Shown here: positions 1-64,000 of the stretch, piece by piece
Layout of the letters: the number at the start of each line of letters is the position of its first letter
Numbering within the stretch: the stretch's first letter is position 1
Virus record (IMG/VR): IMGVR_UViG_2609459826_000002
From: a virus
Lineage: Duplodnaviria; Heunggongvirae; Uroviricota; Caudoviricetes
Length of the DNA: 64,000 bases
Reading direction: 5' to 3' (one strand)
The notes under the pieces: generated by a model
The model's input: the letters and a program-made list of their open reading frames with translations, nothing else
Database searches by the model: none
Told to the model about the DNA's origin: nothing
Program-made: the position numbers and the translations under genes

Positions 1-349
<349 letters not shown>

Positions 350-352
350 CTA

Positions 353-600
353 TTGGCGTTCCGTTCTTCTGGCCGTCCGCTGCAATGCCAAATACTGTAA
401 TCGACAGCTGGTCCAGTATGGTGTTTTTGAAGTTCAACGGGGCGAAATTTTCTGCCTCTGATTACCCTGTGCTGGCGAAAGTGTTTCCTTCACTGGTATT
501 ACCTGAAGCCCGCGGTGATTTCATTCGTATCTGGGATGACGGGCGAGGTGCCGATGGTGGTCGCGAATTATTAAGCTGGCAGGAAGCTACAAACTTTTCT
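353..600 (+). pseudogene. Tail fibre gene fragment (Stf/tail-collar-like motif), inverted relative to the tail module
   Basis: Plus-strand translation IGVPFFWPSAAMPNTV...FNGAKFSASDYPVLAKVFPS..LPEARGDFIRIWDDGRGADGGRELLSWQE resembles the conserved side-tail-fibre motif; no intact N- or C-terminal context; boundaries approximate. Confidence 0.5.
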
Positions 601-819
601 CAGTTTGCTGCGCTGAAGCAGCCACAGTCGGGAGCCGTAACGGTCATTCTGTACCGCAGGCCAGGTATCCCCCCACCATCCCATCGGGACGTCGGCGTTG
701 TCATCAGGCTCCGCCCGCCGCCAGGTAAACAGGGAAATCACCACGGCGCGGGTCAGCGGATCCAGCGGTGCGCTGGCGCAGGTGCGTTTACCGTTCACCG
801 TCAGCCACAGTTCCATCAT
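571..819 (-). CDS. Mu gp46-like baseplate protein, apparently 3'-truncated at a rearrangement junction near 595
   Basis: 82-aa ORF with conserved-looking core ISLFTWRRAEPDDNADVPMGWWGDTWPAVQNDRYGSRLWLLQRSKL; ATGA overlap with upstream gpV-like gene; C-terminal residues read antisense into the tail-fibre fragment. Family assignment from memory. Confidence 0.45.
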   Translation of the reverse strand: MMELWLTVNGKRTCASAPLDPLTRAVVISLFTWRRAEPDDNADVPMGWWGDTWPAVQNDRYGSRLWLLQRSKLRKVCSFLPA

Positions 820-1364
820 GCCTCCATCGCTTTATCCGGTTTGTCGGTGTTACTGCCCTGACCGTTCTCTCTGTGACGATGCCCGTTATAGGCAAGCCGC
901 ATCGCTGACATGGTGGTACCGCCGGAGTCGCACAGGTCTTTCACCTGTCCGGTCACTTCCAGGTCCATTTCAAAACGTGCTCTGGGCGCATTGCGAAACG
1001 TGATCGTTTTACCTGCACCGTCCACCACGATCCCCTCCCGGGTCAGCGTCACAGACTGCCCCTGATCGTCATAGACAGCCACCTCACCCGTCTGCAGCCC
1101 TTTCAGGCGGTAGCGCCGGTCCGACACCGTAACAACCACCGCATGAGAACGGTCGCCATCCGGAAACAACACCACCGCTTCCGCACCGCTGTTTGCCCTT
1201 GCGGTAAAACCGTAGGGTTCAAGATGTTCAATCCCGGCTTTGGGTTCACCGGCAATCAGGGACACATCCACGGTCTGACATTTCGTGGCGGCACTGATGC
1301 TTTTCACCACTGCCCGCCCAATCAGGCCGAGAAGTTGTCGCTGCATGGCTTCAATCGTCCTCAT
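816..1364 (-). CDS. Baseplate assembly/spike protein V-like (P2 gpV / Mu gp45 family)
   Basis: 182-aa ORF, position downstream of gpP-like hub gene, sequence resembles phage baseplate assembly protein V. Confidence 0.7.
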   Translation of the reverse strand: MRTIEAMQRQLLGLIGRAVVKSISAATKCQTVDVSLIAGEPKAGIEHLEPYGFTARANSGAEAVVLFPDGDRSHAVVVTVSDRRYRLKGLQTGEVAVYDDQGQSVTLTREGIVVDGAGKTITFRNAPRARFEMDLEVTGQVKDLCDSGGTTMSAMRLAYNGHRHRENGQGSNTDKPDKAMEA

Positions 1365-2443
1365 CAGAACGGGTCCTCCTGTACTCTGGCTTTTTTCTTT
1401 TTCCGCGCGCCGGGGTCTTCGGGTTCAGGCAGATAAGCATCAGGCGGGCCGACACGGATTTCCGTCAGGGTGCCGTTCTGGTCCTGAGTAAACGTGACTT
1501 CCGAAACAAGCAGTTCGGTATTGTCGAAACCACAGACCGGATCGAAGACAATCACCCGCTGGTTGGGCTGCCACAGCGTACCGTTACCCTGTCGCCAGCC
1601 CTGAACCACATAGGTGGTTTCATCCGTCCGCGCCGCCCGTTGTCGGGCTTCAAAGTCCGCACGGGCAATACAGCCTGCCCCCGTAGCCTGCCCTGTCTGC
1701 CTGATATACATCGGACGGTAACGGGCAATAAATGCGTCCTCTGTGCGGGCCCGCAGCGCGGTGGTGGTGGCCTCACCGAAATCATCGTCGTTTCCGGCAC
1801 GCTGCCCCGCCACCTGGTAAACAGAAAACCGCTCCCGGATACTCTTCTCCGTATCACAGGAAAGGATATTTTCCCCAAGTACCAGCGCGGTATGTGCCCG
1901 CGTTGAGCCAATACCGCCAATCACCAGCCTGCCGTGCGGGTCGTCGTAAGCCAGTGCCTGCTGCTGACCGAGTATTTTGTTGATCACCTCAATCACCGTT
2001 TCGCCGTGATCAGGCTGGACATCAGGAATAACACCCGACGGCGCACTGTTGTTCACCACCTCAATGCCGAAAGGCGCAGCAAGCGCCTGCGTAATCTGTA
2101 CCAGCGATCGTCCGTTAAACTGTGTCGGTTCGGCTGCACAGTCAATCAGGTCAGCGGTCAGACTGCGTCCGGCAATACCGGTGCTGACCGAACGGGCATC
2201 GTAACGAACGGGCGTCGCCTCCACCCAGCCGGTGATCACCAGCTCATCACCAATCAGCACCTCCACTTTTGAACCGTTTTTAATGCGCGGCTGAAGCGTG
2301 GTGATACCCTCATCTCCCGGCCACTGTCGGGTGATCTCCACACTGAAATCCCGCGCCAGCCGTTCAATACCGGCACCGATGCGTACCGATGTCCAGCCAT
2401 TCCACTCCCGGCCATTTACCCGTAGCGTGACATTGTCGTTCAT
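1364..2443 (-). CDS. Tail/baseplate hub protein (Mu gpP / P2 gpD-like late control D family)
   Basis: 359-aa ORF; overlapping stop/start with neighbours; conserved position after DNA circularisation gene. Confidence 0.75.
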   Translation of the reverse strand: MNDNVTLRVNGREWNGWTSVRIGAGIERLARDFSVEITRQWPGDEGITTLQPRIKNGSKVEVLIGDELVITGWVEATPVRYDARSVSTGIAGRSLTADLIDCAAEPTQFNGRSLVQITQALAAPFGIEVVNNSAPSGVIPDVQPDHGETVIEVINKILGQQQALAYDDPHGRLVIGGIGSTRAHTALVLGENILSCDTEKSIRERFSVYQVAGQRAGNDDDFGEATTTALRARTEDAFIARYRPMYIRQTGQATGAGCIARADFEARQRAARTDETTYVVQGWRQGNGTLWQPNQRVIVFDPVCGFDNTELLVSEVTFTQDQNGTLTEIRVGPPDAYLPEPEDPGARKKKKARVQEDPF

Positions 2444-3774
2444 TGCACTGGCACCTTCAGAGGGATCACCGGCACAAAGCCGGGATGCGTAATGGCATTA
2501 CGCCGGATAATGTCCGCGTCACGCGCCGCGTTATCAAACCAGGTCGCCGCCAGCACCAGCGCGGGTAAAACCTCATCCGGTGTGCGCTGAATGATCCGTG
2601 CAGACTGTTCAAGGCGCGTGTTGATATCCGCATTCAGATCTGCTTTCACCCGGCGCAGCGCCAGAAACAGCGCATCACTGGTTGTACGGGACAACTCCTT
2701 ATCAATTGCCGTATTCAGTGTGTCGCGAATGTCAGTCAGTTCTTCCCACGTCGGCAGGTCAACCGTGTTTTTCACCGCCGGTGCATTGTTCAGTGCCGGA
2801 TGCGTGACGGAAGGCCAGCCAGTGCTCTGCGCAGGTGTTGTTGCCTGCCCCACTGCGGAATTCTGCATCACCGCGGAAGTTGTTGGCGCAGGCAATCGGG
2901 TGATGGCATACGCCGCTTCGCTGATTGCGGTCGTACGAAGGGTGCTGGCAACCACATTACGCTGCTGCGTAGCCGTGGCGGTGGTTTTACTGTCCGTTTT
3001 CCAGACGCCGCGCGGTTGCAGATCGCTGCCGAGGCTGACACCGGAAAGCGTTTTGATCATGGTGACCAGGTCGCTGGCGTTACCATAAAGGCGTTTCCCG
3101 GTACGCCACATTTTCTGCACCTGCTCAACGAAATTTTTGCCTGACGATGGCGGCGGCAGAAGTACCGAGATATCCCCCTGCAACAGCCTGGCGGCATCCG
3201 ATACGGCAGAATCCACCACTTTCATCGCATCAGAAACATACCCCAGCATTATGCTGGCATTACCGATAACGTCGTTCTGCACGAAATCCGCCACACCATC
3301 GATACTGAAACCGCTGAAGCTGTCACTGATGCAGTCATCCAGTGCAGAACAGGATGACATCAGCGTCTGCGCCGTCGCCGCACCTGATGTGGGGTAAGAG
3401 AGTTCTCCTGCTTCGACAAACTTCAGGTCAAAGCGGACAATACGCCCTTCACTTTTCGATGTGCTGACCCGAACTTCCCCGTCAACACAGACTTTCAGCT
3501 CACCATATGTCGGGTGGACAAGCGTGCCGGGACCGGGTTTATTCAGCGCTTCAATCAGGCGATCGCGCTGGTCAAAGCAGTCATCTCCCACCACATAAGC
3601 TGTGATGGACGGGCGGAAAGTGACTTTTCCCAGATCTTCGGTATAGGGCTTGTCGCGGTTCGGGTATTCATGTGTTTCCACACGGCGACCGGTTCCCGCA
3701 CTTTCTTCTTCAACCTTAAACGGCACACCTCGAAATGACGCATCCTGAAGCCTGTCTTTCCACGTCATATACAC
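2440..3774 (-). CDS. Mu gpN-like DNA circularisation / tail protein
   Basis: 444-aa ORF beginning MYMTWKDRLQDASFRGVPFKVEE..., typical N-terminus of Mu N-like proteins; tail-module position. Confidence 0.75.
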   Translation of the reverse strand: MYMTWKDRLQDASFRGVPFKVEEESAGTGRRVETHEYPNRDKPYTEDLGKVTFRPSITAYVVGDDCFDQRDRLIEALNKPGPGTLVHPTYGELKVCVDGEVRVSTSKSEGRIVRFDLKFVEAGELSYPTSGAATAQTLMSSCSALDDCISDSFSGFSIDGVADFVQNDVIGNASIMLGYVSDAMKVVDSAVSDAARLLQGDISVLLPPPSSGKNFVEQVQKMWRTGKRLYGNASDLVTMIKTLSGVSLGSDLQPRGVWKTDSKTTATATQQRNVVASTLRTTAISEAAYAITRLPAPTTSAVMQNSAVGQATTPAQSTGWPSVTHPALNNAPAVKNTVDLPTWEELTDIRDTLNTAIDKELSRTTSDALFLALRRVKADLNADINTRLEQSARIIQRTPDEVLPALVLAATWFDNAARDADIIRRNAITHPGFVPVIPLKVPVQ

Positions 3775-3780
3775 TCCGAA

Positions 3781-3809
3781 AATAAAAAAGCCACCTATTA
3801 GAAGGTGGC
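3781..3809 (-). terminator. Rho-independent terminator downstream of the tail-operon moron
   Basis: Perfect 7-bp stem GCCACCT/AGGTGGC with 6-nt loop, followed on the minus strand by a T-run (plus strand AATAAAAAAG upstream). Confidence 0.6.
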
Positions 3810-3829
3810 CTTGTAATGAATTTTATTAA

Positions 3830-4360
3830 TTAGCGAGTCAGAAACAACGAATCTTTATACTTTTGCTGTTGTTCATTTAAATACTTAGCTGTTTCATCGC
3901 TGGCAAATGGAAATATTACCGTATTTTTAGGCATGGTAATTTCTTTTTTGTCCAGCGTCAGAGTAAACATAGGAACATACTGAGCAGAGTAACGCACCGC
4001 AGAAACGAGCTCTAGTTTAGACTCTTCAATAACACTTAAATTATCCAGGCTAACTTTCTCTTCATCTTTTTTCTTTGACGCATTTAAAGTTTTTATTACT
4101 TTATTTAATTTCTCCTGAAAATCCTCCTTAAAGTTTTCAGGATTGCCGTCGACAACAAGAATCTGTTCACCCTGATTATCTGGAAAAATAATCTTTGCAC
4201 TTATCAATTTATTTTCTTTATAAACATCACCAAGTTTTATGGCTCCTCCAGATAACTGAATAATATGTTCATCTTTAAAGGAGATGTTGCCAGAGATTAT
4301 GAGAGATGAAAAAATAGCCGCTGCTCCAAGAATTACACTTGCTGTGATATAGCCTTTCAT
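3830..4360 (-). CDS. Hypothetical secreted or membrane-anchored protein (moron inside tail operon)
   Basis: 176-aa ORF with N-terminal hydrophobic segment MKGYITASVILGAAAIFSSLIISG; visibly AT-rich relative to flanking tail genes; own upstream AT-rich region and downstream terminator. Confidence 0.6.
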   Translation of the reverse strand: MKGYITASVILGAAAIFSSLIISGNISFKDEHIIQLSGGAIKLGDVYKENKLISAKIIFPDNQGEQILVVDGNPENFKEDFQEKLNKVIKTLNASKKKDEEKVSLDNLSVIEESKLELVSAVRYSAQYVPMFTLTLDKKEITMPKNTVIFPFASDETAKYLNEQQQKYKDSLFLTR

Positions 4361-4451
4361 TTTTCGCCTATTAACATTTTTCTAAATGTGCATTAATTCT
4401 ATCACTCTATTTATGACTTACAACCAGCAATACATGTGAGGGGAATCCTGG

Positions 4452-6284
4452 CTACCAAAATCGGGTATAGCCAACATCGTGATTTATATCAATGCCACTG
4501 GAGCGTGTTTCCGTAACCCGCATACCTGGTGGCATATTTATAAATGATACCTTGATCTCACCATCAACTTTTGGCGCGGTAGCTTTATTAATCATGAAGG
4601 GATTCGAGCCTGTGGCATCGGAGGCGTTGTTTGCCTGAGCCGGATCCACCGCCGGATAAGGAGTGTATCCCCGTGCCGGTATTCCCGTCCCATAAGCATC
4701 ATAAGCACCCGCGCCCCACTGCGCAGAGTTAATGGCATCGACCGTGTCACCGGAACTGTCGGTAAACCACTCAATAATTGGCTTCAGCTTGTCCCACATA
4801 TCCTGAAACCACTTAACAACCGGCCCCCAGTTATTGATCACCATCCCCATCGGCGACCAGGCAAAAACTTTCTTAAGGAGTTCCCAGCCAGCCTCAAAAT
4901 AAGGACCAATGGTTTCCCAGAGCTTCTTGAAATAAGGTCCGACAACATCCCAGTTAGTGATAATTAATCCCGCAGCCAGGGCTATCGCCGTCGCAATCAT
5001 GCCAATCGGCGTCATCGACATGATCCTGCTGACAATGCTGATGGCACTGCCCACGCCCATCAATCCCAGTTTCAGAATCGCAAGACCGGCAGCAAGCCCG
5101 ACGACGCCGCGAATAACCCGGGGATTTTCATCCGCAAACTTCGTGAATTTTTCCCCCAACTCCCCCAGCCATTGCGTGATATTTTTAGCGTCACCAGAAA
5201 ATGCGCCGCCAATAGCCGCAAGGCCGTTAGTTGCGGTCCCTGTCATTGCCTCCCACAGGTTGGACAGCGTACCAAGCTGTGCCTGAACACGTTTATTCAG
5301 GCTGGCCTGTTTATTCATCTTCTGCTGGATCTGATCGTAGCCATCCTTTCCTTTATCGATTAGTGCATTGACCACCTGAAGGGTTTCGGCATCATCACCA
5401 AATATTGCCTTAAGTACACCGGTTCGCTTAACGTCGGTCAGTTTTCGCAGCTTTGCCAGTTGCCCGAACATGTTATCAAGACCGCCAAAACTCCCTTTGC
5501 CATCAGTAAAATCGAGCTGTACCCCGAGTTTCTGGCGGGCCATGATTTTATTGACGTCCCTGATTTTCTTAACGCTTAATCCGGACTGGATAACTTTTCG
5601 CAGGGCATTACCTGCCGACTCCCCGTTCATCCCCATCTGATCCATCATGACACTGATGGGGGCAAGACTCTGTGCAGCCTGAAGACCGTCCTTATTCACC
5701 ATCTTCAGAACAGAGCTGGTTTTAGTGAAGAATGACAGCATGTTGGTGTCGTCAACGCCCAGATAAAACGCCTTCTGAATTGTGTCGAACAGCCCCATCA
5801 TGTCTTCTGAGGCCGTTCCGGTAGCATCCTGCATCTTTGCGGCAAACTCGGCAGCCGCTTCCGGTGTTTTTTTCAGTTGTACCGCAAGATAAGCTGTCGC
5901 TTTACCCACACCACCCAGAATGTTTTCTGCCGGGATCCCCTGACGCACCAGCATCTGCATCATGTTCTGGAAATCAGCCGTTGTACCGGGTAGCTGGTTA
6001 CCCAGGCCAATAGCCAGTTTATTGATGTCCTGAAAGCTCTTTCCAACCTCGCCGTTCGCATCCATCATGGCGACTTTCAGCCCGGTAGCGGCGTTTTCCT
6101 GATCGGCATAAGATTTCAGGGAAAGCGTCAGCCCCGCTGCCAATCCGCCACCAAGCGCCAGCCCACCCTGTGACGCCTCTTCCGCCTGGCGTTTAAATCC
6201 CCGGATTTTCTTTTGCATTTTCGACAGCGCGGGAGAAAGCCTGTCGACACCGGTGATCAACGCCTTAAGCTCAAATTCAGCCAT
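4452..6284 (-). CDS. Tail tape measure protein
   Basis: 610-aa ORF, Gly/Ala-rich central region with hydrophobic segments, located between chaperone and baseplate genes. Confidence 0.8.
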   Translation of the reverse strand: MAEFELKALITGVDRLSPALSKMQKKIRGFKRQAEEASQGGLALGGGLAAGLTLSLKSYADQENAATGLKVAMMDANGEVGKSFQDINKLAIGLGNQLPGTTADFQNMMQMLVRQGIPAENILGGVGKATAYLAVQLKKTPEAAAEFAAKMQDATGTASEDMMGLFDTIQKAFYLGVDDTNMLSFFTKTSSVLKMVNKDGLQAAQSLAPISVMMDQMGMNGESAGNALRKVIQSGLSVKKIRDVNKIMARQKLGVQLDFTDGKGSFGGLDNMFGQLAKLRKLTDVKRTGVLKAIFGDDAETLQVVNALIDKGKDGYDQIQQKMNKQASLNKRVQAQLGTLSNLWEAMTGTATNGLAAIGGAFSGDAKNITQWLGELGEKFTKFADENPRVIRGVVGLAAGLAILKLGLMGVGSAISIVSRIMSMTPIGMIATAIALAAGLIITNWDVVGPYFKKLWETIGPYFEAGWELLKKVFAWSPMGMVINNWGPVVKWFQDMWDKLKPIIEWFTDSSGDTVDAINSAQWGAGAYDAYGTGIPARGYTPYPAVDPAQANNASDATGSNPFMINKATAPKVDGEIKVSFINMPPGMRVTETRSSGIDINHDVGYTRFW

Positions 6285-6459
6285 GTGTGCGTTTCTCCTG
6301 CTCTATCCTGTTTGCCTGACTGACCAGCAAGGGAATTTCACTGATCGGCATATTCAGCAATTCGAAGGGATTAATGCGCCAGTAGCTGGCGCAGTCAAAG
6401 AAGCGATCAGTGAGGTATTCAGCCGTCAGGCCTGGAGGAAAAAACCAGCCACAAGCCAC
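6277..6459 (-). CDS. -1 frame extension ORF of the tail assembly chaperone (frameshift product C-terminal part)
   Basis: ORF in the -1 frame overlapping the chaperone 3' end and ending at the tape measure start; contains FFPPGLTAEY immediately after the slippery site. Confidence 0.55.
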   Translation of the reverse strand: MACGWFFPPGLTAEYLTDRFFDCASYWRINPFELLNMPISEIPLLVSQANRIEQEKRTHG

Positions 6460-6695
6460 GCCGCTGCATTCAGGTCTGCCGGAGACATCTGGTCGACAGA
6501 GCTTTGCGGCACTTTCGCCAGCCGCACAATGTATTTCGACACCACATGCGCCAGAAGTCTGACGGACTCATCCTGATTCATCTGGTAGGGATACCCCAGC
6601 TCGCGGACATCCTTCCCGGTGGGTTCATCAAACTCCAGTACGGAGAGTGTCTCACCATGAGCGATAATCGGTTTCTTTAACTCAAGCTCTTTCAT
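6426..6695 (-). CDS. Tail assembly chaperone (Mu gp41 / lambda G-like)
   Basis: 89-aa ORF between tail tube and tape measure; overlapping downstream -1 frame ORF. Confidence 0.65.
   Translation of the reverse strand: MKELELKKPIIAHGETLSVLEFDEPTGKDVRELGYPYQMNQDESVRLLAHVVSKYIVRLAKVPQSSVDQMSPADLNAAAWLVAGFFLQA
6438..6444 (-). promoter_or_regulatory. Candidate -1 programmed ribosomal frameshift slippery heptamer T_TTT_TTC
   Basis: Minus-strand sequence GCT GGT TTT TTC CTC near the chaperone stop; the -1 frame continues as an open ORF to 6277. Confidence 0.55.
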
Positions 6696-7051
6696 TACTG
6701 GTAATCCCCTTCTTCACCGTGGAACTCAAGATCAACCGTGCCTTCTTCGGCATTATGGTTCGCTTCTCCGTGCAGCCAGGCGGACGACAATACATAGACC
6801 TGACCGTTCGCCAGCTCGGCAGTGATGGTCATCTCATCAGACGAGGTGATTTTGCTCACCGGAAAATTCTTCGGCACCTTGAAGGTCCCTTTGACATAAG
6901 GCGCACGGTGAGTTTCCTTGCGGTCCACTGAACCGTCCAGGCCGATGATGTCATCATTGACCGTCCTGTTCATGGGCACCTCAATGCCGCCGGTCAGCGA
7001 TAGCTGCTGACCGTCAATTTTGAAATAACAGGTTCCCCCGATACGGGCCAT
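6695..7051 (-). CDS. Tail tube protein (Mu gpM-like)
   Basis: 118-aa ORF directly downstream of the sheath gene with ATGA-type overlap. Confidence 0.75.
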   Translation of the reverse strand: MARIGGTCYFKIDGQQLSLTGGIEVPMNRTVNDDIIGLDGSVDRKETHRAPYVKGTFKVPKNFPVSKITSSDEMTITAELANGQVYVLSSAWLHGEANHNAEEGTVDLEFHGEEGDYQ

Positions 7052-8547
7052 TATGCAGACTCCTCTGAATACTGAAGACGGAACTGGTTAACCACGGCAA
7101 AGACACGCAACTGGTTAACATAGTCAGGCGGGAACAGCGTGTTCAGGCGGTTCGGATCGCTGGCATCACGCTCCACAACCAGGTACTGCTTAAACAGTTC
7201 GTAGTTTTCCACGATCCCCGCACGCTCAAGCTGACGGTAGGTTGCCAGCAGTTCCCCTTTGATCACCGCCGGGGTGACAATCGCCTGACCGGGACCAAAG
7301 CGGGTACCGTCACTGGCAAGCTTGTGACGCCCGTACTTACTGGTAATGACGGATTTCAGTTTGCGCAGTACATACGCGCTGGTATGCAGTGTCTCACTGT
7401 CGAGGTAGCTGTTATCCGCAACCCCGTAAGCGTTTTTCCTGTACGTGGTGACATCACGCTGAATGCGCAGTACCCCGCTTTCGACATACGCCGTTGCCAC
7501 GCCATGAGACAGCAGGGTCTGTTGTTCGGTCATCGTGAACCGTTTCCCCTTCGGCGCAGGCAGCATACCCACCAGCTCACCGGTCTGCGTGGGACGTGCC
7601 GGATCGTTGCGGATAAACACCGCTGCGCGGGCGGTACGGCTTGCCGCAAGTTCGTCGGCAGGCGTCTGGGTCTCTTTTTCGTACCCTGCCAGGGTAATGT
7701 GCTGCTGGTTAAACTGGTCACCTGCGGTCACCAGTTCTGACAGCGTGCCGATCTTTGCCGTATACACATGACCATACAGCTGACGCGCATAGCTCCAGCG
7801 ACCGCTGGTATCGTTCATCTCGGTCACCAGCGTGTTAACGGAGGCCGTGTCGTTGAACGGCAGGCCGATATAATCAAACGGCTCATCCGCCATTGCAGCC
7901 ACCGCGCCGGTGAGAACCGGAGCACCCGTTCCGGCGGTACCCGTCGCCACGGCAATCTGTACGCCCGCTGGCAGCACTTCGCCCCCACCAAAGCCGTAGT
8001 AATTGAGGCTGACAGGAATTTCATTCCCGCAAAGCCCCTTATGACGCGCGGTAAGTGTGACCACGCCTGCCGAAGATGAAGCCGTAAACGGCAGGGCCGG
8101 AACGGCATTGATGGCATCTTTGATACTGCTGGCAATCGTCGTGACGTTATCGCCGTTGGTCACCGGAGCCTGCACGCGGGTACGTCCCACATAGACATTC
8201 ACCGTGCCGCTTTCGGTTGCTTCCCCGGTCACCGCCAGCGTAACCGTTGCCGCCGCGCCTGTGGCTTCCGGAACGGCAATCACATACAGCTCACCAAACG
8301 GGTCTGTCTGGCGATAAGCCTCGACCATACGCGCCAGCTGACTTCCCGCACCACAAATCTGGCGTGCATAGTCTGCCGACGGCATCAGCACCAGACTGTT
8401 GGCAACAATCTCTGCACCGTTATTGGCATGACCAATCAGCAGCGATGCTCCGCTGTCCTGTGCAGTATTCGCAGCCTGGTTATCCATTTCCGCATAAAAC
8501 AGCGGAACCAGCGTATTCGACGGAATGGTGTTAAAGCTTATCGTCAT
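7051..8547 (-). CDS. Contractile tail sheath protein (Mu gpL-like)
   Basis: 498-aa ORF; size, position and composition typical of myovirus sheath proteins. Confidence 0.85.
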   Translation of the reverse strand: MTISFNTIPSNTLVPLFYAEMDNQAANTAQDSGASLLIGHANNGAEIVANSLVLMPSADYARQICGAGSQLARMVEAYRQTDPFGELYVIAVPEATGAAATVTLAVTGEATESGTVNVYVGRTRVQAPVTNGDNVTTIASSIKDAINAVPALPFTASSSAGVVTLTARHKGLCGNEIPVSLNYYGFGGGEVLPAGVQIAVATGTAGTGAPVLTGAVAAMADEPFDYIGLPFNDTASVNTLVTEMNDTSGRWSYARQLYGHVYTAKIGTLSELVTAGDQFNQQHITLAGYEKETQTPADELAASRTARAAVFIRNDPARPTQTGELVGMLPAPKGKRFTMTEQQTLLSHGVATAYVESGVLRIQRDVTTYRKNAYGVADNSYLDSETLHTSAYVLRKLKSVITSKYGRHKLASDGTRFGPGQAIVTPAVIKGELLATYRQLERAGIVENYELFKQYLVVERDASDPNRLNTLFPPDYVNQLRVFAVVNQFRLQYSEESA

Positions 8548-8709
8548 CGGTGTTCACCTTTTTATTCACGCGCCGGATATCACCCGCTGCTTCACGGCGC
8601 AGCCAGTAGTTGTTCTCGTCAACATTTCGCCCTTCGGCGGGCAAAAGGTCGCCGCGGGCAGGGTCAGGCACTGACCGCCCTTTAACAGGTTTGACAAACA
8701 TGAGGATCC

Positions 8710-9270
8710 TCAGGAAGGAAGGGTTATTTCGGTGTGATGTTCGATATCGCCGTCAGGCCCGTTACCGGGCTCGAGATAATCAACATCAATCGCCAGCGTT
8801 TGCAGTTCACCCAGACTGTTCAGATCATCCTGCTGGCGGGTATCGTCTTCAGTCAGCTCGCTGATGACCGAAAAATCGAACTGATAAATCAGCTCATGAC
8901 GATTCAGATCCAGCAGCGTGCCGCCGTCATAGGTAATCGGGTTACCGCACGCTTCCGGGTTCCAGCCCAGCAGGGCCTTAAAGAGCATTTGCCGGACATC
9001 GTCCACCACATCATACGAGGAAAACTGACCGCGCTCATCACGCCCGTTACTCAGTATGACAACCACGGAGAAGCCCTCTTTCAGCTCCTGCCAGTAGTCG
9101 GTCTGGCTTTTGTTTTCTCCCGGAGAGTCATCACCCGGTACCACATACGCCGCCGGGAGTCTCAGCTTTCCGACCTCCGGCAGATTTTTGAACTGTGCCG
9201 CGCCTGCCACCCGGTTTTCAAAATACGGGCAGCGGGCACGCAGCGCAGCAATAACAGGCGTCAGTTTCAT
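8710..9270 (-). CDS. Virion protein, candidate tail completion/terminator (Mu gp37-like)
   Basis: 186-aa ORF between head-tail joining genes and sheath; family assignment tentative. Confidence 0.4.
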   Translation of the reverse strand: MKLTPVIAALRARCPYFENRVAGAAQFKNLPEVGKLRLPAAYVVPGDDSPGENKSQTDYWQELKEGFSVVVILSNGRDERGQFSSYDVVDDVRQMLFKALLGWNPEACGNPITYDGGTLLDLNRHELIYQFDFSVISELTEDDTRQQDDLNSLGELQTLAIDVDYLEPGNGPDGDIEHHTEITLPS

Positions 9271-9773
9271 CTGTGTCGTCGCTCCGGCTTCAGTGATTTA
9301 CGCAATTCCCGCGCCAGAAAATAGCGTGTCCAGCTGCGGTTCTTTTCAAGCGTTTCCACCATGAAGTTATTACGTGGAGCCAGTCGCCAGCCGCTGCCAC
9401 CGGATGCACCACGATGATGACTACGACGACGTTTTGCTCCTCCCCGGACACCAAAAAACAGAAACGCCGGATAGAAGTCACCAGAGATCATCCGGTTCCC
9501 CTTCCCGTTGCGCTGGTTAGGGGCAATGCGTGTCATAAAACCGGCTCGCTTTTTACTGGCTCTCGGCACCATATAACCAATCGAACGAGCCAGGCGTCCG
9601 GTCTGATAACCGGGGTTTTCACCCGGTGCCGACCGCGCACGGCGCATCACCAGCCGACGGGCATCACGCATATGACGCTGCCCAATCGTGACAAACGCCC
9701 GCCGGACACGGGCGCGGTTAAAGCGCATCTCGGCGGGCTGCTGAACATCAACGTGAAAAAAGGGAGTCGCCAT
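9267..9773 (-). CDS. Head-tail joining / virion morphogenesis protein (HK97 gp10-like); true start may be internal
   Basis: Basic 168-aa ORF in head-tail connector cluster; 5' end overlaps upstream gene. Confidence 0.45.
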   Translation of the reverse strand: MATPFFHVDVQQPAEMRFNRARVRRAFVTIGQRHMRDARRLVMRRARSAPGENPGYQTGRLARSIGYMVPRASKKRAGFMTRIAPNQRNGKGNRMISGDFYPAFLFFGVRGGAKRRRSHHRGASGGSGWRLAPRNNFMVETLEKNRSWTRYFLARELRKSLKPERRHR

Positions 9774-10158
9774 TGCTGCCTCCGTGACTCTGCCTACATT
9801 CGCCCAGCTCCGTACACTCCAGCAGCAGAAAGCGCCGCGCCCCGTTCAGATCACGCTGACGTTTCACCCGGTACACACTGTCATCACAGACCACCTCATA
9901 ATCAGCAGTGATCCCCCGGCGGTAACGAATGGTGATGTAATGGGTGATGGCGTCCCCGGTCTGCGCGGTTTCCTGCCAGGTGGTGGCACTGGTCTGGATA
10001 ACCTTCGCCCATGTCCGGAACGTAACCGGGTATTGAGACTCCACGCCAAAGTTATCCGCGGGCATATCCACCCGCTGGCGGATCAGGACGCGTTTATTCA
10101 GTTCACCGGGGTCCGGCAGAATGTAGGTTGCGCTGGTCTGCGCCTGACGAATTTTCAT
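9748..10158 (-). CDS. Head closure / head-tail adaptor protein
   Basis: 136-aa ORF in connector cluster downstream of capsid gene. Confidence 0.5.
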   Translation of the reverse strand: MKIRQAQTSATYILPDPGELNKRVLIRQRVDMPADNFGVESQYPVTFRTWAKVIQTSATTWQETAQTGDAITHYITIRYRRGITADYEVVCDDSVYRVKRQRDLNGARRFLLLECTELGECRQSHGGSNGDSLFSR

Positions 10159-10478
10159 TGCGGAAAGTACCTGTACGGGCCGACAAGCCAGCCAAAACTC
10201 TGCGGCATGTCGAGTTTCTCCACTTCCGTAACCGACGAGCGGTTTTCGTAAAAATGGCTGATAAGCATCAGCATCCCCAGACGAATATCATCCGGCAGGT
10301 GCAGCCCGTCCGGATCGCTGTCCGGAATGGTTTCATCCGGTGCATAGAGCTTCCGGTTCAGATACGTTTCCGTCCGCTTTTGTGCCGCACAGGCCAGCAG
10401 TTGCAGATGGCGGTCATCAGCATCGAAATCCTCATCCAGCCGGAGTTGGGCTTTAATCTCTTCCATTGTCAGAAGCAT
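10155..10478 (-). CDS. Head-tail connector protein (gp6-like)
   Basis: 107-aa acidic ORF immediately after capsid region. Confidence 0.55.
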   Translation of the reverse strand: MLLTMEEIKAQLRLDEDFDADDRHLQLLACAAQKRTETYLNRKLYAPDETIPDSDPDGLHLPDDIRLGMLMLISHFYENRSSVTEVEKLDMPQSFGWLVGPYRYFPQ

Positions 10479-10480
10479 AC

Positions 10481-10681
10481 TCAGCCCTCTTTACTGGTCG
10501 TGGCTTTTTTCTCTTTTGTCGCTTTACTGCTTTTTGCACTGGTTCCGCGCTCTGCTAACCCGGCCTGAAGTGCAATCTCCTGCACCCGGGCAGGAAGCGC
10601 CCCGTCGTCATACTCACCGGCCCGAATGACCTCAACACGCATACCGTCCGGTGACCATTTCAGATCTTGTTTCAGGATCAT
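10481..10681 (-). CDS. Small hypothetical phage protein
   Basis: 66-aa ORF with Lys-rich C-terminus between capsid and connector genes. Confidence 0.3.
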   Translation of the reverse strand: MILKQDLKWSPDGMRVEVIRAGEYDDGALPARVQEIALQAGLAERGTSAKSSKATKEKKATTSKEG

Positions 10682-10730
10682 GATTCTTCACCCGTCAGAA
10701 CAGGGGGCGCGGTTCCGCGCCCCTGAGTGA

Positions 10731-11936
10731 TTACGCCGCTGCAATCTTCAGCAGTTTGATGGCCTGCGAATCGACCAGCATCCCGCCGGTGCGCTTGGTG
10801 GTATAAAAACCGACAAACGGTTTATTGGTGTACGGGTCACGCAGAATGCGGGTGCCGATACGGTCAACGATGGTGTAACCCCGTTTGAAGTTACCAAATG
10901 CAATGGCTTTCGCATCAGCGGCGATATCCGGCATCTGTTCGTTTTCAGCGATACCGTAACCCGCCAGAGAGGACGGCTGCCCCAGTTCCAGCCCAGGACG
11001 CCACAGATAGTTACCCTCGGTGTCTTTCAGCAGACGGATGGCAAACAGGCTGTTGTTGTTCATCATGAACTTCGCGCCAGTGCGGTGTGCCTTTCGCAGC
11101 GTGTAAATCAGTTTGATAATGGCGTCTGCGGTCACCGCAGTCGCGTCGCCGGATACAATATGCTGAAGTTTGCCGAACGCCCGGACCTTATCGGTTTCAT
11201 CAGTGGACTCATACGCCAGGAACCCTTTCGGCTTCTTGGTGCCATCGCCGGAGGTAAAGGCAATTTCTTCCTGTTCGGCAAATTCGGTTGCCAGCTCGCT
11301 GTTGATCCAGGCCTCCACGTTGAAGAAGGCATCGTCCAGCATTTTCTGGGTAGCCTGCGGGTTGCCGTAGATTTCCCCCATGAGAGGTTCAATCAGCTCC
11401 AGTCTGGAGGTGGCAGTCTGGGATCGCGTATCCGTTTCCCCCACCCATCCGGAAGCCGTACCGCCCAGATTCACCAGTTTTTTGTAGTCGGAACCGCCAA
11501 CGGTGATCACCGTGGCTTCCTGACGCATCACCACTTCATCTTTCAGCAGGTTAAGAATGTTGCGATCCAGTTCTTCCGGCACGGCGTAGCCACCGTCTTC
11601 ATCGGTGCCCACCTGCAATGCCTTACGCTCCAGATCGCGCAGACCGTCTTCACGGCCTTTACGCAGGAAGCCCACAAACGCCTCTTTATGCTCGGTGGCC
11701 AGTTTATTTTGCGCTCCACCTGCCGGACGTTTCAGCTCAAGCAGCTCTTTTTCAAGGTCGCTTTTGAGATTTTCCAGCTCGCTGAGTTTTCCGTTCAGGG
11801 TTTCCACCTGCCCGGCAAGTTTGCCTTTTTCCTGCTCAATCGCCTCAACGCGCTTGTCGTTCTTTGCTTTGAAGTCGTCAAACTTCTGCTGCAGCTCCTG
11901 CGCGACCTGTTCGACATCTTTAATATCAACCGCCAT
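10731..11936 (-). CDS. Major capsid protein, HK97 family
   Basis: 401-aa ORF with N-terminal coiled-coil/delta-like region followed by HK97-like capsid domain. Confidence 0.9.
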   Translation of the reverse strand: MAVDIKDVEQVAQELQQKFDDFKAKNDKRVEAIEQEKGKLAGQVETLNGKLSELENLKSDLEKELLELKRPAGGAQNKLATEHKEAFVGFLRKGREDGLRDLERKALQVGTDEDGGYAVPEELDRNILNLLKDEVVMRQEATVITVGGSDYKKLVNLGGTASGWVGETDTRSQTATSRLELIEPLMGEIYGNPQATQKMLDDAFFNVEAWINSELATEFAEQEEIAFTSGDGTKKPKGFLAYESTDETDKVRAFGKLQHIVSGDATAVTADAIIKLIYTLRKAHRTGAKFMMNNNSLFAIRLLKDTEGNYLWRPGLELGQPSSLAGYGIAENEQMPDIAADAKAIAFGNFKRGYTIVDRIGTRILRDPYTNKPFVGFYTTKRTGGMLVDSQAIKLLKIAAA

Positions 11937-11950
11937 CGTATTTCTCCTGA

Positions 11951-12637
11951 TTAGAAGTTCAGATTTTTCAGTGCATTCAGTGCAGAGCCCACATCCTCAG
12001 CGTCGCGCAGGGACAGTGCGCCATAGCCCCCGGCCATGAATGCTTTGGCCTGGGTACGGGAGAGTCCGACATCACGCAGGACTCTTTCGATTTTTTTCTG
12101 TTCGGGGATTTCCCCGCGGGCCAGTGCGTTCTTGACGTCGCTGATCCGCGCCTCGTCGTTAGACGGGAACGTCACCAGGCTGACTTCCCAGAGGTCGATT
12201 TCTTTCAGCAGAAAGGCTTCTTTGCTCCGGTCGTATTCCCAGTCTTTCAGGACGTACCCAATAGAAAGGCCGGTTAACGAACCGGCCTTCATGTGTGCAT
12301 GTGCGCGTTTTGCGAGGGGATCATCATCAATAAGCAACCGTCCCCTGACGTAAAGCCCGACATCGTCTTCCTTCATTTCGGTGTAAACACCGATGGGTTC
12401 ATCCATGCGGTGCTGCCAGAGCAGCGCAGGTAACGCTTTTCTGTCACTCCACGCCCGCAGGGAAGCGGCAAATGCCCCTGACATCACCACATCATCGTGG
12501 CTGTCCTTTACACCAAAGACGGAGCCATACCCTTCAAACTCACCGGAGTCACTGACAGATTTCAGACTCAGCGGTACATCAAGACGTTGTTTCGTCTGCA
12601 TTGGCGTTATCCTTCTGCTTACCGGCTTTACTGCCAT
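11951..12637 (-). CDS. Prohead protease, HK97 family (start may be internal)
   Basis: 228-aa ORF between portal and capsid; conserved order portal-protease-capsid. Confidence 0.8.
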   Translation of the reverse strand: MAVKPVSRRITPMQTKQRLDVPLSLKSVSDSGEFEGYGSVFGVKDSHDDVVMSGAFAASLRAWSDRKALPALLWQHRMDEPIGVYTEMKEDDVGLYVRGRLLIDDDPLAKRAHAHMKAGSLTGLSIGYVLKDWEYDRSKEAFLLKEIDLWEVSLVTFPSNDEARISDVKNALARGEIPEQKKIERVLRDVGLSRTQAKAFMAGGYGALSLRDAEDVGSALNALKNLNF

Positions 12638-13820
12638 CGGAGGGTTTCGTGGTCATGTTCATCGGTGTGAGATAGACATCACCACCGGGACGCGGATTCA
12701 TATCTTCCAGGTCGCGGCAGTCATTGGGAGAGTAAATTCCCCAATTGATCCCGGTAGCGTAGGCTTCAAAACGGGACTTCATATCCCCGCGCAGTAAGGC
12801 CCCGGCGTTAAATTTGGCGTAATAAACGCCCTGCTTACTTTTTCGTACCAGTCCGGTGTTGATCCGCTGCTCAATGCGGGTCAGATACGGCACCAGTGAA
12901 TAGTTGATAAATCCCAGCCCCAGCTCTTCGATATTGTTGAAGGTGGCGCGATCGGTGTTCTGCACCATGTGCAACGGCACCCGGAACAGACGACAGATTT
13001 CTTCAAGCTGAAACTTGCGGGTTTCCAGGAACTGGCTGTCCTCGGCGTTCAGCGCCATCGACTTCCAGTCCAGCCCCATCTCAAGGATCATCGGGCGGTG
13101 AGCATTGCCAAGCCCGGTGTGACGCTCCTCAAAATCTTTCTTCAGGCGCTCATAAGCCTGATCTGACAGCGTCTGCTCTGTACGCAACACACCCGACGTC
13201 ACCGCGCCATTGCTGAACAGTCTGGCCCCGTGCTCTTCGGTCGCAGCTGCCAGCGATATTGCCTCGCGGGCATAGGCGATGGGATTCAGCCCCACCAGAC
13301 CGTCCAGCGTCAGCGTGCGCACATGCCAGATATCTTCCTGGCTCAGTACATCCGTAGAGCCGTCCGGGAATGTGACCTGATAGACCGGCTCCCAGCTACT
13401 GTTAAGCTTCGGTACCACACAGCCGGGATCGACGGGCAGCAGTTCAGCCACTTCGCCAAATGCTTTCACTTTGTAGGCGTAAAAGTTTCCCCGCAGGCAC
13501 AGACAGGTGACCACCAGCTCCCAGAACTCCTGCGGCGTCATATAGCCATTGGGATGCGTGGAGATCAGCTTATGCAGACGCTCGCCGGTGGCTCTCTGTT
13601 TCAGGCTGCCGTTCAGGTGATACAGATTGCAGGGCAACATCCCGACCGACTCTGCCAGCACCCTGACGCAGGAAAAAACCGCCGTCAGTCGCATGGCCCG
13701 CTGGCTGCTGATCTGCTTTCCGGTATAGGTGTCGTAGGACAACCCGATAGCATCCGCCAGCTCTGCTGGCGTGGTCACCGGTGCGTCACTTTTTCGTTGA
13801 AATAATCCCGAAAAGAACAC
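12579..13820 (-). CDS. Portal protein, HK97 family
   Basis: 413-aa ORF downstream of terminase large subunit. Confidence 0.85.
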   Translation of the reverse strand: MFFSGLFQRKSDAPVTTPAELADAIGLSYDTYTGKQISSQRAMRLTAVFSCVRVLAESVGMLPCNLYHLNGSLKQRATGERLHKLISTHPNGYMTPQEFWELVVTCLCLRGNFYAYKVKAFGEVAELLPVDPGCVVPKLNSSWEPVYQVTFPDGSTDVLSQEDIWHVRTLTLDGLVGLNPIAYAREAISLAAATEEHGARLFSNGAVTSGVLRTEQTLSDQAYERLKKDFEERHTGLGNAHRPMILEMGLDWKSMALNAEDSQFLETRKFQLEEICRLFRVPLHMVQNTDRATFNNIEELGLGFINYSLVPYLTRIEQRINTGLVRKSKQGVYYAKFNAGALLRGDMKSRFEAYATGINWGIYSPNDCRDLEDMNPRPGGDVYLTPMNMTTKPSDGSKAGKQKDNANADETTS

Positions 13821-14002
13821 TATTTACCTCCGCCGACAGACGACTGTGTACGGTCGAGATATCGCGCCACCAGCCACGACCAGAACAGGCACAACGCCCC
13901 GGCAACAACAAACCCCGCCGGGGGATAAATCAGCCAGGCACCATACGCCAGCAAAAGCGCCCCCAGCACGCCCACCAGAGGCGCGAGAATCAGCATGATC
14001 AT
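13820..14002 (-). CDS. Small hypothetical membrane protein
   Basis: 60-aa ORF, two hydrophobic helices, between terminase and portal. Confidence 0.3.
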
Positions 14003-14013
14003 AATTACCTCAG

Positions 14014-15747
14014 TTAAAGCGAGCGGATCCCATAGGACTCAATGTGGTCAGACAACGTGTCTTCTTTCTCGTACAGCATGGCTCTGCCAACCGCCATAAT
14101 CAGCGCAACTGCACCATCGATTTTGTTTTCCGCCTGCTCTTTGACGGGCTTCACCACATCATCGTTACCCGGAATGGTTTTGCCGACCACGTTGCCGATA
14201 CACCAGGTCATGATGGGATTGCCATCATGATGAAAGCGCCCCGATTCAATTGCCGCTTCCAGCTCTTTCATCGGGTCGGACATGTTGGTGTAGTTCTGAA
14301 TGATAGTGACGGGATTCAGGTCTTCATCAGCAAGGTCATGTGACAACCCGGTCGCCCCGAAGGGGTCGATGGGTGACTCACTGACCGGGCTGATTTTGTT
14401 CGCCGCTTTGGCCTCCTCGAGGATGTAGCGATAATCCACCTCCGCACCATCGGTAACGGTCAGAACGCCCATTTCCACCCATTTCTGAAAGCGTTCGGCT
14501 GTCCGGCGATCTTCATTTTTCTCGACGCTGTACACCGTGTCATACGGTACCCAGAAGCGCGGAGCCACACTGTAGTAATGCGTTTTACCGTCAATCTCGC
14601 GGGTATAAAGTCGCGCCATGCTGTTCATATCCAGCTTACGCGCCAGGTCAAAGGCCAGAATGCACGGTTGCCCCTCGAACTGTTCAAGGGTCAGTGATTT
14701 ATCCTCGCAGCTCTGCCAGCTCACTAGGTTGAAATACGCCGAACGCGCCGACACCCAGATATTGAGGTGTTTTGTTTTAAAGACGTTTGCCAGACGGGCG
14801 TTATTTTTCGCACGCTGCTGCTGACTTAACAAAAATTCGCGATAAACCGACACGCCAATATTCGGGTTAGCTTTTTCCAGCACCTGCGGGTCGGTCCAGT
14901 CATCGCCTTCGTCAACGGTATAGATGATCCCGAACAGTTCATCGTTGGGTACCGAACCGTTGAGCATCTCGATAACTTCCCGCCGCTTGTCGTAGCACGG
15001 CCCCTCAATGTTGTACCCGGCGGTGGTGATGGCCCACATCAGTGGCTGACGTCGCGCGCCCATCCCGGTAAGCATCGTGGTATAAAGCGCATCGGTGGCG
15101 TGCTCGTGATATTCATCCACCACGGCACAGTGGGGTGATGAACCATCACCGGGGTTACCGATCAGCGGTTCAAACCGCGCGCCATCCTCCGGACGGTTCA
15201 TGTTTGAGGCGTTAACCTCAATCCCGAACGCTTCCGTCAGCATGGGTGTGCGTTTACACATCAGTCGCGCCGGGCGAAAGACTTCCCACGCCTGTTTCTC
15301 TGTCGTGGCACCGGAATACACTTCCGCGCCAAACTCGTTATCACAGGCAAAACAATACAGGGCAACACCGGCAGAGATTGCCGATTTGCCGTTCTTACGG
15401 GGGATTTCGGTATACCCCTCCCTGAAGCGGCGCAGCCGGGAGCCTTTATTGACCCAGCCAAACGCACAGCAGATCACAAAGAGCTGCCACGGTTCCAGCG
15501 TGATGGGCATCCTCTTGAATGCCCACTCCCCCTTGGTGTGTGGCAACAGCTGAATAAATTTCGCGGCCCGTTCAGCCAGGTCCTTGTCGAAGCGGTAACG
15601 AAACGACTTACTTTTTTCCGCCATCAGGTCATCAAGATGGCGCTGGCAGGCCTGAATCACAAACTGGCAGGCCACAATCTTTCCGCGCACGACATCACGG
15701 GCATACTGATTGGCAGCATTTACGTTGGGGTAAGATTTCCGGCTCAT
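14014..15747 (-). CDS. Terminase large subunit
   Basis: 577-aa ORF; ATPase and nuclease regions typical of TerL. Confidence 0.9.
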
Positions 15748-16247
15748 GATTCGATGATTTTCAGAAACTGGTTAGTGGCTTTCTTCTGCCCCGCCAGGCC
15801 AATCAGACGCTGGCGGCTGCTGGGGTCGAGTCCGAGCATTGCCCCCGTGCTGCTCATCTCGGACTCCTGTTCTTTCTTGGCGGTCAGCTCCGGATTTTTG
15901 ACCATGCCACCCATTGCACCGGTGATGGTGTTGCCCTGTCTGGCAATATTTTTCACGGCACGCCGCCAGAACTCGTAGGCCACGCACCACCGCTCAAGCA
16001 CCGCGAGGTCAGTCACGCACAGCAGGCCCTGACCGCAGAGTTCTTTGGTTGTCAGTTGCCACATGATCGTGGCGAGAGGGAGATCTTCTTCAGCGAACCA
16101 CTCCGGTGGCTCAACACCTTTGATGGGCGTAAAAACAGGTTCATCTTTATTCAGGGCTCGCTTGCCGGGGTTTCCGGCCAGCGCCTTGCGCGCCGTTGGC
16201 TTGGGGCGACGCCCGGAACGCCCCGCCGTTCCAGCCATATGCGGCAC
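15744..16247 (-). CDS. Terminase small subunit (P27 family-like)
   Basis: 167-aa ORF overlapping TerL start. Confidence 0.75.
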
Positions 16248-16363
16248 TCCTGGTTAAATTTCATTTTTCGCGGGTATAAAAAAACGATGGGGCGGGCAGT
16301 CCGGAAGACGTCAGGTCACAGGGATTTGACCCGCCCCTCCCCTCTGGCTGTGGGAACTGGTTC

Positions 16364-16801
16364 TTACTTCAACCGTTCACGGGCCGTCTTCGCCTTATGA
16401 CATGGCCAGCACAGGCTCTGCAGATTACTGTCAGCGTCAGTGCCGCCATGCGCCTTAGGGATAATGTGGTCAACGGTTTTCGCCTCACGCACCACACCGG
16501 CACGCAGACATAACTGACACAGGCCTTTGTCACGCTTCAGCACACGTTCACGGATGGTATCCCACTTCGAACCGTAACCGCGCTGATGACGTGACAGGCC
16601 TGGTTTGTATTGCTTCCAGCCTTCGCTTTTGTGGCTTTCGCAATAGCCTGACGGGTCAGTAGTGGTATTGCGGCAACCGCGAACGCGGCAGGCTTTTGGT
16701 GTACGTGGTGGCATTAATTGTTTCCTTAAGCCATTACGATGCGTCTGAAAATGAGTTAATCTGAAAATTCCTTCACTATGCGAGAGCATGACAATGGTCA
16801 T
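16364..16801 (-). CDS. HNH endonuclease (packaging-associated)
   Basis: 145-aa ORF with Cys/His motifs (CxxC ... HxxPKAHGG ... CWPCHKAK) typical of HNH; sits just upstream of terminase genes. Confidence 0.8.
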   Translation of the reverse strand: MTIVMLSHSEGIFRLTHFQTHRNGLRKQLMPPRTPKACRVRGCRNTTTDPSGYCESHKSEGWKQYKPGLSRHQRGYGSKWDTIRERVLKRDKGLCQLCLRAGVVREAKTVDHIIPKAHGGTDADSNLQSLCWPCHKAKTARERLK

Positions 16802-17093
16802 AGGACAAGAAGATCAGAAATGCTGCCCGGCTTGCAATTCAGATGCGACCTGGCAGAACCGTGATACCGCTTGGTTAATTAGATGCCCGATGTGTGAAAC
16901 ATTTCTCATCAGGAATTCCACCATTGAAATTTTGCGAAGTGACGTTGTGTATCGGACATTAGCTGGTGACCTTCTCAAACAAGAAGGTGGGTGTGACTAC
17001 ATGCTTACAAGAGGAAGGCTTGCGAACTTCGCGAAAACCCAGCTCCCAAAATCAAAGTTTCAGGAATACTTCCCTGGTGACAACTACGAATAA
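16788..17093 (+). CDS. Hypothetical small zinc-ribbon protein on the opposite strand
   Basis: 101-aa ORF with CPACNS and CPMCETF motifs in an AT-rich gap between HNH and spanin genes; coding status uncertain. Confidence 0.25.
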   Translation: MTMVIGQEDQKCCPACNSDATWQNRDTAWLIRCPMCETFLIRNSTIEILRSDVVYRTLAGDLLKQEGGCDYMLTRGRLANFAKTQLPKSKFQEYFPGDNYE

Positions 17094-17132
17094 GCCATTA
17101 CAAAGCCCACCCGCAGATGAGCTTTGTAATGG

Positions 17133-17390
17133 CTACTGTGAGTTGCGTGACGTTTCTATCTTCCTGATACTGGCCTTGTCGATGTTGCACTGGCCCAGCG
17201 CCGAAAGCAGGCTCACATTCAGATCCAGACTGGCCCCATAGGTCAGCGGGTCGGGAATGACTGGCTGGGGCGTTTCAGTGGTCAGGCTTGTTGGCAGCGG
17301 TACCGCCGGAACCGGCACGTAAACTGTTCGCGTACTTCCGCAACCGGTCAGCAGCGGCAGCAGGCACATGACGTGAAGCACAATCATCAT
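17133..17390 (-). CDS. Rz1-like o-spanin lipoprotein (out-of-frame overlap with Rz)
   Basis: Signal peptide with lipobox LLTGC, Pro-rich mature part; overlaps 3' part of Rz-like gene in a different frame. Confidence 0.6.
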   Translation of the reverse strand: MMIVLHVMCLLPLLTGCGSTRTVYVPVPAVPLPTSLTTETPQPVIPDPLTYGASLDLNVSLLSALGQCNIDKASIRKIETSRNSQ

Positions 17391-17667
17391 CCGCAACAGC
17401 CACTTTGATATCTTCCTGGGTTCTCTGTGACTCCAGTGCGATCTGCTGTTTTGCATGCTGGTTAGCCTCTATAACTGTATTGATGATTTGCAGTGATTGC
17501 AGAACGTTACGGGTAATGGCAGTTGCTGATTCAGCATTTCGTACAGCCTCATCAGCACGCTCCTTTTCGTGCTGATATTTGCTGTAGTAATGTCCAGCAG
17601 ACCAGATGAAGGAACCAATGACGCTAACAACGAAGGCAACAATAACCAGCTTATATCTCAGCCTCAT
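17275..17667 (-). CDS. Rz-like i-spanin
   Basis: 130-aa ORF with N-terminal TM segment and coiled-coil region, downstream of endolysin. Confidence 0.65.
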   Translation of the reverse strand: MRLRYKLVIVAFVVSVIGSFIWSAGHYYSKYQHEKERADEAVRNAESATAITRNVLQSLQIINTVIEANQHAKQQIALESQRTQEDIKVAVADDDCASRHVPAAAADRLRKYANSLRAGSGGTAANKPDH

Positions 17668-18127
17668 TTACTACCCCACCAGCTTTTTTAAATCGGGCAA
17701 TCAGGTCACCGATTTTATGTTCATACTGACCGTAACCTGCACCAGGTAACGACGCCCAGATATTGCTGCAACGGTCGATTGCCTGACGAATACTGCCGCG
17801 GTCAATCATCGGTAAAGCACCACGCTCTTTAATCTGCTGCAGAGCTACAGCGTCCTGGCTTTCTGGAGAAAAATCTTTCAGTCCAAGCTGTTTACGGTAA
17901 GCATCCCACCAGCGTGAAAGAAGCTGGTAACGTCCGGCAGCTGTTGATTTGAGTTTGGGGTTTAGCGTGACAAGTTTGCGAGGGTGATCGGAGTAATCAG
18001 TGAACAGTTCGCCACCAACAATAACATCATAACCGTGGTTACGTGTCGGTTGTCGCCCGTTATCCGTTCCTTCTGACCATGCCACCATATCCAGGAAAGC
18101 TTTACGCTGGGAATTTAGTGCCTGCAT
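17651..18127 (-). CDS. Endolysin, lambda R-like lytic transglycosylase
   Basis: 158-aa ORF closely resembling lambda R (…QRKAFLDM.AWSEGTDNGRQ.TRNHGYDVIVGGELFTDYSDHPRKLVTLNPKLKST.AGRYQLLSRWWDAYRKQLGLKDF…). Confidence 0.9.
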   Translation of the reverse strand: MQALNSQRKAFLDMVAWSEGTDNGRQPTRNHGYDVIVGGELFTDYSDHPRKLVTLNPKLKSTAAGRYQLLSRWWDAYRKQLGLKDFSPESQDAVALQQIKERGALPMIDRGSIRQAIDRCSNIWASLPGAGYGQYEHKIGDLIARFKKAGGVVNEAEI

Positions 18128-18130
18128 AAA

Positions 18131-18562
18131 TTACTCCTTCGAGCTACCAAATTTGTTACCGATTACTCGCATTGCAGCCCCACGAATAGCATCGACACCG
18201 ATCAGCCCCACGCCACCACCAATGGCAACAGAAAGCGATTTAGGCCATCCGACATATTCAAGAGCGGATGCAAAGGTCAGCGTCAGAGCGCCACATAGCA
18301 AAATCTCGAGCGTTTTTCGCTTCCAGCCACCACCACCGCCAAAATAGGCGATGCGCAAACCAGCCATAACGATCGACATAATCACTGCACCCAGCGGTGT
18401 GTCTCCACGCCACCAGCTCTGAAACAACTCCAGCCAGTCCGGCCAGGTATTTGGGTTATGAGGCATTTCGTCATCTCTCACCTCGCGATATTTGCGGGTG
18501 CTGTGTTGGAAATAAAAAGGCCACGCAACGTGGCCACCAGAATTATTTCCCCACCAGTTCAC
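18131..18562 (-). CDS. Holin (lambda S-like topology); true start probably internal
   Basis: Three hydrophobic segments and charged C-terminus upstream of endolysin. Confidence 0.6.
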   Translation of the reverse strand: MNWWGNNSGGHVAWPFYFQHSTRKYREVRDDEMPHNPNTWPDWLELFQSWWRGDTPLGAVIMSIVMAGLRIAYFGGGGGWKRKTLEILLCGALTLTFASALEYVGWPKSLSVAIGGGVGLIGVDAIRGAAMRVIGNKFGSSKE

Positions 18563-19595
18563 TTACCTCTTTCACCGTCTGATTAAACCGCTCTGACTCA
18601 AGTTCAACACCTAACGCCCGACGCCCCAGCGCCATTGCTGCTTTTATTGTGGAACCGGATCCCATAAAGAAATCAGCAACCAGATCACCAGGTCGACTAC
18701 TGGCATTGATTATTTGCCGGAGCATATCCGCCGGTTTCTCGCACGGATGTTTACCCGGGTAGAACTGAACGGGCTTATGCGTCCAGACATCGGTATAAGG
18801 CACGGAGACTGATACGGAGAAATAGCGCCGGAGAGATTTAAACTCATCCAGCAATTCAGAATATTTGCGATTCAGTGAATCATAAGATGCCACCAGCTGG
18901 TGGTGTGGTTGTTCCAGTTGTTGTTCCTGAAACTTCTCTGCCGCTATACGGGAAAACAGTGCCTGTAACTTCCGATAGTCAGCCTCATTCGGCAACTGCC
19001 ACTGACTGGCACCAAACCAGTGGGAAACCATATTTTTCTTACCTGTGGCTTCGGCAATTTGTTTTGCCGTTATACCCAGTTCGGCACGAGCATCCCTGAA
19101 ATACGATATCAGCGGTGCCATTATGTGCTGTTTGAGTTCCCTTTCTTTTGCCGCATAGCCGTCACTTTTGCCGCGATATGGCCCCTGGTAATGTTCAGCA
19201 AACAGAACGCGCTCTGTGGCAGGAAAATATGCGCGCAGACTTTCTTTATTACACCCATTCCAACGTCCGGACGGCTTCGCCCAGATGATATGGTTAAGCA
19301 CGTTGAAACGTTCACGCATCATGATCTCAATATCAGATGCCAGGCGATGCCCACAGAACAGGTAAAGGCTTCCGGCAGGTTTCAACACCCGCCAGAACTG
19401 GGCCAGACAGTGGTCCAGCCACTTAAGGTAATCTTCGTCCCCTTTCCACTGATTGTCCCAACCGTTGGGTTTCACCTTGAAGTAAGGCGGATCGGTAACA
19501 ATCAGGTCAATGGAATCATCAGGCAGGGACTGAATAAAATGCAGGCAATCAGCGTTGATTAAATCAACACTGTTTATTTTTACAGTATTTTTCAT
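18543..19595 (-). CDS. DNA methyltransferase (DPPY motif, N6-adenine/N4-cytosine class)
   Basis: 350-aa ORF with IVTDPPYF motif and SAM-binding C-terminal motif FFMGSGST. Confidence 0.8.
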   Translation of the reverse strand: MKNTVKINSVDLINADCLHFIQSLPDDSIDLIVTDPPYFKVKPNGWDNQWKGDEDYLKWLDHCLAQFWRVLKPAGSLYLFCGHRLASDIEIMMRERFNVLNHIIWAKPSGRWNGCNKESLRAYFPATERVLFAEHYQGPYRGKSDGYAAKERELKQHIMAPLISYFRDARAELGITAKQIAEATGKKNMVSHWFGASQWQLPNEADYRKLQALFSRIAAEKFQEQQLEQPHHQLVASYDSLNRKYSELLDEFKSLRRYFSVSVSVPYTDVWTHKPVQFYPGKHPCEKPADMLRQIINASSRPGDLVADFFMGSGSTIKAAMALGRRALGVELESERFNQTVKEVSELVGK

Positions 19596-19744
19596 GGATC
19601 AGTAAGCGTAACTCTGGTAGGCTCACTCTGCTTTTGCGCTAAAGCAGTGGGCCGTGGTTCGCTTGTGACCAGTAGGCATGAGCGAATGGCTGGCAGGTGC
19701 TACCAACACCCACCAGCCGCCCATTTTCACAAATTAAAAGCCCT

Positions 19745-19963
19745 TCATTGCTGAAGGCGTCTGTAACAGCCGAACTGGTAATCTACCAGCCCCGCCATAA
19801 CCAGCTGGGTCAGTATTAACTGACAGCGTTCGCGTGAAAGGTATGTGTTTTGTGCAATCTCCCCGACTGTTGCCGGTTCGATGCTTAATTCATTAAAAAC
19901 AACTTTCGCCGTTTCTGTCATATCTTGCTGTTTTAGCATGTCTTTTTCCCTTCTGGTTAACAT
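19745..19963 (-). CDS. Small hypothetical phage protein
   Basis: 72-aa ORF upstream of methyltransferase in late region. Confidence 0.3.
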   Translation of the reverse strand: MLTRREKDMLKQQDMTETAKVVFNELSIEPATVGEIAQNTYLSRERCQLILTQLVMAGLVDYQFGCYRRLQQ

Positions 19964-20061
19964 GACATACCAATAACTCTTGTCTAAAAAGCCAGCAAGA
20001 TAAAAAGTCAGTATTCACGACCACCAGCGTGTTTACCGTACTGCTCTTGGTTTACAGGTAC

Positions 20062-20086
20062 AAAAAAACCGCTCGACGGCGGGTTT
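20062..20086 (-). terminator. Rho-independent terminator on minus strand (tR'-like candidate)
   Basis: rc reads AAACCCGCCGTCGAGCGGTTTTTTT: short GC stem plus T7 run. Confidence 0.5.
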
Positions 20087-20184
20087 AAGCTGTGTGGCGA
20101 AGTAACCACTCTTAACAGATTATGATAGTTTTTGCGTACGCGTTAGTAATTTATTATGCTCTTTACAATTGTTAGCTTAACCGC

Positions 20185-21351
20185 ATGGAATTGACCAAAA
20201 AAATGAGCAAAGCAAGCATACGCCACGTAATCGTTCATGAGCTCTTAAAAGAATCTAATAAAGACTTCGATCACTCCAAACCATACAATCTTCGTGATAC
20301 AGAACTAGATAAAACAAATGATATAGTAAAAAAATTAGTAGACGGTGTTATTGATTTGTATGGTTCAAAAGGGAACTCAGCGCATTATGGTGTTTTTATT
20401 AAAAATAAAACAAAGCAAGGCCCTATACCAGAACTATTTCATAAATACTCTTTAGTTCAACAATCTGTTTCAAGTGATTTCATTGAATTATCGAAGGAAG
20501 TTATGAAACAAATGTATAAATCTGCTCAAGAGCAGATTTGGGCTTCTGGAGGATATGTTGTTTTTACTGATTATATTTTATCTGGTTTCCGTTATCTATT
20601 GGTTACAATGATCAAAAAAACTAATGGCGTAACTATTAGTGAAAATTTAGAGCCAGAGGAAATGATTCACTTAGAACTTGGTAATATTAACCAAGCAGCA
20701 AAAATAAATTTCAGATATTATGAAGAATACCAAAAAGCAGATGACTTAAAAAAAACAGACTTAAGTTATCTAAGCTTTATAAGCAAAACTACGGGACAGT
20801 CAGCGGCAGCATATTTTATAGCAGCATTAGGATGTGACAAGGGGATTGCTTCAGCAGGTGCAACCCGTAAGTTACCAGATGAAATAAGGCGTTTCTTTAA
20901 GAAAGAACCTCTTTTAAAAAATCAAGCAGAGTCATTTAGAAATGATGTTATCAAATACTTAGAAAAGCAATTTGACAACGAGCACTCTGCAAGGCTTTCT
21001 GATATCGAATCGCTTGCTTCAGGCCATATGTCCGATTTAAAAGAGGAAGAAAAAACAGAACTTGTTGATAAATTAATGAAACACCTCAATAGTGAGGAAG
21101 TCAGAATCCCATCAGAGTTCGTAATCAATAAAAACTCCTTAGATAAAATCCGCAATGTGATATATAAAACCCCATCATTGAGCTTTCACTTCGACAAGGA
21201 TTTACTCGGTGTCACAACTGATGCTAAAATATATTATGATGACGAAAACCAAAGCCTAACATTTAATAATTTGCCTGTTGAAGCATTAACTAAGATAAGA
21301 AGAGCGTTGAAAGAAACTGATAACCCGAGTAATGAAGAAGATAAAGAATGA
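20185..21351 (+). CDS. NdpA/YejK-like nucleoid-associated protein homolog (cargo gene A)
   Basis: 388-aa ORF; core GGYVVFTDYILSGFRYLLVTMI...ENL...and C-terminal KIYYDDENQSLTFNNLP align by eye with E. coli YejK (recalled from memory); AT-rich; opposite strand to phage late genes. Confidence 0.65.
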   Translation: MELTKKMSKASIRHVIVHELLKESNKDFDHSKPYNLRDTELDKTNDIVKKLVDGVIDLYGSKGNSAHYGVFIKNKTKQGPIPELFHKYSLVQQSVSSDFIELSKEVMKQMYKSAQEQIWASGGYVVFTDYILSGFRYLLVTMIKKTNGVTISENLEPEEMIHLELGNINQAAKINFRYYEEYQKADDLKKTDLSYLSFISKTTGQSAAAYFIAALGCDKGIASAGATRKLPDEIRRFFKKEPLLKNQAESFRNDVIKYLEKQFDNEHSARLSDIESLASGHMSDLKEEEKTELVDKLMKHLNSEEVRIPSEFVINKNSLDKIRNVIYKTPSLSFHFDKDLLGVTTDAKIYYDDENQSLTFNNLPVEALTKIRRALKETDNPSNEEDKE

Positions 21352-22574
21352 ATGATTTTAGTATAATAGTTAATCTGTATAGATTATCAAGCTATCCTCA
21401 TTTTGACGGGGCTAAGTTTTCTGCGCGTATAGCTTATAATGCAGACGTAAAATCATTGTTCAAAAGAATTTTGAACCCTACTTTTCAAGCTGGTACAGCT
21501 GACGAAATAGAGGTGGATGGTCATTTAATTTATGATTATGAAGACTTTCCTGAAAAGGGAAATTTTCTTACATACTCGTTTAAAATTTCACAAGGAAGTG
21601 CGAATCGTTTTTATAAAAATAAAAACGAGTTTGTAAAAATAAACACGCTCAAGAAAGGCATAATGCCAGAGTATTTCTATATTATAGAGGATGATTTCTA
21701 TTCATTAGAAACACCAAAACCTTCTTATATCCAAAAAATTGAGGACATTTGTGAGCTAATCAATGCTCTTTCCATGCTTGCTCATTTCCATGATATAAAA
21801 AAAGATAGCAAAGGTACATTTTATCGTTTAGTCTTTATTTTAAACTCAGAGTCTAAATCTTCTTCTGCTGTAATTGAAACAAATATTACAGAAGAAATTT
21901 TTAATGATAAAACAGTAAATACTCAGTTAGTTAAAACATTAGTAAGTAGTGAAGCTACTACTGATGCCCATCACATTGAAAAGATTAACACTTTCAGAAA
22001 CACAGTTATTGAGTATGTTAATAAAAATGGAAATTCCTTTGTCGAGTTAATTAACAAGTGGGATTTCATATGCGAACTTTATACGAACAACTTAGCTGCT
22101 TATATGTCGGCATTTTCTTTTCATAAAGCAAGGAAAGAAGTTGTTGATGCTGAACTCGATTACTCAGAAAAACTGTCAAAAATAATTTCAGAAATTTCTA
22201 ACAAAGCTCTTGCAATACCTATTTCACTAGCTGGTTCAATTGCTATTTTCAAATTAACAACAAAAACTGATTGGATTATTGCTTTAATTGGATTGATTAT
22301 CACAGCAATAATAACATCTGCAATGATTGTGTCACAAAAAAAACAACTCGCTCGTATTTCACACTCTAAAGAAATACTTTTTGGACAATTAAGATATAGA
22401 ATAAAGGATGACACCAGCGATCTTAAAGAGAGCTTAGAAGAGGCTATTAAAAAATTAAATGACAATGAGGATTTTTGTCATAAGGTGCTTGACAGTTTAT
22501 TATCACTAGCATGGATGCCTACATTCATAGGCATCATCGGTATTTTATTTAAATTAATGCCAAATATTACTTGA
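21348..22574 (+). CDS. Hypothetical membrane-anchored protein (cargo gene B), translationally coupled to gene A
   Basis: 408-aa ORF; ATGA start/stop overlap with gene A; soluble N-terminal ~280 aa, then hydrophobic helices (ISLAGSIAIFKL...IIALIGLIITAIITSAMIV and WMPTFIGIIGILFKL). Confidence 0.6.
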   Translation: MNDFSIIVNLYRLSSYPHFDGAKFSARIAYNADVKSLFKRILNPTFQAGTADEIEVDGHLIYDYEDFPEKGNFLTYSFKISQGSANRFYKNKNEFVKINTLKKGIMPEYFYIIEDDFYSLETPKPSYIQKIEDICELINALSMLAHFHDIKKDSKGTFYRLVFILNSESKSSSAVIETNITEEIFNDKTVNTQLVKTLVSSEATTDAHHIEKINTFRNTVIEYVNKNGNSFVELINKWDFICELYTNNLAAYMSAFSFHKARKEVVDAELDYSEKLSKIISEISNKALAIPISLAGSIAIFKLTTKTDWIIALIGLIITAIITSAMIVSQKKQLARISHSKEILFGQLRYRIKDDTSDLKESLEEAIKKLNDNEDFCHKVLDSLLSLAWMPTFIGIIGILFKLMPNIT

Positions 22575-22926
22575 GCATGTACATAACCCCATTAATGAAA
22601 CCTAACGCAGTCTGCAATTGCTTCCGGATTGTTCCATCTGAGCATCTGCGTCTCTTCGCAATAGAACGCAGTGAAATACCTATAACGAAGTGAGCAATGA
22701 TCAGCTCATATTCGTCTGGTTTATACTTACACAGGCGGGCAACACAGCCGTCTATCATGATGCCTTCATCATCATCACACTGAAGGCGTATTTTTTTACC
22801 ATGAGGTAAAAGCCCCTTAAAGCCTGCTGCTATCGGCTGCCAGTCCACACCACTGTTATCTGCTGCAGCCCACGCTCCCCAGCGGTCTAAAACTTCATAC
22901 ATATCACGCATCAACTTTCTCCACAA
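22567..22926 (-). CDS. Late antiterminator Q (QuuD/phage 82 type)
   Basis: 119-aa ORF with ERWGAWAA...AGFKGL...CDDD...C..RL motif pattern resembling QuuD-like Q proteins (from memory). Confidence 0.65.
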   Translation of the reverse strand: MWRKLMRDMYEVLDRWGAWAAADNSGVDWQPIAAGFKGLLPHGKKIRLQCDDDEGIMIDGCVARLCKYKPDEYELIIAHFVIGISLRSIAKRRRCSDGTIRKQLQTALGFINGVMYMLK

Positions 22927-22928
22927 AA

Positions 22929-23924
22929 TCAGGCCAGCACGCCAATTGCCAGCGCACGATCGATAAAACGAAATATCAGCTCCAGCTGGGAGCCATACTT
23001 CTCTTCAAATGCCACGGTATCCGCATGCAGCTCGTCGTGATGCTTTCTGCACAAAGGCAACACAAAGAGGTCATGCGCTTTTGTACCCATCCCGCCCTGA
23101 CCGTGGCCTATCAGGTGGTGGGGATCATCAGCAGGCTTTCCACAACATGCACACGGCTGCGTCTTAACCCAGCGCGTGTACTTTTCGTTAACCCAGCGGC
23201 GACGTTTTGGGCGTAACATAAAAGACTCCGGCGACTCCGGATCCACTTTCAGCGCCAGCACCTTTTTCGCTTTATCCTGGATGATGCTGGTGGCAGGAAC
23301 CGAAGGCACAAGGTCACTTTCCCGGGTGACAGACGGCACAACAGGCTTCGGTAATCTCAGTGCCTTACGGGCTGCACTTTCCGGTAAGGCATCCGCCAGG
23401 TCATTACGAACCAGCCACCAGCACAGTTCCGGCATTGTCACAACGTGACTGTCATCAAAACCGAGATCCCGACGCACGACAGACAACACCCAGCGGGCAC
23501 AGTTATCCGTTGCCATTGATTCCAGCCGTTCCGTGAATTGATCGCGCAGCTGGTTATCGCAGTGCCAGCACAGACGGATTGCGCCCGGCGCGTGTCGCAT
23601 TGTGGTCATGTTCTCGCTGTGCCAGTCGGAATGAGGCCATTGGCAGCCTTTTTCACGAAGTAACCAGCTTTCAAGACATTCCACCCCACCAGCACGACGG
23701 ATCACTGCCTCATTGCGGAACACGGCCCGAACGGCAGGATCATCCGCCAGCGGTTGTGATGCCGCCGGAACGGCACCACTGGCGAAAGATGAATAACGTT
23801 CCGGCTCAGGCTCCAGCAGGACACGCCCCTGCATAAACAGGGGCATCAGCTCTGAACCGGGCCTGAACAATACGATCCCCATACGCGGGGCAATTTCAGG
23901 GGTCAGTAGTGCTCTCACGGTCAC
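22929..23924 (-). CDS. Phage protein with C-terminal Cys/His (HNH-like) motif, DUF968-like
   Basis: 331-aa ORF; C-terminus CACCGKPADDPHHLIGHGQGG...CRKHHDELH. Confidence 0.4.
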   Translation of the reverse strand: MTVRALLTPEIAPRMGIVLFRPGSELMPLFMQGRVLLEPEPERYSSFASGAVPAASQPLADDPAVRAVFRNEAVIRRAGGVECLESWLLREKGCQWPHSDWHSENMTTMRHAPGAIRLCWHCDNQLRDQFTERLESMATDNCARWVLSVVRRDLGFDDSHVVTMPELCWWLVRNDLADALPESAARKALRLPKPVVPSVTRESDLVPSVPATSIIQDKAKKVLALKVDPESPESFMLRPKRRRWVNEKYTRWVKTQPCACCGKPADDPHHLIGHGQGGMGTKAHDLFVLPLCRKHHDELHADTVAFEEKYGSQLELIFRFIDRALAIGVLA

Positions 23925-23925
23925 C

Positions 23926-24768
23926 TCAATGAACGGTATCGAGCAGCTTTAACAGCTCAGGGAATCGGGATTCGAAGAAATGCGGCTGCGTCTCGCGCGG
24001 ATTTGCGGGACTGGTGATGTTCTTGCCGAACATGCAGCCTTTCGCTGTCAGCGACCAGAATTTTTTGATGTTGTTAATCGCGGTACGGCTGTATCGTTCG
24101 CGCTGCTCGACGATCCCCAGCTTCACCATCTGGTGATATGCCTGATTAGCCGTCAGGCAGATACCATACTGTTTCAGCAGTGCACTCAGTGACAGTGTCG
24201 GGCGACTTGAGCCATCGTGTGCATCAGCAGGAGCATCAATGGCATAGCGCGGTGCCAGATTCGGTAAGCCAACAGCCTCCTGGAGTTTCTGACAGGCACC
24301 AAGCACAGATGAGTTAGACAGGTTTAACTCCCGACGCATAAAGTCCAGCAGAATCACACCAGCCTGCATCTTGTCAGCAGCCTGTCCGGATAATTTTTCC
24401 GGTGCGCTGGTTACCATGTCGAAAGTACGGATCACCTTCAGATGGAATGACGGGCTGATCCACATTGCATAGGCATACACCAGTTCCTTGCAGACATAAG
24501 TTCCCCGTTCATTTCCCCCATGAATCACACTCACCGGGTCAACACCCAAATTCTGGGTGTTGGTCAATTCATGAACAAGTTCAACAGTTTGTTGGCTGGA
24601 AAGAAACTTTCCTGGCTCCTTGGTTCTGGCATTTGCACCAGATGCTACTGCTGCGCGATGCAGATCGTTCAGGCTGTAACGCCCATAAGCATCACGACGA
24701 ACTTCAATACCATCAATGACCATCAGATTATTCATACTTCGTTTCTCCTCTTGCTCAGGCGGCTGCAC
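23926..24768 (-). CDS. KilA-N domain protein (antirepressor-like)
   Basis: 280-aa ORF; N-terminal region VIDGIEVRRDAYGRYSLNDLHRAA typical of KilA-N. Confidence 0.7.
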   Translation of the reverse strand: MQPPEQEEKRSMNNLMVIDGIEVRRDAYGRYSLNDLHRAAVASGANARTKEPGKFLSSQQTVELVHELTNTQNLGVDPVSVIHGGNERGTYVCKELVYAYAMWISPSFHLKVIRTFDMVTSAPEKLSGQAADKMQAGVILLDFMRRELNLSNSSVLGACQKLQEAVGLPNLAPRYAIDAPADAHDGSSRPTLSLSALLKQYGICLTANQAYHQMVKLGIVEQRERYSRTAINNIKKFWSLTAKGCMFGKNITSPANPRETQPHFFESRFPELLKLLDTVH

Positions 24769-25144
24769 CCGCCGTTTTCTCGTACTTACTGATAGTGATC
24801 TCGACCTTCCCTTCCGGGATAACCGGTCCCCACTCCACCAGCATTCTTTTCACCTGGCTGTCGTCTTCCCACACACCCACGTGGGTCAGAACGTCAAACA
24901 GCGCCTTGTTATAGTTGTCCAGATCGCGGATCCGGTTATCCGGAGGAAACAACACGATCTCCACTGAAGCAGGTGCCGACGTTGGTTTTGGCAGACGACG
25001 TAACTGCTCAACTATTGCTGCACACGCCGCGCTCTGGAATTTTCGCCCCGCCGCGCTTATCAGGCTCTTACCTGCAAGCGCCCCTTTATTGGGGTGTCGC
25101 CAGTACGTGTTCACGCTGGGCGGAAAAGGCAGAATCAGCTTCAT
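24755..25144 (-). CDS. rusA: Holliday junction resolvase RusA
   Basis: 129-aa ORF with LPFPPSVNTYWRH...RDLDNYNKALFDVLT..GVWEDDSQV pattern matching RusA. Confidence 0.85.
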   Translation of the reverse strand: MKLILPFPPSVNTYWRHPNKGALAGKSLISAAGRKFQSAACAAIVEQLRRLPKPTSAPASVEIVLFPPDNRIRDLDNYNKALFDVLTHVGVWEDDSQVKRMLVEWGPVIPEGKVEITISKYEKTAGAAA

Positions 25145-25467
25145 ACTTTCAGGCCCCTCTCATGTAACCAGTGGGCTGCACGCAGCCTGGCGTTTTCCTC
25201 ACCGGCAAGCAGTGAGCGGATAATCCCGACCGCCTCGCTGTCGTCGTCCTTCACCGCGGTATGAAGCGTTATCCCCCGGGCCACGCCACGCTTTATCGTG
25301 ATGACGCCTTTTTTCTCCAGCGCACGAAGATGCTCCACCGCTGCATTCACCGAACGGTATCCCAGCATGGTTGCCACCTCCTGATTGGTTGGCGGGAAAC
25401 CACGTTCTTTCTGATAAGAAATCAGCATATCCAGCACCTGCTGCTGGCATTGAGTTAACGTCGTCAT
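25141..25467 (-). CDS. LexA-N-like winged-helix DNA-binding protein
   Basis: 108-aa ORF; LTQCQQQVLDMLISYQKERGFPPTNQEVATMLGYRS resembles LexA DNA-binding domain. Confidence 0.5.
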   Translation of the reverse strand: MTTLTQCQQQVLDMLISYQKERGFPPTNQEVATMLGYRSVNAAVEHLRALEKKGVITIKRGVARGITLHTAVKDDDSEAVGIIRSLLAGEENARLRAAHWLHERGLKV

Positions 25468-26117
25468 GCCGCCATCTCCCTGACCAGTTTTTCCGCCTGC
25501 TGACGAACCTGCTCCAGAAACGCCTCACCACATGCCTCAAGTTCATCGCGCCCGATGTAGCTGATTGCCGGTCCATTCCAGGTCTTGTCGAAAACAGCAA
25601 TAGCACCAGCGAAGAAAGCGCCTGTCGGCACCTGCTTCTCATCCTTCGGGATAAACCAGGCAGGCAGTTCAAAACCAATACGCCCGCGAATAAAAGCAAT
25701 ATGATCTGCATCTTCCGGCCACCACACTTCGCTGGTGGCAGCTTTGATCAGGAAAACATAGCGCCCGCCCTTATCACGCATGGCACTGGCATGCTTCATG
25801 ATGTAACGCATGCCGGTGATGTATTGCCCCTCATGCTGACTGGCGCGGCTGTATGGGGGATTACCAAAGGCAGCACCTTTTAGCTCCGCAAGACGTTCTG
25901 ACCAGTCATGCGCCAGCGCGTTGTCTTCCGCCGTGTAATACGCAGCACATTTGGCGTTATCACCGTCAGTGAACAGATCCAGAACAAACGGGCCAAACAG
26001 GGTGTTAATTCCCCAGAAAATGTTATCCGGCGTGCGCCACTGATCGCCCACTTCCTTCAGTTCATGGGCTGGTTTGTTCCGCAGTTCGACCAGCGCCTGG
26101 CAATATTTATTACTCAT
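25464..26117 (-). CDS. Phage DNA N6-adenine methyltransferase (Dam-like); start taken at MSNKYCQ
   Basis: NPPYS motif (AAFGNPPYSRA); typical nin-region position. Confidence 0.8.
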   Translation of the reverse strand: MSNKYCQALVELRNKPAHELKEVGDQWRTPDNIFWGINTLFGPFVLDLFTDGDNAKCAAYYTAEDNALAHDWSERLAELKGAAFGNPPYSRASQHEGQYITGMRYIMKHASAMRDKGGRYVFLIKAATSEVWWPEDADHIAFIRGRIGFELPAWFIPKDEKQVPTGAFFAGAIAVFDKTWNGPAISYIGRDELEACGEAFLEQVRQQAEKLVREMAA

Positions 26118-26611
26118 TAAGCCCCCACGTAATTCCCTGACAGATACCACTCATCACCCGGTACAGCGCGCTTGCTGCTTTTCCGTAAACACCGCTCACG
26201 ACGCGCAAGAAAATTGTTTCGCTCTGGCTGGGAGTGGCTTTCACGGAATGCCGCCATCCACACCGTTGCAGCACGACGGTATAAGCCCCTGGACTCCAGT
26301 TCTTCCGCCTGGCGGGTCAGGCACAAAATCACCCGGGGATCGTTAGTGCCGACATAGAAATTGCGCACAGGTCTGGTTTCACGAACTGGTTGTGGTTCCG
26401 GCTCCTGCGCTCTCTCAGTCAGGCGTGGGAAATGTCTGCGTGTATCTCCTTCACAACGGTGAGCCACACGCCCACTCTGACGTAACTTGCTTGCTGACTG
26501 CAGAACGCGCTGCCGTGAGTAACCTGCAAAAGCATCCGCAATGTCTCCGGAAGTACACCCCGGATGGGCTTCAATGAATTTCTGAACTTCATTCAAAAGA
26601 CTCATGATCAC
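26117..26611 (-). CDS. Phage regulatory protein, PerC/ANR-like C-terminus (tentative)
   Basis: 164-aa ORF; LYRRAATVWMAAF motif reminiscent of PerC family. Confidence 0.35.
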   Translation of the reverse strand: MIMSLLNEVQKFIEAHPGCTSGDIADAFAGYSRQRVLQSASKLRQSGRVAHRCEGDTRRHFPRLTERAQEPEPQPVRETRPVRNFYVGTNDPRVILCLTRQAEELESRGLYRRAATVWMAAFRESHSQPERNNFLARRERCLRKSSKRAVPGDEWYLSGNYVGA

Positions 26612-27549
26612 CCCCTGAATCCTGCCGGGATCTGGCTGTAGTCCACGTTGTCGTAACTGGCTTTGAAGTACGGGTCTTCGCGTTTTTCTGTGTACGTGCT
26701 GACGGACGGCGATAAGCGCAGGGAAAGCTCATCCCATTTTTCCCGCAGCTTCGACGGGCTGAGCACGTTACGGCACCAGAACGGATCGCGGCTGACGCGG
26801 CTGTACATCTCGCAGATTTGTTTGTGAGTACGACCATCCTGCACACACATCAGGCGAATTTCGTTTGCCCAGGCTGTCCAGTTCGGTTCTTTGGGACGAA
26901 CCACCTCGCCGTCACATTCGGCAGCCTGCTCGTACAGGGCGATGATTTTTTTCCAGAGCCACTGTGCGCAGGTCAAATCATCCTGCGTCCCCCACTGGCG
27001 CTTTTTAGGGCTGAATACAACCGCATCAGGATGGCGAGTTAAAAAATCCTGTTCAGCCGTCTGCGTGTCCGGTTGCGAAGCGTCCGGACGAGAAGGTTTT
27101 TTATCTGACGGATCATGTTTTGATTTTACTGACGGATCCCCGCCAGATTCTGACGGGTGAAAACCCGCTTTTTTGCCAGATTTCGACGCATCAAATTTTG
27201 ACGGGTCAGATTTTGATGCGTCAGATTTTGACGGGTCAGAATCTGACAGTTGAGAAAATGCCGCTGCCTGAAGCTTCGCAACGTTAAGCTGATAAACATT
27301 CGACGCATTGCGGTTACCCTGGCGACGCGCCTTACGCGTTAACCAGCCTTCTGCTTCCAGCCGTGCGATAGCCGTTCTGACGGTACTCATCCCCGCGCCA
27401 ATCTGACGGGCAATGGTTTCAATTGATGGCCAGCACACACCTTCGTCATTACTGAAATCAGCCAAGCGGGCCATAATTGCCACGCTGGATAACTTCATGC
27501 CTGATGCAGCGCAACCATCCCATACATAGCCGGTTAATTTAGTGCTCAT
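26608..27549 (-). CDS. Replication initiator protein O-like, with embedded iterons
   Basis: 313-aa ORF; N-terminal HTH-like region; internal peptide repeats DPSKSDASKSDPSKFDASKSG encoded by DNA direct repeats. Confidence 0.7.
   Translation of the reverse strand: MSTKLTGYVWDGCAASGMKLSSVAIMARLADFSNDEGVCWPSIETIARQIGAGMSTVRTAIARLEAEGWLTRKARRQGNRNASNVYQLNVAKLQAAAFSQLSDSDPSKSDASKSDPSKFDASKSGKKAGFHPSESGGDPSVKSKHDPSDKKPSRPDASQPDTQTAEQDFLTRHPDAVVFSPKKRQWGTQDDLTCAQWLWKKIIALYEQAAECDGEVVRPKEPNWTAWANEIRLMCVQDGRTHKQICEMYSRVSRDPFWCRNVLSPSKLREKWDELSLRLSPSVSTYTEKREDPYFKASYDNVDYSQIPAGFRG
27120..27252. repeat. Iteron-like direct repeats (candidate phage replication origin)
   Basis: About seven imperfect ~15-bp repeats of ATTTTGACGGGTCAG/ATTTTGATGCGTCAG inside the O-like gene. 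Confidence 0.6.
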
Positions 27550-27893
27550 GACCGACCTCTATTTCCCTGAATTTACGACGAAACTGTTCGAGCGGACTGA
27601 AGCATTCATGCTCATAACCTTCGCGGAGGTAGATAACCCGTTGTGTTTCCGGCTCCCAACGAATGACTCTGACGGGCACTCCGTAGTGATCTTTGAACCA
27701 GCGGTTAACTTGTCGCAAAGGACTGTCTCCTTCTGCCGGTTGAAATCACCCACAGCCCACTCTGCAAAGCTGTGGGTTACAATTTCCCTGTCACCTGGTA
27801 CATTCACTGCATAGCAATATTCCACCTTCGCTTTTCCACCCGGTACAGGAAGCGCAATCAGTTGCGAGCGACGGTAGTGTGTTGTTAAACTGT

Positions 27894-28463
27894 TCATGCG
27901 TTAGTTTCTCCACAACCAGAAGCAATCGACGCCACGACGCCCGGAGCTGCACACTCGCGGGCGTCATTACTTTCTGAAATGCAAAAAATTTTGTAGACAA
28001 GTGCTGCATGCTCCTGCAGCCTCGAAATTGAGAGATACAGCTCGTCGTTAATTGCTGTCTTCTCATGCGGTTCCACTACACCGTCTTCGATTGCTGAACG
28101 AATCTGTTTTGAATAACTGCCGATCTGTTCAATGACTTCCAGCAGACGCTGGTTAATATCGGCGTTGTCCACATCCTCGACGTCAGGAAGAGACACAAAG
28201 ACGCCATTTGCAGACTGCGCCACAGCATCAGCAATGAAGTGAGTGCCACCAGCACGCTGTAAAACCATTGCCCATCCCAGCGGGAAAATCTGATCGCCAT
28301 CTGCACGAAGGCGGTTGAATAAAGCGTTTTCTGTTACATCGAGCCAGTCAGCCGCTTCAGCGTAACCACCCGGCAACGCCGCGATAGTTTTTCTGACAGC
28401 TTTCACGTACCACTCAGGCTGTTTTTCTATTTTCCAGTGATGCTTACCCACGATTAGCCTCAT
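27894..28463 (-). CDS. Hypothetical regulatory protein in cII position (YdaT-like?)
   Basis: 189-aa ORF immediately downstream of the cro-like gene; family assignment uncertain. Confidence 0.35.
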
Positions 28464-28494
28464 CGTTCTGTGGTTAAAAATTGAAAGTGTTCTG

Positions 28495-28719
28495 CTAATC
28501 TTTCGGATAGATATCCGGTCTTAAGTCAGATTTCGTAATTGCACCTGACGTGCATTGCTCAAGTTTTTTAGCCAGCACAAAACTGGCTTTTTTATAGCCA
28601 TTGAAAACCAGCCGTAAGTAGCCAGGTGTTGAGCCAACTTTTCCGGCCAACTCGCCCTGCTGTTCTTTGGTTAAAGAGTCCCAATACGCTTTCATACAAT
28701 ATGTACCTCCAGTGTACAT
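28495..28719 (-). CDS. Cro-like HTH regulator (YdaS-like)
   Basis: 74-aa ORF divergent from the CI-like repressor; possible internal start at MKAYW. Confidence 0.6.
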   Translation of the reverse strand: MYTGGTYCMKAYWDSLTKEQQGELAGKVGSTPGYLRLVFNGYKKASFVLAKKLEQCTSGAITKSDLRPDIYPKD

Positions 28720-28770
28720 ATTACATGATTAAAATGAACCTTCAAGATACTTGTACCTTAACGGTACAAG
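28702..28770. promoter_or_regulatory. Immunity-region operators (two palindromes with TGTAC half-sites)
   Basis: TGTACctccagtGTACA at 28702..28718 and cTTGTACCttaaCGGTACAAg at 28750..28770 between divergent cro-like and cI-like genes. Confidence 0.5.
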
Positions 28771-28785
28771 GGTTTTAATTTCGTT

Positions 28786-29460
28786 ATGAAAACAATCCAT
28801 GACATCCGGCGGTCTAACGCCAGAAAACTGAGAGATGGTGTTGGCGGGAATTCTTCCTTTGCCACTATGATTGATCGCGAGCCAACCCAGACCAGCAGGT
28901 TTATGGGAGATGGTGCTACTAAAAATATCGGTGACAGCATGGCACGACACATCGAAAAATGTTTCGACCTGCCTGTCGGATGGCTCGATCAAGAACACCA
29001 GACAACGAACATCACAAAAAAACCTGATGTTTCAATCACTAATAAACAAATCACATTAGTCCCTGTCATATCATGGGTACAGGCCGGAGCATGGAAAGAA
29101 GTTGGATATTCTGAGGTTGATTTGAGCACAGCAGAAACGTATCCCTGCCCTGTACCCTGTGGGGAAATGACTTATATCTTGCGGGTGATAGGTGATTCAA
29201 TGATTGATGAGTACCGCCCGGGAGACATGATTTTTGTCGATCCTGAAGTACCTGCCTGCCACGGTGACGACGTTATTGCATTGATGCACGATACAGGTGA
29301 AACCACCTTCAAAAGGTTGATAGAAGATGGGACACAGCGTTATCTCAAAGCGTTAAACCCAAACTGGCCTGAGCCTTACATTAAGATCAACGGTAATTGC
29401 TCTATAATTGGAACTGTGATTTTCTCAGGAAAACCAAGAAGATACAAAATCAAAGCCTAA
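28786..29460 (+). CDS. CI-like repressor (HTH + S24 LexA-type peptidase domain)
   Basis: 224-aa ORF; C-terminal RVIGDSM...GD..FVD motif pattern of S24 autoproteolytic domain. Confidence 0.85.
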   Translation: MKTIHDIRRSNARKLRDGVGGNSSFATMIDREPTQTSRFMGDGATKNIGDSMARHIEKCFDLPVGWLDQEHQTTNITKKPDVSITNKQITLVPVISWVQAGAWKEVGYSEVDLSTAETYPCPVPCGEMTYILRVIGDSMIDEYRPGDMIFVDPEVPACHGDDVIALMHDTGETTFKRLIEDGTQRYLKALNPNWPEPYIKINGNCSIIGTVIFSGKPRRYKIKA

Positions 29461-29472
29461 TCAATGTTTATG

Positions 29473-29496
29473 AACCTGCTTCGGCAGGTTTTTTTA
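29473..29496 (+). terminator. Rho-independent terminator after the cI-like gene
   Basis: AACCTGCttcgGCAGGTT stem-loop followed by TTTTT. Confidence 0.65.
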
Positions 29497-29499
29497 TAC

Positions 29500-29527
29500 T
29501 TGACAATGTACCTATGAGATACATAAT
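29500..29527 (+). promoter_or_regulatory. Candidate sigma70 promoter with operator-like TGTACC repeats
   Basis: TTGACA, 16-bp spacer, CATAAT; spacer contains TGTACC motifs like the immunity-region half-sites. Confidence 0.45.
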
Positions 29528-29613
29528 GTACCCAAGAGAAACAACAAACAGGCAGGACGCCCACGAAGTAGCCGCCGGTGGCGTATGAATGACCGGATGA
29601 TTCGTTAAATACT

Positions 29614-38306: not shown

Positions 38307-41300
38307 TTAGACTGTCCAGCTGTTCGACACCACTTCTGCCTGCTTCAAAATCAGTTCCACGGCGCCCGGCGTTTTGTCCGGCGGATACTTATACTTACGC
38401 AGCGTCTGGCGCACCAGAATACGCAATCGGGCACGCACGCTTTCACGCACCTGCCAGTCCACGGTGGTGGACTGCCGCAATTTCAATGTCACTTCGATGG
38501 CCAGCTTTCTCAGCGTATCATCGCCCAGTTCACGCACTGCACTTTCATTTTCAGCCAGCGCATCATAGAAGGCGATTTCATCCGGGGTCAGCCCCAGCGC
38601 ATCATCACGCGCCATCGCCTCCTGGAACGCTTTCGCCATCTGGATCAGCTCTTCAATCACCTGCGCGGTCTCAATGGCGCGGTTATTGTATTTGAGCAGC
38701 ACCGCTTTCAGTCGGTCGGAGTATTTCTTCTGCTGCACCACGTTATTGCCCGAACGGGCATGAATGCCGTCATTGAGCAGTTTTTCCAGCAGTTCCACTG
38801 CCAGATTACGCTGCGGCATTTCCCGCACTTCTTCCAAAAACTCATCGGACAGCAAACCTATGTTCGGTTTATCCAGCCCGGCGAGTGCGAAGACATCCTC
38901 AACCCCGGTCGCGACAACCGCGTTATCGAGGATCTTGCTCAGCAGAGAGTTTTTTTCTGACTGGCTAAACTTTGCCTTCGGATCGAGCTTGATAAGCCCC
39001 ACCCTGACCGCCGAAAGAAACGCGAACTCCTCCTGTAAGGGTTTCGCCTCATCCAGCGTATTACACAGTGACCAGGCTTTACTCATCGCCAGCGAAACAT
39101 CGAGGTAGCGTTTTTTACCGTCATCCAGCCCCAGAATATAGTTCACCGCATCGCGTAAGAACGCTAACGGGTCGCGAGAAAAACCTGCGTAACTGAAGCC
39201 GGGTTTTCCTGCCGAGGGCGCAAACATCCCATGAATAATGTCGATTTTTTCCAGCAGAATGGCAAAGGCTTCCCGGGCATCGACCGTGGACTGCCCTTTG
39301 CCTTTTGAGTCGGTATAGGTTTTCAGCGCCTGCTTCAGCTCGTTGGCAATGCCGATGTAATCGACCACCAGCCCGCCGGGCTTATCGCGGAACACGCGGT
39401 TAACACGCGCAATGGCCTGCATCAGGTTGTGGCCACGCATCGGCTTGTCGATATACATGGTGTGGCAGCACGGCGCGTCAAACCCAGTCAGCCACATATC
39501 CCGCACAATCACCAGTTTCAGCGGGTCATTTAGATCTTTAAAGCGGGCTTCCAGGCGTTTTTTGGTCTGTTTGTTGTAGATATGCGATTGCAGATGATCT
39601 TTATCTGACGCTGATCCGGTCATGATGACTTTGATCGCCCCTTGTTCAACGTCTTCACTGTGCCATTCAGGGCGTATCGCCACGATGGCATCGTACAGTT
39701 TCACGCAGATCTCGCGGCTCATGGCGACAACCATCGCCTTGCCGTTCATGGCAGTGTTACGTGTTTCAAAATGCTGAACCAGATCGGCGGCGACCTGCTG
39801 AATACGTGGCTCTGAACCGACCAGCTTTTCCAGACGGCTCCAGTCACCTTTGGTTTTCTCCTGCTGGCCGGTCTCTTCATCTTCCACCAGCTCATCCACC
39901 TGATCGGAGAGCGTTTCCAGCTCCTCATGGTTCAGGTCGAGCTTTGCCAAGCGGGATTCGTAGTAAATTGGCACCGTCGCGCCGTCATCCACCGCATCCT
40001 GAATATCGTAGATCGAGACATAATCACCGAACACGGCACGGGTATCTTTATCTTCAGACGCAATCGGTGTACCGGTAAAGCCCATAAACGACGCATTCGG
40101 TAGCGCATCGCGCATATGCTTGGCGTAGCCGTATTTATAGGCCCCGGTTTGCCGGTCCAGCGTGGCGCTCAGGCCATACTGGCTACGGTGCGCTTCATCG
40201 GAAATCACCACGATGTTGCTGCGTGAGTTAAGTGCCGGATGGCTCTGCTCGTTGTCCAGAGGCGCAAACTTTTGCACAGTGGTAAAGATAATGCCGCCGG
40301 ATTCACGGGCATTGAGCAGTTCGCGCAATTCGTCACGGTCATTAGCCTGTAACGGCGTTTGCTTGAGTAAATCCTGCGCCTGGCAAAACGTGGCATAGAG
40401 CTGCCCGTCGAGATCGTTACGATCCGTCACCACCACGATGGTCGGGTTGTTCATCTCCGCCTGTTGCAGCAGCTTTCCGGCGTAACAGCACATGGAGATA
40501 CTCTTGCCAGAGCCCTGGGTATGCCACACCACGCCTGCTTTTTTACTGCCCGGCTGGATGTTACTCCGTAATGGCAGATATTTGCCGGTAGACGCCACAA
40601 TCGTCGCCGCAACCGCTTCACGCACCGCGTGGAACTGATGGTATGCGGCAATCTTTTTGATAAGCCGTTTGCCATCGTTTTCAAACAGCACAAAGAAACG
40701 AATGTAATCGAGCAGCAGTTCGCGATTAAAGAAGCCCTGCACTACCGTTTTAAGCTGCCAGTCAAACTGCGGCTTGTCGTCTTCGTTAGCCACGGTTTTC
40801 CACGGCAGGAAACGCTCTTCATCGGCGGTCAGCGAGCCGATACGCGCATTCTGCCCGTCGCTTACCACCAGCGCTTCATTGCAGATAAACAGGTCGCTCA
40901 GTTCGTTTTTATAGGTCTGTAGCTGGTTAAACGCCGCCCAGATATCGGCACTGGCATCAATCGGGCTTTTCAGCTCAAGCACCGCCACCGGCAGGCCGTT
41001 GATATAGCCAATCACATCCGGGCGACGTACCTGTTTTATGCCCTGAATCGCCACCTGATTGACCACCATAAAGCGGTTATTGGCGGTGCGGTTAAAATCC
41101 ATCAGCAGCGCTTTATCGTGGATAACCTTGTCTTCCTGCTTGTACTCAACGGGCACACCGTCGAGCAGCAGATGATGGAAGGCTTTGTTGCTGACGACAA
41201 GATCCGGGCTTTGGGCATGGGCGATACGCAGTATCACCTCTTCCAGCACGGCAACAGGGAGATGGGGATTGATGGTTTGCAGTTGCTCCAGCATCACCGG

Positions 41301-41438
41301 GCGAAGAAACACATCATGAAAGGAAGCACGCAACGGGTTGTCGCCATCCGGCGCAATATCTGGCCCGTGCAGCACTTCCCAGCCCTGTACAGCAAACCAT
41401 TGCAGGCACTGCTGTTCTAAATCGTCTTCGCTTAGCAT
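38307..41438 (-). CDS. hsdR: Type I restriction enzyme R subunit
   Basis: 1043-aa ORF with helicase motifs; operon with hsdM/hsdS; TGATG overlap with upstream ORF. Confidence 0.9.
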
Positions 41439-42625
41439 CAGGCTTCCTCTGTCTCAGGATCGTCCGCTTCTTCCGGTACGTTGGATATCTCTTTCAACGC
41501 CATATTCAGTGGCGCAATAAAGGGATCGAGCGCTTTTTCAAACGCCGTCAGGTTAACCAGCAGCCAGTCGATCATCGCTGGCCAGTTGCTCTCATCAAGG
41601 TTGGTAGCAGGTGTGGCAAAGGAGATTCGGCAGGATTTTTTGCCTGGCAGCGGTTCCCACTTCAGCGCATGACCAAATGTCTCTTCAATCGCCGCTTTAC
41701 GCTCATACAGCCAGTTATAGGCAAAGGTGTTGCTCTCTGCCGAGGATTTGGCAATCCAGAACTCAACGCGAGTTTCTTTCTTACTAAAAATCATATTGTA
41801 AGAAAGTGCGCTGATACCCGAACCGGCACTAAGCCAGTGGTCTGTTGACGGGCTGATATTGTTGTACAGCGTGCAGGAACTGGCTTTCAGACGCTCCAGC
41901 ATTTTGGTCCAGAAAGCTTTGCGCAGCAGATGGCGGGTTTTCAGCTCGCCGCTGGTGGACTGCTCTTCGGCTTCTTTCTGCGCCATGCCGATCATGAAGG
42001 ATTCGGCTTCCGGCGTCGGGATCACCTGGCGAATATCAACGAAAACATCATCGTTGAATTTGTATGGTTTCACCTTAAAGCACTGCACACGCAGGCCAAA
42101 CTGCATCAACCATAGCGCGGTATTGGTGACCTCTTTGCGGAAGCTCGCCGCCACCATCATCACCCTCTGGGTGCGGCTCTGGTTAATTTGCACTTCATCC
42201 AGGCTTTCACACTCCAGAAACTCCGCCATCACCTCTGCCGCCGGACGGGTCTCTTCCGGTTCGTATTTATCGAGATAGAGTTGGAAGATGTCCAGAATCT
42301 GTTCTTTACGCAGATTGGCGCAGTAACCGGCGTATTTCAGCGCCTGCCACACTACGTCACGCCCGGAGTCATCGAGCTTATTTTCGATGATCACCAAATT
42401 GCGCTGTTTATCGATAGCCAGCAGGTCGAGGCGCTCTTTGGTGTCGTCAAAACCGGCGAACTCTTTCTGGATAATCAGCAGTTCATCATCGTTATCGCGG
42501 GTCAACGCCTGGGGATTTTTTGCCAGCCACTCCTGCAGGTGATAGCGCTCGGTATAACCGAGGCTGCTAAAAGACACCTCCTGCAACGAGTGCAGGCTAT
42601 TGGTTGGCATATCGACTTTATACAT
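41438..42625 (-). CDS. Uncharacterised protein embedded between hsdS and hsdR (PD-(D/E)XK-like signature, tentative)
   Basis: 395-aa ORF; ATGTATAA overlap with hsdS stop and TGATG overlap with hsdR start; candidate D...ExK motif ([16 protein letters not shown]); no Walker A motif seen. Confidence 0.6.
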
Positions 42626-44036
42626 TTTCCGCCTCGCTTACCGCCTGCTCGGCTTCCGGCAGGGTGATTTCACCGGAGAGGAGTTTGGGGAGAAGGGTGT
42701 CTCGGATATTTTTTAATAACACCGTTTGTTTTTTACGCTGAACTACCCCGTTGATTATGGTTTTACAATGATCTTCAAATTTTTTTACTAGTTTAAAATC
42801 AGGTGCTACTAACTCAATATTTTTCAGATGAGATGATGGCCTGGCAATAGAAGGAACACCTACTTGCGAGGCGTTTGATAATAATAGATGTTGTCCTGTC
42901 CGCGATCTAAAGAAATATAGCAAATAATAAGGAGATATTAGTTTTTTGTCTGCACGCAAAAAGAACTGTCGCTGAGATATAACATAACGTTCATATTCTG
43001 AAAATTCAGGAATGATTGAAACCTGCCCTATACTCCCTGCATGCGTAAAAATGATATCTTCGCTAAATACATTTGAGCTTTTCAATTTATCGGCATGTTC
43101 GAGTGTAATAAAATTATTCTCACCATCATTAAGAATAGATTCTTTTAAATGCTGCCCACTAATTATAGGAATACCTTCATCAACAAAGGTGGATACCTTA
43201 ATATTTGAACCAAATGGCCCCATTCCAATTTTACTAGTCAATTCTTCAGTTTTAACAACCGCCCATCCCTTTGGAATATCCCTCCCCTCGCTCTCCTGCA
43301 TCGCCGATGGAAACAGCTCTGCTGTGGCTTTTAATTGAGCATATTGCTCAGGGTGTTCACGCTCAAAAACCACCAACGCATCAGAATCTTTCCCGGAAAT
43401 CGCTGTCATAGCGGCAAGCATCGCGTCTTCCTGCGAACCGCCCGCTTCCAGTGCTGTGATTTTGGCTTTTACCGGTTCAAAATCGACAAACCAGCTTTTG
43501 AACAGGGCTTGCGCCATTTGTTCGAGAGTATGGTTGATTTGATGATTTAATAAAATTTTATCGTCGAATTTCTTTAAAACATCACCTGCAAATTTCCTTA
43601 ATCTTTTGTCAGGGAAATCATATTCATAATCGGCTAATGATTGCCATGCAACGCGTTGACGTCCAGAAGTTCCTTCCATTCTGGATCGAGCAAATGAACG
43701 GAATTCCCCAAGGCGTGAGAGATAATAAATATAATCACTATCGTACTCAGGCTCTTTTGCAGCTAAAACGATAAATTCCGTTGAACCAAAAGCAACCTCA
43801 CCATCCGATAAACCGGAAACAAGCGATGTTTTACCATTTTCAAGACAAGGTGTTATACGAGCAAACAAGGTGTCTTTATTTGCAAATTTTGAACCGCCAC
43901 CGGTGAAGATTTTTTCATCAACTCTATTTATATCTCTACCATTTTCGGGAAGTGCGGCCATTTCAACAAAGGCTGCACTTTCTCCTTTTTTTAGTGGGCG
44001 CTTTGGATTAAAAATAACCAAATCAGATAATTTCAT
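42618..44036 (-). CDS. hsdS: Type I restriction-modification specificity subunit
   Basis: 472-aa ORF with two target-recognition regions separated by conserved spacer; 14-bp overlap with hsdM. Confidence 0.9.
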   Translation of the reverse strand: MKLSDLVIFNPKRPLKKGESAAFVEMAALPENGRDINRVDEKIFTGGGSKFANKDTLFARITPCLENGKTSLVSGLSDGEVAFGSTEFIVLAAKEPEYDSDYIYYLSRLGEFRSFARSRMEGTSGRQRVAWQSLADYEYDFPDKRLRKFAGDVLKKFDDKILLNHQINHTLEQMAQALFKSWFVDFEPVKAKITALEAGGSQEDAMLAAMTAISGKDSDALVVFEREHPEQYAQLKATAELFPSAMQESEGRDIPKGWAVVKTEELTSKIGMGPFGSNIKVSTFVDEGIPIISGQHLKESILNDGENNFITLEHADKLKSSNVFSEDIIFTHAGSIGQVSIIPEFSEYERYVISQRQFFLRADKKLISPYYLLYFFRSRTGQHLLLSNASQVGVPSIARPSSHLKNIELVAPDFKLVKKFEDHCKTIINGVVQRKKQTVLLKNIRDTLLPKLLSGEITLPEAEQAVSEAENV

Positions 44037-45735
44037 AACCCAGCCCCCCCAGATTCGCCTTAATCTGTGCTTCCAGGTTCGCGCTCTCTTCCAACTGATC
44101 TTTCAGTTGCGCCGTCAGTCGTGCCATCTTCTCGGCAAAGGGCTCATCATCTTCGTCCTGCTCGGCAGCACCGACATAGCGACCTGGGGTCAGGACAAAG
44201 TCATTTTTCTTTATATCTTCCAGCGTTGCGGCGAAGCAGAATCCCGCTTCATCTTCATAGTCTTTATCCGTCTGCCATGAATGGAAGGTGTCGGCAATTC
44301 TGGCGATATCTTCACGGCTAAAATCACGCAACACGCGATCTTTCATATAACCAATCTGGCGCGCGTCTATAAACAGTACTTCACCTTTACGGTGTGCTTT
44401 GCCGTTGCCACCAGATTTATCTTTGGTCAGAAACCAGATGCAGGCCGGGATTTGGGTGTTGGTAAACAGTTGCCCTGGCAGCGCCACCATACATTCCACC
44501 AGATCCGCTTCAATCAGGTTGCGGCGGATTTCGCCTTCATTGTTGGTGTTGGAACTCATTGAGCCGTTCGCCAGCAGCAGAGCCATCGAACCTTTTGGCG
44601 CGAGGTGGTGGATCATGTGCTGCATCCACGCAAAGTTGGCGTTGCCCTGCGGCGGCGTACCATATTTCCAGCGCACGTCGTTTTCCAGCTTCGCGTTCCA
44701 CCACTCCTTCATGTTGAACGGCGGGGTTGCCATCACGAAGTCGGCACGCAGATCCGGGTGCTGGTCGTCCAGCAGGGTATCGGCGTTTTTGCTGCCGAAG
44801 TTAAAGTCGATACCCCGGATCGCCATATTCATCGCCGCCAGCTTCCAGGTGGTCGGGTTGGACTCTTGGCCGTAAACGGAGATATTGCGCTTCTGCTCGG
44901 CGGCGTTGTACTGCTTCTCGCCCGCGTGCTCTTCGATAAAACGGTCGCTGGAAACAAAGAACCCGCCGGAACCCATCGCCGGGTCATACACGCGCCCGTT
45001 ATACGGTTGCAGCATTTCAACAATCAGGGTGACGATACTTTTTGGCGTGTAATACTGGCCGCCCTGCTTACCTTCCGCCAGCGCGAACTGACCGAGGAAA
45101 TATTCGTACACGTGACCGAGAATATCTTTGCTCTTTAAGTTGAGCTTCTCGCCGTTATATTCCGGGTTGCTGAAGTTGGCGTCAGAGAAAGTATTAATCA
45201 GCCCGGTCAACACTTCGTTGCCCAATTGATACTGGCTGATACGGTTCAGAATACCTTTCAGCTTCGGGTTGGTTTTTTCGATTTCATCGAGCGCGTTATC
45301 CACCAGCCAGGACACAGAGCGCAGCGTCACATCCTTGCCGGTGGTTTCATCCACCCACAGCACGGTGCCGGTCGGCAACATGGCTTTGTTTTTCAGCGTG
45401 TCCCAGCGCGCGGCTTTCGGCACCCAGAAGATGTTCTTTTCGGTGTAGTAATCTTCCACCTCCAGTTCATCCACAATCGCCTGTGCGTACTCTTCATCAG
45501 AGTCGTAACCGTCGCGCGACATGGCATAGATGTTGTCCGGGTTGCCGACATCGCGGAACAAGGTGATTAGCTCCTGCTGACGCGCCTCGAAGGCATCGGA
45601 CACATACTTGAGGAAGATAAGCCCCAGCACCACGTGCTTGTAGTTGGCGGCATCCATGTTGGCGCGTAGCTTGTCGGCGGCTTTCCAGAATTTGTTATCC
45701 AGCTCGTTCAGGAACTGTTGTTCGGCGTTGTTCAT
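44023..45735 (-). CDS. hsdM: Type I restriction-modification methyltransferase subunit
   Basis: Start taken at MNNAEQQF with GAGGA RBS; NPPF motif (MATPPFNMKEW) and SAM-binding motif. Confidence 0.9.
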   Translation of the reverse strand: MNNAEQQFLNELDNKFWKAADKLRANMDAANYKHVVLGLIFLKYVSDAFEARQQELITLFRDVGNPDNIYAMSRDGYDSDEEYAQAIVDELEVEDYYTEKNIFWVPKAARWDTLKNKAMLPTGTVLWVDETTGKDVTLRSVSWLVDNALDEIEKTNPKLKGILNRISQYQLGNEVLTGLINTFSDANFSNPEYNGEKLNLKSKDILGHVYEYFLGQFALAEGKQGGQYYTPKSIVTLIVEMLQPYNGRVYDPAMGSGGFFVSSDRFIEEHAGEKQYNAAEQKRNISVYGQESNPTTWKLAAMNMAIRGIDFNFGSKNADTLLDDQHPDLRADFVMATPPFNMKEWWNAKLENDVRWKYGTPPQGNANFAWMQHMIHHLAPKGSMALLLANGSMSSNTNNEGEIRRNLIEADLVECMVALPGQLFTNTQIPACIWFLTKDKSGGNGKAHRKGEVLFIDARQIGYMKDRVLRDFSREDIARIADTFHSWQTDKDYEDEAGFCFAATLEDIKKNDFVLTPGRYVGAAEQDEDDEPFAEKMARLTAQLKDQLEESANLEAQIKANLGGLGYEII

Positions 45736-46078
45736 GAAAATCCTCAGGGGCGATCGCAGCGATAGTGCAAACATGCCTATCTTAAATTGGGTTTTGGAAT
45801 GCTAATCGCAAAATGATACCCGGAATGACTAGGTTCATAAACGAGATAGCGCAAAGAAGTGGAAGATGGGCTATGGCTAAGTTGACATTAAGTTCCGGGC
45901 CTCAAGCAGACGTCTCAACGTTGTCTCGCGAATATGCCAAATTATTCCGCAGCAGATGCTCAGCCCTACGGATTGACAGTCTATATTACTCTCCAAACAG
46001 TCTTCATTTACCTTCGGTTTTACGATACATGTCTGGTCGGTTGATCTGCCAGACAAAGTCTGGTCGGTTCAACGGGAG

Positions 46079-46121
46079 ATATCTGAACATAAAACACTAT
46101 CAGTAAGTTAGAGTCATTACC
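46079..46121 (+). mobile_element. Solo IS1 right-end remnant (~40 bp)
   Basis: ATCTGAACATAAAACACTATCAGTAAGTTAGAGTCATTACC nearly identical to the last ~40 bp of the intact IS1 at 46856..46896. Confidence 0.6.
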
Positions 46122-46183
46122 TCGAGATGGTAATGGTGCCAACTTACTGATTTAGTGTATGATGGTGTTTTTGAGGTGCTCCA

Positions 46184-46459
46184 GTGGCTTCTGTTTCTAT
46201 CAGCTGTCCCTCCTGCTCAGCTACTGACGGGGTGGTGCGTAACGGTAAAAGTACTGCCGGACATCAGCGCTATCTCTGCTCTCACTGCCGTAAAACATGG
46301 CAGCTACAGTTCACTTACACCGCTTCTCAACCCGGTACGCATCAGAAAATCATTGATATGGCCATGAATGGCGTTGGATGCCGGGCAACCGCCCGCATTA
46401 TGGGCGTTGGCCTCAACACGATTTTACGTCACTTAAAAAACTCAGGCCGCAGTCGGTAA
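46184..46459 (+). CDS. insA: IS1 InsA
   Basis: 91-aa [43 protein letters not shown]... matches InsA. Confidence 0.9.
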
Positions 46460-46881
46460 CCTCGCGCATACAGCCGGGCAGCGATGTGATTGTCTGCGCT
46501 GAAATGGACGAACAGTGGGGCTACGTCGGTGCTAAATCACGTCAGCGCTGGCTGTTTTACGCGTATGACAGGATACGGAGGACGGTTGTGGCGCACGTCT
46601 TCGGTGAACGCACTCTGGCCACACTGGAGCGTCTTCTGAGCCTGCTGTCGGCCTTTGAGGTCGTGGTATGGATGACGGATGGCTGGCCGCTGTATGAATC
46701 CCGCCTGAAGGGAAAGCTGCACGTAATCAGCAAGCGATACACGCAGCGCATTGAGCGACATAACCTGAATCTGAGACAACATCTGGCAAGGCTGGGACGG
46801 AAGTCACTGTCGTTCTCAAAATCGGTGGAGCTGCATGACAAAGTCATCGGGCATTATCTGAACATAAAACACTATCAGTAA
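46378..46881 (+). CDS. insB: IS1 InsB (expressed by -1 frameshift as InsAB')
   Basis: 167-aa ORF ending ...[12 protein letters not shown], matches InsB. Confidence 0.9.
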
Positions 46882-47048
46882 GTTGGAGTCATTACCCGTC
46901 CTCCGGTATTGAAAGTTAATACACAAATCAGGATGATGGAGGCTCATACTGGTACAGCGCGACCACTTATGCAGGCGTCTCTGTCAGGTTTGTTGCCCGG
47001 ATCACCCGCATCAGGGACAGGGCTGTTCAGTTATCCGCAGGAGAAAAT

Positions 47049-48059
47049 ATGTCACTCAAGGCTATCGCCGCCGAACTCGGGATCTCTGTCACCACAGTCA
47101 GCCGGGCGCTTGGCGGATTTTCGGACGTTTCCGCTTCGACCCGTGCACGTGTAGAAGCGGAAGCTCGGCGTCGTGGTTATCGCCCGAATACCCTGGCAAG
47201 ACGTCTCAAAACCGGTAAAACCGATGCGGTCGGCCTGGTCTTCCCTGAACATGCTGTACTGTTCAGCAGTAGTGTGTTTGTGGATATGGTCAGTTGTATC
47301 AGCCGGGAACTGGCCCGCCATGATATTGACTTACTGCTGATAGCCGATGATGAACGGGCTGACAGCCACAGCTATATGCGTCTGGTCGAAAGCCGCCGGG
47401 TTGATGCCCTTATCGTGGCGCACACGATGGATAATGACCCGCGTCTTACACACCTGCAGGAGGCCGGTATTCCGTTTCTGGCACTCGGTCAGGTGCCGTC
47501 CGGTCTTCCCTGTGCCTGGTTTGACTTTGATAACCATGCAGGAACCTGGCAGGCCACACAGCACCTGATTGCCCTGGGCCATCAGCGAATTGCCCTGCTG
47601 AGTGAGGACAACTCCCGTGCCTATGTCACTGCACGACGTCAGGGATGGCGCGATGCCCTGAGTGAACATGGTCTGCCTGAGACCTGGCTACGCCGGGTCT
47701 CTCCCACCCGACGCTCAGGTTTCCAGGCAGTGACTGAGTTAATGTCACTTCCGCTTCCCCCGACGGCCATTATTACCGACAGTGACCTGATCGGTGATGG
47801 CGCGGCCATGTCGCTGCAGTTATCCGGTCATCTGTCCGGAGAGGATGCCGTCTCTCTTGTGGTTTATGATGGTCTGCCGCAGGACAGTATTATTGAACAG
47901 GATGTGGCTGCAGTTCTTCAGTCAACACGACATCGCGTCGGTCGTCAGATTGCCGACATGATACGCCAGCTGGTCACGAATGTTTCACCTGAAATGCTAC
48001 AAGTACTCTGGCAGCCGGAATTTCATCCTGGCAAGACAACGCTTGCTCCCTCCGCCTGA
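47049..48059 (+). CDS. rafR: LacI-family repressor of the raffinose operon
   Basis: 336-aa ORF with N-terminal HTH (LKAIAAELGISVTTVSRAL); immediately upstream of operators and alpha-galactosidase gene. Confidence 0.75.
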   Translation: MSLKAIAAELGISVTTVSRALGGFSDVSASTRARVEAEARRRGYRPNTLARRLKTGKTDAVGLVFPEHAVLFSSSVFVDMVSCISRELARHDIDLLLIADDERADSHSYMRLVESRRVDALIVAHTMDNDPRLTHLQEAGIPFLALGQVPSGLPCAWFDFDNHAGTWQATQHLIALGHQRIALLSEDNSRAYVTARRQGWRDALSEHGLPETWLRRVSPTRRSGFQAVTELMSLPLPPTAIITDSDLIGDGAAMSLQLSGHLSGEDAVSLVVYDGLPQDSIIEQDVAAVLQSTRHRVGRQIADMIRQLVTNVSPEMLQVLWQPEFHPGKTTLAPSA

Positions 48060-48080
48060 TTTTTAATCCCGCTCACAAAT

Positions 48081-48115
48081 CCGAATCGTTTCGGTTGCTA
48101 TCCGAAACGATTCGG
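48081..48115. promoter_or_regulatory. Twin palindromic operators in rafA promoter region
   Basis: CCGAAtcgtTTCGG at 48081..48094 and CCGAAacgaTTCGG at 48102..48115, 7-bp spacer. Confidence 0.6.
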
Positions 48116-48152
48116 ATCAACAGTAAGGCATACCCGAAAACGGAGATGTCTT

Positions 48153-64000: not shown

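What the first reader, a model, noticed from the sequence alone, without database searches (positions are those of the whole stretch)
3781..4451. Moron inside the tail operon: AT-rich secreted/membrane-anchored ORF with its own terminator
Between the tape measure gene and the gpN-like gene lies a 176-aa ORF with a signal-peptide-like N-terminus and no resemblance to tail proteins. It is AT-rich, preceded by an AT-rich promoter-like gap (4361..4451) and followed by a perfect hairpin plus T-run terminator on its own strand. This is the classic signature of a lysogenic-conversion moron (virulence or surface-exclusion factor). The strong terminator also raises the question of how the downstream baseplate genes are transcribed.
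Basis: partly seen in the sequence, partly recalled or inferred. Interest (0 to 1): 0.55.

Follow-up and report, generated by a model that had tools for sequence, protein, structure and literature searches.

The report
Membrane-anchored cargo gene in prophage tail
An optional AT-rich gene sits in a swap-prone slot between two tail genes of an SfV-like E. coli prophage; it encodes an uncharacterised protein anchored in the inner membrane and facing the periplasm, and it most plausibly keeps rival phages out, which makes it an ordinary kind of phage "moron" from an unstudied family.

Summary
ORF 3830..4360 (-), 176 aa, is 34% GC against about 55% in the flanking tail genes. It lies between the tape measure gene and the Mu-gpN-type DNA-circulation gene and is followed by a strong hairpin plus T-run.

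Comparison shows it is optional cargo. The cultured phages SfV, SfI and SfII have a roughly 60-nt gap at this position. The junction is a swap slot that holds at least six unrelated AT-rich genes in E. coli, and five of the six look envelope-targeted. One of them matches a PHROG annotated "superinfection exclusion Sie-like".

The protein has an N-terminal membrane helix and a confidently modelled periplasmic alpha/beta domain (pLDDT 92). No solved structure resembles it, and it has no Pfam, NCBIfam or PADLOC match. It is under purifying selection.

Orthologues occupy the same slot in Leclercia and Edwardsiella, and probably in Lelliottia, where I did not look at the locus. Remote relatives sit next to a SieB gene, in integrative islands, and as a lipoprotein in a lytic Pseudomonas phage.

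The terminator belongs to the junction rather than to the moron, because empty sites carry one too. The prophage encodes a Q antiterminator, which would explain transcription of the baseplate genes.

The best guess is a block to superinfecting phage entry. This is inferred, not shown.

The parts
3830..4360 (-). Cargo (moron) ORF of 176 aa. It is a predicted bitopic inner-membrane protein with a periplasmic alpha/beta domain, and it matches phrog_5485, a family of unknown function.
   Evidence: ORF and translation. GC 0.343. phrog_5485 match at E 3.8e-108; no Pfam, NCBIfam or PADLOC hit. AF2 pLDDT 92.1. dN/dS about 0.08.
4292..4357 (-). Codons 2-23: N-terminal transmembrane or signal-anchor helix, predicted N-in and C-out.
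   Evidence: AF2 models a helix over residues 2-23. Across the family the uncharged stretch has a median of 23 aa, the N-flank net charge is +0.95 and the C-flank is -0.6. Two relatives have long N-terminal extensions before this segment.
4211..4273 (-). Codons 30-50: the most conserved motif of the family (N.I...G.V.LG.VY.E). It forms a membrane-proximal beta-hairpin and the start of strand 3.
   Evidence: In alignment A3 of 57 representatives, G44 is invariant within this motif (Y124, outside it, is the family's other invariant residue), and G39, L43 and E49 are conserved in at least 90%. AF2 strands at 33-36, 39-42 and 46-58. The motif recurs in the phage ventosus lipoprotein.
4396..4423 (-). 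Promoter-like site: -35 TTGTAA, a 16-nt spacer, and an extended -10 TGaTAGAAT. It ends 35 nt upstream of the start codon.
   Evidence: Consensus scan gives 9 of 12 matches plus the TG. The number of such sites in the region is not above the shuffle expectation, so this is only plausible.
3777..3812 (-). Intrinsic-terminator-like hairpin (10-bp stem GGCCACCT.., 6-nt loop) plus T-run, lying directly upstream of the gpN ribosome-binding site.
   Evidence: Fold energy -15.6 kcal/mol, z -5.08. Equivalent hairpins occur at the same place in empty and other-cargo junctions.
4452..6284 (-). Tail tape measure gene, the upstream border of the cargo slot.
   Evidence: PF10145 at E 1.7e-26. RefSeq annotation of an identical locus.
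2440..3768 (-). Mu gpN-type DNA-circulation (baseplate) gene, the downstream border of the cargo slot. Its RBS GGAG is at 3777..3774.
   Evidence: PF07157 at E 3.8e-34. The annotated start in the identical RefSeq locus maps to window position 3768.
22567..22911 (-). Q antiterminator gene of the same prophage. It is the likely means by which late transcription reads through the junction terminator.
   Evidence: tblastn 100% identity to an annotated Q family protein. PF06530 at E 4.3e-44.

Best explanation
The feature is an accessory cargo gene (moron) in a recombination-prone slot between the tape measure gene and the gpN-type gene of an SfV-like prophage. That prophage type has lambdoid regulation, an HK97-type head and a Mu-type contractile tail, and it is integrated at tRNA-Thr.

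The gene encodes a bitopic inner-membrane protein. A single N-terminal helix anchors it, N-in and C-out. A roughly 145-residue alpha/beta domain (beta-hairpin, then beta-beta-alpha-beta-beta-alpha) faces the periplasm.

The most likely function is superinfection exclusion. Made in the lysogen, and also during late transcription, the periplasmic domain would sit at the outer face of the inner membrane. There it would interfere with the step in which an incoming phage tail, through its tape measure or tip proteins or the inner-membrane factor they use, opens a path for DNA. Adsorption would be unaffected.

The hairpin plus T-run is the resident terminator of this junction. It would stop prophage-state transcripts from running into the baseplate genes. 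In lytic growth, Q-modified RNA polymerase would read through it.

Shown here: the gene is optional, its composition is deviant, the slot is shared by alternative cargos, the ORF is under selection, the terminator structure is strong, a Q gene is present, and the topology and fold are predicted.

Inferred: expression in lysogens, the promoter, the exclusion function and its target.
For: Optional cargo. SfV, SfI, SfII and vB_EcoM-689R6 match both flanks but not the insert (56% of the query covered, span 881 bp). Read directly, the empty junction of an E. coli prophage has a gap of about 60 nt. Of 5426 complete E. coli genomes, 1093 carry the junction and only 172 carry this insert.

Swap slot. 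An evenly spaced sample of 60 records gave 28 empty sites, 10 with this gene, 4 with the SKA5-type insert length (one, L016, checked by sequence), 5 with the OB-fold gene, 1 with the bPH_1 gene and 12 with a different tape measure gene. Of three of those 12 that I looked at, two hold further cargos and one is empty. All cargos are AT-rich at 0.31-0.42 and unrelated to each other.

Envelope bias. By inspection of N-termini, five of the six cargo types have a transmembrane anchor, a signal peptide or a lipobox.

Exclusion link by position. The OB-fold cargo at the same slot matches phrog_8545, annotated 'superinfection exclusion Sie-like', at E 1.5e-49.

Exclusion link by neighbourhood. A remote family member (P0075) lies directly downstream of a SieB-family gene (PF14163, E 4e-30). 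The ORF on its other side has a weak, sub-threshold match to a HEPN family (PF18735, E 0.0018, 18.7 bits against a 28.4-bit cut-off). Other remote members are cargo in small integrative islands that carry a resolvase, an Mrr-type nuclease, a DUF5906 primase and an integrase.

Periplasmic location. AF2 models a helix over residues 2-23. The family obeys the positive-inside rule and has a 23-residue uncharged stretch. Two relatives have cytoplasmic N-terminal extensions before the segment. A remote homologue in the lytic Pseudomonas phage ventosus carries the same domain behind a lipoprotein signal: Foldseek E 9.5e-7, probability 1.0; hhalign E 4.7e-5 over the whole domain.

Real, selected protein. 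dN/dS is 0.08. There are 77 cluster representatives of similar length. The model has pLDDT 92.

Long residence in the slot. Homologues at 53-58% identity occur in Leclercia and Lelliottia and at 41% in Edwardsiella; the Leclercia and Edwardsiella loci I examined lie between the tape measure and gpN genes and are still 33-39% GC.

Precedent. HK97 gp15 is a moron next to the tape measure gene. It inserts into the inner membrane and blocks entry in a way that depends on the incoming phage's tail (PMC3594210).

Terminator and read-through.

Against: The PHROG 'Sie-like' label on the neighbouring cargo type is an annotation, not a tested function.

The SieB neighbourhood is a single 2.7-kb metagenomic contig type.

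The promoter match is not above chance, and the orthologues have only mediocre promoter matches. Expression in lysogens is therefore unproven.

The gene is co-oriented with the late operon, so it could act only in lytic growth.

One cargo type at the slot, bPH_1, is cytoplasmic, so the slot is not restricted to envelope proteins.

Signal peptide versus anchor was judged without a dedicated predictor.
Confidence: 0.42

Rival explanations
1. Host-fitness or virulence conversion unrelated to phages. The periplasmic protein would alter envelope physiology, for example stress tolerance, biofilm formation, serum or antimicrobial-peptide resistance, or colonisation. This would parallel lambda Bor/Iss or Lom.
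For: The gene has moron architecture and AT-rich foreign DNA. A related prophage (NZ_CP104681.1) that carries the same tail module and the same cargo gene also carries iss, a bor-like moron; iss was not found in this window. The gene stays intact in a prophage that has lost its distal tail genes. Carriers include clinical isolates.
Against: Bor/Iss and Lom act at the outer membrane, whereas this protein is predicted to be tethered to the inner membrane. Remote relatives occur in a strictly lytic plant-pathogen phage, in genome and metagenome assemblies that include Tara Oceans data, and beside SieB. That spread fits inter-phage conflict better than animal virulence. Carriers come from many hosts and environments.
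Confidence: 0.17
2. Periplasmic immunity or inhibitor protein. It would neutralise an envelope-acting enzyme or toxin, such as a tail-associated or endolysin-type muramidase, a colicin or bacteriocin, or a T6SS or CDI effector. T4 Sp, which inhibits the gp5 lysozyme, is the model.
For: It is a small membrane-tethered periplasmic domain with a conserved membrane-proximal hairpin. Lipoprotein and transmembrane-anchored versions of one domain are typical of periplasmic immunity proteins.
Against: No cognate toxin gene is adjacent at any locus examined. There is no structural similarity to known lysozyme inhibitors or immunity proteins. If the inhibited enzyme belongs to an incoming phage, this rival merges with superinfection exclusion.
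Confidence: 0.13
3. Lytic-cycle accessory function. The gene would be transcribed only as part of the Q-dependent late operon and would act during virion production. Possible roles are stopping progeny from wasting DNA on already infected or lysing cells, or tuning lysis or envelope remodelling.
For: The gene has the same orientation as the late operon and lies inside it. Promoter support is weak. The ventosus homologue is in a lytic phage.
Against: The cultured phages SfV, SfI, SfII and SKA5 do without it. The ORF is kept intact in tail-defective prophages, where a late function would be useless. One alternative cargo at the slot is on the opposite strand, so it cannot be late-operon driven.
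Confidence: 0.12
4. Tail structural or assembly component specific to this phage lineage, for example a tape-measure-associated factor.
For: The gene occupies the same position between the tape measure and gpN genes across genera, at 41-58% identity.
Against: It is absent from cultured phages with 93-94% identical flanking DNA. Unrelated genes replace it at the same place. An N-terminal membrane anchor is implausible for a virion protein. Remote relatives lie outside tail modules. It has no PHROG structural annotation.
Confidence: 0.03

Closest known systems
HK97 gp15 moron (superinfection exclusion; YebO-like)
   Same: Both are morons inside a tail operon, immediately beside the tape measure gene, with composition unlike their surroundings. 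gp15 is an inner-membrane protein whose exclusion depends on the tail of the incoming phage (PMC3594210).
   Different: There is no sequence relationship. gp15 is a small protein without a sizeable periplasmic domain and lies upstream of the tape measure gene; this gene lies downstream of it. Function has been shown for gp15 but not for this protein.
Membrane-tethered periplasmic or surface exclusion proteins: T4 Sp, P1 Sim, Streptococcus phage TP-J34 Ltp (my own knowledge; Ltp is also described in the abstract of PMC3952083)
   Same: Each is a small exported protein held at the membrane by a transmembrane helix or a lipid anchor, encoded by the phage, that blocks entry after adsorption. Ltp is reported to target the tape measure protein of the incoming phage (my own knowledge).
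   Different: No detectable sequence or fold similarity. Those proteins come from unrelated phages, and some from Gram-positive hosts.
phrog_8545 'superinfection exclusion Sie-like' OB-fold protein (tRNA_anti-like, PF12869)
   Same: It occupies exactly the same slot between the tape measure and gpN genes in other E. coli SfV-like prophages. It is AT-rich and has an N-terminal transmembrane anchor.
   Different: The sequence and fold are unrelated, and it is encoded on the opposite strand. Its Sie label is an annotation whose experimental basis I did not trace.
Pseudomonas phage ventosus lipoprotein CNR37_00111 (UniProt A0A2H4P829)
   Same: It is the only significant structural match (Foldseek E 9.5e-7, probability 1.0, TM-score 0.66 on the target). 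hhalign aligns the whole periplasmic domain, including the N.I...G.V.LG.V..E motif.
   Different: It has a lipoprotein anchor instead of a transmembrane helix. It is in a lytic 97-kb phage, outside any tail module. Identity is 16-17%. Its function is also unknown.
Lambda-type morons bor/iss and lom
   Same: All are AT-rich cargo genes placed among or next to the late genes of lambdoid prophages. An iss gene is annotated in a related prophage that carries this same tail module.
   Different: Those are outer-membrane proteins with host-interaction phenotypes. This protein is predicted to be inner-membrane anchored.

Membership tests
Moron (as defined for HK97/HK022 by Juhala et al. 2000, quoted in PMC3594210) | Extra DNA between two genes that are adjacent in related phages | tested here: met
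   SfV, SfI, SfII and vB_EcoM-689R6 match both flanks but not the insert (span 881 bp). The empty junction of an E. coli prophage read directly has a gap of about 60 nt, against 683 nt here. The slot is empty in about half of the sampled E. coli junctions.
Moron | Base composition different from the surrounding genes | tested here: met
   GC 0.343 against 0.516 and 0.557. The same holds in orthologues from other genera, at 0.33-0.39.
Moron | Own terminator | tested here: met
   Hairpin plus T-run at 3812..3777, z -5.08. Caveat: an equivalent terminator is present at empty junctions, so it is a feature of the slot.
Moron | Own promoter | tested here: inconclusive
   TTGTAA-16 nt-TGaTAGAAT at 4423..4396 matches 9 of 12 positions plus the extended -10. 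The number of such matches is not above the shuffle expectation, and orthologues have weaker, non-aligned matches.
Moron | Expressed from the repressed prophage | not testable with these tools
   This needs RNA-seq, a reporter or proteomics on a lysogen.
Superinfection-exclusion proteins (functional class) | Located in the cell envelope | tested here: met
   Prediction only. AF2 transmembrane helix over residues 2-23. Positive-inside charge pattern and a 23-residue uncharged stretch across 57 relatives. A lipoprotein-anchored remote homologue.
Superinfection-exclusion proteins (known families: SieB PF14163, PHROG Sie families, PADLOC models) | Sequence or structural homology to a characterised exclusion protein | tested here: not met
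Superinfection-exclusion proteins | Blocks infection after adsorption when expressed alone | not testable with these tools
   This needs plaque, adsorption and DNA-entry assays.
phrog_5485 (unknown function) | Full-length profile match | tested here: met
   E 3.8e-108 over residues 1-176 of a 176-position profile.
Mu-type tail structural or assembly proteins | Present in all phages that share the tail module, and resembling a tail family | tested here: not met
   Absent from SfV, SfI, SfII and SKA5. No structural PHROG or Pfam match.

The most novel reading that the evidence does not exclude
The junction between the tape measure and gpN genes of SfV-like phages would be a dedicated exchangeable slot for envelope-acting anti-phage cargo. 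The 176-aa protein would then be the first recognised member of a new, widespread periplasmic exclusion domain. That domain is tethered either by a transmembrane helix or by a lipid anchor. It is found in temperate phages, satellite-like islands and lytic phages of Enterobacterales, Pseudomonas and gammaproteobacteria known only from metagenomes. It would stop genome entry by engaging the incoming tail tip or tape measure protein at the inner membrane.
Probability: 0.3. Interest if true: 0.55.

Novelty: new member of a known kind. Interest (0 to 1): 0.36.

Why it matters
Prophage morons are a main source of phage-resistance and fitness traits in E. coli, and most remain "hypothetical". This work gives three testable things.

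First, it defines a cargo slot in a very common prophage type: about 20% of complete E. coli genomes carry the junction. The contents of that slot are strongly biased toward exported or membrane proteins.

Second, it provides a confident structural model and a topology for one uncharacterised cargo family, present in about 3% of complete E. coli genomes.

Third, it links that family to a SieB neighbourhood and to a lipoprotein in a lytic phage.

If the exclusion function is confirmed, it would add a new entry-blocking protein family. The slot could then be mined for more such genes. If it is not confirmed, the gene remains a well-delimited conversion gene of unknown role. Either way, the case is conventional in kind.

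Tried and rejected
Searches that found no relative of known function:
- Pfam, NCBIfam and PADLOC scans returned nothing. PHROGs returned only families of unknown function.
- A sequence search of the PDB gave only noise, E >= 0.5.
- The AFDB50 fold library was unavailable.
- tblastn of the protein and of a remote relative against 50,697 phage records gave no match. The ventosus homologue is too remote for tblastn.

Context searches that failed:
- The search for related loci with the family alignments failed for lack of a conserved stretch.
- Three single-protein scans of viral contigs and one of genome contigs found nothing.
- Several context look-ups returned contigs too short to be informative.
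- One cluster look-up was wasted on wrong coordinates.

Literature:
- A search for the RefSeq accession WP_000679479, and searches for a described hotspot at this junction, found nothing specific.

Ideas rejected:
- The SKA5 protein at the same slot is not a diverged homologue (BLASTP E 2.9). None of the alternative cargos matches the family HMM.
- The genes next to the family member in the integrative islands are not paralogues of it.
- I first mapped the Q gene from a related RefSeq record, but the window differs from that record in its regulatory region. I corrected this using a closer relative.

Full report
WHAT IS THERE. The window holds an SfV-like prophage running leftward on the minus strand. 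Between the tape measure gene (4452..6284, PF10145, E 1.7e-26) and the Mu gpN-type DNA-circulation gene (2440..3768, PF07157, E 3.8e-34) lies a 176-codon ORF at 3830..4360.

The ORF is 34.3% GC, against 51.6% and 55.7% for its neighbours. Both short gaps around it are equally AT-rich. It is followed by a 10-bp hairpin and a T-run at 3812..3777. That hairpin folds at -15.6 kcal/mol, z -5.08 against 200 shuffles.

Upstream there is a reasonable sigma-70 match with an extended -10 (TTGTAA-16 nt-TGaTAGAAT, 4423..4396). The region contains no more such matches than its shuffles do, so I treat the promoter as plausible only.

IT IS OPTIONAL CARGO IN A SWAP SLOT. The 1.5 kb around the ORF is 100% identical to E. 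coli chromosomes, where the ORF is annotated as a hypothetical protein, WP_000679479.1. The junction occurs in 1093 of 5426 complete E. coli genomes, but only 172 of them contain the insert.

The cultured phages SfV, SfI, SfII and vB_EcoM-689R6 match both flanks at 93-94% but not the insert, so they lack the gene. An empty junction read directly in an E. coli prophage has a gap of about 60 nt, and an alignment with SfII places the insert between its tape measure and gpN genes.

I searched with the two flanks joined and sampled the ranking evenly over 60 records. The slot was empty in 28. It held this gene in 10. Four had the insert length of the SKA5-type gene, of which one (L016) I checked by sequence. 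Five held an OB-fold gene and one a bPH_1 gene. In 12 the tape measure gene was too different to match. I looked at three of those 12: two contain further cargos, a 162-aa protein in an ST131 strain and a 225-aa protein in strain BY63, and the third has no cargo.

The six cargo proteins are mutually unrelated, and all are AT-rich at 0.31-0.42. Phage SKA5, an isolated phage, carries one of the alternatives, so cargo at this position is compatible with a working virus.

By inspection of their N-termini, five of the six are envelope-directed:
- this protein and the OB-fold protein have a transmembrane anchor;
- the SKA5-type and ST131-type proteins have a classical signal peptide;
- the BY63-type protein has a lipobox;
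- only the bPH_1 protein looks cytoplasmic.

The OB-fold cargo matches phrog_8545, annotated "superinfection exclusion Sie-like", at E 1.5e-49.

THE PROTEIN. It has no Pfam, NCBIfam or PADLOC match. It matches phrog_5485, a family of unknown function, over its full length.

Homologues at 53-58% identity occur in Leclercia and Lelliottia, and one at 41% in Edwardsiella anguillarum. In the Leclercia prophages and the Edwardsiella contig that I examined, the gene lies in the same slot and is still 33-39% GC. In those prophages the tape measure protein is 39-79% identical and gpN 69-73% identical to the window's. I did not look at the Lelliottia locus. The gene is therefore an old resident of the slot in part of this phage lineage.

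Between two orthologues with unsaturated dS, dN/dS is 0.08.

A profile search of 1.84 billion cluster representatives found 77 relatives, nearly all 170-195 aa. Their alignment shows a conserved N-terminal hydrophobic segment and a membrane-proximal motif, N.I...G.V.LG.VY.E. G44 and Y124 are invariant.

With this alignment, AlphaFold2 gives a confident model (pLDDT 92.1, pTM 0.77). It has a helix over residues 2-23 and a beta-hairpin at 33-42. Then come two strands, a long helix, two strands and a second long helix. A first model built from 14 sequences was poor, at pLDDT 63.

TOPOLOGY. Three observations bear on it:
- Across the family the N-flank carries net charge +0.95 and the C-flank -0.6, and the uncharged stretch has a median length of 23 residues.
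- Two relatives have 50-120 extra residues before the segment.
- No conserved signal-peptidase site is visible.

Together with the lipoprotein version, this points to a domain that works in the periplasm while tethered to a membrane. I could not run a dedicated signal-peptide predictor, so cleavage is not excluded. Either way the domain is exported.

CONTEXT OF REMOTE RELATIVES.
- A 33%-identical member again sits just upstream of a DNA_circ_N gene.
- A 22%-identical member lies directly after a SieB-family gene (PF14163, E 4e-30). After it come an ORF with a weak, sub-threshold match to a HEPN family (PF18735, E 0.0018, below the curated cut-off) and a gene for a multi-pass membrane protein.
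- Others are cargo in small integrative islands. These islands carry resolvase, Mrr-type nuclease, DUF5906 primase and integrase genes. One such member is labelled Pseudomonas sp. and also occurs in Tara Oceans assemblies.

The domain therefore travels as accessory cargo on several kinds of mobile element. That rules out a tail-structural role and fits genes involved in conflict between mobile elements.

THE TERMINATOR QUESTION. A GC-rich hairpin followed by a T-run lies directly upstream of the gpN ribosome-binding site in all of the following:
- empty junctions;
- behind the bPH_1, BY63, ST131 and SKA5 cargos;
- behind every orthologue of this gene that I examined, including the Edwardsiella one.

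The stem sequences differ among most of these, although the empty junction and the bPH_1 junction share one. The position and the T-run are conserved. The SfII record annotates it as a putative rho-independent terminator.

It is absent in the OB-fold junction that I read, where the cargo is on the opposite strand, and from one lineage with a different tape measure gene. The terminator is therefore a property of the junction, which each cargo keeps or replaces. Cultured phages live with it.

The prophage in the window encodes a lambda-type Q antiterminator at 22567..22911 (-) (PF06530, E 4.3e-44). By the established behaviour of lambdoid late transcription, Q-modified polymerase ignores intrinsic terminators. 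This is the conventional explanation, and I infer rather than show that it applies here.

MECHANISM. I commit to superinfection exclusion at the inner membrane, with a probability of about 0.4. The supporting points are:
- the predicted location of the protein;
- the envelope bias of the slot's cargos;
- the Sie-annotated cargo at the same slot;
- the SieB neighbourhood of a remote relative;
- the presence of the domain in a lytic phage;
- the precedent of HK97 gp15, a moron beside the tape measure gene that blocks entry from the inner membrane in a tail-dependent way (PMC3594210).

None of this is a functional test, and the protein fails the homology criterion for every known exclusion family. 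The rivals are a host-fitness factor, a periplasmic immunity or inhibitor protein, and a late-cycle accessory function. A structural role is essentially excluded.

That the gene is a moron encoding an exported, membrane-tethered protein I hold at about 0.9.

NOVELTY AND SCORE. This is a new, uncharacterised member of a well-known kind of element. The added value lies in the definition of the cargo slot, the confident model of a fold with no solved relative, and the remote links. A specialist would not be surprised, so I score interest at 0.36.

Noticed in passing
window 1..820: The prophage in this window is truncated at its tail end. Window 1-608 is 100% identical to the IS5 end plus a partial 'phage tail protein' fragment of a related RefSeq locus. 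At about position 600 it joins a truncated gp46 gene (the 82-aa ORF at 571..819). Baseplate J, gp48 and the tail-fibre genes are therefore missing. The cargo gene is nevertheless intact.
   Followed up: partly
window 20203..22574 (+): Two co-oriented genes lie on the strand opposite to the late genes, between the Q antiterminator and the lysis cassette. This is the classical cargo site of lambdoid phages. One encodes a 382-aa NA37-type nucleoid-associated protein (PF04245, E 2e-50). The other encodes a 408-aa protein with no Pfam match and overlaps the first by 4 nt. This could be a two-gene defence or conversion module.
   Followed up: partly
L035 2832..3884 (close relative of the window's regulatory region; roughly window 18540..19600, not verified in the window): A DNA methyltransferase gene is annotated just upstream of the holin gene in the late region. 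It is a possible orphan methylase cargo.
   Followed up: no
L004 8013..9808, L005, L006 and L011 (Leclercia-type prophages): These relatives carry two extra genes between gpN and gpP (503-507 aa and 94 aa, no Pfam hits). The E. coli prophage lacks them. This is a second variable site in the same tail module.
   Followed up: no
L024 25146..25439 (NZ_CP104681.1): A related prophage with the same tail module and the same cargo gene carries iss (increased serum survival, bor-like) on the opposite strand, between the lysis and terminase genes. The window's prophage differs from it in this region.
   Followed up: partly
H12, NZ_CP101274.1 871155..873527: In one E. coli strain an IS5-family transposase gene is annotated between two 'hypothetical protein' features within the matched cargo region. 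This suggests that the cargo gene is occasionally disrupted by an insertion.
   Followed up: no
L025 about 3565..3600 (ST131 prophage): The ST131-type cargo has an additional hairpin (AACCCTACTT...AAGTAGGGTT) directly after the tape measure stop codon. That junction therefore has terminator-like structures on both sides of the cargo.
   Followed up: no
L004, L008, L011 about 5950..5990: The gaps upstream of the Leclercia-type orthologues contain short inverted repeats of the form TTGC(N)GCAA, for example TTTGCATAGCAAA. This could be an operator for a regulator. It is not present in the E. coli version.
   Followed up: no

What the first reader, a model, noticed from the sequence alone, without database searches (positions are those of the whole stretch)
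6277..6695. Programmed -1 ribosomal frameshift site in the tail assembly chaperone gene
The chaperone ORF ends in GGT TTT TTC CTC ... TGA; the heptamer T_TTT_TTC is a canonical -1 slippery sequence, and the -1 frame is open from that point to just before the tape measure start. The extension peptide (FFPPGLTAEY...) matches the overlapping 60-aa ORF. This is the conserved G/GT-type arrangement and supports the functional integrity of the tail chaperone.
Basis: partly seen in the sequence, partly recalled or inferred. Interest (0 to 1): 0.4.

Follow-up and report, generated by a model that had tools for sequence, protein, structure and literature searches.

The report
Tail chaperone -1 frameshift site confirmed
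The prophage gene between the tail tube and tape-measure genes contains a strictly conserved slippery T-run that lets some ribosomes slip back one base and make a longer second protein, the ordinary arrangement in long-tailed phages although public annotations of this phage group omit it.

Summary
An 89-aa chaperone gene (6695..6426, Pfam Phage_TAC_7) sits between the tail tube and tape-measure genes. It carries T_TTT_TTC (6444..6438) in the X_XXY_YYZ phase, 9 nt before its TGA. From there the -1 frame stays open for 53 codons and stops at 6279..6277, 8 nt inside the tape-measure gene (ATGGCTGA). All 96 SfV-type loci recovered by protein homology keep GGT-TTT-TTC, although 76 of 83 upstream third-codon positions vary. 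Two further clades (phiP27/SfIV/ST64B; Yersinia YeP1) and a Hamiltonella prophage keep T_TTT_TT[T/C] at the homologous Phe-Phe codons. Purifying selection switches from frame 0 to frame -1 past the G stop. The layout matches phage P2 E/E+E' (T_TTT_TTG; 91/142 aa versus 89/139 aa; same 8-nt overlap). No canonical stimulatory hairpin or upstream SD-like element was found. An invariant 8-bp hairpin lies 45 nt downstream, and its role is unknown. This is a well-supported member of the known G/GT class. It is unannotated in every record examined and of low novelty. Ribosomal slippage cannot be separated from transcriptional slippage by computation.

The parts
6426..6695 (-). G: tail assembly chaperone ORF, 89 aa plus TGA stop (zero frame). 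Its ATG overlaps the TAA stop of the tube gene (TAATG).
   Evidence: Pfam PF10109 Phage_TAC_7, E=2.4e-15, residues 4-86 matching profile positions 2-78 of 79. PGAP names it 'phage tail assembly protein'.
6438..6444 (-). Slippery heptamer T_TTT_TTC (P-site UUU, A-site UUC, both Phe). After a -1 slip both tRNAs can re-pair on UUU UUU.
   Evidence: The phase was checked. It is invariant in 96 of 96 SfV-type loci (43 distinct sequences), while the preceding Ala codon uses all four synonymous codons.
6426..6437 (-). Short dual-coded stretch between the heptamer and the G stop: CTC CAG GCC TGA in frame 0, and (C)CT CCA GGC CTG A in frame -1.
   Evidence: It is nearly invariant in homologs.
6277..6438 (-). 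T extension: 53 codons in the -1 frame (PPGLTAEYLTDRFFDCASYWRINPFELLNMPISEIPLLVSQANRIEQEKRTHG) plus the TGA at 6279..6277. C6438 is read twice.
   Evidence: pN/pS is 0.04-0.50 in frame -1 against 0.85 or higher in the other frames. It aligns without gaps to the T parts of other clades. It matches phrog_32181, 'unknown function'.
6282..6284 (-). ATG of the tape-measure gene (4452..6284). It overlaps the GT stop as ATGGCTGA. An AGGAG Shine-Dalgarno sequence lies at 6299..6295, inside the T coding sequence.
   Evidence: PF10145 PhageMin_Tail. The overlap is conserved in homologs and is the same as in P2.
6375..6393 (-). Invariant 8-bp hairpin UGCGCCAG-CUA-CUGGCGCA inside the T coding sequence, starting 45 nt after the heptamer. 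Its function is unknown, and assigning it to the frameshift signal is only a possibility.
   Evidence: 8 of 8 pairs never vary. Four synonymous stem positions are invariant in 43 distinct sequences. The palindrome is unique in the window. It is not kept in Hamiltonella.
6695..7051 (-). Tail tube gene immediately upstream (118 aa).
   Evidence: PF10618 Tail_tube, E=2.4e-33.
7051..8547 (-). Tail sheath gene (498 aa), which marks this as a contractile tail.
   Evidence: PF04984, PF17482 and PF17481.

Best explanation
This is the G/GT-type recoding site of an SfV/SfII-like prophage with a contractile tail. It is the counterpart of phage P2 E/E+E'. Most ribosomes translate the 89-aa chaperone G and terminate at the TGA at 6428..6426. 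A minority slip back one base when tRNA-Phe occupies UUU (P site) and UUC (A site) of GGU-UUU-UUC, re-pairing on UUU-UUU. They then read CCU CCA GGC... for 53 more codons and terminate at the TGA that overlaps the tape-measure ATG. The product is a 139-aa GT protein with the G domain at its N-terminus and a T domain at its C-terminus. By analogy with lambda G/GT and P2 E/E+E', G and the G part of GT coat the tape-measure protein. The T part recruits the tube protein, so that tube and sheath polymerise to the length set by the tape measure. The fixed G:GT ratio is set by the frameshift frequency, and neither protein is expected in the virion. Shown here: the sequence anatomy, the family assignment of G, the conservation of the T-run in phase, and the switch of selection into the -1 frame. 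Inferred: that the shift is ribosomal, its frequency, and the roles of G and T.
For: Anatomy. The heptamer is in phase. The -1 frame is open for 53 codons and ends on the tape-measure start.

Context. The gene order is sheath, tube, TAC_7 chaperone, tape measure, then a Mu-like baseplate.

Conservation within the SfV-type clade. All 96 loci found by protein homology carry GGT TTT TTC. Among 43 distinct sequences, 76 of 83 third-codon positions upstream vary, but the three third positions within the heptamer never do. The adjacent Ala codon is GCT, GCC, GCA or GCG.

Conservation beyond that clade. The phiP27/SfIV/ST64B clade (85 loci, 42 distinct) has T_TTT_TTT at the aligned Phe-Phe codons although its zero-frame tail is 21 codons longer. 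Yersinia YeP1 has GGT TTT TTT, and the Hamiltonella prophage has GGT TTT TTC. In these groups the -1 ORF runs to the tape-measure start (in Hamiltonella to a stop just past it).

Protein products. T domains align without gaps over 54-57 aa and share A-x-[YF]-W-[RK]-[ILM]-N-P. Predicted GT lengths are 136-147 aa.

Selection. pN/pS is 0.06-0.21 in frame 0 upstream of the site. In the T-only part it is 0.04-0.50 in frame -1 and 0.85 or higher in the other frames. Synonymous changes make up 0.59 of codon differences in frame -1, against 0.08 and 0.12 in the other frames.

No conserved independent start. Seven of 43 distinct sequences, among them the Pantoea, Buttiauxella, Citrobacter, Atlantibacter and Scandinavium lineages, have no ATG, GTG or TTG in the -1 frame upstream of the heptamer.

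Known analogue. P2 E+E' is annotated with a -1 shift at T_TTT_TTG. Its TAC_7 domain ends at residue 85, and E/E+E' are 91/142 aa. The E+E' stop overlaps the tape-measure start by 8 nt (PMC3091744).

Slipperiness. U_UUU_UUC is a measured -1 shifter in E. coli: 0.12% alone, 0.89% with the IS911 stimulators and 7.6% with the IS3 pseudoknot (PMC4066793 supplement).
Against: There are no experimental data for this phage group. No public record examined annotates a joined CDS here. No stimulatory hairpin lies within about 10 nt downstream (z = +0.2 to +0.7 against shuffles), and no conserved upstream SD-like sequence was seen by eye. The heptamer alone gave only about 0.12% shifting in a reporter, so a lambda-like level of a few per cent would need context effects that I could not identify. 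The T domain does not match the Pfam family of P2 E' (PF06528), and hhalign gives only 9% probability. The conserved Gly-Phe-Phe residues contribute to nucleotide conservation, although they do not explain the invariant synonymous positions.
Confidence: 0.85

Rival explanations
1. Transcriptional slippage. RNA polymerase inserts one extra U while copying the T6 run (T7 in the other clades). A fraction of mRNAs then carries G and T in one frame and is translated normally into the same GT protein.
For: What is conserved is a homopolymeric T-run of 6-7 bases. A one-base insertion would give exactly the same GFFPPG junction, which follows from the sequence. Runs of U7 and A7 are under-represented in E. 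coli genes in all three phases, possibly for this reason (PMC4066793).
Against: From general knowledge rather than a test here, efficient slippage by E. coli RNA polymerase usually needs runs of about 8-9 or more, so T6 is short. The run is always in the X_XXY_YYZ phase, although that phase is also fixed by the conserved Phe-Phe codons. P2, the closest characterised relative, is annotated and cited as using a translational frameshift.
Confidence: 0.07
2. The 60-aa ORF (6459..6277) is an independent small gene started at its own GTG, as annotated in phage vB_EcoM-689R6. No fusion protein is made.
For: A GTG lies 15 nt upstream of the heptamer in the window and in 33 of 43 distinct homologs. One GenBank record annotates the ORF as a hypothetical protein, and it has its own PHROG family.
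Against: No Shine-Dalgarno sequence precedes the GTG (GCAGCGGC GTG). Seven of 43 distinct sequences, among them the Pantoea, Buttiauxella, Citrobacter, Atlantibacter and Scandinavium lineages, have no start codon in the -1 frame upstream of the heptamer. In those sequences the -1 frame opens only 21-48 nt before the heptamer, yet the T sequence is conserved from the heptamer onward. This reading also does not explain the invariant synonymous positions of the heptamer.
Confidence: 0.03
3. Relic or chance. G and T derive from a gene broken by a 1-bp indel, or the heptamer is incidental and the 141-nt gap is non-functional.
For: Single-ORF fusion versions exist in databases (P0001-P0006; L131). 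An in-phase heptamer in a window of 12-47 codons has roughly 5-19% chance probability, given the rate.
Against: The fused versions are singletons full of other indels, or differ by a single 1-nt insertion elsewhere. The two-frame arrangement is kept in about 180 loci across three clades whose synonymous sites are close to saturation (pS up to 0.86). Purifying selection acts on T in the -1 frame.
Confidence: 0.03

Closest known systems
Phage P2 E / E+E' (-1 programmed frameshift at T_TTT_TTG in the FI-FII-E-T-U-D tail operon)
   Same: Both are in contractile-tail phages, with the gene lying between the tube and tape-measure genes. The G part belongs to the same Pfam family: PF10109 covers profile positions 2-78 of 79 in both proteins and ends at the shift site (residue 85 in P2, 86 here). 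Both have a T6 run in the X_XXY_YYZ phase within a V/A-G-F-[L/F] motif. Product sizes are 91/142 aa in P2 and 89/139 aa here. In both, the stop of the long product overlaps the tape-measure ATG by 8 nt. No downstream hairpin is reported for P2.
   Different: The last base of the heptamer is C here (A-site Phe UUC) and G in P2 (A-site Leu UUG). The T part does not match PF06528 (Phage_P2_GpE), and profile comparison is inconclusive at 9% probability. The rest of this phage has an HK97-like head and a Mu-like baseplate, not those of P2.
Phage lambda G / GT (-1 frameshift at G_GGA_AAG; G:GT about 30:1)
   Same: The logic and gene position are the same, between the major tail or tube gene and the tape measure. 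[quoted passage not shown] This is the functional model used here (PMC5009743).
   Different: Lambda is a siphovirus, and no sequence similarity was detected. Its heptamer is different and uses tRNA-Lys. The window's G belongs to the TAC_7 family.
Phage Mu gp41 (Mup41), the chaperone of the Mu tail module
   Same: The surrounding module is Mu-like: sheath L, tube M, DNA_circ_N, gpP and gp45 homologs. Mu gp41 also scores on PF10109, just below the family threshold (24.7 bits against a cut-off of 25).
   Different: Mu is reported to use a -2 shift rather than -1 (Xu et al. 2004, as cited in PMC5009743 and PMC2628397). Mu gp41 is 144 aa and belongs mainly to PF23746.
E. coli dnaX and IS911/IS3 -1 frameshift signals
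   Same: Both use tandem slippage on an X_XXY_YYZ heptamer in E. coli. U_UUU_UUC is also used by some IS elements (PMC4066793).
   Different: Those signals have a defined upstream SD-like element and/or a downstream hairpin or pseudoknot 5-9 nt away. No such element is found here.

Membership tests
G/GT-type (P2 E/E+E'-type) tail assembly chaperone with programmed frameshift | The gene lies between the major tail/tube gene and the tape-measure gene | tested here: met
   Tube 7051..6695, G 6695..6426, tape measure 6284..4452, all on the minus strand.
G/GT-type (P2 E/E+E'-type) tail assembly chaperone with programmed frameshift | The short product is homologous to a known tail assembly chaperone family | tested here: met
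   PF10109 Phage_TAC_7 at 56.7 bits (cut-off 25), E=2.4e-15. P2 E+E' hits the same family.
G/GT-type (P2 E/E+E'-type) tail assembly chaperone with programmed frameshift | [quoted passage not shown] | tested here: met
   T_TTT_TTC at 6444..6438, 9 nt before the stop. It is the only in-phase heptamer in the -1-open zone.
G/GT-type (P2 E/E+E'-type) tail assembly chaperone with programmed frameshift | The alternative frame is open from the slip site to about the start of the tape-measure gene | tested here: met
   53 codons, with the stop overlapping the tape-measure ATG by 8 nt, as in P2.
G/GT-type (P2 E/E+E'-type) tail assembly chaperone with programmed frameshift | The slip site and two-frame layout are conserved in diverged relatives, and the extension is under coding selection | tested here: met
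   Invariant in 96 of 96 SfV-type loci. The T-run is kept in three clades and in Hamiltonella. pN/pS is lowest in the -1 frame downstream.
G/GT-type (P2 E/E+E'-type) tail assembly chaperone with programmed frameshift | The T/E' extension is homologous to that of a characterised member | tested here: inconclusive
   No Pfam hit for T, and PF06528 is not matched. hhalign against P2 E' gives 9% probability, with a collinear W..P.EL motif only.
G/GT-type (P2 E/E+E'-type) tail assembly chaperone with programmed frameshift | Both products are actually made in a fixed ratio and both are needed for tail assembly | not testable with these tools
   Requires immunoblotting or mass spectrometry and genetics. 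No such data were found for SfV-like phages in the literature searches.
Stimulator-dependent -1 PRF signals (dnaX / IS3 / IS911 type) | A stable hairpin or pseudoknot starting 5-9 nt 3' of the heptamer | tested here: not met
   The first 40-50 nt fold no better than shuffles (z = +0.2 to +0.7). Only a 3-4 bp helix appears, and it is broken in some homologs.
Stimulator-dependent -1 PRF signals (dnaX / IS3 / IS911 type) | A conserved SD-like sequence 6-17 nt 5' of the heptamer | tested here: not met
   The upstream 30 nt vary freely at synonymous sites and contain no GGAGG- or AGGA-type element in the window or in homologs, judged by inspection.

The most novel reading that the evidence does not exclude
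The invariant 8-bp GC-rich hairpin (6393..6375) lies 45 nt downstream of the heptamer and is enclosed by a weakly covarying outer helix. It could be a functional RNA element of the SfV-type clade. One possibility is an unusually distant modulator of the G:GT ratio. Another is a regulator of mRNA stability or tape-measure translation in the 141-nt stretch that most ribosomes never enter. Either role would add a second layer of control to a G/GT site, something not described for this class.
Probability: 0.1. Interest if true: 0.35.

Novelty: new member of a known kind. Interest (0 to 1): 0.15.

Why it matters
The main value is for annotation. The SfV/SfII/SfI, phiP27/SfIV/ST64B and related prophage tails are very common: this segment is present in 1063 of 5426 complete E. 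coli genomes. Every record examined nevertheless leaves the 141-nt stretch unannotated or calls it a hypothetical 60-aa ORF, and PHROG 32181 is listed as 'unknown function'. Recognising the GT product gives that ORF a function. It also provides a marker of tail-module integrity when judging whether such prophages, including serotype-converting and Stx-associated ones, can still make particles. Finally, it adds a T_TTT_TT[C/T] series to the catalogue of natural E. coli frameshift sites that work without an obvious stimulator. It does not change the understanding of frameshifting or of tail assembly.

Tried and rejected
- **Structure prediction.** The single-sequence AlphaFold2 model of GT was unusable (mean pLDDT 45.6), so no fold search was run.
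- **Solved structures.** A PDB sequence search returned only weak hits of the junction region to an N-terminal motif of light-harvesting proteins. I regard these as chance.
- **Protein families.** NCBIfam has no model for GT or for P2 E+E'. Pfam has no family for the T part.
- **Remote homology.** hhalign of the T alignment against P2 E' was inconclusive.
- **RNA and signal scans.** Rfam gave no credible family. The promoter and terminator scan found nothing in 6100..6800.
- **Locus sampling.** The first viral-contig scan, with alignment A1, returned only near-identical copies. Diversity came instead from genome contigs, the phage collection and a second scan seeded with phiP27.
- **Database fusions.** The full-length 'fusion' proteins P0001-P0006 looked at first like natural in-frame GT genes. 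They are singletons carrying several other indels and were rejected as evidence.
- **Literature.** Xu et al. 2004, Christie et al. 2002 and the SfV genome paper are not held. The PRFect supplement does not list the Xu phages. I therefore could not establish whether SfV was already among the 28 phages of Xu et al. The E. coli-wide heptamer screen of Sharma et al. 2014 did not report this cluster.
- **Other ideas considered.** I considered a Pro-Pro-Gly stall in the -1 frame as a feature, but it is not conserved (P-[PSQA]-G in the SfV-type homologs, L-P-G in Hamiltonella). I also considered the nearby zero-frame stop as a stimulator, but it lies 3 codons away here and 21 codons away in clade 2.
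Full report
**1. Observation**

All genes in this part of the window run on the minus strand. The ORF 6695..6426 encodes 89 aa ending ...AAWLVAGFFLQA*. Its last codons are GCT GGT TTT TTC CTC CAG GCC TGA. The heptamer TTTTTTC occupies 6444..6438 and begins at the third base of GGT, so it is in the X_XXY_YYZ phase. The -1 frame is open from 6567 to the TGA at 6279..6277 and contains the 60-aa ORF listed at 6459..6277.

A -1 shift on the heptamer gives a 139-aa protein, ...VAGFF-PPGLTAEYLTDRFFDCASYWRINPFELLNMPISEIPLLVSQANRIEQEKRTHG. The -1 stop overlaps the ATG of the next gene (6284) as ATGGCTGA. The finding's phrase 'just before the tape measure start' should therefore read 'overlapping it by 8 nt'.

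**2. Context**

Pfam assigns the 89-aa protein to PF10109, Phage_TAC_7 ('tail assembly chaperone proteins E, or 41 or 14'), at E=2.4e-15. The neighbouring genes are:

- upstream, the tail tube (PF10618) and tail sheath;
- downstream, the tape measure (PF10145);
- further downstream, a Mu-like baseplate (DNA_circ_N, gpP-like, gp45).

The segment is 99.8% identical to Shigella phage SfII and 98.6% to SfV and SfI. It is present in 1063 of 5426 complete E. coli genomes. RefSeq/PGAP, the SfV and SfII RefSeq records and the other phage records annotate only the 89-aa protein and leave a 141-nt gap. One record calls the 60-aa ORF hypothetical. None has a joined CDS.

**3. Conservation of the slip site**

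Loci were collected by protein similarity to G, not by the motif. They came from 11 genome contigs, the annotated E. coli and phage records fetched earlier and 80 viral contigs.

All 96 SfV-type loci carry GGT TTT TTC at the same codons. They comprise 43 distinct sequences, down to about 71% nucleotide identity (Pantoea, Edwardsiella, Citrobacter, Buttiauxella, Scandinavium, Kluyvera, Atlantibacter). In these 43 sequences, 76 of the 83 third-codon positions upstream of the heptamer vary. The Ala codon directly before it is GCT, GCC, GCA or GCG. The three third positions inside GGT-TTT-TTC never vary.

The site is also kept outside this clade:

- A Hamiltonella prophage with a 67%-identical G keeps GGT TTT TTC.
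- A second clade (phiP27, SfIV, ST64B; 85 loci, 42 distinct; G of 105-111 aa) has T_TTT_TTT at the aligned Phe-Phe codons. Phe85 and Phe86 are invariant in alignment A1. In this clade the zero frame continues for 21 more codons.
- A third clade (Yersinia YeP1) has GGT TTT TTT.

In all three clades the -1 ORF ends on the tape-measure start; in the Hamiltonella prophage that stop is lost and the frame runs 6 nt further. The predicted GT proteins are 136-147 aa. Their T parts align without gaps over 54-57 aa and share a conserved A-x-[YF]-W-[RK]-[ILM]-N-P motif.

**4. The extension is a coding sequence in the -1 frame**

Upstream of the site, pN/pS against six diverged homologs is 0.06-0.21 in frame 0 and above 1.5 in the other frames. 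Downstream of the G stop it is 0.04-0.50 in frame -1 and 0.85 or higher in the others. pS reaches up to 0.86, so synonymous sites are close to saturation.

Variable sites in the T-only part fall on 26, 15 and 39 of about 49 first, second and third positions of the -1 frame. Synonymous codon differences are 59% of all differences in that frame, against 8% and 12% in the other two.

**5. Rival explanations**

- **Independent initiation of T.** This is unlikely. The GTG at 6459 has no Shine-Dalgarno sequence. Seven of the 43 distinct sequences, among them the Pantoea, Buttiauxella, Citrobacter, Atlantibacter and Scandinavium lineages, have no start codon at all in the -1 frame upstream of the heptamer. 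In some of them that frame opens only 21-30 nt before the heptamer.
- **Broken-gene relic.** This is contradicted by the conservation and selection data above. The 'fused' database proteins are indel-ridden singletons. One clade-2 locus, L131, is fused by a single G insertion 37 nt downstream of the run.
- **Chance.** In-phase heptamers occur at about 0.004 per codon in this window, and only 2 of 83 are followed by 50 or more open -1 codons. The identical 11-mer in the portal gene (13678..13668) is out of phase.
- **Transcriptional slippage on the T-run.** This cannot be excluded by computation, because a one-U insertion gives exactly the same protein. I rate it low because T6 is short for E. 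coli RNA polymerase (general knowledge) and because the P2 counterpart is described as a translational shift.

**6. Stimulatory elements**

The 40-50 nt after the heptamer fold no better than shuffled sequence (z = +0.2 to +0.7). The only local helix has 3-4 bp and is broken in some homologs. No SD-like element is conserved upstream. The upstream 30 nt vary freely at synonymous sites.

Absence of a stimulator is the usual situation for phage G/GT sites and for P2 (PMC3091744). In an E. coli reporter, however, U_UUU_UUC alone gave only 0.12% shifting. It gave 0.89% with the IS911 stimulators and 7.6% with the IS3 pseudoknot (PMC4066793 supplement). The real frequency here is therefore unknown.

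One feature stands out. It is a perfect 8-bp hairpin, UGCGCCAG-CUA-CUGGCGCA (6393..6375), that starts 45 nt after the heptamer. All its stem bases are invariant in 43 distinct sequences, including four synonymous positions, while 39 of 49 third positions in the T region vary. Only the first loop base changes. The segment from +27 to +98 folds with z = -2.5, and an outer helix shows a few compensatory changes.

The hairpin is too far away to act as a classical stimulator. It is absent from clade 2 and is degraded in Hamiltonella. It has no U-tract after it, and the palindrome is unique in the window. I record it as unexplained.

**7. Mechanism (shown versus inferred)**

Shown here are the two-frame anatomy, the family of G, the phase-correct and conserved T-run, and coding selection on T in the -1 frame.

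Inferred from lambda G/GT and P2 E/E+E' (PMC5009743; PMC3091744) is the following:

- Tandem or P-site slippage of tRNA-Phe from UUU-UUC to UUU-UUU produces a minority GT product.
- G and the G part of GT bind the tape-measure protein.
- The T part recruits the tube protein.
- Both proteins leave the finished tail.

**8. Comparison with known systems**

The closest characterised system is P2 E/E+E'. It shares the Pfam family for the G part, which ends at the shift site in both proteins. It also shares the T6 run in phase, similar product sizes (91/142 aa against 89/139 aa) and the same 8-nt overlap with the tape-measure start. The differences are the last heptamer base (C here, G in P2) and a T part with no detectable relation to P2 E'.

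The tail module is otherwise Mu-like, yet Mu itself is reported to shift by -2. Lambda G/GT is analogous in logic but unrelated in sequence.

**9. Novelty and verdict**

This is a solidly supported but ordinary example of the conserved tail-chaperone frameshift. It is not annotated in any record I examined. I could not check whether Xu et al. 2004 already listed SfV. I classify it as a new (or at least unannotated) member of a known kind and give it low interest.

The only unexpected observation is the invariant distal hairpin. I give about 10% probability that it is a functional part of this recoding or expression signal.

Noticed in passing
window 6375..6393 (minus strand): A perfect 8-bp GC-rich hairpin, UGCGCCAG-CUA-CUGGCGCA, lies inside the T coding sequence 45 nt after the heptamer. 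Every stem base is invariant in 43 distinct homologs, including four synonymous sites, although neighbouring synonymous sites vary. It is not kept in the Hamiltonella or clade-2 relatives, and its function is unknown.
   Followed up: partly
L131 (IMGVR_UViG_2529292715_000008), about 37 nt after its T7 run: In one phiP27-type locus, G and T are fused into a single 140-aa ORF by a one-base G insertion (CCTCCGGGAAACG instead of CCTCCGGAAACG). This is either a sequencing error or a natural variant that would make only GT.
   Followed up: no
Database proteins P0001-P0006: The only database proteins that cover the whole GT query are singletons from read-assembly collections. They carry several additional indels around the T-run and elsewhere. 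They look like homopolymer sequencing errors, not natural fusions.
   Followed up: yes
window 6285..6425; L001 (E. coli GE3); L003 (phage vB_EcoM-689R6): Public annotation leaves these 141 nt empty. In GE3 the locus-tag numbering skips RS11795 between the chaperone and tape-measure genes. One phage record calls the 60-aa ORF hypothetical, and its PHROG family (32181) is labelled 'unknown function', although it is the T part of GT.
   Followed up: yes
window 13668..13678 (minus strand, portal gene 12579..13820): The identical 11-mer GGTTTTTTCCT occurs a second time in the window. There it is out of the X_XXY_YYZ phase and only 19 -1 codons are open after it. It serves as an internal example of a chance occurrence.
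   Followed up: yes
window 49718..49724 (plus strand, ORF 48153..50279): An in-phase T_TTC_CCG heptamer sits in a long plus-strand ORF and is followed by 127 open -1 codons. The motif is reported as a poor shifter that is over-represented in E. coli genes, so this is probably chance. The gene was not identified.
   Followed up: no
window 600..16715 compared with L185 (E. coli GE3): The 561-bp query is 100% identical to many E. coli chromosomes, but the surrounding structural module is only 97.6% identical to strain GE3. Collinearity breaks up beyond about 17 kb. The window therefore comes from a different mosaic SfV/SfII-like prophage, and its source strain was not identified.
   Followed up: partly
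GT residues 74-120 (junction region): The frameshift junction sequence (W-x-x-G-F-F-P-P-G-L-T-A-E-Y-L-T-D-R-F-F-D) weakly resembles an N-terminal motif of chloroplast light-harvesting proteins in the PDB search (E about 0.003 for the whole sequence, with no significant single stretch). I judge this a coincidence.
   Followed up: no

Follow-up and report, generated by a model that had tools for sequence, protein, structure and literature searches.

A Q-adjacent prophage gene pair related to DS-1 and type II PANGU as a probable two-gene abortive-infection defense

Two translationally coupled, AT-rich genes carried beside the late antiterminator gene Q of a lambdoid prophage probably form a two-gene abortive-infection defense, a divergent allele of the DS-1 and type II PANGU kind. 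The first gene (gene A) encodes a predicted nucleoid-associated protein (NAP) and the second (gene B) a predicted membrane-anchored partner. The pair was identified in a window of 64,000 nucleotides (the whole stretch of viral DNA that was analyzed, IMG/VR record IMGVR_UViG_2609459826_000002).

Layout and composition of the cassette

The element that hosts the cassette is an Escherichia coli lambdoid prophage, in which the two genes have the Q antiterminator gene on one side and the lysis genes on the other (Table 1). The ORF coordinates agree with the earlier note, which had placed two genes joined by an ATGA start/stop overlap on the strand opposite the late operon, between Q and the lysis cassette; both neighbors were located on the minus strand. 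The Q gene converges on gene B, with an overlap of 8 nt. For gene A, the ATG at 20203 is the preferred start, since both the RefSeq annotation (WP_227912851.1) and the N-termini of homologues favor it. The low G+C that had been estimated by eye (roughly 30% against about 50%) held up on computation, at 0.335 for gene A and 0.306 for gene B against 0.513 for the window (31-34% against 51%), with values of 0.50-0.53 in the 10 kb on either side. An AT-rich composition and an orientation opposite to the late operon are, as sequence features, those expected of cargo expressed in the lysogen. A promoter scan upstream of gene A yielded no clear match to a sigma-70 promoter on the plus strand.

Table 1. 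Positions in the window of the cassette, its predicted protein segments and its neighbors
Feature	Position	Strand	Description or basis
Small ORF, DNA methyltransferase, holin/lysozyme/spanin genes	17133-19963	-	Beyond the cassette
Intrinsic terminator hairpin with T7 run, candidate tR'	20062..20087	-	Terminator scan and sequence
Conserved non-coding block	20085..20166	-	Directly 3' of the Q stop codon in cassette-less relatives
Gene A, longest ORF	20185..21351	+	388 aa
Gene A	20203..21351	+	382 aa; predicted YejK/NdpA-fold nucleoid-associated protein, Pag2A / DS-1A-like putative sensor
Gene B	21348..22574	+	408 aa; WP_016159279.1; predicted membrane-anchored partner, Pag2B / DS-1B-like putative effector
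Soluble N-terminal region of B (aa 1-285)	21348..22202	+	Alpha/beta domain aa 1-180, then helical part
Predicted transmembrane hairpin of B (aa 288-303, 309-328)	22209..22331	+	Hydropathy and AF2 model
C-terminal hydrophobic helix of B (aa 384-405)	22497..22562	+	Hydropathy, AF2 and alignment
Q-family late antiterminator gene	22567..22926 (alternative 22567..22911)	-	RefSeq "antiterminator Q family protein"

Predicted properties of the two proteins

Profile and PDB comparisons indicate that gene A encodes a full-length protein of the YejK/NdpA fold. Residues 16-364 match the Pfam NA37 family (PF04245, E 2.3e-50), the family that had been anticipated from a likeness to YejK/NdpA seen by eye along the length of the protein, and the sequence aligns end to end with YejK in PDB entry 9be2 (E 4.6e-15). 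The NA37 domain begins at about residue 10, with no N-terminal zinc ribbon ahead of it. Against the NCBIfam model for YejK itself (NF001557) the score was 134 bits, short of the 341-bit equivalog cut-off, and the DS1_1_antiphage model (NF053868) matched residues 64-360 with 99.1 bits (E 2.6e-28), below its cut-off of 330 bits. These scores point to gene A as a homologue of DS-1A and not an equivalog.

Gene B had been described as a soluble domain of about 280 residues with no recognizable motif, followed by two transmembrane helices. The soluble N-terminal region is borne out, is modeled confidently (pLDDT 90) and ends in a long helix (aa 238-286); the count of helices changes, as three hydrophobic segments follow it. 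In the predicted hairpin, Kyte-Doolittle hydropathy averaged over 19 residues is 1.6 and 2.76 and AF2 places helices at 289-302 and 306-351; its counterpart in the alignment is the hydrophobic hairpin of DS-1B. The C-terminal helix (Kyte-Doolittle mean up to 1.94, AF2 helix 390-403) is matched by hhalign to a hydrophobic segment at the C-terminus of DS-1B-family proteins. A Pfam search of gene B returned only noise, and its family profile matched no sequence in the PDB. The modeled soluble domain has no known fold. Structure searches with the full model gave likenesses to CorA and ClyA, which were set aside as non-specific matches to generic helical bundles. Gene B does match phrog_5023, and the DS1_2_antiphage model (NF053869) matched residues 86-397 with 100 bits (E 1.5e-28), below the 315-bit cut-off. 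An AHFHD motif together with H208, R217 and E222 is invariant inside the subfamily of gene B; a catalytic His/Asp motif was considered and dropped, and B is not proposed to be an enzyme, because these residues are not kept in DS-1B.

Homology to characterized defense systems

DS-1, which is DefensePredictor system D390 (WP_000355468.1 and WP_000150292.1), has been validated experimentally with expression from its native promoter, and reduces plating of Bas1 (-log EOP 7.6), Bas26 (2.7), Bas3 (1.7), T3 (1.7) and T5 (1.0) (Science 2026, PMC13092281, Table S7). In the same work the product of gene B is itself listed as a predicted defense gene with a log-odds of 13.05 (Table S10), in a protein cluster different from that of DS-1B (PMC13092281). 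By BLASTP, gene A is 24% identical to DS-1A and gene B 22% identical to DS-1B, with an E value of 8e-11 in each case. Comparison of the B family with the DS-1B family by hhalign gave a probability of 99.2% (E 1e-19) over 310 columns that include the transmembrane segments.

Type II PANGU, found in E. coli, is a bicistronic system of Pag2A and Pag2B, in which a YejK-like NAP is paired with an effector that binds the NAP through its N-terminal domain and has a transmembrane domain at its C-terminus (bioRxiv 10.64898/2026.04.06.716658). For PANGU-Ecu, the system to which the experiments refer, both genes are needed for activity and neither gene alone nor the pair is toxic; the phenotype resembles abortive infection, with growth arrest at high MOI. 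On T4 infection Pag2A-GFP leaves the nucleoid for the cytoplasm, and the NAP binds the N-terminal domain of the effector with a KD of 19 nM. This domain, termed "DMK", presents an acidic, DNA-mimicking surface to the NAP, and the logic proposed by the authors is that a nucleoid sensor, freed by phage-induced genome degradation, binds the membrane effector and triggers abortive infection (bioRxiv 10.64898/2026.04.06.716658).

The A-B cassette is a divergent relative of DS-1 by homology and has the architecture of type II PANGU, and thus is of a kind already known. The view in the earlier note that no named anti-phage system has this pairing is therefore out of date, and at the level of the family the pair does correspond to a described defense function, an outcome that the note had named as speaking against its proposal. 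Its functional suggestion of a nucleoid sensor joined to a membrane effector, carried as abortive-infection cargo, gains support because the pair is homologous to two experimentally characterized systems. PADLOC (v2.0), which had been suggested as a check, was run on both proteins and found no match for either at a meaningful score; its library is older than DS-1 and PANGU.

A constant position beside Q

In order to place the cassette among other prophages, as the earlier note had suggested, its position was surveyed across homologous loci. The cassette is convergent with Q in all 47 viral contigs, B being followed at once by a PF06530-type Q on the other strand, and the same adjacency was seen at further loci outside the viral-contig set, including DS-1-type ones. 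Gene A lies directly upstream of gene B in 45 of 46 viral loci, and the divergences of A and B are correlated (r 0.98). The gap between cassette and Q spans -8 to +83 nt across both allelic subfamilies. Alleles of the cassette and of Q occur in shuffled combinations, and B diverges quickly. HicAB or RelBE adjoin the cassette at some loci.

On its other side, the cassette is bordered by the conserved non-coding block, which closely precedes gene A at 37 of the 47 viral loci and at five other loci, DS-1-type ones included. In E. coli A8 and in an Stx2 prophage, the sequence that follows Q aligns with positions 19501-20166 of the window, all the way to their Q stop codon. The cassette abuts the Q stop codon and sits, in the sense of the late strand, upstream of the conserved block and the terminator. 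Both subfamilies (the A-B type and the DS-1 type) are wedged between the Q gene and this block. From synteny and conservation the block is presumed to be the Q target (PR'/qut). The terminator hairpin is conserved in empty-site phages and was the only element that an Rfam search and RNA folding brought up in this intergenic stretch; a promoter scan of the minus strand gave nothing convincing for a PR' consensus.

Many closely related prophages, Stx2 phages among them, have no cassette and yet retain an intact Q-PR' region, because of which we regard the cassette as dispensable cargo. This accords with one part of the earlier comparison to the moron site of stx and nmpC, in that the pair is Q-adjacent prophage cargo; the likeness is approximate, and the slot is not that of stx, which a related Stx2 prophage carries some 1.7 kb farther downstream in the late-strand sense. 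PANGU systems were found through their linkage to defense islands, and the word "prophage" is absent from the main text of that report (bioRxiv 10.64898/2026.04.06.716658). The constant placement beside the late-gene activator Q looks new.

This arrangement raises the tentative and rather unlikely idea that the cassette may be wired into the late switch of the prophage instead of being free-floating cargo. There is no terminator between B and Q in the window, and since the genes converge, cassette transcription in the lysogen would have to run antisense into Q; by the same convergence, early rightward transcription on induction would have to run antisense through B and A. If such coupling were real, the lysogen would keep its defense on and Q damped, and a prophage entering lytic growth would shut off its abortive-infection module. 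The Q/PR' flanks could also act as a recombination scaffold for the swapping of defense alleles.

Proposed mechanism and alternative explanations

By analogy with these homologues, the YejK-fold A protein would sit on the host nucleoid and be released when a lytic phage degrades the chromosome. Freed A would then bind the cytoplasmic N-terminal domain of B, which would be held in the inner membrane by its helical hairpin and C-terminal helix, and the A-B complex would damage or depolarize the membrane, so that phage production stops and the infected cell is lost. The published homologues are the source for the anti-phage activity, the requirement for two genes, the lack of toxicity of each gene by itself, the relocalization of the NAP and the nanomolar binding, all of which would be expected of the A-B pair by that relationship. 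For the A-B allele in particular, we infer that it is active, which phages it may target and that membrane damage is the likely output.

The strongest competing explanation takes Kiwa as its model. Kiwa consists of two genes, one for the membrane protein KwaA and one for the DNA-binding protein KwaB. In a Kiwa-like scheme the roles would be reversed, with B sensing phage attachment or DNA injection and A then binding the incoming phage DNA and blocking phage replication or transcription, such that the result would be direct immunity or superinfection exclusion and not suicide. Gene A is by its fold the DNA-binding component and B is membrane-anchored with a large predicted cytoplasmic domain, which fits this scheme, and the PANGU authors leave open how Pag2A engages Pag2B and how Pag2B acts (bioRxiv 10.64898/2026.04.06.716658). 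DS-1, moreover, acts on the non-degrading siphophages Bas1, Bas3 and Bas26 as well as on T7/T3, for which sensing of genome degradation is not an obvious explanation. We nevertheless consider the scheme quite unlikely, as the type II PANGU phenotype is abortive-like at high MOI and Pag2A moves from nucleoid to cytoplasm on infection, and as neither A nor B bears sequence likeness to KwaA, KwaB or any other PADLOC model (gene A likewise has no DUF4868 match in Pfam).

Less probable again is that the pair performs prophage housekeeping, in which A would act as a xenogeneic nucleoid protein adjusting prophage or host transcription, comparable to NdpA2 of the ICE PAPI-1, with B as an accessory membrane protein and the Q-adjacent position reflecting control of the lytic switch and not defense. 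Homologues of YejK/NdpA are common cargo, present in many temperate phages and ICEs (PMC8565334), and the lock to Q at 47 of 47 loci, convergent and without room for a terminator, would be in line with such a role. Homologous pairs, however, protect MG1655 from phage when supplied on a plasmid alone with the prophage absent, the intact Q-PR' region of cassette-less relatives argues for cargo, and the fast divergence of B and the shuffling of alleles against Q alleles fit an arms race.

A toxin-antitoxin or addiction module, or a holin-like accessory that times lysis with the neighboring lysis cassette, is highly improbable: B has short holin-like transmembrane helices and a weak PHROG holin match (E 0.098), and HicAB or RelBE stand beside the cassette at some loci, yet the cassette lies on the strand opposite the lysis genes, the type II PANGU genes are non-toxic singly or paired, and B, at 408 aa with a large conserved domain predicted to be cytoplasmic, is unlike holins.

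Should the abortive-infection reading be correct, a class of immunity in which NAPs serve as sentinels of genome integrity would be extended to a second, strongly divergent allele, borne by lambdoid prophages across Enterobacterales. As the two alleles share one slot at 22-24% identity, their comparison could reveal the residues essential to the NAP-effector interface and to the membrane module. The strict Q-adjacency would define a site of defense-allele exchange in lambdoid phages that is near, and distinct from, the stx locus, with a bearing on the protection that prophages give their hosts and on the exchange of cargo around the late promoter.

Comparison with known systems

Kiwa, too, has a membrane protein and a DNA-binding protein as its two components; in the A-B cassette the gene for the DNA-binding protein comes first. 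The fold of chromosomal YejK/NdpA is common to the whole length of gene A, whereas housekeeping yejK stands alone and gene A is AT-rich prophage cargo coupled in translation to a membrane-protein gene. Likeness to type II PANGU was judged by described architecture: gene A supplies the YejK-like NAP, the three hydrophobic segments of gene B supply a partner with a C-terminal transmembrane domain, and the region of B in the place of the "DMK" domain is predicted to be soluble and only mildly acidic (net -8, pI 5.5, calculated for the region as a whole).

The closest comparison is with DS-1. Several features separate the two alleles, as the bit scores of A and B reach only about one third of the DS-1 equivalog cut-offs, DS-1A carries some 40 extra N-terminal residues with a CxxC...CxxC zinc ribbon and a NinF-like match that gene A does not have, and the first 80 or so residues of gene B do not align with DS-1B. 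Shared by both are the AT-rich composition and the two-gene operon order, a YejK-fold NAP followed by a partner of about 400 aa whose hydrophobic segments form a hairpin and a C-terminal helix, at similar sizes (391 and 404 aa in DS-1; 382/388 and 408 aa here). In lambdoid prophages of Enterobacterales, DS-1-type alleles also have the same convergent position beside Q.

The cassette is an AT-rich gene pair opposite the late strand

Gene A encodes a nucleoid-associated protein (NAP) of the YejK/NdpA fold and gene B a membrane-anchored partner. As the earlier note had read them, these are two + strand ORFs joined at GAATGAATG, where the stop of A and the start of B share ATGA, in a neighborhood in which every other gene lies on the - strand. 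The late antiterminator gene Q, with DUF968, KilA-N and RusA genes beyond it, occupies one side, and a 72-aa ORF with the DNA methyltransferase, holin, lysozyme and spanin genes the other, confirming the proposed position between Q and the lysis genes. The AT-richness, previously judged by eye, is borne out by computed G+C of 0.335 for A and 0.306 for B versus 0.513 for the window and 0.50-0.53 for the 10-kb flanks; enterobacterial copies are all AT-rich (0.32-0.34 versus 0.50-0.57 in flanks). The ATG at 20203 is favored over the ORF start at 20185 as the start codon of A, which then has 382 aa, because the RefSeq annotation and five homologous N-termini (M-x-x-x-S/T-I-x-H-V-I-V-H-E-L) agree on it. 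The cassette is present in 30 of 5,426 complete E. coli genomes, and its region is 100% identical to a prophage in E. coli strain YF-1. In E. coli 268.2 (NZ_CP059947.1) it is broken by IS1, the match covering 3,478 bases for a 2,701-base query with an IS1 transposase annotated inside.

B and Q are convergent, overlapping by 8 nt (22567-22574), and no + strand terminator was detected 3' of B; transcripts of B and Q must therefore each run antisense into the other gene.

Features of the window and of related prophage loci (L-numbers, in their own coordinates)
Feature	Coordinates	Strand	Remarks
Site-specific DNA methyltransferase gene	18543-19595	-	late strand, between cassette and holin gene
Strong late-strand terminator	20087-20062	-	in segment displaced from Q by cassette
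Conserved non-coding block, ~70 nt	20085-20156	-	in segment displaced from Q by cassette
A (longest ORF)	20185..21351	+	388 aa, ORF listing
B	21348..22574	+	408 aa, ORF listing
Q-family antiterminator	22567..22926	-	beside B
Second integrase-like ORF, then island	33543-45774		past prophage integrase
Type I restriction-modification system	38307-45774		R, DUF4268, S, M genes; in island
Reverse transcriptase ORF	57071-58594	+	507 aa
Extra cargo, L007/L008	2113-3643
Extra cargo, L062	2920-3557
Extra cargo, L003	3689-4552
A seemingly truncated or frameshifted, L049	2868-3494		beside intact B
A seemingly truncated or frameshifted, L010	3862-4941		beside intact B

Proteins A and B

Protein A matches Pfam NA37 (PF04245), the expected NdpA family, over residues 16-364 (E 2.3e-50) and aligns end to end with YejK structure 9be2 (E 4.6e-15), so the suggested likeness to YejK/NdpA along its length stands. 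Housekeeping YejK itself is ruled out, A scoring 134 bits against a 341-bit equivalog cut-off.

B had been credited with two strong transmembrane helices; hydrophobic helices are indeed predicted, but there are three segments, a hairpin (aa 288-303 / 309-328) and a C-terminal helix (aa 384-405), all helical in the predicted model. Its N-terminal region is mildly acidic by sequence (net charge -8, pI 5.5); in the two-gene PANGU system the N-terminal domain is an acidic 'DNA-mimic', a property that is at most putative for B. At 90% identity the B subfamily falls into about 60-66 clusters. Enterobacterales (38-100% identity) supply most of them, and a Stutzerimonas stutzeri protein and metagenome sequences belong to a 434-aa branch at ~31% identity. 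Invariant in the subfamily are AHFHD, H208, FRNT..E and NNLAxYMSAFSFHKARKE (aa 146-149, 208, 216-222 and 247-264), the last a helix just N-terminal of the hairpin. Most of these residues are not kept in DS-1B, the partner protein of the two-gene system DS-1, and they may form an interface with the cognate A.

The cassette separates Q from its presumed target

In related prophages lacking the cassette, one Stx2 prophage included, Q is followed by ~220 nt of non-coding DNA and then by the same small ORF and methyltransferase gene. Window 19501-20166 aligns with these phages up to their Q stop codon, and the alignment picks up again only at 22691, within Q. The displaced segment carries the terminator and the ~70-nt block. 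In 37 of 47 viral loci and at five further loci this block sits close upstream of A, and its identity reaches 95% where that of B is only 39%. Lambda, H-19B and 933W have the promoter PR', the Q-utilisation site (qut) and the terminator tR' directly after Q. Because of this analogy, together with synteny and conservation, block and terminator are probably the PR'/qut-tR' of this Q family, the block being the presumed target of Q. A search for a promoter consensus at the block yielded no convincing sigma-70 match. From synteny and conservation, the cassette would lie between Q and the site at which Q acts. Conservation of the whole non-coding stretch at 20062-20166 (- strand) exceeds that of the flanking genes, and this stretch abuts Q in phages without the cassette, including the Stx2 prophage.

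The site had been likened to that of stx in Stx phages, but it is not the stx slot. In the Stx2 prophage, stx is reached on the late strand only past the methyltransferase gene and the tRNAs, so the analogy is only approximate. The methyltransferase gene preceding the tRNAs and stx2 there is the same as in the window.

In 47/47 IMG/VR loci the next gene after B, on the other strand, is a Q-family antiterminator gene (gap -8 to +83 nt), and the same arrangement recurs in Klebsiella phage P7641 and in prophages of Pectobacterium and Edwardsiella. In a Salmonella prophage the antiterminator belongs to a different family (PF03589) and is ~2 kb further off, and a more distant Serratia copy adjoins a BstA-family gene instead. 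An NA37 gene is immediately upstream of B on the same strand in every context examined, A itself directly so in 45 of 46 informative loci of the IMG/VR scan. Divergences of A and B correlate (r = 0.98 for 21 pairs, not phylogenetically independent), A being always the better conserved in the pairs compared. Identity of the Q allele is decoupled from that of the cassette (B 37% with Q 81% at one locus, B 64% with Q 56% at another), which indicates that alleles have been exchanged at a fixed site. The two loci with a seemingly disrupted A may be decaying copies.

Other cargo and islands

Between cassette and lysis genes, related prophages carry HicAB and RelB/ParE-type toxin-antitoxin pairs (Salmonella and Pseudescherichia) or an Endonuclease_NS gene (Pectobacterium), and the Q-to-lysis stretch looks like a multi-cargo zone. 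In the best-matching genome (58% query coverage, 92% identity) the island also contains a UvrD-helicase-domain gene and adjoins a Zorya type I system. The reverse transcriptase ORF matches a PADLOC RT model (E 2e-70), and, since homing-endonuclease-type models match it too, it is probably a group II intron reverse transcriptase and not a defence one.

Function and comparison with known systems

The earlier note recognised the pairing from no named anti-phage system. This did not hold, as A matches NCBIfam DS1_1_antiphage ('nucleoid-associated anti-phage protein'; E 2.6e-28, 99 bits) and B matches DS1_2_antiphage (E 1.5e-28, 100 bits), both scores falling well short of the 330 and 315 bits required of equivalogs, and such a pairing has been reported before. 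DS-1, DefensePredictor system D390 (DeWeirdt, Mahoney and Laub, Science 2026, PMC13092281), is composed of DS-1A (WP_000355468.1, 391 aa, a YejK domain with an N-terminal zinc ribbon) and DS-1B (WP_000150292.1, 404 aa). Under its native promoter on a low-copy plasmid it lowered plating of several phages (-log EOP: Bas1 7.6, Bas26 2.7, Bas3 1.7, T3 1.7, T5 1.0) and gave small plaques with T7 and SECphi27 (PMC13092281). A shares 24% identity with DS-1A over 224 aa and B 22% with DS-1B over 223 aa (E 8e-11 each). Profile-profile comparison of the B and DS-1B families (99.2% probability, E 1e-19, 310 columns) spans residue 83 to the C-terminus, all hydrophobic segments included. These alignments point to a distant but clear kinship. 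B itself (WP_016159279.1) is among the entries of Table S10 of that study, labelled 'predicted novel defense gene' (log-odds 13.05, prediction only) and placed in a protein cluster other than that of DS-1B (PMC13092281).

PANGU systems join a YejK-like NAP to an effector; in type II PANGU, whose architecture the cassette resembles, these are Pag2A and Pag2B, the latter with an acidic 'DNA-mimic' domain at its N-terminus and a TM domain at its C-terminus (bioRxiv 10.64898/2026.04.06.716658). In the E. coli operon both genes are required, each alone is non-toxic, protection against T4 reaches 3-4 logs, and the phenotype is that of abortive infection; Pag2A-GFP is nucleoid-located and turns diffuse upon T4 infection, and the isolated Pag2B N-terminal domain binds Pag2A with a KD of 19 nM, while activation and action of Pag2B were left open by the authors (bioRxiv 10.64898/2026.04.06.716658).

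By analogy with these homologues, we consider it probable that the cassette is expressed in the lysogen and acts by abortive infection as a member of the DS-1 / type II PANGU family, which agrees with the sensor/effector role guessed earlier. More tentatively, A would be bound to the nucleoid, set free by phage-induced chromosome damage and then bind the cytoplasmic domain of B, leading to a membrane lesion. In a Kiwa-like rival, B would sense at the membrane and A act on phage DNA; this is favored by the siphophages in the DS-1 spectrum, for which we know of no host DNA degradation. A prophage regulatory role tied to Q, and likewise a toxin-antitoxin or lysis-accessory role, are weakened because homologous pairs give protection from a plasmid by themselves and the cassette is absent from many sister prophages.

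Cassettes of this kind are already known from two reports from 2025-26 and from NCBIfam models, and by sequence this allele is a divergent, computationally flagged, predicted member. No mention of placement in the Q-PR' gap was found in the accessible portions of the DS-1 and PANGU papers, 'prophage' being absent from the PANGU main text. This strict placement, common to both allelic subfamilies, is the part worth pursuing; alleles of the DS-1 type fill the same Q-adjacent slot in Klebsiella and Pseudescherichia prophages.
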